Assembly (NCBI GenBank): GCA_002269645.1 | Contig: NIVC01000056.1 | Coordinates: 434,001-498,000 of the forward strand | DNA from: Macrostomum lignano | Lineage: Eukaryota | Length of the DNA stretch: 64,000 nt | Direction of reading: 5' to 3' | Shown: piece by piece, positions 1-64,000 of the stretch | Layout of the letters: each line of letters starts with the position of its first letter | How positions within the stretch are numbered: position 1 is the stretch's first letter | Made by a program: the position numbers and the translations under genes | The notes under the pieces: model-generated | Database searches by the model: none | What the model was told of the DNA's origin: nothing | What the model saw: only the letters and a program-made list of their open reading frames with translations

Positions 1-3000
1 CAGAGCGTGGGCCAGAGCCCCATGCTCTGGTTTGTGGGGCATCATGTCAGCACGACACGGCTTTGCACAGTCAGCCGTCTAGCCATAGGCGACATCGCGA
101 TCGCAGGCTGGATCAACAGCCGGTTCAACTAGCCGTCAAATTCGGCTTTTGAACAGCACCACATCGCACAGCTGCATCCTTCCAGCTGAACACTCATCGT
201 TGACGATGCGCCTTTCAGTTCATCTTTCCATCTTCATATACCATTAGATGCACGTTCTTCACAATTTTCCTTTGCGGTTTCGCACCAGCACAACTGGTTG
301 CCACCCCGCCAACCGATCCCGGACTCGTGATTAACCCGCTCACCGCTGCCGCACGCCCAACACCACCACCGCTGGAGCCGACTTCCTACGAGGTATAAGT
401 ACGCTGTCTCCTGACCTGGTTGCATGACACCCGGCTCTGGCACCGACGCGTCACATCGGCCCAGCTTTGTGCAGCGTACACCGCTCTATCGAAGCCATTA
501 TACATCATGACACGTAATTCACCTGGTGAAGAAGCGCGAACTGATGCGAGCTCCTCATAATATTGCAATTCATTTAGCGATTCAATTTACTAACTTAGAC
601 AGGCTCTTTGAACCTTTATCGTTTTTATACAGTTTACAATCTTAAAAAAACAAAGCACGATCTGTCAATTCGTTTCTGGAAGGGGAGTATCTTGTAGCAG
701 TTAGTACATGTACATTCGTTGTCGTTGTACTTTTCCCTTTGTTGACTTCCCCATCAACCATAGACAACACTGTTGGCTGCGGAGGAAGCCCTAAGCACAA
801 GATGAGAAATATACTCGCCCAGAGGTGGCTGCTACACATTTAGAGATGTTACATGTAGAGCTTTTTAGAGCCGGTCCCACGTCTGGGCGCGACATCCGGA
901 TGGTCCCCGATCAGACTGACAGATCTGTCTGGATCTCCGTAAATCATCTTTGATCGCACACAGTGGTTGCACAAAACCTACGAGTCTGGCAGCATCTCAC
1001 CTTGAGCCTCTCAATGTAGTTTAACAGCAGTTTGCGGACTGTGTCTAACACTGACAGAGCAGCCATCACACCTTATATCTAATCTGCATTAGACAGATAG
1101 ACAGACCCATTCTTTCTCGCATAGAGATCATCTGGTCCAGATTCCGATAGTTTCGAATCCCCCGGATCCTAATGGGTCTTTAATCCTAAAGCCACTCCCT
1201 CCAACCATTGATGACATTCTTATTAGTTCTTGTGGTTTCAAATTCGTTAAGCCGTTTAATTTTTCCACCTTAAATTTAACCTCGACTGAGTTTGCGGAAA
1301 GGATTCATACTACTGTAAAACTAGCAGGTGCGTACTACTTAGAGTAGCATTTTCGCTGGGTCGTGGCACAGACTGGTGGTCGGTGAAAAATATTCGGAGG
1401 GCGACATCGTGCGACAACCAGCGCTGATGCGATTCTGCCCCATTCCGCCGACTTTTGAGAGCATGCAAAAACGCTCGAATGCTGTAAGTGCAGTCACGCA
1501 CACATACACGAGCTCATACAGTGTGTTCAGCGGCCTTGATTTCGAATTTTAAGACATGTACTTGCCCGACATTCTCTCTGTGCCTTGGGTGTTGGCCCTC
1601 ATAGGTGTAAATCGCAAGGACCGCTAGAAGAACTTATCTAGTGGTCCTTGGTAAATCGCATGATAACTCTCGGCCAATTCTTGTGCAAACAAGCCCGAAT
1701 TGCTCATAGATTAATGTGGCACAGAATCGAGCCAAGGACTACTAGACTAGAAGTGTTCCTAGTGGTCCTTAAATCGAACCAGGAGTCACGTTTACCGCTA
1801 AGCTGCCCTGCCCTTCTCCCGGATAGGCGGTTGATATTTCCCATTCATTTCTTTCGGCAATGTCAAGTTGTAGCGAAAAGTCACATGCTCGAAAGCCCAG
1901 CGTGATTCATCGTTGGCACCATTAGCATACAGGGCGGGCGCTGCAATGCCCAGAGTGTTAGTGCTCTACGGGCTGTGGTGCCTTTGGTGCTGATTTCTAT
2001 TGCTCTAGATAGAAAGAACTAAACAATCAATTCATAATCCCGATTGTTTAAATTTAGCTCTGTGTATCATCTAAAATTGATCAGTATAATGTGCGCAATG
2101 AATTATGTGATAGTTTAGAATAGCATTTTAGAATTGCCCCAGCCAAGCCAGGCACTGAGAGGCCCGTGCGATGTCGCATATTTACGCTGCGATGAGCCCG
2201 ATAGCGAGACGAAAATCTCTGCGCCCTTGCAAATGCGGACAGAAAAATATCTGAATATGGTGAGACTGAATGATCCTGAGGTGATGAGGCGAGCTGGGCG
2301 TCTTCTGCCTTCCCAGCTTCCCTCATCCTACCGCTGACGCTTGGCTTAGCAGAGGAGTGCAGCCGCGGGAAGGAAGATCCAGATAAAAGGCACAGCGAGC
2401 GCTGGATGATTCTGAGCAGCCTCTCCGCTGCATCAATCAGCTATGAGCAGCAGCCACAGTCATAGGAGTCCCGCGGGAGAGCCGGGGGGCAACGGCCACG
2501 GGATGAATGAATAATCACTTCAGGTAAAAATAGACAGCTCTCATGACTGCCCGGTCTCTTCCTCCTGACTGTCATGCAACTCCACTTGGGACTTCTCGGT
2601 ATCTACTCAGCTGGTAAATAATGCACTGGAGAGGCCGAGCTCATCTTGAGCAGCATTCTTGTGGCTCGCGTCTAGTTTATAGTGAAATTTAGAATTAGAA
2701 AATCAACTGCTCAATTTTTTGCTCACTGACACTCTTCTTCCCATCTCTACCCGCTTCGCCCGCTTGCGCCATCAGGAGTCTTGGGAGAAGTTTTTCAACT
2801 AGTTTTTTGTTTGGCCATCAATAATTTTAAAAAGGCACCTTAAAATTTCGGAACCAGTGACTACTTGGCACCTCGGTTTCTAAATCATCCAATTGGTCTA
2901 GGCTTTCAAATCTGTGAAAAGTCGACGAGAACAAACGTTGAACCAAGGACCACTGAGAAGTCACTTCTTCTTAAGTAGTCCTTGCGTTGAACGAGAAAGA

Positions 3001-5937
3001 CTTGAGATCAGGAGACTCAGACACCTTTTTTAACGGCGGCATTGACATTGAGTTTGCTTGGGTTTGTTAATTTCAGTTGCAAAAAAAGCCCGGAGTTCAG
3101 ACTAAGCATCAGTATCAGCGCTTTACAAGCTCTCAAATGCGCGGTTGACTGCAAAAGTACATCCTCAACTTTCGAGCGGATTGTCTGAATTTTAATTTTT
3201 AGCGCATCTCCTTCCACCCGCGGAGGCTGTCAGGCAGACCCGTCATTGGCCCGGACAGCTGATTGGAGCCCCGGCTCAGAGCGGTAAGCTAATTAATAAT
3301 ATAAGGGAATCCCTGAGATGTGCACCGATGAATGCAGTTCAGGCATTGCATACGAAATCCTTGCGCACTGTCTGAAGCAGTCGGAGCCAAGTCTTGGTCA
3401 CGCAATAAAACCAGGAAAAGAGCTGAGTTTGTCTGGGTAAGCCAAGCCACTATTACACACGCTCATCTGCAGTGTCTCCCAGCTGTGCCAACACGCCATC
3501 TCCCTTTCCCCACTAACTGCAGTTGAGTTTACTTGCAATTAACAAGGCTGTTAAATGCGAACAGATTTTCTAAGAATCAGAACAGATGCAAAATGCAGAA
3601 TCGCTTTATACTTTATAATTTTTTATAACAGGAAAAGTGCAGTACTTTGATTTGCAGTTCTCCAACGATATGTATCAGAAGTAACCCTTGAACTAACCTC
3701 GTAAGACTTTGAGTTTTCGTCCTACCGGTAGTTGGTCCGCTTTTAAGTCGATCCGCAGCCAGCAGGCCCGTTATGCCCTTCTCTTTGACCCCTGAGAATA
3801 TGCAAAACGGATGTAAACTTGAGCTCCGGAATGCGGCCCAGAGCTGCAATCGATAACTCACCGGACCGGTCGGTCAGAGATGCCGAGACATCTCATCCGC
3901 GTCCCTCCCTTGGGCTATCAGAGGGGGGGGGGTAAGGAGACTAAAATTGGGATTTCATATCAATTTATGGCTCTAGAATAGAGCCGAAAATAAAGCCAAC
4001 TGGTCTGACAAGGACTTTATTAGCATTTCTTCGGCTGCATTCCGGTGCTTTAGTTGACACACTACCACCGGGCTAGCTCCTATACAGCCCCAACCATGAG
4101 CCCTAACGTCTTGCTGTCCTAGTTTAAGGAAAGGAAATAAGGCTGGTATGATATTTGGGTCAGCAAGTTAAAAGTACAAGAGATAAGTTTTAGTGCGAGT
4201 TTTCGCTAGCTAGTGACTGGCAGCAGAGTCTGCGGGGGAAGAGAGTAGCTCGTATTTGACGACTCAAGAAAGTTTAAAATGTCGGAAAAGTTTGCGGGGT
4301 TAGAAAATGACTTCAAGGGATCGAAGGGAAAGCCAGTTGAGACGGAACTGTAGCTCAGCAGATACCGGCCAAGTGTACATAAAATGCTGCAGCTGCAGAC
4401 GCGCTCGCACCCGGATTCAATTATTGCAGACATGGGCGACAGCTTTGAAGAGGACTCGGTCGCCGCTTCTGCTGAAAGGTTCGTGCATCTCTCTTAATCT
4501 TCCCTGTTGATTGAAGTAACTGCCTTATTTAAATGAAAATTTAAATAAATGCTGCCTTTGGAGAATGTTAATTACATTATGAGTGTAAATAACATTCTCC
4601 AAAGCATATATTATACCATTTAGCAGAATTTCTATGGTAATTTTGTAACGAAAGGGACTTCGAGTTTGGTAAGTGAAATTCTTCAGCCTCCAGCATCCAG
4701 GTCATGTGTACGAATCTGACCTCTTGTGTCACGTCACTATTCCAATCTCCATGAAGTGGTCGTACATTGTTAAACTTAATGCACAAAGCAGGAAAATCTG
4801 CAACAAGCTTTTGCTGCATTTCTTTGAGGGTCAGAGCCGGCTTCGCACCCGAGCATCTCATCAGAAAACTTTGGTCTCACAGCACCTCCACGCGCGCTAA
4901 GACCAATCTTACCCTCTTCAACACACGAGTATCTCCCGATGATGTCATTGACAGTTGTCCTTTTGATGTCCAGTTCAATTGCGAGTTGAAAACATCGCAC
5001 AAGTCTGGAGCGACCCAACACGCAAATTCTCAAATTCTCAAATTCTCAAAGATTTCAAGAAACTGGGAAACTTTTCAACAGCCTCACCATCTTACCTTTA
5101 AGTTTACCATAGCCCCCTTATTTTCTTGCCGTAGGAAAAGCAAAGAAATTTTCTGATCAGGCTGCATTTACACAGACGATTTTCCGTTATTTAGACAAAT
5201 TCGAAGTTATTTTCTCTGCAAAAATTACAGAATTAGACATTCATTCTCCTCCCCTTGAACGCTATATAGTTTTGCAAACGTTGACGAAGTTGAACTCACT
5301 TTTTACGAATCGGAAGTTGAAATGGTATATTATTATTATCAAACAGACGCGAGAACATACTAAATTCACTAGCCATACAACAAATATGCGTTCCTCACTA
5401 GAAGAAACTCGAGTGCAGCGTCCTACGAGCTACTTTAGTTGTCCATGGTTGATTTATGCACGTGTTGTATTATCCGCTGCCTTCCGGCCATACCGCAGCT
5501 CGTAGACGGGGTGATCGGGATTTGGGTACAGGAGTGCCCAGAGCTTGCCGAATGGAATAGAAAGGGTGAGCGGCGACCCCAGAGGCGTACAGACACTCCG
5601 GGACGGAAGTGAATGGACCGGGAGCGTACTGACACCCGTTAAAGCCCTAATAAAAGAGATGCGCGCGAATGATGAGACTGCCACTCGGCAGCGACAGAGA
5701 GAGAGGTGAACACTGCACTGGTCTGGAGGCGCACAGACACTTCGCAGACTGAAGGCTTCGACGGGAAGAGAGAGGATGAGCAGGCTGCCACTCGCCTGCA
5801 ATCCTGATGATAGACAATTAGAGGACAAAGTCAAAACAGGAAGAAAATGTAAAAAAAAAATCAGTAAAGATTCACTTCTATTTATCTTACCCACCGAGGT
5901 CACAGGCATGAAAAGCGACTTCAAGTGAAGTGAATTC

Positions 5938-6470
5938 GGCTAGGGTTGGGCTAAGGCTAAGCCTCGCAGGGCTGGGGTTGGGGCTAAGCCCCGCAGGGCT
6001 GGGGGTGGGGCTAAGCCACGCAGGGCTGGGGTTGGGGCTAAGCCCCGCAGGGCTGGGGTTGGGGCTAAGCCTTGCAGGGCTGGGGTTGGGGCTAAGCCCC
6101 GCAGGGCTGGGGTTGGGGCTAAGCTTTGCAGGGCTGGGGGTGGGGCTAAGCCCCGCAGGGCTGGGGTGGGGCTAAGCCTTGCAGGGCTGGGGTTGCAGGG
6201 CTGGGGTTGGGGCTAAGCCCCGCAGGGCTGGGGTTGGGGCTAAGCTTTGCAGGGCTGGGGTTGGGGCTAAGCCTAAGGGCTGGGGTTGGGGCTAAGCCCC
6301 TGCAAGCCCCGCAGGGCTGGGGGTGGGGCTAAGCCTTGCAGGGCTGGGGTTGGGGCTAAGCCCCGCAGGGCTGGGGTTGGGGCTAAGCCCCGCAGGGCTG
6401 GGGGTGGGGCTAAGCCCCGCAGGGCTAGAGGTGGGGCTAAGCCCCGCAGGGCTGGGGGTAGGCCTAAGCC
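5938..6470. repeat. 27-bp minisatellite (GGGCTGGGGTTGGGGCTAAGCCCCGCA)
   Basis: Tandem units visible. Confidence 0.95.
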
Positions 6471-7299
6471 AGGAAATTCTTGTTTTGATGTGTCCAGATT
6501 TACCGAAAAATATTTAATTCCCCCTTTCTAGTTTCTAAATCATTTAAAATTATCAAGTACTTTAAATACTACTGACGAGTAGAACTCGTCGATTCTGCTA
6601 CAGTTTTTTCTAGAAATTTCGCCAGATTTGCCTCGACCAGTCTGCATATTTTTTCTCAATTTCCATTACAAGCCTCGTGGTAGGCGGGGGGACGAATTCG
6701 TGTTGACAGAAGTATAGCTGAAACGAACGAGGCCTAAATGAAACTAGGGATTTTGCATGCCTTTCCTGGGGAGAAACTGGATAGGAGGGAGTGTGGAAAA
6801 GATTAAAATAACATTTCATGCAGTTTCTGCGTACCTCGGGAGATTGCAACTCTAAGCCTGTTGGAAAAAGTGATTCTCAGCAGATGATGGAGCTTCTCTC
6901 CTCCCTCGGCCCTATGCTCTATATTTTCATCACAACTCTCATTTCCCCAGCCGTCTGTGATTGGCCGTGAGCTCTGGCTCTGGCCGAAACCAGCTGCTGC
7001 TTGTATATAGACAGAAAAGCGACTCAAATAGATGTGGAGGCAGTTTAGACTCTTTACCTTCTCTTCTCTGCTTTACGTGACTTCCCCGAATCGTGTCCTT
7101 TCCAACGCAGATTTCGAACAGGGAAAATATTGAAAAATAAGTTTGCTCAAACTGATGACCGACACAGCTGAGTCGCCCTCAACTTTTGGCGAGAGCGGGA
7201 ACGGCCCGACAGGACGACCTCTCGAGAAGTAAGGCTGGAGTGCCGGGCTCTGGGAGCACTGACTGCACCACCCTTCTTTTCCTTCACCCCCTCTTGGTG

Positions 7300-7660
7300 C
7301 AAATCCAATTCTTCATCCTTTATTTGGCGTCTCCTCTGCCCCTTCCCGATTCTTCATTTGGCATCTCTGCTCCATACCAATCCTTTATTTGGCGTCTCTG
7401 CCTCTTTCCGATCCTTCATTTGGGGTCTCAGCCTCTTCCCCATCCTTCATTTGGGGTCTCTGCCCTCCTCCCGATTCTTCATTTGGGGTCTCTGCCTCTT
7501 TGAAATCCTTCATTCGGTGTCTCTGCTCCATCCCGATCCTTCATTTGGCGTCTCTGCTCCATCCCGATCCTTCATTCGGTGTCTCTGCTCCATCCCGATC
7601 CTTCATTTGGCGTCTCTGCTCCATCCCGATCCGTCGTTTGGCGTCCCTGCGCCGTCCAGA
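7300..7660. repeat. ~31-bp minisatellite
   Basis: CTCTGCTCCATCCCGATCCTTCATTTGGCGT units. Confidence 0.9.
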
Positions 7661-8398
7661 TCCTTCCTCTGGATCGGGAAGGGACAGATACGACAAGAGG
7701 AACTTAATGAGCATGATTGATTGCTTCCTCGCTGGCTGCGGGTTGACCGTGGACTTGATTTAGGGCTCTTCTCAAATTCTTTCTGCTACTAACAGCAACT
7801 ACTCGTAAAATTCTTAAAAAAACTTCAGGGTAGGACACCAGTACCTCTCCGAAACCTTAACCCATGAACACTCAAACCGGCTGTAAGTTTCCACTCAGTC
7901 GCACACAAGAAGCTATTTATGCAGTTGGTTCTAACAGCAACAGCGAAAGAGGAATTTTAAATACTTGCAGTTAAAGTACGGAGAATGAAATACGGCCCGT
8001 TCTGCAAGTTTTCTTTCGCCTTCTCTCCTAATCCGCCTTCGCTACAGACGTTCGCACTCGCACACTGGCGATTGGGTACAGCAGGATTGGGAAGATAAAG
8101 TAACACATGCAGTCAGGTCTTTTTCCAGTACAGCATAGGGATTGAAGCAGAATAGCCGTATGAATAAAAATTTGCTGTAGGTCAGTGCACAGACAGAGCG
8201 AAGGTTGCAAAGCTGGCCCAGTTGGGGGTTGGTGGTGTCGAAGGCCGGTCCGAGCTCCTATCAGGCAGCTGGAATCGTCCAGGGGGGAGGGTGGACGCTG
8301 CTCGGCTTAGCGTTTCCCAAGGCTGCGTAATTAACTTTGTTCCCTGGCGCAGTCCGCCCGATTCTGGTTTCTGCCTGGATTTTTTTCCTACCTTGGCT

Positions 8399-11361
8399 AT
8401 GTCAGTTGAGCCAAAATGGCCTTGGAGACTGAGCCGTAAGTCTGCCGCGATGAAAGGAACTGTTTTTACAATAGCTACTATATAGGACTCAGGTGTGAGA
8501 TTGCGATTCTCAGGTATGAGATTGAGATTCTCAGGTATGAGATTGAGATTTTCAGGAATGAGATTGAGATTCTCAGGTATGAGATTGAGATTCTCAGGTA
8601 TGAGATCGGGATTCTCAGGTATGAGATTAAGATTTTCAGGTATGATATTGAGATTCTCAGGTATGAGATTGAGATTCTCAGGTATGAGATTGAGATTTTC
8701 AGGAATGAGATTGAGATTCTCAGGTATGAGATTGAGATTTTCAGGTATGAGATTGAGATTCTCAGGTATGAGATTGAGATTCTCAGGTATGAGATTGAGA
8801 TTCTCAGGTATGAGATTGAGATTCTCAGATATGAGATTGAGATTCTCAGGTATGAGATTGAGATTTTCAGGTATGAGATTGAGATTTTCAGGTATGAGAT
8901 TGCGATTCTCAGGTATGAGGTTTAGATTCTCAGGTATGAGATCGGGATTCTCAACTATGAGATTTTGATTCTCAGGTATGGGATTGAAATTCTCAAGTAT
9001 CAGACTGAAATTCTCAGGTATGAGACTGAAATTCTCAAGTATGAGATTGAGATTCTCAGGTATGAGACTGAAATTCTCAGGTATGAGATTGAGATTCTCA
9101 GGTATGAGACTGAAATTCTCAGGTATGAGAAAAGATCCTATTCGAAGACTCTGTTCCTCACCCGAGCTCAGAAAGCAGAGCAGCGGCGATCTGCACAGCC
9201 GGTTAAAAACCCGGAAGCTTCTTGGCGTCGGTGAGACAGACGACGGCGACGTGCACCGGTCGAAGCTGAGCCAAATTCTCGGCCACAGCGAGCAGCTGCA
9301 CCACCGCGGCCTGTCGTGGGCAGCGAGGACTTGGACTGCCGCCTGCGGCCTGGCCTGCGCCGCTGCCGCCACCGCCGTGAGTCCGGGGAAGTTATGCCGG
9401 TGAGAGCTGATTCAGGTAGGGGGCTAGGTCAGGTGAGAGGGGGCTGGGTCAGGTGAGAGGGGGCTGTGTCAGGTGGAGGGCTAGGTCAGGTGGGGGCTGG
9501 GTCAGGTGGGGGCTGGGTCAGGTGGAGGGCTAGGTCAGGTGGGGGGCTGGGTCAGGTGGAGGCTGGGTCAGGTGGAGGGCTGAGTCAGGTGGGTGGCTGG
9601 GTCAGGTGTGGAGGGTTGGGTCAGGTGGGTGGCTGGGTCAGATGGGGGCTGGGTCAGGTGGAGTCAATGGACTCAGTGGAATTTTTAGTGGGAGTTCTGA
9701 TTGTCAGGGGGAGTCAAGGCGAGTCAGGGTCAGGGTCAGTCAGGGGAGTCAGTCAGGGGTAGTCAAGCAATGGGAGTCGGGGGAGGTCAGTGAGAGCCAG
9801 AAGGAGACAGGAGAGAGAGGAGCAACCACTGGAGTTAAGGCAGTCCCTTAGAAAATATTGAAAGTCGAATAGCAGAATTCTCTCTTCTTGGGAAAGCAGC
9901 TGGGGAATTCTCCCTGTTCTAATCCCTAGGGATTAGTTCTGTCGTGCGGACCTACTGAGTATTTAATCAAGGTGAGTGTGCGCAGGTGCTCGATGGGGGT
10001 TCCGGAATATGAGCTTCAGCTCGGGCTGAGCGAGCGGAATGTACTTTTTGTGGAGTCTTGAAATTTTTTATCTCAACAACGCGTTCCGAGTTGTCTATTT
10101 TGAGCCGCCTCAGCTCTAAGTCTGTCAATTCCCATTTGCCCCTAACCCTGTTAAACTCCCCGGAGGAGCTCAAACTCCTCAGGCCCCTCAAGCAAATTTT
10201 CTAATTATCATGGCATTTCCTACAGTCTCGAGTTGCCTTTGACCAGAGTCGGCCAGTAATTTTCTAATTATCATGGCATTTCCTACAGTCTCGAGTTGCC
10301 TTTGACCAGAGTCGGCCAGTAATTTTCTAATTATCATGGCATTTCCTACAGTCTCGAGTTGCCTTTGACCAGAGTCGGCCAGTAATTTTCTAATTATCAT
10401 GGCATTTCCTACAGTCTCGAGTTGCCTTTGACCAGAGTCGGCCAGTAATTTTCTAATTATCATGGCATTTCCTACAGTCTCGAGTTGCCTTTGACCAGAG
10501 TCGGCCAGTAATTAAGCGCTTCTGCTGAGCGGAATTGCAAAGCAAAGACAGCCACCTGGCACGGTCAACCATCTGCTTTCCGTTTGTTGTAGATTTTCTT
10601 CAAGCCGGGGCTTCTTTTCGGCCATCAGGAGGCGACCGAGCTTGCGACCGACCTTGTTGCTAGGCTGTACGCCTGCGCGCTGATGGGTGAGTGCCTCGGT
10701 AGGGCTGCTCCATCTTGTCAATAATATGATGATGGATAGCCTATTCTCGCTTTTGGCCGAGACTTTTGTGGCTCTAACTCACTTTCTACTGCCTTTTTTA
10801 TTCTAATCCACACTTGACTCTCCCCTCCCCTGACTCTCTACTCCTCTCACCTGACTCTCCACTTCTCTCACCTGACTCTCCACTTCTCTCACCTGACTCT
10901 CCACTTCTCTCACCTGACTCTCCACTCTTCTCACCTGACTCTCCCTCCTCTCACCTGACTCTCCCCTCCTCTCACCTGACTCTCCCCTCCTCTCACCTGA
11001 CTCTCCCCTCCTCTCACCTGACTCTCTACTCATCTCATCTGACTCTTCCCTCCTCTCAACTGACTCTTCACCCTCCTTACCTTGACTCTCTACTCCCACT
11101 GACTCCACTTCCCCCACTTGACTCTCAGTCCCCCGCCCCCCAATCTCCGCAGCCCTCGCCGGGTTCCTGTGTCTCTCCTGGCGTAGCTCAGACCGCGAGC
11201 TGGCCCGCCAGTCCATCATCCTGATGGCGGCCTTGGCAGCCGCCAACTGCGCCCTGCTGTGGCTGCACCCCGCTGGCTGGCTGCCCCGGCTGGCCGCTCT
11301 GGCGATGCTGGCGGCGGCCGCGGCCGCCTGCGCAAAATTCTGCCAGCTTGCTGGCGGCTGA
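8399..11361 (+). CDS. TP53I11: TP53I11 (PIG11)-like membrane protein, spliced: possible exon 8399-8435, exon ~9123-9399, 23-nt microexon 10664-10686, exon 11153-11361
   Basis: [37 protein letters not shown] closely resembles the TP53I11 N-terminal motif. GT-AG phases join as [21 protein letters not shown]. The first exon is tentative. Confidence 0.8.
8487..9129. repeat. 21-bp minisatellite (GAGATTCTCAGGTATGAGATT)
   Basis: About 30 tandem units. Confidence 0.95.
9410..9770. repeat. Degenerate G-rich GGGCTGGGTCAGGT repeats
   Basis: Tandem units visible. Confidence 0.85.
10195..10512. repeat. 63-bp perfect tandem repeat, 5 copies
   Basis: Identical units starting at 10195, 10258, 10321, 10384 and 10447. 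Confidence 0.97.
10815..11110. repeat. 21-bp pyrimidine-rich minisatellite
   Basis: CCTGACTCTCCACTTCTCTCA units. Confidence 0.9.
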
Positions 11362-11884
11362 CGAGTCAAATGATGACTGTCGAAGCTTTTGCTAGAGGCT
11401 GCGGATGAAGACAAATTTCAACGCTCGCAACAGAGACAACAGTTTTTTTTCTAAGAAATCAACAGAAACCGCTGATCCTGTTTGCCAGATTAGTTACGAG
11501 ATGTTCCGGAGAATCGCTGCAGATTAAATTTTATTTCTAGAAAAGGGAGAAAAATTGTTGCGGAGGTTTACATGTGCGTAGTACGACCTCCATTTGAGAT
11601 GTTTTGTTAGTTGTGCCCTGTGGAGGCTTCTTTTAGTAGATGAATCAAAAAAGTTCAAGAGCAGACCTGCAAACTATTTTCTGTGCCTCATTGGGCACTT
11701 TACAGCCGCTTTCGGGATGCAGTCTGAAGTCATTGGAGCCCCGAAAGTGTCTGACAACTTGATGAAACCGCTTTTCATTAATAGTAGCGTGCGGAACTTT
11801 TAGCATGTAGTTAACAGGGGCGCAGATTAATTAAACAAACCAGGGGAGCAGTCAGCATTTTTTTTATTAGGGGGCGGGGCGCAA

Positions 11885-12320
11885 TCTTGGAGGCGTCAAC
11901 TTGGGTGGCGTCATTTTGGGTGGCGCCATCTTTTGGGCGCCAGCTCATGGCGCTATTTTGGCGGCGCAATCTTGGCTGGTGTCACCTGGGACGCCATCTT
12001 GGTGGCGCCATCGTGACGGCGTCATCTTGGGGCGCCATCTTGAGGGCGCCATCTTCTGGGCGTCGTCTTGGGTGGCGTCACCTGGGGCGCCATCTTGGGG
12101 GCGCCATCTTAGGTGACGTCACTTGGGGGCGTCATCTTAGGGGGCGTCATTTTGGGTGGCGTCATCTTGGGTGGCGTCTCTTGTGGGCGATATCTTGGGG
12201 GGGGGGCGATATTTTAAGGGCGCCATCTTGACGGCGCAATCTTGGGGCACCATCTTGGGTGGCACCATCTTGGGGGGGGGGGCGCCATCTTCTGGGCGTC
12301 ATCTTTGAAGGGGGGGGGCA
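11885..12320. repeat. Degenerate GGCGCCATCTTGGG repeat array
   Basis: Tandem variant units. Confidence 0.85.
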
Positions 12321-13359
12321 AATCAGCAGGCTTGATGGCGCCATCATTTCTACCAGCCCACCCTGACTACGCTCGTAATAAACATCAAAAGAGGCCTAAT
12401 TAAAATTCGAAACCAACTGCGAAAGTTTTTATCAACTACCTGCCTAAATCATGCTAATTAAACTTTTTTGACTCCAGAGAGCCAAGAACCACATAAAATT
12501 AGAAAGACTTTTGAATAATTTGGTTTCTTGGAATTTATTTGAAGGCTCAATAAATTGTGGAGTTAAGAAATTTTCTTACTTTAAACGTTAAACTTGTTGG
12601 ATTGCAATACCGTGTAAGGAAAAAAGTTATTGCTTTCGATAACAAATTCGTTTTCAGTAGATTCCGGTATGCCTAAAAACGCAATATCCTGTCCGACCAC
12701 TTACAGTGGTCCTTGGCAACTGTGTGCATAGCTCCTAAGCACTACGACTATTGATATTGTAGTGTTTGCGGTCTGCATAGCTAGAGATCGCAACCGTAGC
12801 AACTTTGATACTCAATAATTGAGCACAATACTTGCCCATGCAGCTGATTTTCCCTCTATCTGGGAGTTTCCCACGCCATCGGAAATTAATAAATCATATC
12901 GAATCCCCAGAGGCTTGGCCTTACTCTGTGTGCAATCATTTTCCAACGATTGGTTTCAATAAATATGAGTGCAATGTTCAATTTACACTACTAACAAACT
13001 AATAACAAGTAGTACTACAAGATTTAAACAAAATGGAGCAATGCAGGAACACAAAACTGCGGCAGTGGCATTCTTATAGAAATTGAAAGAGACCGTCTAC
13101 TGAAAGTAGCAAGGAGGAAATTTAAAGCGAGAGTCTTAGTAGTGTGTGCAGAAATTTTATGCTACTTCTGCTACTTACGAGCTAATATAACTTTGAACTC
13201 GAGTGCCCACTGCAGGTGAAAGGCCTTTGGCTCTTTAGCTCAGCAATACACGAAATACTCTTTTTTGAATGATTTTTACAAAGGGTTGAATTTTGTTTTA
13301 CTCTAAAAATGGACGGTCGCACGCCGCATCATCCGCACTGAGTCGCACAGTCCACAGTC

Positions 13360-13720
13360 GCATTGTCACAGTCTCACTGTCCACAGTCTCACTGTCCACA
13401 GTCTCACTATCCACAGTCACACTATCCACAGTCTCACTATCCACAGTCGCACTGTCCACAGTCTCACAGTCCAGTCGCACTGTCCACAGTCTCACTGTCC
13501 ACAGTCTCACTGTCACAGTCTCACTGTCCACAGTCTCACTGTCACAATCTCACTGTCCACAGTCACACTCTCCACAGTCTCACTGTCCACAGTCGCACTG
13601 TCACAGTCTCACTGTCCACAGTCTCACTGTCCACAGTCTCACTGTCACAGTCTCACTGTCCACAGTCGCACTGTCCACAGTCTCACTGTCACAGTCTCAC
13701 TGTCCACAGTCTCACTGTTC
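13360..13720. repeat. ~15-bp minisatellite (CACAGTCTCACTGTC)
   Basis: Tandem units. Confidence 0.92.
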
Positions 13721-14090
13721 CACAGTTCTACTTGAGTAGTCCCTGGCATGGCGCATACTGGATGGAGCCGCAGTCCAGAAGGTCAGAAAACTGCCGGTTT
13801 AGTGCTGAACAGCTAAATACTGTAGTTCACTGGATCACCAGAATCAGCATTGCCGGCAGTTTAGCGGTTCTCAAGCAGACAATCAAGTCTGCCGCAGAAG
13901 CCAATGCTAGTGCGAGACAAGTCTCACTTCATTGCCATTGGACAGAATTAAAGGTGCGAGTATGAAAAAACGGAGCGCGTTTGAGCACAAAAATTATAAA
14001 AGAAACACGCGGAAACCCTTGCTGAGTAACTTACACCGAATTAAAGCGAGCCTCCTGGATCACAGAATCTGACAGACTGCAGCATCGGCA

Positions 14091-17821
<3,731 letters not shown>

Positions 17822-18754
17822 GTAAGTGAGGATGAGCAATATGTGCAAGTGGGCGATTTCAGGTGTGTATAGGAGGTGAGAGACAGATATGGGTCGCATC
17901 TCTGATAACAGAGATGCGACTGTATTTTGGATCCAAATTTGGATTTAGCAGTGTCGATTTCGGATACTACAATTCAAGTAAGAGATGGACTGTGGTAGAG
18001 ACCCAATTAAGAGACATGTTATTCTGCGATTGCAAGCTTCTTGGGCTTCTAAACTTATCAAAGTAAGTTCAGCTGCCTTTATTTTTATAAAATAGCTTAG
18101 GTATTCTTCTTTGCTACTGAACTGAAAGTAGAAAGCTGTTTTGCTAAGTATATATAGCAATCTGCTAAAAATCAAGCCTTTCGACCATAGACGTCGTTCA
18201 GAAACCTCTCGTCCGACTGCTAAGCTCGTGAAGCCAAAAGTTCACTAGCAGCTACCAGTATACCAAATAGCAGTTAGCAGTGCTTCATGAAATTGGTCCC
18301 AGTCTACGTCCAGAGGCCACTGACTGAACTTTGACGTTGTCAGCGACGGAGTGGGTTTATAAATTTTTTTTCTTTACCAGTTTTTGGCTCACTGTCCTCT
18401 ACAGCAAGAATAAGGAGTGACACTTGTTCGCAAACCGCATTGTTTTTAAAGGACCAACTATTTGGCGACAGCACCAAGTGGCAGACGCATCGACCAGCAC
18501 TTTGGACAATAACTCGGACGGATTCGAGGCAGGTGGTGACGCCCACGACACAGCTGACCACTAATGCGACTAACACGAGATAATCAGACAATAATTGTGC
18601 AATACGACAGCCCACTTGACTTGCAGTTGCTAAGAGCTGCGAGTGTTCGTTACTCACAAAATAAACACACGACTTAAGACTTCAGTGTATTCCAGATCTG
18701 ATCAATTAAGCAAGTCATTCATTCGTGCTTCATCCTTGGCTTGGGCAATGAGGC

Positions 18755-19740
18755 TGGAGATGGGGAATCGAATGAAGAGTATGAATGGGCAATCAAAAGG
18801 CAAGGAGTCTGGATGGGAAATCGAATGACGAGTCTGGATGGAGAATCGAATGACGAGTCTGGATGGGGAATCGAATGAAGAGTATGAATGGGCAATCAAA
18901 AGGCAAGGAGTCTGGATGGGAAATCGAATGACGAGTCTGGATGGAGAATCGAATGACAAGTCTGGATGGGGAATCGAATGACGAGTCTGGATGGGGAATC
19001 GAAGGGCGAGTCTGGATGGGGAATCGAATGACGAGTCTGGATGGGGAATCGAATGGCGAGGAGTCTTGGTGGGTAATCGAATGAAGGAGAGTCTGGATGG
19101 GGAATTGAATGGCGAGGAGTCTTGGTTGGTAATCGAATGAAGAGGAGTCTGGATGGGGAATCGAATGGCGAGGAGTCTGGATGGGGAATCGAAGGGCGAG
19201 GAGTCTGGATGGGGAATCGAATGACGAGTCTGGATGGAGAATCGAATGACGAGTCTGGATGGGAAATCGAATGACGAGTCTGGATGGAGAATCGAATGAC
19301 GAGTCTGGATGGGGAATCGAATGACGAGTCTGGATGGAGAATCGAATGACGAGTCTGGATGGGGAATCGAATGACGAGTCTGGATGGGGAATCGAATGAC
19401 GAGTCTGGATGGGGAATCGAAGGGCGAGTCTGGATGGGGAATCGAATGACGAGTCTGGATGGGGAATCGAAGGGCGAGTCTGGATGGGGAATCGAATGAC
19501 GAGTCTGGATGGGGAATCGAAGGGCGAGTCTGGATGGGGAATCGAATGACGAGGAGTCTTGGTGGGTAATCGAATGAAGGAGAGTCTGGATGGGGAATTG
19601 AATGGCGAGGAGTCTTGGTTGGTAATCGAATGAAGAGGAGTCTGGATGGGGAATCGAATGGCGAGGAGTCTGGATGGGGAATGGAATGAAGAGTCTGGAT
19701 GGGGAATCGAAGGGCGAAGAGTCTGGATGGGGATTCGAAG
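18755..19740. repeat. ~25-bp minisatellite (GAGTCTGGATGGGGAATCGAATGAC)
   Basis: Tandem units. Confidence 0.95.
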
Positions 19741-20538
19741 GGCGATTCTTCAAAGGGAAAAACGAAATAAAGAATAAACGAAGCAAGCGCCATTTAATTT
19801 CAGTTTAACGGCACACTGGAAACAGCAGCAGCAGTTAAACTTGGTGTACAACTGAAGCAGGAACAATAGCCTCATTAATATTGTATTTCTGTTGTAAAAC
19901 CAAGGTTTAATAATGGAAGAGTGCTCATGAGTGTATAGGTAGTGACAGAAGTAATGTGAAAATTTAGTGAGCTAAATAGTGAACAATCAAACACACAGAA
20001 CAGGCACTGCCTCTGGACGCATTGGCACTGCAAAATCAGCTTTGAAAAATATCCAGTAAAACAAGTTGCGCGAATTCGAATGACCCAAACAAGCTCATTA
20101 ACAGCTTACTACTCTCGAGAGTAGCCAAAATAGCATTTAAATAGTCTTTGTGCGTAAACAGAAAAACTCGATTACAATTATCTAGCACCAATTGGAGCGA
20201 GTCGAGAGCAAATATAAAAAAGCAATAAATAACTTGCACAAACTTCTCCAGCATTTATTGAGTATCAGGTGAAATAAAACTTTTAAAATTTTATGCAAAA
20301 ATGCCCTACAAAATAACAGCAATAGGAGCTGCTCGGTAAGCCTAAACTGTAAAAGAAACAGATATACACAAATAGATAAAAAATGGCTTCAAAGGAGCAT
20401 TTTAATTGCTGTTTAAAATATTTCCGGTCGGAACTTGAAGAGCTAAAAACTTTCTGAGAGTTACAAGCCAAAAACATGCATTTTTAATGATTGATCTTAC
20501 CACTCAGCTCAGCATCTCAAGTCACTCGTAGTTACGTA

Positions 20539-23500
20539 TTAAACGTTAACGGGTGACGCGTCCGATTCTTCCTGCGACTTGGAGCCGCCACCGCAGTCGC
20601 AGGACCGGCAGAAGATGACAAAACCAAGCGCCACCAGGGCCAGGCCCAGCACAGAGCCGGCCGAGGCTGCCGCAATTTCGCTGCGCGTTGGCGGGAAATC
20701 TCGGTACACCACTGCGGGATGTGGGCGCACAGGGATTCGCTGGTGCTACTGGTTCTGGATTGCTAATCCCCTTGTTCTGGATTGCTAATCCCCTGGTTCT
20801 GGATTGCTAATCCCCTTGTTCTGGATTGCTAATCCCCTGGTTCTGGACTGCTAATCCCTGGTTCTGGATTGCTAATCCCTGGTTCTGGATTGCTAATCCC
20901 CTGGTTCTGGATTGCTAATCCCCTGGTTCTGGATTGCTAATCCCCTTGTTCTGGACTGCTAATCCCTGGTTCTGGATTGCTAATCCACTACTTCTGGATT
21001 GCTAATCCCCTGGTTCTGGATTGCTAATCCACTGCTTCTGGATTGCTAATCCCTGGTTCTGGATTGCTAATCCCTGGTTCTGGATTGCTAATCCCCTGGT
21101 TCTGGACTGCTAATCCCTGGTTCTGGATTGCTAATCCCCTGGTTCTGGACTGCTAATCCCTGGTTCTGGACTGCTAATCCCCTGGTTCTGGACTGCTAAT
21201 CCCCTGGTTCTGGACTGCTAATCCCTGGTTCTGGATTGCTAATCCCCTGGTTCTGGATTGCTAATCCCTGGTTCTGGATTGCTAATCCCTGGTTCTGGAC
21301 TGCTAATCCCCTGGTTCTGGATTGCTAATCCCCTGGTTCTTGACTGCCAATCCCTGTTTCTGGATTGCTAATCCCTGGTTCTGGATTGCTAATCCCTGGT
21401 TCTGGACTGCTAATCCCTGGTTCTGGATTGCTAATCCCTGGTTCTGGATTGCTAATCCCCTGGTTCTGGATTGCTAATCCCCTGGTTCTGGATTGCTAAT
21501 CCCCTTGTTCTGGATTGCTAATCCCCTGGTTCTGGACTGCTAATCCACTACTTCTGGATTGCTAATCCCCTGGTTCTGGATTGCTAATCCACTACTTCTG
21601 GATTGCTAATCCCCTGGTTCTGGATTGCTAATCCACTGCTTCTGGATTGCTAATCCCTGGTTCTGGATTGCTAATCCCTGGTTCTGGATTGCTAATCCCC
21701 TGGTTCTGGATTGCTTATCCCTGGTTCTGGACTGCTAATCCCTGGTTCTGGACTGCTAATCCCCTGGTTCTGGACTGCTAATCCCTGGTTCTGGATTGCT
21801 AATCCCCTGGTTCTGGATTGCTAATCCCTGGTTCTGGATTGCTAATCCCTGGTTCTGGACTGCTAATCCCCTGGTTCTGGATTGCTAATCCCCTGGTTCT
21901 TGACTGCCAATCCCTGTTTCTGGATTGCTAATCCCTAGTTCTGGATTGCTAATCCCTGGTTCTGGATTGCTAATCCCCTGGTTCTGGATTGCTAATCCAT
22001 TACTTCTGGATTGCTAATCCCTGGTTCTGGATTGCTAATCCCCTTGTTCTGGATTGCTAATCCATTACTTCTGGATTGCTAATCCCTGGTTCTGGATTGC
22101 TAATCCCCTGGTTCTGGATTGCTAATCCATTACTTCTGGATTGCTAATCCCCTAGTTCTGGATTGCTAATCCACTGCTTCTGGATTGCTAATCCCTGGTT
22201 CTGGATTGCTAATCCCCTGGTTCTGGATTGCTAATCCCCTGGTTCTGGATTGCTAATCCCTGGTTCTGGATTGCTAATCCCTGGTTCTGGACTGCTAATC
22301 CCCTGGTTCTGGACTGCTAATCCCCTGGTTCTGGACTGCTAATCCCTGGTTCTGGATTGCTAATCCCCTGGTTCTGGATTGCTAATCCCTGGTTCTGGAT
22401 TGCTAATCCATTACTTCTGGACTGCTAATCCCTGGTTCTGGATTGCTAATCCCTGGTTCTGGACTGCTAATCCCCTGGTTCTGTATTGCTAATCCCCTGG
22501 TTCTTGACTGCCAATCCCTGTTTCTGGATTGCTAATCCCTGGTTCTGGATTGCTAATCCCTGGTTCTGGACTGCTAATCCCCTGGTTCTGGATTGCTAAT
22601 CCCCTGGTTCTGGACTGCTAATCCCCTGGTTCTGGATTGCTAATCCCCTGGTTCTGGATTGCTAATCCCCTGGTTCTGGATTGCTAATCCCCTGGTTCTG
22701 GATTGCCGAGCCCAGCCAGAGGTTCAGCGCGCAACTCACTTGGACAGTGAACAAACAGCTCCATCAGATTGGACTCAGTCTGACAATAAAACCGAGTCCT
22801 GCCATCCAGTGCCAGCTGGGAGCAATTATCCATCCGGACGGTGACTTCGGTCCAGGTGATCCAACTAACCGAATCGTTGGCCGAGGAGGCCCGACAGCCA
22901 GCGTCGCAGTGGCCGACCCGGGTGTCCGAAACAGACTCCAACAGGAGGTCCGGCGACTGGAGAGCCTCGACGTCGAACGACAGGCCGGAAGGCGGCAGCC
23001 CAATTCGATCCAAGCGTTGGAAGCCGACGCGAACCGGCGGCCGGCGGGAGGCGGCGGAGACCGCGGCGCCGCAGCTGGTCCTGCAGGTGAGGGTCAGGCC
23101 GTCCGACCGGCCGAGGCGGAGGGGGGAGCGGCGGCTGCCGCTGCTGCTGTTAGACCGAGGACCCACCTTGGAGGGAGCACCGGTAACCTCGGCCGAGGCC
23201 GTGGAGGCAGCCACGAATGACTCAACTCGGCGGGGCGGAGCTGTGGTGGCGTCGGGGTCCAAACTCAGGATGCCAAATTGAAAACCAGGATTTTAGCTGG
23301 CTACCCCTTAATACTGCTAAGCCTCTGAACCACAGAAGCAACAAGTTACAGCAGACTCCATGTTTACAGACTAGAATTTGCACACCTAGTTAACGCTTGA
23401 TTTTTGTGTGACAGATGCCCAATACATGACAACACTTATATTTGTACCCAAACTGCATACAGAAACTGTTGCGCATTCAAGACGATTGAGAAGCGCTTGT

Positions 23501-24671
23501 AAAACGATTTTACGACGATTGTCAATCATCCCAATCGATTGTCAATCATCTCTATCGATTGTAAATCATCTCTATCGATTGTCAATCATCTCTATCGATT
23601 GTCAATCATCTCTATCGATTGTAAATCATCCCTTTCCATTGTCAATCATCCCAATCGATTGTCAATCATCTCTATCGATTGTAAATCATCCCTTTCCATT
23701 ATCAACCATCTCTATCGATTGTAAATCTTCTTTATCGATTGTCAATCATCTCTATCGATTGTAAATCATCCCTTTCCATTATCAACCATCTCTATCGATT
23801 GTAAATCTTCTTTATCGATTGTCAATCATCCCTATCAATTGCAAATCATCTCTATCGATTGTAAATCATCCCTTTCCATTATCAATCATCTCTATCGATT
23901 GTAAATCATCCCTTTCCATTATCAATCATCTCTATCGATTGTAAATCTTCTTTATCGATTGTCAATCATCTCTATTAACTTTAAATCATCCCTATTCATT
24001 GTCAATCATCTCTATTAATTGTAAATCGTCCCTATCCATTGTCAATCATCTCTATTAACTTTAAATCATCCCTATCCATTGTCAATCATCCCTATCGATT
24101 GTTAATCACTCAAAAGCTTGAAAAACAATTGAAATAAAGGCTACGTTTTTGTCGAATCTGTGAAATGGCACTTGGCACGACTTGAAATTTTTTTATAAAT
24201 GAGTAAATTTTCAGAAGCAAACTCACCAGTAGCATTGAGTAATACATTGAAGGCAGCATTGACAGAGTGGCAGGAATATTCGGCCAGGTCAGACCAAGTC
24301 ACATGATTGATTCGCATAATAAACACAGTGGAGTTCTTTGGAGCATCATTCATAACAAAGGTATGCTTGTTTGACTTTGAATACGAGATTCCATTTTCGG
24401 CTAATATAGTGTTACCTTTGCTCCACATCACAGCAAATATGCGTGTTGTAGTGCTATTGTCTATCATAGTGACCCGGCACTCAATTTCAACAAATGGATC
24501 ATTTAAACAGACAGAATCAGTTAATATTTTAGCTGATAGAGTGAAGTTTCCCAGGCGATCTAAAGCAGAGGATCCCAAAGTGATTGGGGGCAGCAGGAGG
24601 ATATATGCTGCCAGTAGAAAGCAGCAATTCATAAGAAACATTGGCTGGAATGAAAAAAACATTAAATACAT
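20539..24671 (-). CDS. Ig-domain type I membrane protein, spliced (exons ~24650-24227, ~23260-22741, 20711-20539)
   Basis: Signal-like N-terminus; Ig signature C...W...DLAEYSC; donor GTGAGT after 22741 joins the CAG acceptor at ~20711 in phase to give a TM helix (AGSVLGLALVALGFVIFC). The junction between the first two exons is unresolved. Confidence 0.6.
20748..22706. repeat. 20/21-bp minisatellite, ~2 kb, intronic
   Basis: CTGGTTCTGGATTGCTAATCC(C) units. Confidence 0.97.
23515..24105. repeat. 20-bp minisatellite (GTCAATCATCTCTATCGATT)
   Basis: Tandem units. Confidence 0.95.
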
Positions 24672-26739
24672 ATTTTTTGATCTAATTAATACACAATTAA
24701 AGTGGTGTACTTATAACCAATTGTCTTGCTTGCTTGAATTTTTATCTAGTATACACATTTTATAAACCAAAATGTTTTAAAAAGCATTTCTTTGATTTGA
24801 AAAGTTTTGTTTTTTGTTAGATAATTCATATCTTGAATTTTCAGTCAAAACTAGGCTAAGTTGCATGGCCAATGCAATTTCAAAATAGCAAATTAGCAAT
24901 ATTGCTTTAGCCTACAATAACAAAATATGCATTCAGCATCATAGGATGCACCTCAAGGCCAGGTTGCAAATGAATTCCATGCTGCTATTATAAATATAAG
25001 AATGATAGGCCTAGTGCTCACAATTGCTATACTTATAAGATAAACTATTCATAAACTATTTATAAACTATAATGACAAACTATTTTTTATTATATAGGCA
25101 TATAAGCCCCTAATTCTAAGATTTAGCCCTATTAGAAAAAGTTGCAAAATGGCAGGCAGATGTCCACAGTGCATTTTCAAAATGACCCTGTGGCACAATG
25201 CATTTTCTGAGATGGCACTTGGCTTAGCGCAGGGCAGCACAGCATAATGCAACACTTGGCAAGATACTTAGAATCTATGTCAAAAGGCCATATACAGAAT
25301 GGTTTAAATGTCAAAAGTTGGCAGTTATTTGGTGTGCTCCACTTAGCAATGCTGTATTGTTGGCATGCCATTATTGCCAGAGCAATGCAGTGTCTAAAAA
25401 GGTCTTTTGTTGTTGCAATGCCTCTTGGGCCCCAGAGCACACTTGGTGACCCCTTGATATAGCCTATATACCTTAGAAAGTGACTTGTTGGCACATTTTT
25501 GCTGGACCCTTGGTGCATCTCCATATATTTTTAGATTTTATTCTAATAGAATAGCCTATCACAATGGCAATGGCTAGAGTTCCAGCACCGGAACCCATTC
25601 TCCAATGGCTATAGATCTGGCAATGATATTCTAGTAGTGCAATTTATGGGTATAATATAGCAAAAACATTTAATTTTTAATGGGTTGTTGATATTGGGAT
25701 TTAGTTCAAGATAAGATCAAAACAAAATGATGAGATTCAAAACAAGATACTTCTAATGTTCAAAGACTTCAATAGTAGATAACTGCCTGCAGAAGACTGC
25801 CAGATCCATAGCCATCAGAAAACAGGTTCCAGTGCCGGAATTCTAGCCATTATCTATCACAATACTTTAGGAACTAGGGCCTACTTCAAATAATTTGAAC
25901 CTTAAGACCTAGGCTTAGCAACAATAAATAGATATTGCTATAAAAATTAAACTAATTAAGCTAATATCTAGAAATTGATAAATGAATAAATATAAATAAG
26001 ACAAATGATAAAATGTTCTAGGCCAAGCTAAATATATTTACTATTATTTCAAATTTCATTTCAAATATAGGCCTAAGTTGTATGATAAACTTTCAGTTTA
26101 TAGCCAGCCTAGGCCTAGCTATAACCTATAAGCCCTAGATTTAAAATTTAAGTAGGCTTTTGCCGCTTTTATCATGTAATAGGCTATTATTTAACTTAAA
26201 TAAATATTATGCCTATAGGCCTAGGCCAGGGCCTACTATATATGGTCTTTTATCTTTGGGACTTTGTTTGAATTTTAAAATATTCAATTTATTTTTTAAA
26301 ACTTTGCATAGGCCAGGGCCCAAAATTAGTGCAATATAATCAGGCACAAGGCCAAAAAAAGAGTTCAGAAGGTGGAGCCTTACTTCCTCAAGTTCATAAC
26401 CTTGACAACTTCAACAATGCGAAATTTTGAGCTTAGGCCTAATTGTGCAGGGCCTAGTTTTAAGATTTTACAAATACAAGTGAATGGTGACTGACCATGC
26501 TGGCATGACTACTAAACTTTTTGATGATATGAATTTTTGAGCTTGTGAAATGTCGATCTTTTATCGTTTTGAAGTTAGTCAGTAAATTGAATCACACTCA
26601 CAGTCATGCAGCATGCCAGTAGCCAACAGCCAATAGTCCATGGATGTTATTTAAGCTAAAGAGAATTAAAAAGAGAATTAATGACTAAAGAGAATTCACT
26701 TTGTGTTTGTGCTGGTGGGGCTTACCACTGTGTGGTGGA

Positions 26740-28175
26740 CGGACATTTCGTCAAAAACCTTTTCGCCTAAACTAAAGCATTTTCGTCAAACGGCGGAAAG
26801 TAGATCTGTGTGCGTGATTTCACAGTTCAATTGAAATACATATTTCGGATACGTGACACGTGTATATGATGATCTGCAGACTCTATTAGTAATAGTCCTA
26901 CTATATAAACTCGAGTCGTCAATTTTGAGGTCGCGAAGGGGGGCTTTGGCGGTTTGGTCCTGGTGCGCGGGTTCCGCGGAACCTTAACTCGTTCGTTTCA
27001 GCCGTTCAAATCGGTGCGGTTTCGACGATTCAAACAAACTTAAGCGAAGATCTCGGCTTGCAGATGACGGGGAGCTCCGGCTTCTGAGTTCCTCAGACTC
27101 AGGGGGAGGGTAGCTGTGGTCGTGGCTGAGCGATCTAGTTTTGCCGACGATCAGGATGCCGAATGCAGAAATTCGTAGCCGATACGGGAAACTTCAAAAT
27201 AAGCTAATTTGTCGAGAGTGTTACTAATATTAGTAGTTCGCTGCCACCACCGCGGTTATACGCGGGAAAAGCTCTTAAGCTCAAAACTAGCTCGAGTTTG
27301 CTCTAGGACTTCTCTTGAGACCGCTAAGGGTCAAATTAAAGCCTCCGCGAGGTCACGAAGGCTAAGACACCGTTTCAACACAAGATTAAATTGGCTGGCG
27401 TTTTGAAGGGCCAGAAACTGAATACATATTATTGTTGTACCAACACGAAATTCGAGCATGCAACTATAAGCAAGTTCGCTATTGTCAAATTAGTAGCAAC
27501 TTAAATTGATGGGTTGGACGAGGAGCTGGTCGGGTCGGGATGCTGGGCTTGCAGGTAGGGTCCCCTCGTATTTGGGCTGCAAAAGAGTCTGCTAAGGTCC
27601 TAATGGTCGGGGTAGGGTCTAAACGAGAGTCTAGCCGGGAGAGGAGGGGCGCAGACTCTTAAATACGCTCTAATGAGCCACCGGGGAGGAAAGGGGGGTT
27701 ACCCGGCCCGGGTGGACAGGAGAGACACACAGCGGAAAAGGGGGCGGTACACCGGGCGGTAACGACAAAACACCGGGTGGACCGCGGGAAAACAAACGGA
27801 AACCGGAGGGGTACAGGCAGTGGGAAGGAAGGTAAAATTAAGAGTAAAATTTCGATGACGTCAGCAGGATGGCGCAAATACCGAGTGAGTAATTCCGCAC
27901 AGTGACATACATCGGGTGGGGCGGACAAGTGGCGGCCTCGCCTGCCACAATTTCCTGTGTACGGCAAATGTGGTCGTTGTTTCTTAGAAACATTTTCTTA
28001 AACAACAAGTTTAACGCTTCTTAGAGAAGCGTTAAGAAAATAAACAATTTTTTCAGTTTAACTGTCAAAACAACATGCACATATCTACTTTTTGCCCTCT
28101 GACGAAATGAACAAAGACTGTTTGACGAAAAGGCTTTTGACGAAAATGTTTTCAAAGAAAAGTCCTGGAACCAAG
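26740..28175. mobile_element. Possible non-autonomous DNA transposon remnant
   Basis: TTTTCGTCAAA motifs at ~26746-26790 and inverted TTTGACGAAAA motifs at ~28121-28147. Ends not defined. Confidence 0.35.
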
Positions 28176-29559
28176 GACAACAAAAGCTACGTATATACAG
28201 GACGCGACACTCACGCTTCATGAAGAAAGTTTTGAAGACCACTTTTCGCCGAAAAATACACTACGGAGATTAAGAACTCTGTGTCAATTTTTGATCCTAC
28301 GTATATTTCCGCGTACAAAAAATCACAAAATGCATGACACAGCTCAAATCTTTAGTTTTATGAATCTATTATTTTTAACATTTCTGTTATGATGAGGACG
28401 CACTTTTTTTCCAAATCTCACGCTCGCACATGGGTTCCAAACTTGTTAGCCTACTGATAGCAGGCTTCGGACATTTTGCTTTTTTGTGTAATTTTCCTAG
28501 AATTCACACAAGTAGGATTTCTGTAGCTATATGATTTTGCCATACTTGTAGTCATTATAGCATAAGCGCGGTTTTTGCTATTTTTTGGGTCATAAATCAT
28601 AGCTCGTAGGCGTGTCTGACATTCACCTGCGCCTCACTCAGTCTTGTTGAAGCTGGCGCCAGATGGTCTGTGAGGATGCGGGCCGTTGACTTTTTTCTCA
28701 TATTATTTTTGACAGGCCATCAGATTTATGAGGTCAGGCCCCGTTGTTCGTGTTCACTCAAGCGTTTGACAGCCCTGACAACTATGCATTTTACTCCTAA
28801 AAGTAATTTGGGATTAGCGATTAGCGATTTCTCTTCACCATCTTCACCTTCTACTTAATAAGATCTTTCTAATGCATATTTTTTCATTAATTTTTGTAAT
28901 TCCTACGCGAAAGGTCATAAATCATAATGTAGCGATTTTGAGTGATTTATGACAACACTTGGCGTATTTTTATGGCCCCGAGGGAACTGATAGGATCTTT
29001 TGGTCACGTGAGTTTGGGTGGCAACAAGCTCAGCCACTCAGAAAATTCGACGTCAGTTATAACAAACGGCTCAGTCAATCAGCGTCAAGGCGTTCCATTT
29101 TAACAAAGTGCGGTCCAGTTGGCGGCTATATAAACCCAAGTTTTTGGCCCGCTCGAACTCAACCGTTCTACACCTTCGGGCTCCCATCCCGGAGTCACGA
29201 CCGTCGTCTCTTGATCCCCGGATTGCGACAACCCCCCTCATCATCAAGGACGTCCCCCGGTCAAAGCATCGAGGTTAAGAGCATCACCTGCTAGCTATCT
29301 GCAGCGATTGTGACAGCATCATCCCGGGCCTACAGCTGCGAAGCACTAAGCCGATTCGGTCACTGTGGATTTCCTGGTCTCCGGCTGTTGAGTTTCTGAT
29401 TGGTTGTGTGAGAGGCTACCTGGAATTGTTTGATTGGGTGATTCCTTACGAGTACGAGTGCCATTTTAATGGCTAATCGTGCAAGAATGTAATGCGCAAT
29501 GTTTCTATATTTAGCATAACAGCCATAGACTACAAGCATAAACAGAAACCATCGTGCAA

Positions 29560-29896
29560 GAATGAATGATTCCTGCACGGTCACGAGTGCACGATGTCCT
29601 TCACGCACGAGTGAACGTGAAGGAATCCCATTGTCGGCTGATTTTCCATGCAGGAATGGCATTCTTGCACTCTTTTGCGTGCAGAAATGGATTTCTATGG
29701 TAAAATCTCACTGAAAAAGCATTAGGCGCAGAAATGCATTCCTGCACGGTTTTGTGCATTCCTGCACGATGAATAATCCAACAATGGGATTCCTTCACGC
29801 TCACTCGTGCGTGAAGGACATCGTGAACTCGTGCGCTAGCGCGCACTCGTGCAGATGTCATTCCCGCACTCGTGACCGTGCAGGAATCATTCATTC
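29560..29896. mobile_element. MITE-like element with long imperfect terminal inverted repeats
   Basis: GAATGAATGATTCCTGCACGGTCACGAGTGC at 29560 and its exact reverse complement ending at 29896, with further inverted matches inside. No clear TSD. Confidence 0.7.
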
Positions 29897-30028
29897 TCAG
29901 CCGAGTGGCAGCAGCTAGTGCACAGAATCAAACTTGATTTAACACGCTGCCTATAACAGTCGAATTAAAAGTAATTTTTCATAGAAGCAGTCTAAATTTA
30001 CACCGAATCGTTACAGACTTGCACGGAA

Positions 30029-32134
30029 ATGTTTTTGTCTCAGCTAGCCGACAGAATATCGGTCAAGATCAGGTACCGCCAACTATCAATACTTACCATC
30101 GCTTCAATACTAAGCCTAGGCTTATTATTAGCCTTTTGGCAATGGAGCAGCCAGATTACATGCGAACAGACGACGGGAGTACCAAAGCCAAGAAGACAGA
30201 TGCCGCAATTGCCGTCTCCTGAATTCTACATCCAGAAGCTGAGAAGACAGACACCGCCTCGAGGTGACGAGTTCGATCCTCGGATAAATGAGACCGAGCT
30301 GAGAGCCGCTGTGAAACTGATGTGGGCGTTTCTGGACCTGTGCGAGAAGCACGGAATTCAGGTGATGCTGTTCGGAGGCACTCTGCTGGGCTCCTACCGG
30401 CATCACGGCTTCATTCCTTGGGATGACGACCTCGACCTGTTTCTCAATTGGGACGACAACAAGAAGCTGTTAAAGGCATTTCAAGGGTATGATATCGTGA
30501 TGAACATTTTAATTTATGAAAATGTGAGACTTTGAATTTGGGGATTAAGCTTAGCCTTCAGGCTCAATTATCACTATCACTATCAAGTATGAGATTCGAG
30601 TTTACGGCTCATGTTTTAATGAAGTCGGTGAAAGCGAAGAAAAACTCCTTTAATGGCTCCCACCATTCTGCAACGAGGAGGTTTGGTTTCTTAAGACTTC
30701 AGGTCTTGCTTTCGTTCCTTATGGCATGCTTGGTACCTGGCTTAAGCGTAAAACTTCAAATGCATAAATAACAGGGGATGCTAGATTTCACGCGACTTGA
30801 ACTTGAAGCGACTGATTTCTTGCGACTGGATTTAAAGCGACTGGATTTAGAGAGACTGGATTTGAGTTAGAGATATAGGTTTTTTTCATTTAAGAGATTA
30901 AATTTATTTACGAGCTTTTAACAGTCGCGTGAAATCCAGTCGTCGCTTGAATTCCAGGTTGTTCAAAATCCAGTCGCGCTAATGCAGTCGCGCGAAATCA
31001 AGTCGCTAGAAAGAAGTCGCTTCAATTCAAGGTCGCGCAATTTCCAGTCGTGCTAGAGAAATTGAGAAGTCTAGGCCTAGGGAATAAAGTTTTGTGACGT
31101 CAAGAGAGTTACAATAAAGTCTCGTACGCAAACAGAGTATTCGAGAAACGGCTCGACCTTTATTTGGTACGATATGAAGCCTCAGGGAAGTTGGTTGCAT
31201 TATAACTTGCATCATGTCTCTGATGTCTCTATCTTCACGTCTTCTTTGAGTCTATATCTGACGTCTCTATGACGTCTCTATCTATGTCTCTATCTCTATC
31301 TCTCTCTATCTCTATCTCTATCTCTATCTCTATCTCTATGACGTCTCTATCTTCTTGAGTCATTAGGTACGAACTTTTTCTCTACAGTAGGGTATTGAAA
31401 TATTAGAAACTTAATCGGAGATTTTCTGTTCAAATTTATCACGGTTAGCACTATAAAATTTCTAACCACACTTAAACATGAAGTGAACCTTACTTTCTAA
31501 TCCCACAAGTCACTTTGGCCATATCAAATTCTTGTAAGGAATCTTTTGGTCTCGCAGTCCTCATGTTTCGCAGTATATATTTTGATTTTCTAATCTAAAC
31601 GGTGCTAATCTAAGCGTGCGCTTCTCGCACCACTGGATCTCCCTCAGACACCAGGATTTCAATCTGAAAGACGTCGGATTGTGGAAAGTTTCGCTCAAGT
31701 CTGCTTGTCTACACGTGGACGTGAGCGGCTGCTGGCCCTTCATCGACGTGGCATTCTACGAGGTGCAGGGCAGCTGGATGGTGCAAAAGTTCGGCAACTT
31801 TTACGCGCCAACAAAGTACACGTTTCCGTTGCACAAGCGACCGTTCATGGGCCGCTGGGTGGACTCGCCCAGGGATACGGGAAAATTTATTGCCTACTCG
31901 TACTATGGATCCTGGAGAACGGATCTGTGCACAACGTCCATGTATTCGCATAAATACGAAAAAATAATACTTCCCCGAAGAGACTCCCTAAGCTGCATCG
32001 AGCTCGCAAAAACCTACCCTTTTGTCTTCCGTGTCCCGGACAGCGCACCGTGGTGTCGAGGCGTCATGGAGAGCCTGAGACTTCCAGACGGTGAACTGGT
32101 GTACACGGTGATGGTAGATGAGCCGGTGGCCTGA
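30029..32134 (+). CDS. LicD/fukutin-related nucleotidyltransferase, type II membrane, at least 2 exons
   Basis: N-terminal TM helix; [23 protein letters not shown]; second part WPFIDVAFY...FPLHKRPF. The exact acceptor is unresolved. Confidence 0.85.
30781..31079. mobile_element. MITE-like element with inverted subterminal GCGACTGGATTT repeats
   Basis: GCGACTGGATTT arrays on the left and AAATCCAGTCGC arrays on the right, inside the LicD intron. Confidence 0.55.
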
Positions 32135-33392
32135 TTGACACGGAGTTAAGCGAGTGAAGCAAGTCCTGCACAGATTTCCTGGTGGTGCTAAATATGTTAA
32201 TGAAGTAAACAATCGTTCTCTGTGTTTCACGAACTGTTTGTTAGATATATGCTAGGCGATTTTCTAATTGAATTGATTCATAATTTTGTAACAATCGTAG
32301 TTCTGGTTTGCTTTTATGCAAGAATAATAATTCAAAATAGTCAGGTGCTTGTTTTCGACATATTAAACAATTATTTTCCATTTTTCCTTCTTACTTTAGC
32401 TTCTTTTCTATATTTTAATTCTCCGGGGAACTCATCCCTTCACGAGTTGATCAAAACAGGCAAATCTGTTTGCGAAGCTGCATTATTGACAAAGTGCTCG
32501 GCCTGAGTCTTTGGATTTCAGCAGCACCGCAATTACTCAATCTGCTACAATTTACCAAGTTGGGTATTGCAGCAAAATTTTTCTACTCATAATTCTTTGA
32601 GAGAAACTTGTGAAAGAGCAAAATAACGTGCGCTGTATGACCAAGTAAAGTTAGATCTACAGCAGCTCTTTACCAAACGCAAGTTTACGCTACAGCACTT
32701 CCGCTTAGGAGCGCGGCGACCATAGACATTAGAAGCGTTCGGGTTTTATTCACCCATGGTTTGAAGCCGAAACACAACAAAAAGATACCAAATCTTTCAT
32801 CACTCCATCGAAGCCCTTCTTCTTCGTCTGAATCAATAGTTCGTGACAGTTTCTGTGTTACTCGTACATATGGAAGCCAGACGGGGCACTCAGCTTCATA
32901 GCAACATCAATGCACTGCCTAGTCAAGAAAAATTCTGAGCAAGGTCGTTATATACTCAGCAATATTGAAAAGTCGCCACCCTTTGCCCCAGTCTTTCTAC
33001 CAGCGTCTGTCACCTGGCCAACCATTTTGAATCAGAGTCATAAATCAGAATATCTACCGGTGGGAAAAGCTCCGTAGGAAACTCATTGCAAGCTCTTAGC
33101 ACAGAGCTTCACATGGAGGCTCTTGCATTGGAAATTTCTTGAGATGGTTTGCTCACTCTCGCCAACTTTTTCTGTGCTTTGCTTATCCCACAAGCACGCA
33201 TGCACTCGTCACTCAAAGACTTTTATTTTAGCTCTGGTCAACTCTCCCATTATGAGAAAGTAACTGAAGATAATATTTTTTCAAAGAACTCTGAATTCGC
33301 TTCACATTCCTTTTTTCCTACTTGCCAGTAGGCAGTCTCTTCATTTAGTATTTTTGGTACCAATGTAAGGCGTAAAATTTATTAATTTTCAG

Positions 33393-33826
33393 GATTGAAA
33401 AAAATCAACGAGCTGACGGGAAACACGCCGAGAGTGCTGCGGGTGGAAGCCGTCACCTGGACTGACAACCTCTTCATCGCCGAGTACTCCGGCTTCACCG
33501 TGGGCGACGCCAGCACCAACTACACCATGACATTCGGCTCTTACCTCACTGCCAGCTCCAACATGACGGGAGACGCTCTGGCCTTCCAAAAAGGCAGCCA
33601 GTTCTCTACTATGGATCGAGACAACGATGGCCGATGGTTGACCAGCTGCTCTGTGGCTCACTGCGGCAACGGCGGCTGGTGGTACTCGAGCTGCGCCTAC
33701 TGCAACCCGAACGGCGTCTACGCCACCTCTGCCGTGGCCGATTCTCTCAGAATGATGAACTGGAGATACGCCACAGGTGACAGCTATGCCGCTCTGAAAA
33801 GCATTCGATTAATGATCGAGGTCTGA
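33393..33826 (+). CDS. Fibrinogen C-terminal (FReD) domain terminal exon
   Basis: TTTCAG acceptor; FSTMDRDND...C...GGWWYSSCAYCNPNGVY. Upstream exons not identified. Confidence 0.85.
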
Positions 33827-34370
33827 AATTCAATTGCAGATTTGCAGGTGGATCAGTAAACAATAACAATGTGCCGCTGACACAAATCTACGCTGAAGAA
33901 TTCCAAACTTTTACCTTGGAATAAGCACGATTGTAAGAATTTTATTGTTAGCCTACTCGAAATATAACACCATAATCAAGTTTGATGTTAAATCTTTAGT
34001 TGATTAGCGATATTGACGCAGAGTATTTATTTGAATTCGTACGAATATTTTTCATTCACATCATCGTAATTCAATTCAGCTCATGGCGGACAGTGAGAAA
34101 AGAGAGACTAAGAATCAGCGGAGGACGCTAGCGTATTGAGAAATGAGAAATTCAAGAAACATAAATATAAAATTATTGCGACCATTTTAATATCTGTGAC
34201 AAACAAAATAGATTTATAGATTAAGATATGACACAACACGAATTGGTTACTATCAATATTATTTTTGTGATATGAAAATACAGAACAAGATCGTAGATTG
34301 CTTTAGATTCAAAGCTGCTGCATGTGAAGGCGAATGGCAGCAATTCATTCGCGATGCCGAGGGCCGGCAC

Positions 34371-37300
34371 TCAGCCATCCAGAGTGCTCATGCTGGTGCC
34401 CGCCGACTGCCCGCCGCCGCTGTCACCGCCATGGTGCCGCCGACCGAAGCTAGGCGGAGGGCTGCACTCGTCTCGCTCCAGCGTGGCGGGCAGCCTCCTC
34501 CGATTTGAGCAGTCGCTGTCGCTGCTGCCGCTGCTATCGCTGTCACTGTCGGTGTCGCCGCCGCCGCCGCTCGCTGTGAGTCGCTGATCCGCTTTGCCTG
34601 CCTGCTGCTGCAGCGCCCGAGCTGGCATGGAAGCGGACAGACTGCCACGGGCAGCGCCGCTGCCGCTACCTCGAGCCGGGCTGGGGTACACCGCTATCGG
34701 GTCATCTCGGCAGGGGCCGCGCAGCAGGATGCGCCTGCGATGGCTGCTGGTGCCTCCGCCTGCGCCGCCGCCGCCGGCTCCACCGCCGCCGAGGCCACTG
34801 AGTCCAACGTCGGGGCTGAAGGCGGCAACCTCAGGCGTGGTACAGCCCTGCGCCCGAGCCCACTGCTCGGCGTTTCGGCCGAACTTCGGGTCGGTGCGCG
34901 TCACAGAAGCGTGGCCGTCGAGTGCCAGCAGGCTGGCGCACTCGGTGAAGCCGAACCGCGCCGCCAGCAGCATGGCGGTGAAGCCCTCCTTGTTGCTGCG
35001 GTCAATGTCGAGTCCCAGCCGGCGAAAACACTTGATTAGAATGCCGATGCCCGTGTCGTTGCCAACCAGGGCGCAGTGCATCAGAGGCGTATTTCCTGGA
35101 AGCAATTTGAAAGTTTCCTGTTTTCTGAATAGAACCTCTATCGCATGCAGTCCATAGTGACAGTCTAAGTTTCTATCACTCAAAAGCAGCTCTGCAACGC
35201 ATTCCGTAGCACAATCACTATCTGATATTGATTTTTGCAAATATTTTTCGTCAGTTTGTAAATTACTAGCTTCTATAGAGTTCAACCCATTCAGAAGTTC
35301 TATTTACCTCTTTTCAATTGTTTGGCTTAATTAATGGCTCAGCTTGTTTTAGCTTCTTGGAGTAGCTCTAGCTCGTAAGCTTAAAATAAAACCTCAAACA
35401 TAACCTATAAATCAAATTCTGTGTTACCGTTTATCATTTTTTATGCGTAGCTAAATTTTCCCCAAGCTATAAAACAAGGGCGGATGCCACAGGTGATCAG
35501 CTATCACATGGTGACAATTCGTCCTCGAGAGCGAAGTACTCAACGCTGCTATATTGATTAACGCTGTCGTGCAGACGGCTCATTAAGAGTAATTCTAGAC
35601 CTGCGAGCTCGCCATTGATCCAGGAAATTCCCTGAAAATGATACTTCAAGATAACCAAGGGCACCTGACGCCAAAGGGAAACAACTGATGAAATAGTCCC
35701 AGACAGGATAGAACTCATTAGGATTATTTGTCGCAATGCGACAGAGCAGACGGACGAATACACAGCCACTCAGAATATCAGAATAGTCTAGAGCAGGATG
35801 CAAGTCGTCGGATGCATCAAATTGATCTCATTGCACTAATTCAGTTACTGTAGTGCAATTGCAATCAGACTGGACACCTGATGCAAGCTAATTTACGGTA
35901 GAATCGTAATATTTCTTGTCTCCAGCTTTTATTGATAAAAAATAAGACCACTATTTCTCAGTGCCACTACGGCTGAACTAATTTCCAGTGTGGGGGTATG
36001 CTTTTTGCGTCACTGTTGGCCTCCGTCATAGTCTCTCCGAAGCTGTTAGATGCCATAGTATACTATCTAGTTGTCAAATGACAAAAAAATCTACGCTATT
36101 TAGCAATGCCGCCTAATTTCCTAAGTGAAGAGGCGCTCTCTGAGGCGTCACGACCAGGTGGGTATGCGGTCAGCCAGCGCTGTCATTCCCCATCAACCAC
36201 AAGCTCAAAAGAACTGTCAATCACCATCGCAGTCAGGCAGCTCTGGATCCACATTGTAGCGCACCAGAAGACGCACGACATCATTGTGTCGCAGCTCGCA
36301 GGCGTAGCTCAGCGCAGTCCTGCCGGCGTCGTCCTGGTAGTTGGGATTGGCCCCGTGCGCTAGCAGCATGTCCAGGATCTTCTGACGGCACTTCTCCTCC
36401 TTCGGTGAAAGTTGGCGGGTTAAAGATCTATGAAATTAATCAAACTGATCAAAGAGTATCTCGGCTAGCTATTAACCTCAAATATTGGAAACTGGTCTAC
36501 TATGTAGTAAGAATTAGACTCTACTAACTTGAAAAATAAATATTCTGCAGCTGTGCCCCCTTCCTGCAATTGTGCCCCTTCCTCCAACTGTGCCCCCTTC
36601 CTGCAATTGTGCCCCCTTCCTGCAATTGTGCCCCCTTCCTGCAATTGTGCCCCCTTCCTGCAACTGTGCCCCCTTCCTGCAATTGTGCCCCCTTCCTGCA
36701 ATTGTGCCCCCTTCCTGCAATTGTTCCCCCTTCCTCCAACTGTGCCCCCTTCCTGCAATTGTGCCCCCTTCCTGCAATTGTGCCCCCTTCCTGCAATTGT
36801 GCCCCTCTACCGACTGTGCCTCCTTCCTCCAACTGTGCCTCATTCTAGCCTTATCGTCACCTTCCTTTTTCAATACCCATATGCACGTATATGTTTTCAC
36901 AGCTGTTTCGTATCATATTTTTATTTTCTACGCGAGAGAACATGTTTTCTGCATTCAGGAAGTGCTTCTTCATTAGTTTTACAGTTTGAAGTGTGATGGA
37001 GACATTTCTAAACTTTCTCAGCACTAAATTCAGCAGCACTAGGGAAGATCAATGCAGGAAGTGCTTACTGATCCTAAGAGCTTGGCTTAGTGAGCGAGCT
37101 GCATCGAGGAGCAGCTGTCTACCCGAGCCTCATGAAGTGTCAACAAGACAGTCAACCCACATCTCTTCGTCATCTTTGCTGCTCAAAGAGGCTGAGCAGA
37201 CCCCTCTTCATCCGCGCAGCCTGTTCGCCTTAGAGTCACGTGCGTCAATCGATACTAGATGAGATGGGGAGGGCGCAAGTGGCAGCCCGGAACTCCGGCT

Positions 37301-38910
37301 GCACTTTACCTGTAGGTGCAAGTCTAGCCTGACTAGACACTGCTGGATTTGTGGTTAATGGGGACTTTGACACGCCTGGCCAACAGTCAAGTTGTCCACT
37401 TGAAATCGGTGTTTGGAACTCAACTACTGAAGGCTCAAACCTCTCATTCTATCTTACTCTGCATCCATTCTGCATCCTCTGCTCGTCCTTCAAAGTCTTT
37501 GCACACTCCGCTCTCGCTGTCACTCACGGTGCGAACCATCTACCGAAGGAGCGTCGGATGACACTTGACTCGCTTGGAAGAGTGACCATCAAAAATCTTG
37601 CTTTTCTCCTGCCATGCCATGTCGGTTGCTTCCAAATAACTTTTTCGAAAATGTCTCATGAATTCTGACCTTTTGAAACTCTAATTCTCCTCTCAATTTG
37701 ATTGCGAGCTAAATCCAACTGAATACCAAAGGCTTTTAAGCCATGCGCCCTTGAAAACTCCAATCTATTTTCATATAATCCCGGACTAAAGCACAGGAAC
37801 GAAGGTTCAAATAAAGGAACGTACTCATGGTGAAATATACTCTATTCGCAAAATCTAAAAGGATTAAGTAGTGAAACTCGCATCAAATGCGCCCGGAGCT
37901 ATTGTCTATCAGTTGCAAATCTGGACGAGCAGCTGCTCATTCCTCAGCGAGTGAATAAATTTGACGCTTAGTAACTGAAGCAAGCTGGATCAGCTTATGT
38001 AGATTTAGTTTTTGAGACTTTTCTCATCGCACTTTGGCGACGTACAGATTCCTATGGCACTTTTTGTCGCTTTGCTCTTTTGTTGTTTGTTACCACTTGT
38101 TTGTTAACTGGGCAAGACCTCAGTTCCAGGACGTTGAGTAAAATTTTTAGAGAGCCGAAAACGATTGTTAAGGCAATGCAGATGGGAGATGGACTAAGGA
38201 TGCAGAGCGAGAGTTAAAAGGAAGAGCTAGCGAGAGACAGGGAATAAATTAGGAAGAGGCTTGCTGCTGAGGGTGTACGAATTTCTGAGCAGCCGTATTC
38301 TCCGTCCCAGCCTCACAGCTTCTTATGAGTTGGGCAGCAGGCCCAGGTCAGATATAGAGGATAACAATGCCCCTGGGGACCCCCGGATTACTAATCAGAC
38401 TCACTGTTAGAAGGAGAGGCGGGTTGTCATGAGTAGAAATTGCTATTCGATTCAAGATCATCATCCGAGATTAGAATTCGGTTTCTAGCGAGCTTTCTCG
38501 AAGCGCCTTTTTGTCCCTAATGCGGATGAGGTGATCTTCTGTTGCAGCTCCGTTTGAAAAGAAAATATTTACTTGTTGGAGGAGGATGATGCTGCAGCAA
38601 CTTGTGTTTTGTGTGAGTTTGTGTGAGTGAAAGTGTTTCAGGCAATTTTGCCGCACAGATCGCTTTGTTGGCTCACCGTTATGTACACCGCCCTGATTAG
38701 GGGAGTCTTCCCCTTGAAGTCACGGTAGTTAGTGACAACCTCCACCTCCTTCTCACAGGCCTCCAATATGAATTTCACTAGGTGCCGTTTGCTGCGGTTC
38801 ACGGCGTCCAGCAGGGCGTTTGCGGCTGACTCCATGCCTGGCAGGTCTCTGACAGTCTTCTGCTGGCTCTGTGACTGGTGCTGCTGCTTCTGCTGCGCAA
38901 AGCTGCTCAT
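34371..38910 (-). CDS. Ankyrin-repeat protein (ANKRD34/63-like), exons ~38910-38680, ~36410-36227, 35095-34371
   Basis: KGKTPLIRAV; ILDMLLAHGANPNYQDDAGRTALSYAC; GNTPLMHCA...FRRLGLDIDRSNKEGFTAMLLAARFG. Confidence 0.85.
36553..36840. repeat. 19-bp minisatellite (TGTGCCCCCTTCCTGCAAT)
   Basis: Tandem units. Confidence 0.95.
37050..38000 (+). pseudogene. Possible degenerate LINE endonuclease fragment
   Basis: VNGDFDTP resembles the APE GDFN motif; many stops; weak. Confidence 0.25.
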
Positions 38911-40690
38911 CCGGTGCTTCCAGCCGCGCAGATGCTAACTGTCGATGGTACTGTATATTATATATGCTCCTATTCTATACTTTTTCGTCCCTGTTGGGCC
39001 TGGACTCAAGAGAGGCTCACTCTCTCCCCCCTGCTCCCCAACTAAGGCTTGCTAGTTGGCTGTGGGAGCGGATGGCCTCAAGCTCGGAGAGATTGGGCAG
39101 CAACTAAAAGGCGACTCAATTGGCTGCGTCAGAACAACGATGACTGCCAACTTTGGCTATTTCCAAGTGAAGACAAAAAAGCTGTTGAAAGCAACTCGTA
39201 CCGGATCAGCTTTTTCTGTCTCTTCTTTGTATATTATTATTTATATAATGCCGAGCAATTTTTACTGCTTCTGCAAAACCCAATGCAGTTGGGTGTTTAA
39301 ATTACTTGTTTTGCCTGGAGGACGAGGGACAGACTGTGAGACAGAAGGGGAGACGAAATTAGGAGGGAGGATAACACGGCTCCGCTGCGGAAGCTGCTGA
39401 AAATCGAATGAGCGAGCGATGGGGGAGCAAGGGGAAAGCGAGGACACGAAATGGGAGGAAGGCGGATCGAGGAGGGGGGCTCCACCGGCTGCCTCTGCCC
39501 CCTATCTACCATTCCGAGGGTAAGTAGACACGGGATATCGCGCAGATTTTAGCAGAGCTTCGTAGCAAAGGATGAGGTGCGCGTGCAGCGATTGGGTAAG
39601 GAGAGATGATGGCATGGCTGACTCGCAGTGTAATTTCCGGCATAGATTTAACCTGACAAACACTGCCTCTGTGGACAACTTGCCTATTGCAAACTAGCTT
39701 GATTATCTCTCTTACTTTACTTACTGGTTCTTTAGCTCCTTTTATTTTAGTTTCCCGTGAAAGAAATGCAAAAAAATTGACTGTATACATGTAGACAGTA
39801 CATGTAGACAGTGCCTGTTAGTGGGTTGCTGTAATTATAGTTTGATTTTGGAGTTCGGTGCAAAGTGGTTGAGAGCATAAAATAACCTCACGTCCTTTCG
39901 GAAGAGGAGCTGGGAGCAGAGGGCTGGCATCTCCCCTAAAAGGGGATGTGGGTTCTGCACGGCTGCCGAACCTCTCACTGCCCCCTCTCCCCCTCCCGTC
40001 TGTCCACAAGGGTGGCAAGAAATTTTCCGTTACCATGGAAACCATGAGCTTTAAATCCCCCGCTGCCCTTTGCTTCGCAGTTCTATAGCAAATCAATCCA
40101 TTGGTAACTGCCTTCTTGCCCCGAGTTTGACTTCGCCCTTTCTTCCGTGCGCCCGTGCCCCTCCTCGCCGACCTCTCTTTAATCATCTTTTTGACTTCAT
40201 CCCCCATTTTATTTGATTCGTGCCCTGACAGAGTTAGGTTTGAAGACGGCCAGTGAGAATAGAAATTAGAATTAGATCCATGCACTATTTGTTTCAGAGG
40301 AAATCTGTTTCACTTGGTAGAATCTAAATGCGTTTAAGGCCCTGACCAACGTTATAAGTTTGCTTTCTTTGTTTGTCTTGTCTTGAAGAAATTTATTAAT
40401 TGGTAGCAGTGAGCCTTAAACAGTGCAACAATTTGCCTTTGCTGCACCAGACTTGGATACTAAAAGATGAATTTTCGTTAATTTAAAACACAAGTAGATC
40501 ATGACAATTTTTCTAATCGTGTCCCACTGTTCCCAGAACCATACAGCTCTTTTCTGCCATAAAACTGCAGTTTGTAAAGGCTCGCAGCATGGGCTAGAAC
40601 TAGGCCTGACAAAACTGGGTCAATTTTGGAGAGAACAGGGCTAGCAGCAGGCACACTGTTGGATAATCTGTTTGCAAACACTCGCACTTA

Positions 40691-41031
40691 AGTAGTATAT
40701 ACCATACAAAATTGCCAGCAAACCGTTCTCAGAATTCAATCAATTTAACCCTTTATCAGTGTGAAATGACTCATTTTCCCTTCATTACCGCTCGTCTTCA
40801 CTTCGCTCAACTCGCTCCGCTCATCCTCGCTTCATTTCGGTCAATCTCCCCATTTCACACTTACAACGATTAATTCTCATTGAATTATGAGAATACGCTC
40901 TCGTCGTTCGCTTTGGTTTGCTGGCAATTTTGTATCGTACTCAAACTCTTCCAACACTTCTAACACTCCCCCCCACTTCCAACTCTCTATAACCCCAGGT
41001 CGCGCCGCAGGCGCAAAGGGTATTTTTCTGT
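40691..41031 (+). repeat. Left terminal inverted repeat of the Polinton
   Basis: Reverse complement of 59275-59613 apart from a few substitutions and a variable CTTCCAACA short-repeat patch. Confidence 0.97.
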
Positions 41032-41199
41032 AGGTTTTAGAAAAGGCTATTCTTACAAACTCTGGCAGAATTATAATTTTTAATTAAATTTTTAAAATTT
41101 TTGAAAATTTTTGCCAGTGACAATATTCTGCCAACCAATAAAAATTACTTGGGCTCGCTCGCACAAAAAGAGTTTTTCTGTTACTAAAAATAGACAAAA

Positions 41200-41609
41200 A
41201 TGACACACGTTACGCATATACAAAATCTGAATGAATTGCAGGTAGGAGACCCAGTTGAATACCGAGGTGAGGGTCTTTTTGATGTGGTTGGAACAGCAGC
41301 AAATATTTTTAAAGACAATATGGGTCTTATAGGGCAAGCAGGCTCTGCAGCAGGTTCTATAACAAATGCTGTAAAGGGCGGAATCGAAGCAGCGAGGGCA
41401 GCAGAAGAACTAAAGAAATTGAGAGAATTTAACGACACCCTCTCACAAATAAAAGCAATAAAAATTTGAAACTAGCGCAGGAAGCAACCCAAGCCGCACA
41501 ACCAAAAGAAACCCCAACTAAAAGCACACCAATAAGTAATAAAGATATTCAGGATTTTAATAAAATGTTAACCACAATTAAAGGTGGAAAAGGATTAAAG
41601 AAATTTTAA
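41200..41609 (+). pseudogene. Small Polinton core/virion protein with GxG-type protease-site motifs, one frameshift near 41465
   Basis: ORF 41200-41469 (RGEGLF motif) continues in another frame as KLAQEATQAA...IKGGKGLKKF* if one A is restored in the A-run at ~41461. Confidence 0.6.
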
Positions 41610-41619
41610 CAATATAAAA

Positions 41620-42610
41620 ATGGACTCAATTAATGACGAAAATCATGCAAAGCATGCGACCTATCAGGACGATCGGCTATATTTTATAGGAGAAATTGTA
41701 GACACTCTAGGTTTAGATGATAATAAACATAGCCACACAATGTTAAAAAGATTGGATCGCTTAGGCAAAAAACTTGACTATGATATCGATACATTTAAAC
41801 TTGCTTCAAAATATGCAAAAGAAGGAAGGCCAATATCCTTTAAGAATCACGGTAGAAACTATAGGCTAACAGACTCCGATGTGAAATTTTTATTGGAGAC
41901 TCACACTAAAAAGGACGGTGGGTTGCTGCCCATTTTACCAATTCTTTTAGGTCTCGGAGCAGCTGGAGCAACCGGATTAGCAGCCAAAAGAATTCACGAT
42001 AACAGAAAACAATTAGCTGAATTAAAAGCAAAAGAAGGGGGTATATTACCCCTCGCAACTTTGCTCCCAATAATTTTTGCAGGAATAGGAGCAGCCGGTG
42101 GAATAGCGGGAGGAGCCGCCGGAATCACAAAGGCAGTAAATGACAAAAAAGCTGCGGATGAAAAAGCTAAACGAGATGCTGAATTTCAAAGACAGCAAAT
42201 AACGCAGGATGCACAATTCAAACAGAAACTCATTGACACTATTAATAGTAGTTCGGCAACACCAGCACAAAAAAGAAATGCAGAAGCTAGGTTAGCAGCT
42301 GGAAAAGGTTTAATTTTAAAAGGAACGACTCAAGGAAGCGGAGTTGTCGCAGATAAACTACATGAGTTTGGGCAAACTTTAGAAAAAAACGGGTGAGAAA
42401 GCTAAACGATTTTTTGACAATATTGGAGCCAATTTTAGACAAGCTGTTCAGAAGATTTTTAATAAGTTAGGAAAAGATTTTAATATAATCGAAAAACATG
42501 ACGGAAGTGGATTATATCTAGAAATGCGACCAAAAGCAGGTTCAGGAATCTTCTTAAATGCAAACGTTATGGGTAGTGGGCTACTGTTACCGAAAGCAGA
42601 TCTCGAATAA
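41620..42610 (+). pseudogene. Polinton virion protein with amphipathic GGxLP...GAAG modules (candidate membrane-active core protein), frameshifted after 42390
   Basis: GGLLPILPILLGLGAAG and GGILPLATLLPIIFAGIGAAGGIAGGAAGITKAVNDKK modules. The downstream frame gives the GSGLYL, GSGIFL and GSGLLL motifs typical of this Polinton family (recalled, not searched). Confidence 0.7.
41641..41674. repeat. Double-hairpin element copy 1 (in-frame in ORF 41620)
   Basis: AATC-ATGC-AAA-GCAT-GC-GACCT-ATC-AGGAC-GATC. Confidence 0.8.
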
Positions 42611-42636
42611 ATATTATATAAATTTTATTCTATAAA

Positions 42637-45600
42637 ATGGAACAAAGACTGACCCCAGATCAGATTCTACAACTTCTTGCAAATGAGCGCGAACAGTTCA
42701 ATCGATTACAAAGACAGGTTGAACAAATTGAACAGCGCCAAAGACAAAGACAAAGACAGAGAGCAAGAGAAAGACAGAGAGCGAGAGAAAGAGAAAGGCA
42801 AAAACAAAGAGAAAAACAAATAGAAGATCAGCAAATAAAAGAATTAGCAAATAATATAAGGGCAGAATATGAAATGAAGCGTTTAATAGAAAAAGCTGAA
42901 TATGAAAAAGGAATAGCAGAATTAGAAAAAAACCAAAAGAAACCCATTCGTCGGAAACCGCGGAATAAATCGGATTAAAAACCATTAGATGAGTTTATTA
43001 GGGTTTATCGATTTGAACCAATGCAGAATGTCCTAGATTTTATTGAAACCCAACTTTCAAACGGATATAGTGTTGAAATTACAAACGCAAGAGTACAATA
43101 TTTTTATAACAAAACCGGTGATGATCGCGAAGAGATAAATCAATACTTAGCAACATTTTATAATATAAGTCAGTTTCAAGCTTGGTTTAAGCATTTGGTA
43201 GAAAACTACGACATGAATTTAAGTGTGTTTTCCGGAAGACTTAAAATGACACCAAATGAAATTACACTTAAACACGAAAGGTCAAAGCAGGGTATGGGTA
43301 CAAATGTCATGTGTGAAATTGTGGAGTATCAAGATGAGTACTGTTACATACCTAGCGATGGAATTGTTTCTATAAGTGTGTTGAATTTATTTATGGCGAT
43401 AAAGCCCCATCCAAAGACGAATATGGTGCTTGGTTGTACGACTCAAGAACCCAAAGAGGTTTAATGACAAATTCAAGAATTGGAAAATTCAATGAATATT
43501 TTAATCTGAACATAGGGTTGTATAATCCTAATAATCCTGGAATAGAACCGAAGTCTCGAAGAGGGATTCACCACGATTGGTTATTAATAAATTACTATCA
43601 CACACCCGATTACCACACATTGGTCATTATTGCCTTATATCCAATAAACAACGGGGAATCGCCCTCGATCGGATAAAAGACAATTATAAAGTAGTATTTA
43701 AAAACCCAACTTCTGAAAATGTTAAAGAGCTAAAAATGTTCAATACATCCACAAATCCGAATAAATCAAATGTATACATATTTGATTTTGAAACATATTT
43801 AAATTATAATCAACAAGCATGCCCGTATGCAGTTGGTCTTTTAAACTATAACGACTTTTCCAATAATTGTAATGAAACCCCAGAGGCAATAAAGAAACTA
43901 ACTAAGATCTTGATTTCAGATCGCGGTTGTGATTTTCAAACAGACGGCGAGAAGGTTGACTGTGTTAGAAAAATGTTTAAATACCTTGGTTCAATTAGGT
44001 CAAAAAAGATTGTTTTGATCGCACACAACTCATCCCGCTTCGATTCATACATACCACTATTTTGCAATATAAAACCAATTAAAATTCTTAAAACCCCAAG
44101 AGGAATATTATCAATCACTTTTGTAAACGATTACGCGTCAAAAGCGGTTAGGGCGTTTATAAACAAAAATAAGAAGAAGAATCACAAGGATTCGAAACAA
44201 ACCATTACGATGCTTTGCTCATATCAACACGCCTCAATGAGTTTAAAAAAGTTTTGCTCGTCAATGACAATTAGAAAGGATTTGCGCAAGACCTCAATGG
44301 TTCATGACATTACCGAACACGACTACCTAGAACGGATGGATGAATGGTATGAATATTTACAATTTGATCTTATTTCTTTATGCGCCTGTATTCATAAGTA
44401 TAACGAAAAAGCATATAAAATTGGAGGAATGACAATGTTTGATACTCTTACATGTTCGAGTTTAACATTAAAATGTTGGTTTAAAGATTTTGTTAGAGTT
44501 GAAGACAAAATGAAACAATACCTAAAGACAAAAGAAAAAACTAATTACATTAAAAAAGTTGAAGAAATAATATCTCCTTTGAAAATCGAAGATTATTTTG
44601 ACTTGAGCAAACTTGAAAAAACGAAATACCAACCACTATTAAGAAAAGAATTTTCAGTTCACTCTCACACCAACCCTTATATAAGAAGGTTTATGCGAGA
44701 CGCAGTCAAAGGAGGCAGAGTATTTGCACTAATAAATAAATACGAAAGCGACTGTTTTCAAACAATCGTAGACATCGTAAAAGATCATTTAAAAACACCA
44801 ACAAGCGACCCATGCGAGGTTATATCAACTTATCTCAAAAGCGACATGGAAGAAAAAAAGAAAATCGCAATCAAACTAAAAAACCAATTGGGTACCGTAT
44901 CAGATTGCTTAATGAATTTTGATGGAGTCTCGTTGTACCCATCCGCCATGTCTGATAAGGATAGCGAATATCCAAGAGCAGAAACAGCCAGAGTTTTTGA
45001 TATAAGCGAGGAAAAAGATTTCTTGACACAATTTAATTCACAAACCTTTCGACCAAAAACAGCGGTTTTAAAGATTATGTATGAGAATCCTACTAACGTT
45101 TTTCTTCAACATCTCCCATCGAAAGATAAAGAGAAATTTTATAATCCGGAAACAAAAGCAAATGAAACAAAAACATTAAATAGGTTTAGAAATGGAAAGG
45201 TAATTGACACCCTATGTTCCGTAGACATACAAGAAATTGTAAGAATGGGTGGAAAAATATTAAAGATATACAGTGGAATTGTATATGAAAAAAATTACGA
45301 TTTCTCTCCGTTTCAGAATTATATTACAAACCTTTTCGAAATGAGAAAAGTATTTAAAAAAGAAAATAATGAGGCGGGTTCTGAATTGGTAAAAACATTG
45401 TTAAATTCCTTATATGGTAAAACGGTTCAAAGAGACATTACTTTCACAACTCATCTCTGGAATTTGCAAACATTAAAAAAAGAATACGACGACACAATCA
45501 AGTCTTATGAGAAAATATGTGATGACTTATTTTATGTTGAAAAAAAGAAAGACACACAAGAATATGTAGATGACGACGATAATCCTACAACAGGTCTTTG

Positions 45601-46279
45601 TCCGGCGCAATTAGACATATTTATTTTAGCTCATTCAAGAAGGATCATAAATAATTTTATCACGTCTATAGACGGTTCAAAGACTCCAGAAATTTATTAC
45701 GGCGACACCGACTCGTTATATAAACATAAAAAACATTGGGATAAATTAAATAAAAACGGGCATGTCGGAAATAATTTAAGTCAAGGAAAAAACGATTATG
45801 GAGAGGGTGGAATTATATTCGGATATTTTATCGCTCCTAAAATTAAATATTGTCTTTTGTTGAAAGACGATTTTATTATGGAAGAGAAAGAAACAATTAT
45901 TGGATGTGCAAATGATAAGGTTAATTTCGCATCGTTTAAAACTTTATATGATGGTCAATCAATAAAAGTAAATAATAATGCTCCGTGGAAACGATCGTTT
46001 GAAGGTGGCATAACAATTCCTCAAAGCGGCTCAACCATATCAAAAACATTTACTTCTACGATAAACACATATAAAAGAGAAAAACCGGATAAAAACGGAG
46101 TTATGAAACCATTCTTTAAAAACTATTTTGATGATAAACCAGAACACGAACATTCAATTGAATATTATAACAGTTTACTTTTTGACGTTGACTATAATTG
46201 TTTTGAGTTTGATATCATATCGGATTGGAAACATATCGTCACCATAATCACTATATTTCTGATTGATAATTATATTTAA
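42637..46279 (+). pseudogene. polB: Protein-primed family B DNA polymerase; N-terminal part has an in-frame stop (42976) and frameshifts, C-terminal ~900 codons open
   Basis: ExoI YIFDFET, ExoII AHNSSRFD, Pol A FDGVSLYPSAM, Pol B KTLLNSLYGK, Pol C YGDTDS. ORFs 42637 and 43021 are in the same frame, separated by one TAA. Confidence 0.95.
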
Positions 46280-46353
46280 TTTTTTATTAATATCATTTAT
46301 TTCACGTTCTTTTGTAACCAGGATCTTTAGTGTCTCCATTTTCTTATAAAAAT

Positions 46354-46689
46354 TTAGTCATCGTCTTCGTAGTCCTCCCAAACGGAAGCCAATTTTACAG
46401 TCCTATCACTCTTTTTATTTTTTGTTTGTTTTAGTTTAAATTGCAGCCCAATATCCAGACTGTATTTCATAATAAAAGTTTTCGGCTTATTAATAACTAA
46501 AACAGGAAAATTTTTAACATCATCTCCGCTTAGACATAGGACTGTGTTATCACTCAACTGTAAAAATATTGATTGAATTCCAATAAATTTAACCTGTCGC
46601 AAACATATAATATCATACTCCTTATGCTCCAGAGAATTGGGTGTGAGAAAATTAATCACATTAGAATCGGTTTTGAACCAATGTTCCAT
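46354..46689 (-). CDS. Polinton hypothetical protein (111 aa)
   Basis: Open ORF with the TAAAAATG start context shared by the element's genes. Confidence 0.65.
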   Translation of the reverse strand: MEHWFKTDSNVINFLTPNSLEHKEYDIICLRQVKFIGIQSIFLQLSDNTVLCLSGDDVKNFPVLVINKPKTFIMKYSLDIGLQFKLKQTKNKKSDRTVKLASVWEDYEDDD

Positions 46690-46715
46690 TTTTAATCTAA
46701 AAATAATAACAAAAA

Positions 46716-46943
46716 ATGAAAGACATTTACGAATGTAAAAAATTTAATGTGACTATGCATAGAGGTCAAACAGAAAACGGAGATATATATCATATGTGTT
46801 ATTCGTGTTCTAAGATATATCAATTTGAAAAAACAAAAAAGATTGAAAACTCATATTACTATTTTAAAAACATAATTATAAAAAATCTTACACGGGATAT
46901 TTCCAATCCAACTTTAATCCCCGGAAATAATTTTTATTTATAG
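46716..46943 (+). CDS. Polinton hypothetical protein (75 aa) with CxxC
   Basis: AAAAAATG start and a CYSC motif. Confidence 0.5.
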   Translation: MKDIYECKKFNVTMHRGQTENGDIYHMCYSCSKIYQFEKTKKIENSYYYFKNIIIKNLTRDISNPTLIPGNNFYL

Positions 46944-47082
46944 AATAACTTTTTCAATTTAAATCAAGGTAAGGGATTAAGTTCGAAAGACGCTGAAAGG
47001 ATTTTAATTTTACTCGTAGTTGGATATTATTTCAATTTTCTTATGCGAGAGAACACAAAGTTTATAAGGATAGGCAACATAC

Positions 47083-47739
47083 CTAACGAAATGCTATTGA
47101 AAAGTCATTGGAATTTTTACGTATTGATAAAAAATTTAAACCTCGAATTACAAGAGAGTTACCACTTTGGAAAGAATATATAACGTATGCATTAAATAAA
47201 CTACACAACATGAAGTTCGACCGAACCTCCGGTTCGCGGATAAGTCCGACCGTACTTTCTGACCGCGGGCTTTGGACACCCGTTGCTAGAGTATCAGGCT
47301 TGTATTCTAACGTTTCTATAGGTGGAGGTTTGGGTTTGTCGAGTCGTAATTCCTTCAATTCCATATCTGTAAAAGTTTCAACATCCAAAATTCTATTTCC
47401 ATCTTTTAAATATTTTTCATATAATTCAACCGCTGTTGATAGCTCATGAATTGTTATCTCTCCATCATCTAGAATTTTTTGAACATATAAATATAACTGA
47501 TTTTTATATTGTTTAGCAACATGTCTTAATGATTTATACTTTTCCTTTCTTTTTTTAAGATATAATTTAATTGCCAAAAGAATTGATAAGTTTCTGATTA
47601 TTTCAAAACCTGATATTGAACCAATTGAAATACCTAAAAATAATTGAGATAAATTAAGAGTTGGAATAGACTGTAAAATACCCAAAACAATTACACATAA
47701 CATCGATAAGCTTCCAAAATCAATATTAAAAAAATCCAT
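47083..47739 (-). CDS. Conserved Polinton membrane protein (GasderminX-like family), C-terminus altered by a double-hairpin insertion
   Basis: Hydrophobic N-terminus, then KKRKEKYK and VQKILDDGEITIHEL, resembling the K-AL-D--IS--EF motif of this family (from memory). Confidence 0.55.
   Translation of the reverse strand: MDFFNIDFGSLSMLCVIVLGILQSIPTLNLSQLFLGISIGSISGFEIIRNLSILLAIKLYLKKRKEKYKSLRHVAKQYKNQLYLYVQKILDDGEITIHELSTAVELYEKYLKDGNRILDVETFTDMELKELRLDKPKPPPIETLEYKPDTLATGVQSPRSESTVGLIREPEVRSNFMLCSLFNAYVIYSFQSGNSLVIRGLNFLSIRKNSNDFSIAFR
47219..47251. repeat. Double-hairpin element copy 2 (1-nt deletion)
   Basis: GACC-GAACC-TCC-GGTTC-GC-GGA-TAA-GTCC-GACC. Confidence 0.8.
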
Positions 47740-48656
47740 ATTCCTAATATGGTTTGAAACTTGTCACGTTATTTGATGTTGGCCGTGACCTTAAAAGGGC
47801 CGTTTTAGTCCCAAAATAAGTTGAAGTCAACTTAGGCGAAGTGGATGGTGTAGCGGAGCACTTGGCAATAAGGGCAGGAAACTGCCGTAGTTGTCTTTAT
47901 TGTTAATATCAGTATTAAGTTTGGTTGTTACTGGCAATAAACAGACTATAGCTTTCTGGGCACTGGCGGCTGCAACAATGGGTTGAATATAATTTGGATA
48001 TGAAGTCAAGTGGCAGGCGAATGACACAATGGCGATGTGACGTGAGCAGTGGCTATGAGCACCGTGAAGGCAGTGAAACGTAGTGGCGAGTTTGGCGTCG
48101 GTCGTGGCGTGAGACAGTCAAGTAAGTGTGTGAGCAGGCTGGCCCAGGCAGAGGGGCCGTGGTGAGAAATAAGGAGGCTCGAGGCAGCCAGACAAACAGA
48201 TAAGACAGCTAAGAGGCAGCAGGGAAGAAACCAAGAGAGGAGTGCCGCCGCCAGGCGGGGGGGGTTTAATAAAAGAGCGCAGAGGGGGGTAGCGCGAGCA
48301 CGAGTGATTTCATTGGCTGGCGAGAGAACTTAAAATTATCGATCGTGCCAATTTTATACGGTCGCGAGAGAGGATAGCAAAATATACAGTGAATTAGAAA
48401 TTGCCACAAAATCGTTGGGCATTACTACAAGTAAACGTCGCAATAAACGAATGGAAAAGTTTAGTTGAAACGGTGAAACTGAAGGGTTGAATGACTATGG
48501 AGAACAGCAGTCCAACGGCCCTTTTCGGGACCACCTTAAACTGACAACGTCACAAACTCTTCTTACTTTTTTACTATATAAATCATAATCATAATTTATT
48601 CGATCACATTACTTAACATGTGACCCTTACGTTGGTTGAATCGGTCGCGTTTCATT

Positions 48657-48995
48657 TTATCTGCCTCGGACACCGATATTTTCGTCTATTTTTAATAGCA
48701 CCAAAATGAACTCCCCGCGCTCTTTGGGAATCTGCCCCGAGCTCAAAAAGTATTGGATTGGAGTTATTCTTTCTTTTTTCTCCCATTTAAATCCAATCTT
48801 CCAAAACTCTTGAAGTATGATATGGTTTTTTAATAGTTTAATTAATTCTTGAAGCTTTTTATTATCCTGAACATTTACAGTGCTAAATAAAAATTTGGTA
48901 TAAGATTTAAAAGTTTTTATATTTGATTCTTGTTTAGGAATCGGAATGACAATGTTGTTATTTTGTCTCATAGATGGAGTTCTACTAAAAGCCAT
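48657..48995 (-). CDS. Polinton hypothetical protein (112 aa)
   Basis: Open ORF with TAAAATG start. Confidence 0.6.
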   Translation of the reverse strand: MAFSRTPSMRQNNNIVIPIPKQESNIKTFKSYTKFLFSTVNVQDNKKLQELIKLLKNHIILQEFWKIGFKWEKKERITPIQYFLSSGQIPKERGEFILVLLKIDENIGVRGR

Positions 48996-49016
48996 TTTAT
49001 ATAGAGATATTTAGGT

Positions 49017-49050
49017 TATCGTGCAAAGCACGCGACCCTACGGGGCGATC
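49017..49050. repeat. Double-hairpin element copy 3 (intergenic)
   Basis: TATC-GTGC-AAA-GCAC-GC-GACCC-TAC-GGGGC-GATC. Confidence 0.85.
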
Positions 49051-49066
49051 GGACGATGCTCGCGCC

Positions 49067-50994
49067 TTAAGTTATTTGGACTGTGGGCTTCTCTAAACAT
49101 GCGCTCGCAGCAAAACTATATCCTGCTGATGTGCTACCACAAGCTGCTGCGCCGCGAATAAAATGTGCGGCATCTGCTCCTCCGGTTCTAGCACAAAAAC
49201 CCATAAGCGTTCCCGTTTTATCTAACTGTCCCCATGTCCCACTATCAAATGTGAAGAAATTTTGCCCAATTAGTGTGTATGCTTTAGTTGAAAATTGAAT
49301 GAACTTAATTGATACCAAACCCTTTGATTAAGAATATTGATTTTAAACAGATGCCAATCACCGTTATCAATATTGGCGTAGGTTACTGTTTGATCCGCGT
49401 CACTACTAACATCATTACGGACTGTTGCGCCGTCTGATTTTTTATTACTCCAAACAACTCCAAATCGATCCGTCCACTCACTAGCAAACACTATCAAACC
49501 GGCGTCGGTTGTTAATCCAGACCCAAATTCTGCTGTTGGTCGTTCGTGACAATATGCATACAACCAAACATCTGCACCATCTCCTCCAGAATTAGCAACT
49601 CTGAAAAAGAAGGAAGCTGCAATATTTTTAAAATGTGTGAAATTGAATTGTAATGCCCCACTTACACCTGAGGTTTCGCGGGTAATTCTAGCACCATTTT
49701 GATAATCAATATATGAAGCGTCACTAATAAAACTTCCTGTTGGAAAAATATCACCAGCGGTGGTTGGATTTTGGTATCCAGTCCAATTGAAAATGACTGG
49801 CTCAAATAAAGTGGCATCAATCGCAGGTATTCCATCCAATTTTATTTTATCGTTAAAAGACATTCGGCCATCCGCCGTTTGGGTTACAACCGTATCAACA
49901 TAACCTTTAGTAGCAACAGAAGTGTTATCGTTTATGGTCGAGGTATTAGTAATTGTATTACCACCCATATCCACTGATTGATTAACTACTCCCAAATTTA
50001 AATCAAGAATTGTAAAAGTCTGTCGATAAATCTGGAAGGTTGACAGTCCGGGATTGGTAGAACCAGAGGTTGATGTAAGACAGAACAATCTGAAATATGT
50101 ATAGGTTTTATCAAAATTTTGTGTGACATTAAATGTTTGAGTTGAGTTATTTATTGCTACGGAACTATCTGCCGGTATTAAAACATCCCAACTTGTATTG
50201 TCATTACTCCCCTCAAACCGCCATGACGCGGGGTGCTCGGTTGAGGGAGATGGTCTACCACGCAAATCAATTTTATAACACATTATAGCGGATGGGCATT
50301 GAACCTTAATCCAATAATCGGTTTGTGTATTATTGGTTGCCCAATCTGTTGAATCATCCCCATCAAAAGCTTTCCAACTTGCAAAATCGGTTGTATTAAA
50401 TGCGGTGCTTGCGGTTATTGCAAAACCATTTCCACACCAATCTGACATTGTTGGTACATGGCCGGTTTCAACCGTTTGGAATCGATCCTGTTTTGGAATT
50501 CCACCTCCAACTAAATTATCAACTTCAGTTTTAGTATATGAATCAGCAACATTCCGTTTCAAATTTAACGAATCATCAATTTCTGTTTTGTTATAAGAAT
50601 CAGCAACATTCCGTTTTAAATTTAGAGAATTATCAACTTCGGTTTTGGTATATGAATCACTGATATCTCTTTTCAAATTTAACGAATTATCAACTTCGTT
50701 TTTGGTATAAGAATCAGCAACATTCCGTTTTAAATTTAGTGAATTATCAATTTCTGTTTTGGTATAAGAATCGGCTGTATTGCGTTTTAAATTTAATGAA
50801 TCATCGATTTGCGTTTTGGTATAGGAATCTGCAACATTCCGTTTTAAATTTAGTTTAGTATCACTTTCAGTTTTTTTATAACCTTCGTCTTCATTAATAT
50901 ATCGGTTGTCTCTGAATGTAACGCTGATTCCGCCAGATCCGCCACCACCAGCACTTGTTGTTCCGTTCCATGAGGGTGTTCCACTAAATAACAT
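49067..50994 (-). pseudogene. Fibre/receptor-binding protein: 19-aa repeats, discoidin (F5/8C)-like domain, ATKGYVD motif, L-type lectin-like C-terminus; frameshift near 49310
   Basis: About 6 LNLKRNVADSYTKTEIDNS repeats; SWKAFDGDDSTDW...SWRFEGSND; IDNGDWHLFKI, and GFCARTGG...HFI in the shifted frame 49067-49318. Confidence 0.8.
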
Positions 50995-51003
50995 TTTTAC
51001 TGC

Positions 51004-51635
51004 CTATTTTATAGAGTCTAAAATCTTCTTAAAGTCTTCGGGTGTTTCCTTCGAGTTTTTGATCGAACCTTTGGTTCGCGGACTCCGTCCGATCTTATAT
51101 AAAAAATGCAACGCTGCTTGTCCACAATAACTTTTATCAAAGGTTTGAAATTGTTCGTGATAATCTCCACATAAACGGTTTTTAGTATGATTAAATTTGT
51201 CTTTTATTTCCTGTAACGGAGGTAATCAAAAAAATAAACAAGTTTGGGTTTTGAATAAACTGCTGACCAATGAACACCATTTTCTTTTGTTGTTTCTATA
51301 TTGACAATGTAAGATCCATATCTTGGTAAGTCTTTTATTTCATCTCGCATAACACATCTGAATGGTTTTATCTTTAATTGCCTCGCCTAATTTGTTAATT
51401 CAATATTGCTTGTTGTGGCAGTTCCATATCTTTTTTTAAAATCGCCCAACACGTTAATGCCATTTTATGTTCCTGAAAAACTCTTGGTTTTAGTTAGTTT
51501 CTTATCCGGTGGTTTTAATAATTCCTTTCGGGTTTTTTCTGCTTGAAGCTGTTTCAATTTTGTTAGTTCGATATCATAATTATCCTTTGCTTTTTGAACT
51601 TTATCCGATTGTTTTTTTAAAGCATTGTTACCCAT
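51004..51635 (-). pseudogene. Adenain-like (C5) cysteine protease, disrupted
   Basis: Manual translation gives FRCVMRDE...IVNIETTKENGVHWSAVY...YFFD / PPLQE...QFQTFDKSYCGQAALHFL, i.e. catalytic H, D, Q and C. In-frame stops and a deletion after FFD. The start position is uncertain. Confidence 0.88.
51061..51094. repeat. Double-hairpin element copy 4 (in-frame in protease)
   Basis: GATC-GAACC-TTT-GGTTC-GC-GGAC-TCC-GTCC-GATC. Confidence 0.9.
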
Positions 51636-51648
51636 TTTTACTATATAA

Positions 51649-52434
51649 TTAAACCTGTTTTATACGTAAAATTACTGTTATTGCTTGTCCGCCAAAACTA
51701 ATTATACGATCTGAATCATCAACAACTCTTACATAAATTGATTGTAAATGATATTGATTTAAAGGATAATATATTGGGGTTTGGGGTGCAACAATCATTT
51801 TATCTCCAATTGGAACAGCAAGAAAGGGGATTGAATAAATGATTCCACGCTGAACCAAAACACCATTATCATCTGTTATATAACCACCGTTCGAAATATC
51901 AGTTGTTATATTAATTGTATTAACTCCGCCCTCAATGTTTCCCACCGTATCGCCGGTGCTTGATGTGGTAACGATTCGTGAATTAAATCCGAGTATGGTT
52001 CTAAGTGAATTTGCAATTGTGAAATCAAACTGATATCCAGCAGCTAAAGTCAAGGTAAATCTTCCCGATGGTAAATCAACTCCTATAACAATTGCATCTG
52101 CTACCCAATCACCATTAGCAGTTAAATCAGCTTGTATTACAGCATTCAAATCAGTATAGTTATATGCTCCGGGTGTTATAGTAATTGTTGTCCACTTTGC
52201 TCCTGAATCTTTAGAATACCTAAATTGATTATTTGTTGCATTAATTAATTGGGGCATGTTGAAAACCGAAAACATTATCAAACCAATTTGATAACTTAGA
52301 CTTTGATCGAGTTGTAACGGATCGCGCAATTGAATCCGTTGTTCGCTGCTTGTCATTATAAACTGTAATGTTGTACTAAATTTTGAATTGGTTCGATCGA
52401 CCAATTGTTTTATAGTATCTAAATTTGTAGCCAT
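51649..52434 (-). CDS. Minor capsid protein (penton, single jelly-roll)
   Basis: Intact 261 aa; ITPGAYNY and the C-terminal PIYYPLNQYHLQSIYVRVVDDSDRIISFGGQAITVILRIKQ are typical of Polinton pentons. Confidence 0.9.
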   Translation of the reverse strand: MATNLDTIKQLVDRTNSKFSTTLQFIMTSSEQRIQLRDPLQLDQSLSYQIGLIMFSVFNMPQLINATNNQFRYSKDSGAKWTTITITPGAYNYTDLNAVIQADLTANGDWVADAIVIGVDLPSGRFTLTLAAGYQFDFTIANSLRTILGFNSRIVTTSSTGDTVGNIEGGVNTINITTDISNGGYITDDNGVLVQRGIIYSIPFLAVPIGDKMIVAPQTPIYYPLNQYHLQSIYVRVVDDSDRIISFGGQAITVILRIKQV

Positions 52435-52448
52435 TTTTATAGTTGGGA

Positions 52449-52482
52449 AAGCGGACTTAGTCCGCGTTCCTTCGGGGCGACC
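52449..52482. repeat. Double-hairpin element copy 5 (at ATPase stop, upstream of penton)
   Basis: AAGC-GGAC-TTA-GTCC-GC-GTTCC-TTC-GGGGC-GACC. Confidence 0.8.
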
Positions 52483-53275
52483 TACTCCTCATTTTCATTA
52501 TCCTCTTTTATCAGATCTGTTAAGATACGATTTCTCCTTTCTAACCTAGGGTTGATATATAAAAATGTTTGTATTGACTATCATCCCAATTTTTTTTTAC
52601 ACATAATTTTAAATGGTTTTGTATCCAACCCAGGATTAAATCTTGCGTGTATATTTTGTAGATCATAGTTATCTAAATCAAACATTACACAACAGCTAGC
52701 ATTCTTTTTTATAATCGAATCTAATTCTCTAAATGACTGTGTTAGATAAAACGCTCCAATTCCATCTCCTCTGCCACTAACAAAAATTTCCTTTTGCAAT
52801 TCTTGATCGCCGTCGTTAATACAATCATCAAAAATAATTAGTGTTTTATCATCTTTTGGAATTTGATCATAGGATATTCGGGTTGATACTCTAACGGTTG
52901 GTGATCGGACGAAGTCCGCGACCCTATGGGGCGATCTTTCGGTTGTGTTTTCTGGCGCTTGTGCCGTTGTTTTACATAAATCCTCAATGTCATCGAGTGT
53001 AAAGTTTGGTTCGTCGTCATCCTCATATTGCTCATACGCTCTTAACATTCTAAAAAAACATCTTTTTTTAATTTGTTTTTTAATCCATGTTTAAGAAATT
53101 CATAATTTTTAATTCGAGGTTTGTTAGTATAAATTATTAAATTATTATAGTCTAACATTCCATCGGTTGTTAACAGGTCATAAACAAAGTGTGTTTTTCC
53201 TTTACCCGATCCCCCAATTACTAAACAAAGAAAAGGATCGTTTGGAAATATCTTATTATGTTTTGCTTTTACCAT
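52482..53275 (-). pseudogene. FtsK/A32-like packaging ATPase, frameshifted
   Basis: Walker A GGSGKGKT, Walker B LIIFDD, SGRG..IGAFYLTQS. Fragments 53042-53275 and 52581-53048 plus a C-terminal shifted frame. Confidence 0.92.
52903..52936. repeat. Double-hairpin element copy 6 (in-frame in ATPase)
   Basis: GATC-GGAC-GAA-GTCC-GC-GACCC-TAT-GGGGC-GATC. Confidence 0.9.
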
Positions 53276-53325
53276 TTTTAAGGAAATAATTTAAATAGGG
53301 GGCGACGGTCGGAGACCTGCACCGC

Positions 53326-54807
53326 TTAAAATGGCGCGTCCCGAACGATGGTGTTGTCGGCTTTGGCAATTGCCAGATATTCCTCTAGAAACAATACGTG
53401 GGCGTCTAGTGCCTGATTACCAGTTTTATTAATCTCTAACATATAATTAAAACCAACATTGGCTACGTTTTCTTTCTGTGCGGTTAGATAAAAAACAACC
53501 ACTGGATGAATGTTTAGAAACTCTGTGGGAGTATATTGAGGAACAGCATACGCTTCATTTTTGACATAATCCTGATAATATTTTATAAAATCATTAACAT
53601 TATTATTTCCAAGATTTAGATTAAGGGGGTCTTTAACCGGATAATATTGATCATCAACCTGCAGGCGGATATTCTGGACATTAAACTCGTTAATCGCTGA
53701 AACCGCGTTGTCGGTTGCGGTGGCTGCTTGTGCTGCTACGTCACCTGATTGAAGCCAATATAAATCCCCGTTTGCTCTTTTGCTCCTTCTGTTTGTTATC
53801 TTAAACCAAACAAAAATATACCTCACCCGACGTTTTGATGTCAGTATTTGCCACTGACATTTTCCTGGTTGTTATTAATGGTTCGCATAAAGTGTCGACG
53901 ATTCAAATAAAATATTTCTTGATCAAGCTCTAACTGATCATCGATGTGTTTTACCTGGTAAAAGCGGAGCCGTTACCTCAATAGTTGGTACGACTAATTG
54001 AATTGAAGCTATGCGAGCAGCTATATCGGTTGAAATCGAAGTTCCATAAAGTATCCTCCTAGGTTGATATCCACCAGATATTTGCAACTGTATACCAAAT
54101 TTTAATCCTTTCCATACACGATTTGGTGAGAAGAACCCAAATAGTGGGAAGATTGAAAAGTCCTGCTCATATGCGGTTGCCGTGGTTAAAACCTCGACTG
54201 GAATTTATTCTGACGATCTATAAAACCGGTGTTCATATCTTTTGTGTTAGTCATGGTAGTTACAACTGGAACTATATTGGTATTAAGATAAGCAATAAGA
54301 GCTGCGGTATCTGCGCCTGCTGCGTTTTGTACGTTGGGGAAAACTACTGCTTGACCATTACCCTTATCCGGCATCCATCCAACACTATCACCAACTTGTT
54401 TTTATAAATAAGTATAATTTAAATGTTTCAAAACTCCATTAATCTCTGCTGGGTTTGATGCTGTCTCAACCTCGGCTCCATTAACTGTTAGTTGGGCTTG
54501 GGAAAAAACATTTATAAAACCAATCATTTTCTATAATAATACCAGATCGGTCAGCTATATCACCAGCTACCAGGGCAGTTCCATCGTTTCTGGTATACAA
54601 CCATCTAACGCGGAAAAACGCATTTTTCATATCCAATATGCTGCTGGTTGCGCCGATGTCAAATGTTACTGTTCCCGTAGTAAAATTGTTTGAATTATCA
54701 CTTGTTGGTTGAGTAAAATTTAAATCTCTTTTCCTGACCTCATTAATATACTGACGGTGCTTTTTGAAATGAAATTTATCACTCCATATGGTTTTTGTTT
54801 CAGCCAT
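53326..54807 (-). pseudogene. Major capsid protein (double jelly-roll), several frameshifts and stops
   Basis: Fragments join into ~490 codons: TVTFDIGATSSILDM, QLTVNGAEVE, FPLFGFF...LKFGIQLQI, IQLVVPTIE, RYIFVWF, IRLQVDDQYYP, HPVVVFYL. Size and position next to the ATPase and penton fit a Polinton MCP. Confidence 0.85.
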
Positions 54808-54841
54808 TTTTTTAAGTTAAAAAAGTTTTTTATATTAAAAA

Positions 54842-55519
54842 ATGAGTCAGTTTATGGATGTTGATGGAGAGTTAGCGATTTATAAAGAGAAGCAAAGATA
54901 TTCTGATTTTGTTAGAGATTTACAAAAAAGAAAGTTGGGAATACAGTTGGCTGGTGAGAAATTTGCTGCTCCTTTTGTTAATCCTATTACGGGGAAAATT
55001 AGTGAACTAGAAAAAACAGATAAAGACCTTCTTGAAAAAATTGCTAAGAATACGGAACCAAAAGAGGACGATGTTGTGGAGGATGAGCCGCCTGCTTATG
55101 ATGTTGATCAAGCACTATTGCGAGTTGCAGAGATTAAGAGTGCAGAACGGGGTGGAGTTGAACAATATTCTAGAGCTGCACCACAAAGTATTGGTGTGAC
55201 AGATTTAGGTAATGATAATTATCGAATTGGTGGAGTTGATAAAAATCGGAATGAACTATATAGAGGATTGGGTGGAGCATATAATATTATTATGAACCCT
55301 AGAGTAAAGTTTAATCCTGATTTATATACTGAGGATGAATTAGTAAGCGCTAGAAATTTTTATGATGAGTTAGGAGTAAGAGCTGCTAAAAACACCAGTT
55401 TGTATAAAAGGATTGTTGGTTCTATAAATAACAAAAGGGCTGTTGGTGATGGTTTAAAAACTCCTCGAAAACTCGTTTTAGCCGCTGCCAAAGCTGCAGG
55501 ACATACTGGAATTAATTAA
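54842..55519 (+). CDS. Polinton hypothetical protein (225 aa)
   Basis: Intact ORF with TAAAAAATG start and a VGDGL motif near the C-terminus. Confidence 0.75.
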   Translation: MSQFMDVDGELAIYKEKQRYSDFVRDLQKRKLGIQLAGEKFAAPFVNPITGKISELEKTDKDLLEKIAKNTEPKEDDVVEDEPPAYDVDQALLRVAEIKSAERGGVEQYSRAAPQSIGVTDLGNDNYRIGGVDKNRNELYRGLGGAYNIIMNPRVKFNPDLYTEDELVSARNFYDELGVRAAKNTSLYKRIVGSINNKRAVGDGLKTPRKLVLAAAKAAGHTGIN

Positions 55520-55535
55520 ATTTTATTTTTTTAAA

Positions 55536-56021
55536 ATGGAAAATACGATAAAAGATTGTCTTTGTAAACCTATTTATGATAAGGTTGGTTCTGACAGAAT
55601 ACTAAATAAAATATTTCAAGATGAATTAATAATTGCAAACCGTATTAAAACAATTCAAATGAGACTTGGATCTCTTTATGAATTATTAGCTATTGAACAT
55701 TTTGGTTTTGGAAAAATAAAGAAAATTGATTTAATTCATACCGAAAGAAAAATTGCGTTAGAGTTAAAATCTTCTGATAATACAGATAATTCATCAAGTC
55801 GATTTAGAAATATTCAAAAGTTATTAGAATTTAAATATGTTAATCTTGAATTTGATTTATATTATATTTGCATTAATAATACTACTAAAAACCCCGTACA
55901 GAAGATATTTGATAATGGTGTTACCTTGTTAACAGGGGAGTTTGCTTTAAATTTTTTATATGGCGATCAATATTTGGAGATCATTAAACTGATAGAGAAT
56001 TGTTTTTTAATTAACCATTAA
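55536..56021 (+). CDS. PD-(D/E)xK restriction endonuclease-like protein, Eco47II/Sau96I-like
   Basis: IQMRLGSLYE...KIDLIHTERKIALELKSSDNTDNSSS resembles the D...E-x-K-x-x-x-N-T-x-N-S-x-S signature of the Eco47II family (pattern recognition only). Confidence 0.7.
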   Translation: MENTIKDCLCKPIYDKVGSDRILNKIFQDELIIANRIKTIQMRLGSLYELLAIEHFGFGKIKKIDLIHTERKIALELKSSDNTDNSSSRFRNIQKLLEFKYVNLEFDLYYICINNTTKNPVQKIFDNGVTLLTGEFALNFLYGDQYLEIIKLIENCFLINH

Positions 56022-56149
56022 AAATGAGCCAACTTGTGTTTGAAGGTGGATTTTTGGATGTTCAAAAAGGATTAACAAGCTTACCAAGCGTTTTTACTAC
56101 TGGAAAATATACGAATGAATTACACATCCCAGGGTATTCGTACGCAGGT

Positions 56150-56449
56150 TAACCGAGGCCTGAGTGAGGAAGTCAATGTCCTTGCTAGTCACTATTTGTG
56201 GCGACACCTTCAAATTGCGTGAAACCCGTCATACAGCTTCAAGTACCACTTCAATTGAGAAATCTTTTGAAGGAACAGAGGTAACTCCTCTTCCCAAAGG
56301 TAACAAGCTTGAAGACAAGGTGGCAATGCGCAGCCAAGCTCCTAAGTATAAAAATATAAGGAGAAGGTTCAGAGAGCAGACGGAGGTGGGCGGTAATTTA
56401 TCCGCTTAAGGTGTGCTCCAGCCTCTTTCGAAAGATTGAGGGCAAACTA
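56150..56449 (+). ncRNA. Group I intron, subgroup IC1-like, 300 nt, no ORF
   Basis: P1 CAGGU/GCCUG with U.G at the 5' splice site. P3 CACCUUC/GGAGGUG. P4 UGCGUG/UGCGCA. P5abc with GAAA tetraloop and GUAACAAG bulge. P6 GCC/GGU. P7 GAGAGCA/UGCUCC with bulged A. P8 GGGCGG/CCGCUU. P9. Removal restores GYSYAG-PGT in frame. Confidence 0.93.
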
Positions 56450-57309
56450 CCCGGTACTGGACTGGATTTGAGATTAAATCCAGATGACACTCCAAAAGCT
56501 GATTCAATTCCCATTAATGGCATTGATTGGTTAGCATATTATCATGACTTAGCATACAGAGATGCTGATAATAATTCTCCTGAGGAAGCATTAAGATTAA
56601 AGCATGAAGCTGATAGAAAAATGATTGAGGGATTAGACAATCTACAGGGCTTATCAGTAAGCCAAAGATTAACTAGGTGGATGGTTAAAAAGATCTTGCA
56701 ATCTAAAGTTAAATTTGGTTTGGGAATTAATTACAACCAACATGGAAATAATTGTGTCGAGTGTTTATTATTAAGTGGTGGTGGGTTAAGTTCTGATGAG
56801 GCAAAGGTTCTTCACAAAGAATACCGAAAGCCTAAATTTTATAGAAAAATCATGAACTTCAAAAAGAATGAAATTTGGTATGCTGATTTAATGGCAATGC
56901 CGCCCGATATGGGATATAAATATATTTTAACCATATTAGATGGTTTTACTCGATATGCGTGAGCTGTTCCTTTGAAATCCAAAAAAGGAGAAGAAGTTGC
57001 TTCTGCTTTTAGAAGTCTTGGAGAAAAAAGTGAAAGGTTGTGTGTTGATGAAGGAAAAGAATTTTACAATCATCATATGTATAAATTGTATCATTTTGAA
57101 AAAGGAAAAGAAAGGAAAAAAGACGCGAATGGTGAGTATATTAATAAAATTTATTCTATTTATGGAGAAAGTAAAAACGCACTGATTGAAAGATTTAATC
57201 GAACTTTAGGTAAGAAATTGTGGTTTCAGTTTAGTCTGAATGGTAACCAAAAGTGGGTAAAAATATTACCAGACGTCGTGAAAGATTATAATAATTCATT
57301 TCATTCAGC

Positions 57310-57343
57310 TATCGTTCCTTCGGAACGCGGACTTCGTACGATA
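57310..57343. repeat. Double-hairpin element copy 7 (in-frame in integrase HSAI/KMTP motif)
   Basis: TATC-GTTCC-TTC-GGAAC-GC-GGAC-TTC-GTAC-GATA. Confidence 0.9.
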
Positions 57344-57654
57344 AAGATGACTCCTCAACGAGCTTATAACAACCCTTAAAATGTTAAAGTTACTTTTGGA
57401 TCACTTGAAAAAAAGAAAACTAAACCTTTTAAAGTTGGTGACTCTGTTTATATCTATAAATGGAAAGATAAGTTTGAAAAAGGAAGAAAAGGATATTGGA
57501 AAATAAGTGAAAAATTTACTATCAGTAAAGTTTTAAATACAAATCATACGACCTATATCATTGCCGATAAAGATGGTGAAGAAATATTGGGATCGTTTTA
57601 TGAGAACCAGATATTATCTGCAAGCTAAGCTTGGGCAGATAATGTTAGTTTAAT

Positions 57655-57966
57655 TTAGACTTTTAGTGAATCTAGGGGGTCGTGTTGTGGGAGCTCTTGT
57701 TGTTCTTTTTCTCGTTTACAACACATATTGGGACATATGCATATAATATAGAAAAGTAATGGAATTATTATTAATATTATAGTTGCAATTGATATGATTA
57801 CTATTGAAATTGTCATTTCTGTTTCTTTTTTCGTCTTATTCAATGTATTATTTTGTTGTTTTATGATATCCGTTATTTGATATAAACGAATGCTTGGATA
57901 GCCTATAAATAAAATATAAATTAGAAAAATAAGAATGTGTGTTATATCAGGCTTGCTTTTATCCAT
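57655..57966 (-). CDS. Small protein with two hydrophobic (TM) segments and a Cys-rich tail
   Basis: Two hydrophobic stretches, then CICPNMCC; TAAAAATG start. Confidence 0.65.
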   Translation of the reverse strand: MDKSKPDITHILIFLIYILFIGYPSIRLYQITDIIKQQNNTLNKTKKETEMTISIVIISIATIILIIIPLLFYIICICPNMCCKREKEQQELPQHDPLDSLKV

Positions 57967-58015
57967 TTTTAAGAATAAATTTTAAATAATAATTACTTGA
58001 GGGGGCGATTTATGT

Positions 58016-58324
58016 TTATTTTTTATAATCTGTTATTAAAGTTTTTAATGGTGTTGGATGTTCGTTATATTTATATTTAAATGAGTTAATAATTTGTTCA
58101 AGGTCTAAATACCAAAAATCTATACTTAGTTTCCCATCCTTATAACACCTGTCATTAAGATATTCACTTATTTTTACTTCAACCCTCCTTTCACTTCCAT
58201 ATCGTTTTGGGAATTCAATTTCTAGACCTTTGATTTCATCTGTGGTTAGTGTATATATTTTTACTCCTCGAATTTTGACATATTTTATTAAATCCTTTTT
58301 TATCATCTCTTTGACTTCTGCCAT
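58016..58324 (-). CDS. Polinton hypothetical protein, paralog family (GVKIY motif)
   Basis: IKKDLIKYVKIRGVKIYTLTTDEIKGLE. Confidence 0.65.
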   Translation of the reverse strand: MAEVKEMIKKDLIKYVKIRGVKIYTLTTDEIKGLEIEFPKRYGSERRVEVKISEYLNDRCYKDGKLSIDFWYLDLEQIINSFKYKYNEHPTPLKTLITDYKK

Positions 58325-58726
58325 CTTATTGATAAAATAATTAAGTTATTTTGAAATAACTTAATTGATAAATTATTAAGCTTTTCACAATTACCCTTCT
58401 CTATTCCATGTTTGTTAATATTTTTTAGTGGCGCAAATGAATACTCTTTATATTCAAGATTAGTATCAATATAAAATCCCACTGGATAATGAGTTACTTG
58501 TGTAGGTAGTTGATAATTATTCAAATATGTAACCAAATCAATAACATTATCATCAATATTGCTAATGAACCTTTTATAAGTTTTTTTTAAGTTTCTATTC
58601 TAGTTGCATAATTTCAGATGGTTTTAGTGGATATATTTTTACTCCTTCTAATAGTACAATTTTTATTAAACCATCATTTATCTTCTGTTTTAGATCTTTT
58701 AGCCTTTGATCAATTTTTAATTCCAT
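58303..58726 (-). pseudogene. Disrupted paralog of the 58016 ORF
   Basis: ATG at 58726 gives MELKIDQRLKDLKQKINDGLIKIVLLEGVKIYPLKPSEIMQLE*, continuing after disruption into ORF 58303-58536. Confidence 0.55.
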
Positions 58727-58909
58727 TTTTATGAATAAATTTTTAAATAATTGCTTACTTGAGGCAGCAAGGTAATTAATTTTTTATAACAAATAAAAAC
58801 AATATTATTACTATTATAGTTACTAATATTATTATTGAAATTTGTTCAACTGTTATCAAACTTAAATTTTCATTAAGTTCCTTAACTGGCACGTTTCCGA
58901 TATAGGAAA

Positions 58910-58943
58910 AATCATGCAAAGCATGCGTATCGTTGATGCGATT
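58910..58943. repeat. Double-hairpin element copy 8 (intergenic)
   Basis: AATC-ATGC-AAA-GCAT-GC-GTATC-GTT-GATGC-GATT. Confidence 0.85.
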
Positions 58944-58948
58944 TACCT

Positions 58949-59266
58949 TCATTTTTTAGTTATATTTTTACAGACTCTCCGAATCACTAGTTTCATAAGA
59001 ACTGTTTGTTGATTCGGAATCTGTTGATCTAACCTCCCAATCCTCGAATTTAAATAATCACCAAGTTGAAATATTAACTCTCCCTCTTGTTCTAAATCAT
59101 ACAAACCATCCAACTCTAACGGATAAAGTTTTAGTTCGTGCTTATCGTCATATTTTAAATAAACTTCATCAATTATTCCATTCAATATGTGCTGTTTTAT
59201 TATCACTGCATTCTTAGCAACAGTCTCAAAAGTATCGCTTACTGAAAAGTTGTAAACTCGGTTCAT
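58949..59266 (-). CDS. Polinton hypothetical protein, more distant paralog
   Basis: TAAAAATG at 59266 just inside the TIR (MNRVYNF...ILNGIIDEVYL...KLYPLELDGLYDLE). The longer ORF-track start lies in the TIR and is unlikely. Confidence 0.6.
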   Translation of the reverse strand: MNRVYNFSVSDTFETVAKNAVIIKQHILNGIIDEVYLKYDDKHELKLYPLELDGLYDLEQEGELIFQLGDYLNSRIGRLDQQIPNQQTVLMKLVIRRVCKNITKK

Positions 59267-59274
59267 TTTTAGTA

Positions 59275-59613
59275 ACAGAAAAAGACCCTTTGCGCCTGCG
59301 GCGCGGCCTGGGGTTATAGAGAGTTGGAAGTGTTGGAAGTGTTGGAAGAGTTGGAAGAGTTTGAGTACCATACAAAATTGCCAGCAAACCAAAGCGAACG
59401 ACGAGAGCGTATTCTCATAATTCAATGAGAATTAATCGTTGTAAGTGTGAAATGGGGAGATTGACCGAAATGAAGCGAGGATGAGCGGAGCGAGTTGAGC
59501 GAAGTGAAGACGAGCGGTAATGAAGGGAAATGAGTCATTTCCCACTGATAAAGGGTTAAATTGATTGAATTCTGAGAACGGTTTGCTTGCAATTTTGTAT
59601 AGTATATACTACT
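59275..59613 (-). repeat. Right terminal inverted repeat of the Polinton
   Basis: Reverse complement of 40691-41031. Confidence 0.97.
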
Positions 59614-60639
59614 CACTTAGGCCGCGTAATTCGGCCGCATTGGTAATTTGTGAAGTAGAAACTGTTGGAAAATCCTCAGCCGCCATGGTCCCAAATGGAA
59701 GCCCTAATAAAGTGGAATCTTACCATGGTCGCAGCCGTGAGATCAGAGGCTTGATGTGGAACAAGCAATTTTGTCAATTATTGATTCAAAGATGTGCATA
59801 TTTTAGTTATTCTTTTAGATTTAAATTGGACACCATTTTTTCAATCAATACTAATATCAAGATTGCAGCGTAGGTTGAGATTTTTAATTAGAATTCGCAA
59901 AATTCATGACAAGTTCGATCCCCGATCGCTTACACGGCAGTATGGTTTCCTAGAAAAGAAAACTTCTCTTTGGTAGTATTCTTTCTACGTTTTTAAAGCT
60001 ACTCAGGTGGATATCAAAAGAAAAACTTATTCTATCTATACTACTTTCATAGAAGTAGGAGTAATCTTAGCTTAAAGTTTCTATTTATTTATCCATAACT
60101 CGCAAGACTCACAGTGAATAGCGATATAAATGAATAAATCCAGTTGCACCAGCAGAGATTTTACATCAGTAATAATTACCTCTGCCAGAATTTCCACTGC
60201 GAAAAGATTATTAATAAAATGGACTGAACTGATATTGGTAGAGCCAGGCAATCAGCACTCAACGCAATAATGCCGACCTTAATCCGTGAAGGTACCCAGG
60301 CAATGGAGAGGTACGTGCTTTTTCTAAGCAAACAGCCCGCCTGTTCCAGCCTCTCTCTCTGTCCACTGCTCCCTGTACAAATAGTGGAAGCCAATTATCG
60401 AGATGGGATACATTTGACCGTGGTTTTAATCAGAGCGGGGAGAATCAGCCCCCCGTGGTTGTATGGAACTGCGCTGAACAATCTTTATTATCAAAGCTGA
60501 GCTGCAGCCAACTATTGTAACAGATTCGGTACTACACCATGCCTCGAGGTAAAACCAGCATAATATTTAAAAAGCTGTCTTTATTTAGCTATCTTCATTT
60601 TTATGCACAACTTACTGGCCCTATGTAGAATCCGAGCGT

Positions 60640-63030
60640 TTGTCTGGGCAACGAGAGCAAGTCAAAAATTCAACTACTGATAGCCTCAACTGGATGCAAG
60701 TGGCTCCGCTGGCCAACACGGATGAAGCAGATAGCCCAGCAGAGGTTCCCAAGGCTCTTTCGTGTCTGCAGATGCATCCAGCCTCTTTGATAAACGATAG
60801 CGCACAAAGCAGCTTTAAGAGTGAAAGCAGTAGAAGCGCTGTGAGCTCAACCCAAACTAGCGAAGACCCATTAGAGCTCCAAGAAATGGACGAACTGACA
60901 ACGTCCGTGGCTGCCCTGCCATCAGCTGAGGCGGTGTTTGCCGCCCTGCGAGAGGACAATGCCGCCTACTTCGAGTTCCTCTCGAGTTGCAGTCGCGCAT
61001 CCCTGATTGCCTTCTTTGCTATGCGACTCGGAGACTGGCAGCCGCCCTGGGAACTCGACGATAGTCGGGAAACTGGAAAAGGGGAGATCGATAAGTTCGA
61101 ATTTGCGAATCGTTTTGCAGCCACTCACTGCCATCCGTTGGAAGTGGCCGTTTCGTTCCTGTCGATGAAGTGCACCCGGCTGCTGTGCCTTCGCTTCAGT
61201 TCAATCATACCGACGCCACTGGTGCCAGCGCAACCTCCGCTGATTCACGTGCTGATTGCGCGGGCCGCGACTTCGATTGACTCCGATGGGGAGCAACGCC
61301 GGTGCGCTAGCTTCCTGCGTCAGTTGAGCGACGTAGAACTGTTGACGCGCTCTTTGGACGTCGAGTGCATTCAAACTGGCAGCAACGCTCTCGAGTTTGC
61401 CGTCTTCTTGGGCCAGTTCAGTCTATTCGAGGCCATTTTGAGAAGTTCAAGGTAGTAAATATCATGCTTTTAAATTAATAAGAGTAAGATAACATCTAAA
61501 AATAGCTCGTATGACGCACATGAAGAGCCTTTTATAAGGAAAACTGATTATTTGCACAATATCCGATGCTGCAACTACCAATGCTGCAACTATCCAATGC
61601 TGCAATAGCTGCACTCACCTAATACATTTTGGCAACTCAGGTATTCCAAGGCGATCTCTCAGCACGGTATCGCCAGCCTTTGGAGCCTGGACCTGAGTGA
61701 CTACCACTGGAGCAACGGTGCGAGGTTTCACCGGCACCCTCTGCTCATTCTATGCTTGAAATGGCACCGGAGCCACTCTACATCCACCACAGGATACAAA
61801 AGTACATCTGAGACGGAAGCTATGAAAAGCTTTTTATCTAGTCCTCTAGCTCGCCGTTGGGTGGCAGACATCTTTAGCGAACTCAACTGGCGCTGGCGAT
61901 TCATGATATTGGCTATGCTTTGCATCTTCTTGCTGCTCATAACAGTGGGCACAATCCGTCTATATTCCATTGTCTACCTAAAGGAGTCAGACATGAGCAA
62001 CTTGGACACGCATTTTGAGAAGTGTTTAGGCATCGAATTGATAGTCAGCACGAATCGAAGCCTTTTCCTACGCGAGCTGCTTCGATGGCTTGTGCTGTTT
62101 GTCGACATCTTTGGCATACTTTTATCTGCGGTACTGTTACTGAGTTACTACCACCTACAACGACTCGTGTAAGCAGGGTGACTTGTTGATTTTATGGAAT
62201 GATTTTCGAACGTTATTTTGGTAAAGGGTTCAAAGATTGCCTGTTACGAACCTTTCAGAAATGGGCATGAGTGGTTCTCACAAAGCCGCTGCCGGTCCCT
62301 GTTCAGCTCATGGTGGAATGCGCTGCTGCTAATACTGATGATTTTATTCCCAGTCGAGCTACTGTTTGTGACGCTCTATGTGCGCACGGACTCCTACTTT
62401 GTAGCTGCACCAGTTAACGACTCGGTGCATTTAAACAACGCGGAACGGAACCAAGCTTTCATCGTGATGATTCATAGCATGGTATTCTGCTACTGTTTCG
62501 TCCTCCTGCTGTTCATTGCGTTCTTGGGCAGCGCACTATCTAAGCACTGCTGCCTGCTGGTCAACCTGATGCCATCTTTTTTAATACTCTCAGAGCTCAC
62601 TCTTCTGACTGTTTGCATCTACAGTTGGCTGTTCATCTTCATGATGCCGTGTGAGCCAGCGTTCACAAGCTATTCAACTTCCAGCTGGCTGTCCACCCTG
62701 ATCGGCGTGTTTCAGATCACGTTCTCACCGAGCCTGTCGCTTCCTGGTTACCAAAGCATGTCAATTGTCTACATATTGTACTACATCATTGTTTCAATAT
62801 TTCTATTCAACTTTATGATCGCCCTGCTGTCTGACCGGGTTGCCAGAATCAGCTCTGACCTGGACTTTCGATTCGACATGACCCGCCTGCTGCACGCGTT
62901 CGCCTCGCAGAGTCTGAGCCGCTGGATCCGGTCGCGGGTTCGCTCCGTGTTTAGACGAAATCGAGGGCAAGAGTTGGAGTTGGATGAAAGCGAATATCGG
63001 CTAGATGTTTTGATGCCGAATTTTGATTAA
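60640..63030 (+). CDS. Divergent TRP(V)-like ion channel, exons ~60640-61451, 61641-~62168, ~62227-63030
   Basis: Ankyrin-like TGSNALEFAVFLG, about six hydrophobic segments, and a pore/S6-like IGVFQITF...YYIIVSIFLFNFMIALLSDRV. Family assignment is by resemblance. Confidence 0.65.
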
Positions 63031-64000
63031 AGTGTGGAAAGAAACACCACAAGCACTTCTCAGGAGCTAGCTCGTACATGTCTATCAATAACGTTGATTA
63101 ACTGTTTCAGGTTATTGTGCTCGACACATTGTTGAACGAACGAACGAAAACGATTGTTATCGACAAGTTTGTTGAAAAAAAAATTAAAAACAGAACTCTG
63201 CTTGATTGTCGGTCTGCCGTAGAATTTTTGAAAAATAGCTTGATAAACCTGTGAGAGCAACTCAAGAAGAGACGCAAACTTGCGTCATTTGAATTTCCAG
63301 AAGCTGAGATATTGGGAAGTCGGTATAAAAAAGACAAAAACTTACTTCCTATTTTGCTAACGCATTCTGCAGATGATGCATACTGCTAGTAGTAGTAGAG
63401 TGGAATGAAAGTTTCTTCGGAATAAATAAACACCTATTAACAAACCGCATCCTACCGCAGGGTAGCTGTCTCGAGGCAAACATTTAGGTGCGAGCGTAAG
63501 CGGCCGCTTTGTTGTTACAGATTAACTCGATGGTCTCGACCGTTATGTAAACGGAGAAAGGTACTCAGATTAACTGATACAGGCCTAATTAAGTAAATTA
63601 ACCAGTTTAAAAAAGTTAGTGAAGAAAAGTTAGAGTTACCACCAATAAGTGACTGACCGCAATTGCAGCTGTTTATAGCGTATTTAAATCCCTAACTGAA
63701 AAGAGGGAATAGTACGAAAACCAAAGTAATATTAGATGATGGAACACCATTTATTTTTTTCATTTAAAATGAATAACATACGAGCGTAGAAAAGGGCGGC
63801 AAATCTTGGCATATGAATTATGGCAAATCTTGGATAAATGATGGAAATTCTTAGAAATGAACAATAATACGCAAATTTACGAGTAAAGAAAAGATGTGTT
63901 TCTACACTGCTTTGATCGTAAAATTATTCATGTCTATTGGCTATTGGTAAAATTTCTTTGTTTAAATTTCGACATGGTACAGTACCTATCCTTCGTATGC

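Follow-up and report, generated by a model that had tools for sequence, protein, structure and literature searches.

A 30-bp double-hairpin element in one Polinton family of Macrostomum lignano

Paquin et al. (2000) reportedly described double-hairpin elements (DHEs) of mitochondrial DNA, and how such gene-less hairpin elements move has been an open question ever since. Rickettsia palindromic elements, which are bacterial and about 100-150 nt long, are palindromic DNA that adds in-frame residues to proteins. REP/REPIN-RAYT systems and integron attC sites occur in arrays and involve single-stranded DNA folds recognised by shape, while giant-virus MITEs are non-autonomous elements that parasitise a DNA virus. 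The DHEs of chytrid and fission-yeast mitochondria are described as short, GC-rich, gene-less units of two hairpins, variably present, with no clean target duplication and no established mover (PMC10085805, PMC2800124, PMC5910586); the Allomyces DHEs are reported to show no transposon-type target duplication (PMC2800124). Yeast mitochondrial GC clusters (e.g. GC42) are presented as GC-rich palindromes in an AT-rich host, with loop-concentrated changes, merger and shuffling of units, and putative co-conversion of flanks (PMC4478555).

The 30-bp element described here shares these DHE and GC-cluster features, the lack of a clean target duplication only tentatively, and the analogy with mitochondrial DHEs drawn in the original prediction fits. 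The comparison is one of features, not sequence. In contrast to the fungal DHE families, the element is not mitochondrial but nuclear, resides in a virus-like transposon of one family only, and has a fixed 13+15+2 geometry, arrays of unlike units and swappable arms. Fission-yeast DHEs lie between genes or within rRNA genes, whereas the Polinton element is mostly within protein genes, in frame. GC42 has 42 nt and an AG duplication (PMC4478555), compared with 30 nt and a mosaic AT junction here. The element adds ten codons, against the 100-150 nt or so of Rickettsia palindromic elements. Membership of the REP/REPIN group was rejected, as the family's ORFs gave no HUH match and 185,579 prokaryote genomes no multi-copy match; likewise, no tyrosine recombinase of the integron type was found in those ORFs. 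The element is also far shorter than giant-virus MITEs, with no transposase in the family's ORFs, and MITE identity was rejected because it lacks both a fixed target duplication and terminal inverted repeats (TIRs) reaching about 10 nt. This kind of element is already known from mitochondria, and we found no literature report of double-hairpin elements in Polintons, to which it adds a further level of parasitism.

The window, meaning the whole 64,000-nucleotide stretch analysed (contig NIVC01000056.1, positions 434,001 to 498,000), contains a Polinton integrated among host genes:

40691..59613, no strand: host Polinton (Maverick), 18,923 bp, AGTAGT ends
40685-40690 and 59614-59619: 6-bp target duplication of the Polinton
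40691..41031, + strand: left TIR of the Polinton
59275..59613, - strand: right TIR of the Polinton
43736..46279, + strand: protein-primed DNA polymerase B (pPolB), minority type, from domain matches
55536..56021, + strand: nuclease slot, with an Eco47II-like ORF in this copy and an HNH/endonuclease VII-like ORF in others

Long TIRs, AG..CT ends and the 6-bp duplication identify the host as a Polinton/Maverick, as do domain matches to the hallmark genes pPolB, retroviral-type integrase and packaging ATPase (A32). The genes that we take to encode a double jelly-roll capsid, a minor capsid and a cysteine protease were labelled tentatively from size and gene order; Pfam named none of them. In the window's copy, the integrase, ATPase, protease and core genes are interrupted elsewhere too. 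ORF 41620 corresponds to the downstream part of a longer gene, 468 codons in one sibling, so the insert assigned by the original prediction to the N-terminus of this ORF is really internal, near residue 149.

The following units were located in this Polinton:

41642..41673, + strand: element with both ATs present, in frame in the core (pX-like) gene
47220..47250, - strand: element one base short, inside ORF 47083-47739, with an identical non-AT dinucleotide on either side
49018..49049, + strand: element in an intergenic hot spot
49050..49071, + strand: decayed second unit abutting the 49018 copy, absent from the first list
51062..51093, - strand: in-frame element close to where the protease-like gene ends
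52450..52481, + strand: degenerate element, with the ATPase gene on one side and the minor-capsid-like gene on the other
52904..52935, + strand: in-frame element within a variable part of the ATPase gene
57311..57342, - strand: in-frame element within the YNxxxHxxI-xMTP motif of the integrase
57608..57633, no strand: variant unit consisting of two 13-nt hairpins, located at the integrase stop, with existing empty alleles, absent from the first list
58911..58942, + strand: element inside or next to a small ORF close to the right end of the Polinton

All eight 30-bp copies that had been predicted are present, the one at 47219 being one base short (a 29-nt unit), and the four ten-codon peptides translate as claimed. 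Seven copies fit the double-hairpin descriptor given below; the outer C and G, which had been left outside the stems, pair with the central GC instead. The unit consists of two abutting GC-rich hairpins (13 + 15 nt; 5 and 6 bp) plus AT, and has no coding capacity of its own. The suggested closing stem of an AAV-like T junction was absent from all 10 folds of the eight copies; an AAV-type terminal hairpin was rejected, as the element is internal and dispersed and lacks a long closing stem. Its terminal repeat is 1-3 nt at most, which is no real TIR. The compensatory changes in the stems are real, but they need not mean selection, because template switching inside a hairpin produces them as well.

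We searched with a structural descriptor (C-4bp stem-3nt loop-GC-5bp stem-3nt loop-G, at most 2 unpaired positions). The 18,923-bp Polinton gave 7 matches, compared with a mean of 0.075 and a maximum of 1 in 40 dinucleotide shuffles, so shuffled sequence of the same composition does not match equally often, the check that the original prediction had proposed. The 45,077 bp of host DNA around the Polinton gave no match; when 3 bad pairs were permitted, they gave 5 matches versus 3.2 after shuffling, which is chance level. Genome-wide, a pattern that imposed no base pairing found 312 exact and 405 near matches, and its reversed control found 0. Of 134 descriptor matches in 692 kb scanned, 130 lay inside the Polinton mask; the other four were two true units in family-homologous stretches and two GC-rich look-alikes. 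Family flanks surrounded all 20 further matches inspected. As judged from these scans, the element lives only in one Polinton family, where every true unit checked was found. Of 32 other pPolB loci of this genome, those on contigs up to C1116, none was near a listed exact match as judged by eye, and a looser scan of six stretches with other pPolBs gave 0-3 unrelated GC-rich matches each, 6 in total.

Beyond this genome, viral contigs yielded no match to two patterns and 1 to a looser one, and the prokaryote genomes yielded 0 and 19, none multi-copy. These 20 matches were dismissed as single occurrences, with 0/20 pairing in both arms. Phage blastn returned only 7 chance matches, the viral contigs held no relative of the family's capsid-like or polymerase protein, and ten metagenome loci with related integrases, though short, contained no such unit. 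Among sequencing runs, none of RNA was listed as containing the sequence, and contigs aligned to the Polinton showed no decisive sign of expression or excision.

Sibling Polinton copies provided 32 site clusters, 28 of which have an allele exactly 30 bp shorter, and some filled/empty pairs have flanks identical at 140/140 bases. These orthologous empty sites, the second check proposed at the outset, together with the failure of shuffled sequence, uphold the claim of a mobile element and show that many sites independently acquired it as an exact 30-bp unit; as the Polinton copies are related, unit counts do not equal event counts. None of the sampled sites is fixed, and the number and place of units vary freely between copies. 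The suggested 4-bp target duplication did not hold, since in empty alleles the flanks overlap by 2 nt. The target was AT in 13 of the 28 closest empty alleles (10% background) and T was the second base in 23/28, demonstrating a preference for AT and, less strictly, xT, the element's own AT junction included. The next base was overwritten by C only weakly (4/28). Among the 15 non-AT targets, AT stood on both sides in 8 and on one side in 4, the target was retained on both sides in 1, and 2 were ambiguous; these classes are soft because the closest empty allele does not represent the true ancestor, and 7/28 comparisons have flanks less than 90% alike. The junctions are mosaics, which templated copying fits better than a fixed staggered cut.

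In arrays, every linker was AT (18/18) and neighbouring units differed in 17/18 cases, which rules out slippage duplication as their origin. One site can hold different elements: that at 41642..41673 is occupied by a different element in sibling locus L026, and two different element types fill 58911..58942 in siblings. Four identical 28-mers recur in different site clusters, identical arms are shared by up to 9 site clusters, and at one site in the polymerase gene the alleles A2B2, A1B1-A2B2 and A1B2 coexist among copies. B+B 32-mers and A+A 28-mers also occur. The two hairpins are reshuffled as modules. A flipped partner was found for 12/34 A hairpins (1.25 expected, in a control that disregards loop bias) and for 8/46 B hairpins, the latter within the shuffle maximum of 10. 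Of 76 distinct units, 31 and 39 carried loops of the GNA type or the complement, and 33 and 6 carried AAA/TTT loops; C-GNA-G is a very stable DNA loop (PMC3201870). The loop types and flipped hairpins suggest folding at the DNA level.

The 30-mers were found 76 times in genes and 35 times between them, whereas two-hairpin units of off-frame length occurred 0 times in genes and 14 times between; only 30-mers were found inside genes. The 14 off-frame units represent few independent events, because they are confined to just three intergenic regions. Capsid-like and fibre-like genes had no site inside (P about 3e-4 if sites were uniform). The element is thus filtered by selection on Polinton reading frames: with a length that is a multiple of three, it is tolerated in replication genes and purged from capsid genes. 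In-frame insertion was borne out by natural integrase frames of 325 and 335 codons. The length of the integrase motif is unchanged in 106/107 matched homologues and the window's insert interrupts it, so the element looks parasitic; the idea that it inserts only in naturally variable loops is contradicted by the same insert. The integrase model has a confident fold (mean pLDDT 84.5, which does not imply enzyme function) except for a loop at 231-236, which is of low confidence.

The element is very probably a selfish, non-coding 30-bp double hairpin, a parasite rather than a signal. A useful cis signal (origin, packaging, recombination aid or terminator), kept and multiplied by the Polinton, would suit the conserved, family-confined structure, the hot spots at gene ends and the GGNCC avoidance seen across the family and obeyed by the element (0/76 units contain GGNCC). 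However, it has no fixed site, interrupts the integrase motif and spares capsid-like genes, and because every site is polymorphic or rare, this reading, also raised originally, is improbable. That palindromes or assembly artefacts arose independently at each site is scarcely credible: the Polinton genes of this assembly do contain many single-base indels, but 312 exact matches against none in the control, no resemblance to the local empty sequence and, decisively, arms common to unrelated sites refute it. As to movement, the leading though tentative reading is that the element is copied in at the DNA level during strand-displacement replication of the Polinton. A 3' end, nascent or broken, would find 2-4 nt of AT/GATC-like homology in a folded copy on the displaced single strand, switch to it, copy both hairpins and return at the second AT. 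After arrival, the element may spread between Polinton copies by recombination or conversion. The filled/empty heteroduplex would have four arms (left flank, hairpin A, hairpin B, right flank), resembling a Holliday junction, and a junction nuclease nicking the empty strand could bias conversion toward the filled allele; arrays might collapse via slippage at the shared CGCG step, generating new arm pairs. Template switching alone does not account well for such fixed length and C..G ends.

Enzyme-driven cut and paste is an alternative that we consider rather unlikely. A 30-nt single-stranded circle or dumbbell (two stacked hairpins with an AT bulge) would leave the Polinton and be inserted by a transesterase, or a junction nuclease and ligase, through a single strand exchange, with replication separating filled and empty copies; integron cassettes and IS200/IS605 elements insert into one strand in this manner. 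It would explain the exact 30-bp gain whatever the junction, both orientations and insertion into the element's own AT junction. One-sided junctions (4/15) are expected from one crossover with a circle, and excision of units from head-to-head arrays would yield B+B 32-mers and A+A 28-mers; the family also has nucleases of the endonuclease VII and HNH types. However, non-AT targets with AT at either side (8/15) would require an extra conversion, and Pfam and PHROGs gave no HUH or tyrosine-recombinase match in the family ORFs searched. A route through RNA, in which the element is transcribed in Polinton messages and written back by host reverse transcriptase or RNA-templated repair, has been suggested for Allomyces DHEs and yeast GC clusters (PMC2800124, PMC4478555). 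Many copies do lie within reading frames, but the GNA/TNC and AAA/TTT three-base loops in both orientations suit DNA over RNA, and this route alone would not spare host DNA, where no true unit was found; we judge it improbable for the Polinton element.

One genome here offers hundreds of copies, at least 32 filled/empty sites, nested arrays and arm swaps, all within a 19-kb element of about 20 genes. Candidate movers are few and testable on oligonucleotides. No matching transposase was found among the family's ORFs; the HUH and tyrosine-recombinase searches covered 17 window and 16 sibling ORFs in Pfam and 11 in PHROGs, several small ORFs being unnamed. The Eco47II-like ORF is an unlikely mover, as GGNCC is avoided by the family and absent from targets. 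Another pPolB type, that of most sampled sibling Polintons, carries an endonuclease VII domain. Polinton polymerases commonly contain nuclease domains (PMC5803895; 10.1101/2023.08.22.554363), and T4 endonuclease VII cuts many branched DNAs (PMC11466669, PMC3057012). It is conceivable, albeit doubtful, that the element is a Holliday-junction mimic hijacking the Polinton's own endonuclease VII-type nuclease, homing to sister copies and jumping to new AT sites. The element would form a four-way junction nicked by this nuclease, either when looped out opposite an empty allele or in the form of a free dumbbell of 30 nt. If so, no mover would have been named before for any double-hairpin element, and an animal DNA virus would harbour a minimal drive encoded by shape. 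The endonuclease VII domain also occurs in element-free pPolB families, with DHDH in 3/3 matches there versus EHCH in 10/10 here. A PDB sequence search with it returned nothing below E 1, and in the ESM Atlas the HNH-like ORF matched unnamed viral clusters at 0.95-0.96 and HNH families at 0.87-0.88, which serves as a lead only.

All eight copies of the 30-bp GC-rich double hairpin claimed in the original prediction were present in the window, the eighth being one base short, and the double-hairpin units are real. A descriptor requiring pairing found 7 in the Polinton, compared with 0.075 in shuffled sequence and 0 in host DNA. Across the 764-Mb eukaryotic assembly (window, G000:C56:434001-498000), a degenerate pattern that imposed no pairing gave 312 exact and 405 near matches, and the reversed control gave 0. 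Judged by eye, the first stem was fully paired in 96 of the best 100 of the 312 exact matches; among 20 chance matches from prokaryote and viral collections, the first arm paired in 4 and both arms in 0. Eight of 11 pairs changed on both sides among 32 units, a structure-biased count by construction, since these units were chosen with the pairing descriptor.

Each unit consists of hairpin A (13 nt), hairpin B (15 nt) and AT, with each hairpin running from C to G. Arms A and B combined freely among 76 distinct 28-mers, and many hairpins were found in both orientations. Most loops read GNA, the complement of GNA, AAA or TTT; DNA loops of the C-GNA-G kind are exceptionally stable (PMC3201870). 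Most units folded as DNA into two abutting hairpins, and the outer closing stem proposed for them formed in none of the copies folded. The tips recall parvovirus terminal hairpins, but the unit has no long stem and is placed internally.

The host element and its surroundings in the window were as follows:

40691-59613, Polinton that ends in AGTAGT, carries terminal inverted repeats and is flanked by a 6-bp duplication
17098-17829, 30029-30535 and 34371-35081, exons encoding homeodomain, LicD and ankyrin sequences of the host, presumably an animal, flanking the Polinton region amid many minisatellites

Protein-primed DNA polymerase B (pPolB), integrase and A32-type ATPase were matched in this Polinton, several genes of which are interrupted. 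Pfam put no name on the capsid-, minor-capsid-, fibre- or protease-like proteins, which we label so from their size and gene order. Of 375 candidates, 87 gave a scored match to the capsid-like protein, and the reading frame was open in most of these, so the family is large and has been active recently. The pPolB position in the family (window 42609-46215) is filled by either of two unrelated polymerase types, whose ORF clusters come from 4 and 15 stretches, and the fibre-like gene (50457-50912) carries 57-bp tandem repeats whose copy number differs among Polinton copies. Within each terminal repeat (40691-40945 and 59359-59613) lie a smaller inverted repeat and a series of GCTC-like words. A stretch of ~800 bp (47760-48555), missing from siblings and far more deeply covered in the sequencing runs compared, is probably a host repeat inserted into this copy; a weak histone stem-loop match (48512-48558) lies within it.

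All true units that were checked were confined to this family. In a 692-kb sample (65 stretches plus the window, picked non-randomly around listed matches and capsid matches), 130 of 134 matches fell within the Polinton mask, and a further two lay in sequence homologous to the family. Family flanks were present at all 20 further matches picked from listings (for exact matches, 100 of the 312). None of 32 other pPolB loci was near a listed exact match (by eye; contigs up to C1116), and six stretches around other pPolB loci were free of this family's units. In viral, prokaryote and metagenome collections, unit matches did not exceed chance.

After removal of two look-alikes, the sample held 132 units in 114 arrays at 32 site clusters, a minimum, as some clusters merge neighbouring sites. 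Insertion was borne out by alleles exactly 30 bp shorter at 28 of the 32 clusters, with flanks of filled and empty alleles identical at 140/140 bases in places. Linkers within arrays were AT in 18/18, neighbouring units were unlike in 17/18, and both orientations were seen. Alleles of one site can carry unrelated elements, or can share hairpin B while differing in hairpin A. At one polymerase site, the alleles were a single unit, a dimer and a hybrid of the dimer's outer arms; the hybrid may have arisen by slippage across the dimer's shared CGCG step. Three-hairpin units (A-B-A) at G000:C925:243514-243556 and C2221:23003-23045 are probably collapsed head-to-head dimers.

In the closest empty alleles, which are relatives and not ancestors, the target dinucleotide was AT in 13 of 28, against a background of 10%, and its second base was T in 23. 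At the 15 non-AT targets, the filled allele showed AT on both sides (8), AT on one side (4), the target on both sides (1) or an unclear junction (2). These classes speak against both the 4-bp target duplication suggested earlier and a clean 2-bp duplication.

Strand displacement during Polinton replication leaves single strands exposed, which would account for the DNA-type loops as well as for the unit's confinement. Copying-in by template switching, with AT as microhomology, is ranked first because it would accommodate every junction class, and we give it slightly less than an even chance. Enzymatic insertion of a 30-nt dumbbell comes second and is rather unlikely. As a filled/empty heteroduplex would have four arms, either template switching or dumbbell insertion could employ a junction nuclease. 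In most of the siblings sampled, the polymerase carries an endonuclease VII domain (Pfam E 3e-7), and some siblings have a second, HNH-like ORF; T4 endonuclease VII cleaves junctions and heterologous loops (PMC11466669, PMC3057012). However, the domain also occurs in element-free pPolB families (motif DHDH there, EHCH in this family), and such domains are already known in Polinton polymerases (PMC5803895; 10.1101/2023.08.22.554363; 10.1101/2024.03.18.585575), both of which speak against a special link between it and the unit.

Mitochondrial double-hairpin elements (PMC10085805, PMC2800124, PMC5910586) and yeast GC clusters (PMC4478555) work like the unit, a likeness in behaviour that need not mean family membership. 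We found no report of a double-hairpin element in Polintons among the papers listed in our literature searches (subscription journals, Repbase and supplements lay outside the search). The chief assets of this system are that so many alleles, filled and empty, are available and that the candidate movers are few.

The claim that units add 10 codons in frame held for natural integrase frames, which have 325 codons without the unit and 335 with it. Of the 107 homologues that could be matched (120 examined), 106 lack an insert in the motif that the unit splits. In the predicted model, the protein keeps the fold of a retroviral integrase and the insert forms a loop of low confidence. In-frame units also occurred in both polymerase types, the ATPase, the core gene and small ORFs. 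No unit lay inside the capsid-like, minor-capsid-like or fibre-like genes of the sampled copies (P about 3e-4, assuming uniform placement and with gene lengths entered by hand). The 30-mers numbered 76 in genes and 35 between them, and off-frame two-hairpin units (26, 28, 29 and 32 nt) numbered 0 and 14, from three regions only. The spared capsid genes, the in-frame 30-mers within genes and the off-frame units only between them form the pattern expected when selection filters a parasite's insertions. A further 28-nt unit type was found at the integrase stop.

Two nuclease-like ORFs occupy one slot in the family:

55536-56021 of the window, + strand, Eco47II-like restriction nuclease ORF (Pfam E 1e-3, under the cut-off)
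L029:4665-5411, in a stretch with a sibling Polinton, HNH/endonuclease VII-like ORF (PHROG E 1e-10)

The Eco47II-like ORF reached Pfam E 1e-5 in another sibling stretch (L036), also under the cut-off, and has 9 homologues. The Eco47II site is GGNCC. This word occurred 16 times in the family versus 213 expected (416,561 bp), and 605 times versus 639 expected outside it; its near-absence from the family suggests that the nuclease is active and that the Polinton evades it by having few such sites.

A group I intron was predicted at window 56150-56449 (+) (Rfam RF00028, 63.3 bits, cut-off 50, E 3e-14), within the PLA2-like/integrase gene. The HNH/endonuclease VII-like ORF adjoins the intron-bearing gene, just upstream, and may serve the intron as a free-standing homing nuclease. 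PMC12220804 reports group I introns solely from PLVs of a few protist groups, and none was reported in an animal Polinton among the best 15 of 42 papers listed by our literature search. The intron motif had 24 matches in the sampled stretches, with one natural intron-less copy (L057), and the last base of the predicted intron differs among Polinton copies. One hairpin-element site falls within the intron.

Follow-up and report, generated by a model that had tools for sequence, protein, structure and literature searches.

Nuclear group I introns are described, in the accessible parts of two earlier accounts, as restricted to the rDNA of microbial eukaryotes (PMC3679873; PMC8395846). A 64,000-nucleotide stretch of the Macrostomum lignano assembly (GCA_002269645.1, contig NIVC01000056.1, positions 434,001 to 498,000 of the forward strand; hereafter the window) carries a candidate for such an intron inside a protein gene of a Polinton. 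It raises the question of whether a self-splicing-type intron can reside in an animal chromosome and, if so, why it lies between two particular codons.

The insertion had been read from the letters alone, in an initial annotation, as a 300-nt group I intron that starts with TAA (56150-52) and divides the PLA2 motif ELHIPGYSYAG|PGTGLDLRL. Sequence and Rfam model RF00028 agree with these boundaries (56150..56449, forward strand): the covariance search that the annotation had proposed covered the whole model at 56140-56440 with 63.3 bits, above the gathering score of 50 (E 1.7e-15). The helices P1, P2, P2.1, P3, P4, P5abc, P6, P7, P8 and P9 fall where they had been placed, and P10 forms five of its six pairs, as noted there. 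Pairing was examined in 49 loci of the same intron family (family A) from the same genome, which represent 45 distinct copies. P7 (56372-78/56414-19) is paired at all six pairs in 45/45 copies, and its remodelled sequence retains the G-C guanosine-binding pair, as had been claimed for the window copy; the U.G pair of P1 (56149/56158) is kept in 44 of the 45. Furthermore, we observed double-sided changes in P3 (29/45 copies), in four stacked pairs of P2 (15/45), in P9 (7/45), and in P8 and P5b (2/45 each), single pair breaks coming mostly from locus L039, whose 5' half is truncated. P9.0 (56420-21/56447-48), recognized here, makes A56449 the terminal position. Minimum-energy folding gave a modest excess over shuffled sequences (z -2.1, 3/100). 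Because the model match, the covariation and the in-frame intron-less alleles described below concur, the intron and its boundaries are established by sequence, and we regard it as virtually certain that the insert is a genuine group I intron.

P2.1 and a P5abc domain with an A-rich bulge and a GAAA loop are features of subgroup IC1, and the window intron has them all. IC1 introns usually also carry a P9.1/P9.2 extension, which is absent from the window intron; because just seven bases follow P9, we call it IC1-like, a subgroup call that rests on these features, the Rfam search having returned the generic group I model. When five loci were scanned together with Rfam, the introns of L034 and L021 went unnoticed; narrower scans recovered those of L034 and of L022, which is of the same type as L021, and the family-A intron of L034 scored 48.7 bits, just below the gathering score. 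Group I introns of the IC1-like kind abound in the viral contigs of IMG/VR, which are often GVMAG-labelled, with at least 122 matches to one core motif (L163-L284). The family-A variant of P7 occurs in none of the 120 readable introns among these 122 contigs, and therefore the family-A core differs from them beside the binding site. The translations of three database proteins (P0002, P0176 and P0203) imply, from peptides only, that in another sample this variant of P7 occurs along with a nuclease encoded by the intron.

The interrupted gene consists of exon 1 (56024..56149, forward strand; 42 codons, the last being the Gly codon GGT) and exon 2 (56450..57628, forward strand), which starts with a Pro codon and encodes the remainder of the PLA2 domain and an rve integrase. 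The annotation had called for a comparison of sibling copies, and a search with the joined-exon pattern revealed intron-less alleles at three places in the genome, with zero control matches and the junction in frame at all three, alongside intron-bearing copies across the family. In this form the gene is a single ORF; the protein of one such allele has 423 aa and matches PF08398 (PLA2-like) as well as rve, the latter at E 1.8e-6, which is under its cut-off. We rejected removal by the spliceosome, as inspection found no GT-AG pair that recreates the intron-less junction. Read-through translation was likewise rejected: every one of the 48 family-A introns counted contains 2 to 8 stops in the exon-1 frame. 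Exon 2 of the window copy bears two in-frame stops in its integrase part (56960-62 and 57377-79), and therefore splicing alone would give no full protein from this copy. The earlier claim that expression of both PLA2 and integrase depends on the intron is thus incomplete: the gene is split by it, but the integrase has these stops, and translation from an internal Met (exon-2 codon 58) might, in principle, make the integrase independent of splicing. The ten codons that end exon 1 (56120-56149 in the window, and their homologues) are much more variable than exon 2, with YSYAG, SMNFTG, SHNFTG and SYNFAG types, as if this end were a contested nuclease target or a recombination boundary. One family-B-like protein from a public assembly (P0177) has exons 1 and 2 joined, consistent with an allele that lacks the intron or with a transcript that was spliced.

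The gene belongs to an 18.9-kb Polinton bounded by terminal inverted repeats (TIRs) of about 340 bp that are 96% alike (left, 40691..41031; right, 59275..59613) and by the 6-bp target-site duplication CACTTA (40685..40690, forward strand, repeated at 59614-59619). It encodes a protein-primed family B DNA polymerase (pPolB; 43736..46279, forward strand; PF03175, E 6.5e-17) and an A32-type packaging ATPase in two frames (52581..53290, reverse strand; weak PF04665 matches for both pieces); the capsid and protease pieces of the element gave zero Pfam matches. An ORF on the reverse strand (49270-50994) is fibre-like; in it, 18-residue repeats in tandem accompany an F5/8 type C domain, and it is likely an attachment protein. 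PLA2 is fused to the integrase, and a stretch resembling adenovirus protein X (PF05829, E 3.5e-4, under cut-off) lies on a separate ORF (41620..42396, forward strand), so that the element has no PLA2X; in adintoviruses, PLA2 is fused to protein X, and the accessible part of their description mentions no such intron (PMC8502044). A multi-copy repeat foreign to the Polinton is nested at 47762..48554; it is missing in sibling elements and found alone elsewhere, and its 793 bp have TG...CA ends like those of a solo LTR. With this repeat and the integrase stops, the window copy of the Polinton is decayed.

Three distinct introns occupy the single PLA2 site. Family B introns (836-895 nt) end in G and interrupt the same G|P junction as family A; all 28 that were scored match RF00028 (72-91 bits), and their exon-2 protein is about 60% identical to that of family A. 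A third intron type (42.9 bits) lies at the same 5' site in 7/7 sampled loci (L021-L027). It is a divergent group I intron of about 325 nt with a different P4/P6, whose in-frame 3' exon apparently begins with Ala-Gly-Leu-Thr rather than Pro-Gly-Thr, given a putative 3' splice site; about 24 rows of one listing of genome matches resemble it. Furthermore, a metagenome contig carries a PLA2 exon, an intron (80.6 bits, terminal G) that contains a nuclease ORF, and then PLA2-integrase, with the intron at the same site. This same-site intron (73% over 211 nt) and the introns of viral contigs from the environment (70-79% in the core) are the nearest relatives found for the window intron. The nearest relatives being viral or metagenomic, transfer from virus to virus is no less probable than a source in microbial rDNA. 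In IMG/VR, no relative was confirmed for exon 2 (2 candidate stretches) or for the nuclease alignment (195 candidate stretches), and none of the 66 matches of the 5'-junction pattern in the viral collection was accompanied by PLA2 or the nuclease.

The window intron ends in A, and the initial annotation had spoken of restoring a terminal G. The A is not decay of this copy but the state of most of the family: over 95 matches of the family-A 3'-junction pattern, of which the 49 loci read cover a part, the terminal residue was A in 81 and G in 14 (counted by eye). Terminal G is also the state of the family B introns, and of locus L096. In terminal-A copies, diversity is 0.004 in P4/P6/P7 vs 0.067 at unpaired positions. 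Codons 1-57 of their exon 2, which precede the first Met, have a pN/pS of 0.08 (22 distinct sequences; 8 of the 38 loci were dropped for a frameshift or stop), and their exon 1 one of 0.34 (21 distinct sequences; 3 dropped). These values show purifying selection on the terminal-A copies. The first exon-2 codon is CCG in 13 of the 14 matches with terminal G and CCC in 74 of the 81 with terminal A; CCC adds one P10 pair, and the association could be compensation or plain linkage.

The terminal-A introns might instead be splicing-dead passengers, with PLA2-integrase supplied in trans by terminal-G, family-B or intron-less relatives. The check for the junction in RNA, as called for in the annotation, returned no joint of exon 1 to exon 2 at the family-A locus L034 in the contigs of three runs presumed to be RNA and of a fourth whose kind is not given, which agrees with dead passengers but is a weak test, because contigs lose rare forms and the runs may contain DNA. 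The guessed-RNA contigs bridge the intron/exon-2 junction of L034 unspliced, and those at the 5' junction hold just 23 exon letters, below the count needed for bridging. At positions 672-834 of L034, a contig of one run (X3) leaps 161 bases from the intron interior to exon 2, away from the splice sites. The dead-passenger reading also draws on the trees, where A and G are interspersed (8 and 6 changes on the two trees, of intron and exon, at least 3 forced, the A/G change being unrooted), so that recombination could have joined A to sequences on which selection had acted in the presence of G. The in-frame stops of the window copy fit with it too, as does the long exon-2 frame, which is kept in 20 of the 38 terminal-A loci and missing from 18; but this frame is also missing in 5 of 10 terminal-G loci. 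Against dead passengers stand the near-invariant core of the terminal-A copies, the exons under purifying selection, and the many haplotypes on both sides, terminal A directly preceding 19 different exon-2 starts. Moreover, the coral mitochondrial ND5-717 intron, which has a terminal A, is ligated exactly in vivo at low efficiency, according to the accessible part of its report (PMC6545197). We therefore consider dead passengers unlikely, and lean towards the view that the terminal-A form splices in vivo; such introns would probably splice slowly.

Immediately upstream of exon 1, a free-standing ORF of 161 aa (55536..56021, forward strand), whose stop lies two bases 5' of the exon, encodes an Eco47II-like nuclease of the PD-(D/E)xK type, as judged from its Pfam match, fold and motif. 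The window protein matches PF09553 (RE_Eco47II) at E 0.0013 and 18.8 bits, below the cut-off of 25.9, and the same family is matched by 22 of 24 relatives, 12 of them above the cut-off (30.2 bits for the close relative P0003). The predicted structure (model pLDDT 90) has EcoO109I as its top fold match among 48,161 chains (Z 9.4, barely over the background range; rmsd 3.7, 160 aligned; next Z 6.5), and EcoO109I ranks second by Foldseek. D65 and E76-L-K78 are invariant in 10/10 sequences. In family B, the homologous ORF lies within the P2.1 loop, flanked by perfect 12-bp arms, and reads into the core; in at least 8 database clusters, nuclease proteins extend into an intron core likewise. Both gene arrangements are thus present, and pN/pS of the nuclease is 0.24 when free-standing (8 sequences) and 0.53 when intronic (14 sequences), the latter indicating weak selection. 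In L037 (11-688) and in most family-A loci, an ORF that is HNH-like by motif inspection, with zero Pfam matches, replaces the Eco47II-like ORF upstream of exon 1. The HNH-like gene, not the Eco47II-like nuclease, is also found upstream at all three intron-less places, which agrees with the mechanism proposed below, although the sample is too small to test. Weak relatives of the HNH-like ORF adjoin introns in five viral contigs. A Pfam scan of the ORFs of the window element, a fragmented copy, found no methylase family.

The junction itself points to the target of this nuclease. The GGT before the intron and the CC after it form a split GGNCC site (56147..56451, forward strand), and in the intron-less loci L037, L038 and L095 the insertion junction is the sole GGNCC. 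Between the TIRs of the window element there are five GGNCC, all within the nested repeat (47797-48532). Without this repeat, the element (18,130 bp) has none vs 10.1 expected (Poisson 4e-5), no other of the 256 gapped words is as depleted as GGNCC, and zero was reached in 0/200 third-order Markov simulations. Of the 1024 5-mers, four are missing on both strands, precisely the four GGNCC words. Gly-Pro is also absent from the 3,848 ORF residues of the element (6.7 expected). In contrast, the host flanks are undepleted (92 vs 101.6 expected). In 8 kb of a family-B element that has diverged (28-58% protein identity), GGNCC is absent vs 5.7 expected and is again the most depleted word. Near the introns, we found none across 49 family-A loci (78 kb) and two overlapping sites in 1 of 25 family-B loci, loci within each set being related, so that these counts are not independent. 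One-mismatch words show no depletion, and we rejected the idea that terminal A is an escape from a near-cognate nuclease site.

The site of EcoO109I is RGGNCCY, a longer word. Because all GGNCC are gone, not a subset with a longer site, the pressure acts on the 5-bp site. Eco47II is associated with GGNCC in the available portion of one report (PMC10305163), and the Eco47II-like nuclease of the element very probably targets the same word, to judge from this pattern. The PLA2 loop has Gly-Pro in 33 and Gly-Ala in 4 of the 37 homologues that display it, and the four Gly-Ala homologues (PLA2-integrases P0179, P0180, P0182 and P0184) have zero Gly-Pro anywhere in their 447-490 aa. The Gly-Ala loop may be a second escape from the nuclease, and these elements are candidates for having the nuclease without the intron. 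The Ala-Gly-Leu-Thr start of the third intron type would avoid GGNCC as well.

We propose restriction without modification, in which GGNCC is purged, the intron sits on the last site and the nuclease drives homing, as the likely explanation of this locus. The Polinton nuclease would cut GGNCC during virus replication, and the virus would be immune because its DNA, from which every such word is gone, offers no target. The conserved Gly-Pro of PLA2 is always GGN-CCN, and silent recoding is therefore impossible. The intron between the Gly and Pro codons takes this last site out of the DNA, and splicing would return Gly-Pro to the mRNA. In an intron-less relative, the nuclease would cut at the PLA2 site and repair would copy the intron in; because such a relative has a single GGNCC, a 5-bp cutter would act there like a homing endonuclease. 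Homing endonucleases have long recognition sites, of 14-40 bp. Here, the purge points to 5 bp, and the intron splits, given the inferred site, the very site of the intron-less sequence. The position of the intron would be explained by this logic of nuclease and GGNCC. The free-standing nuclease of family A would then correspond to collaborative homing, and family B to an intron-encoded nuclease. We guess that nuclease expression would be confined to the lytic phase, since a 5-bp cutter would otherwise be lethal to host chromatin. That the intron gives both protection from the element's own nuclease and homing is an inference we hold with good confidence. The complete proposal, a selfish module that combines a methylase-less 5-bp restriction enzyme, a purged genome, a last site hidden by a ribozyme, homing to a unique site and mostly terminal-A splicing in an animal nucleus, may equally well prove right or wrong.

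The nuclease could instead be chiefly a weapon against host or competitor DNA during replication, with the intron as antidote and homing as an incidental effect. The purge takes all GGNCC with no long site, so such an enzyme would cut any unprotected DNA, the host flanks carry the site about every 500 bp, and one nuclease relative is a restriction gene fused to a methylase (P0040). However, the ORF has moved into the intron, in family B and in the database clusters, as homing genes do, and three different introns lie at the one site. A role chiefly as a weapon therefore appears doubtful as the main one, although weapon and homing roles are compatible and not exclusive. It is more improbable still that the purge of GGNCC was driven by an outside enzyme, from an earlier host or from a large virus in the same cell, and that the intron came to lie within a conserved Gly-Pro by chance: conserved sites are preferred by mobile introns, and cleavage of GGNCC by the ORF is putative, but the element encodes a relative of a GGNCC enzyme adjoining or within the intron, and the purge is seen in two diverged families.

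The surroundings of the element show that its host is an animal. Homeodomain, fibrinogen-C and ankyrin genes flank the element; at 17500-17830 (forward strand), the host homeodomain is followed by a further stretch that we take to be the CVC domain of Vsx/Chx10 genes. In the 764-Mb assembly, contigs C506, C952, C393 and C67 carry both Wnt genes and intron-bearing copies. The Wnt matches come in two to four near-identical copies, and intron copy counts are therefore not independent insertions. Although such viral group I introns have so far been reported from protists, in the accessible part of that account (PMC12220804), it is barely conceivable that the elements come from a protist, whether symbiont or contaminant, whose DNA was assembled along with that of the animal, given that the TIRs and the target duplication join the element to flanks with animal-type genes, that copies share contigs with Wnt genes, and that the stretch is found in 20 runs of 7 studies under a single organism label throughout. 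The initial interpretation is thus supported in that animal nuclear DNA has a Polinton/adintovirus-type PLA2-integrase gene interrupted by a group I intron that is IC1-like; what it had missed is the family-wide terminal A, the Eco47II-like nuclease and the logic of GGNCC.

The Eco47II and EcoO109I restriction-modification systems (PF09553) are related in sequence, fold and GGNCC-type site; in the element, by contrast, no methylase was found, and protection apparently comes from site loss and the intron. The homing endonuclease I-Ssp6803I is cyanobacterial, lies within a group I intron and has a long target, and we know of no genome-wide site purge for PD-(D/E)xK homing endonucleases of its kind. 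It belongs to the same catalytic superfamily, and this family is listed in the available text of one account (PMC6083498). Phage collaborative homing, described in 2009, likewise has a free-standing nuclease beside an ORF-less intron, with the insertion site as target and the gene later intronic, as far as the accessible account goes (PMC3984707); here, the genome of a single animal has both stages, the virus is a eukaryotic one and the enzyme is of the type II restriction type. The nuclear IC1 introns with His-Cys genes also share the nuclear location, the IC1-like fold and an ORF in a peripheral loop, but are, in the part of their description available, found in rDNA only, with His-Cys enzymes and sites of 15-20 bp (PMC3679873), whereas here we see a protein gene, a restriction-enzyme fold and an inferred 5-bp site. 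The hexacoral ND5-717 intron, also animal and with a terminal A, is mitochondrial and obligatory, lies at an unrelated site and splices in vivo at low efficiency, according to the accessible parts of two reports (PMC8146996; PMC6545197), whereas splicing is inferred here. Putative introns in shark rDNA spacers are mentioned in the available part of a review that cites a meeting abstract (PMC8393795).

The closest precedent is that of RF00028 introns in Polinton-like viruses of cryptophytes, Paulinella and Desmodesmus, where, as in the window, a group I intron lies within a protein gene of an integrating virus. In the accessible part of the report, these introns are restricted to protist hosts and interrupt a short gene that precedes the one for the capsid, and a nuclease is not annotated, in contrast to the animal host, PLA2-integrase gene and site-matched nuclease of the window (PMC12220804). 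Such protist cases being already described, the novelty lies in the animal host and the mechanism. Within the searchable literature, outside which most subscription papers fall, we found neither the window intron nor any other group I intron reported from a Polinton of an animal, and no intron ORF of the Eco47II type. The single ingredients all have precedents there, but the combination of an animal host, a 5-bp enzyme, a genome-wide purge and a majority terminal A has none.

Well over a hundred group I intron copies of three types thus lie in the chromosomes of an animal, in contrast to the stated confinement of such introns to rDNA and protists. The natural A and G alleles on near-identical cores make the strictness of the terminal-G rule directly testable. 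Furthermore, a single genome holds both the free-standing and the intron-encoded stage of the nuclease, and so offers a natural snapshot of a proposed route to mobile introns. The purge suggests that Polintons compete through DNA cleavage in real virus replication, and, if the proposed mechanism is true, a restriction enzyme becomes a unique-site homing nuclease among relatives without a long target.
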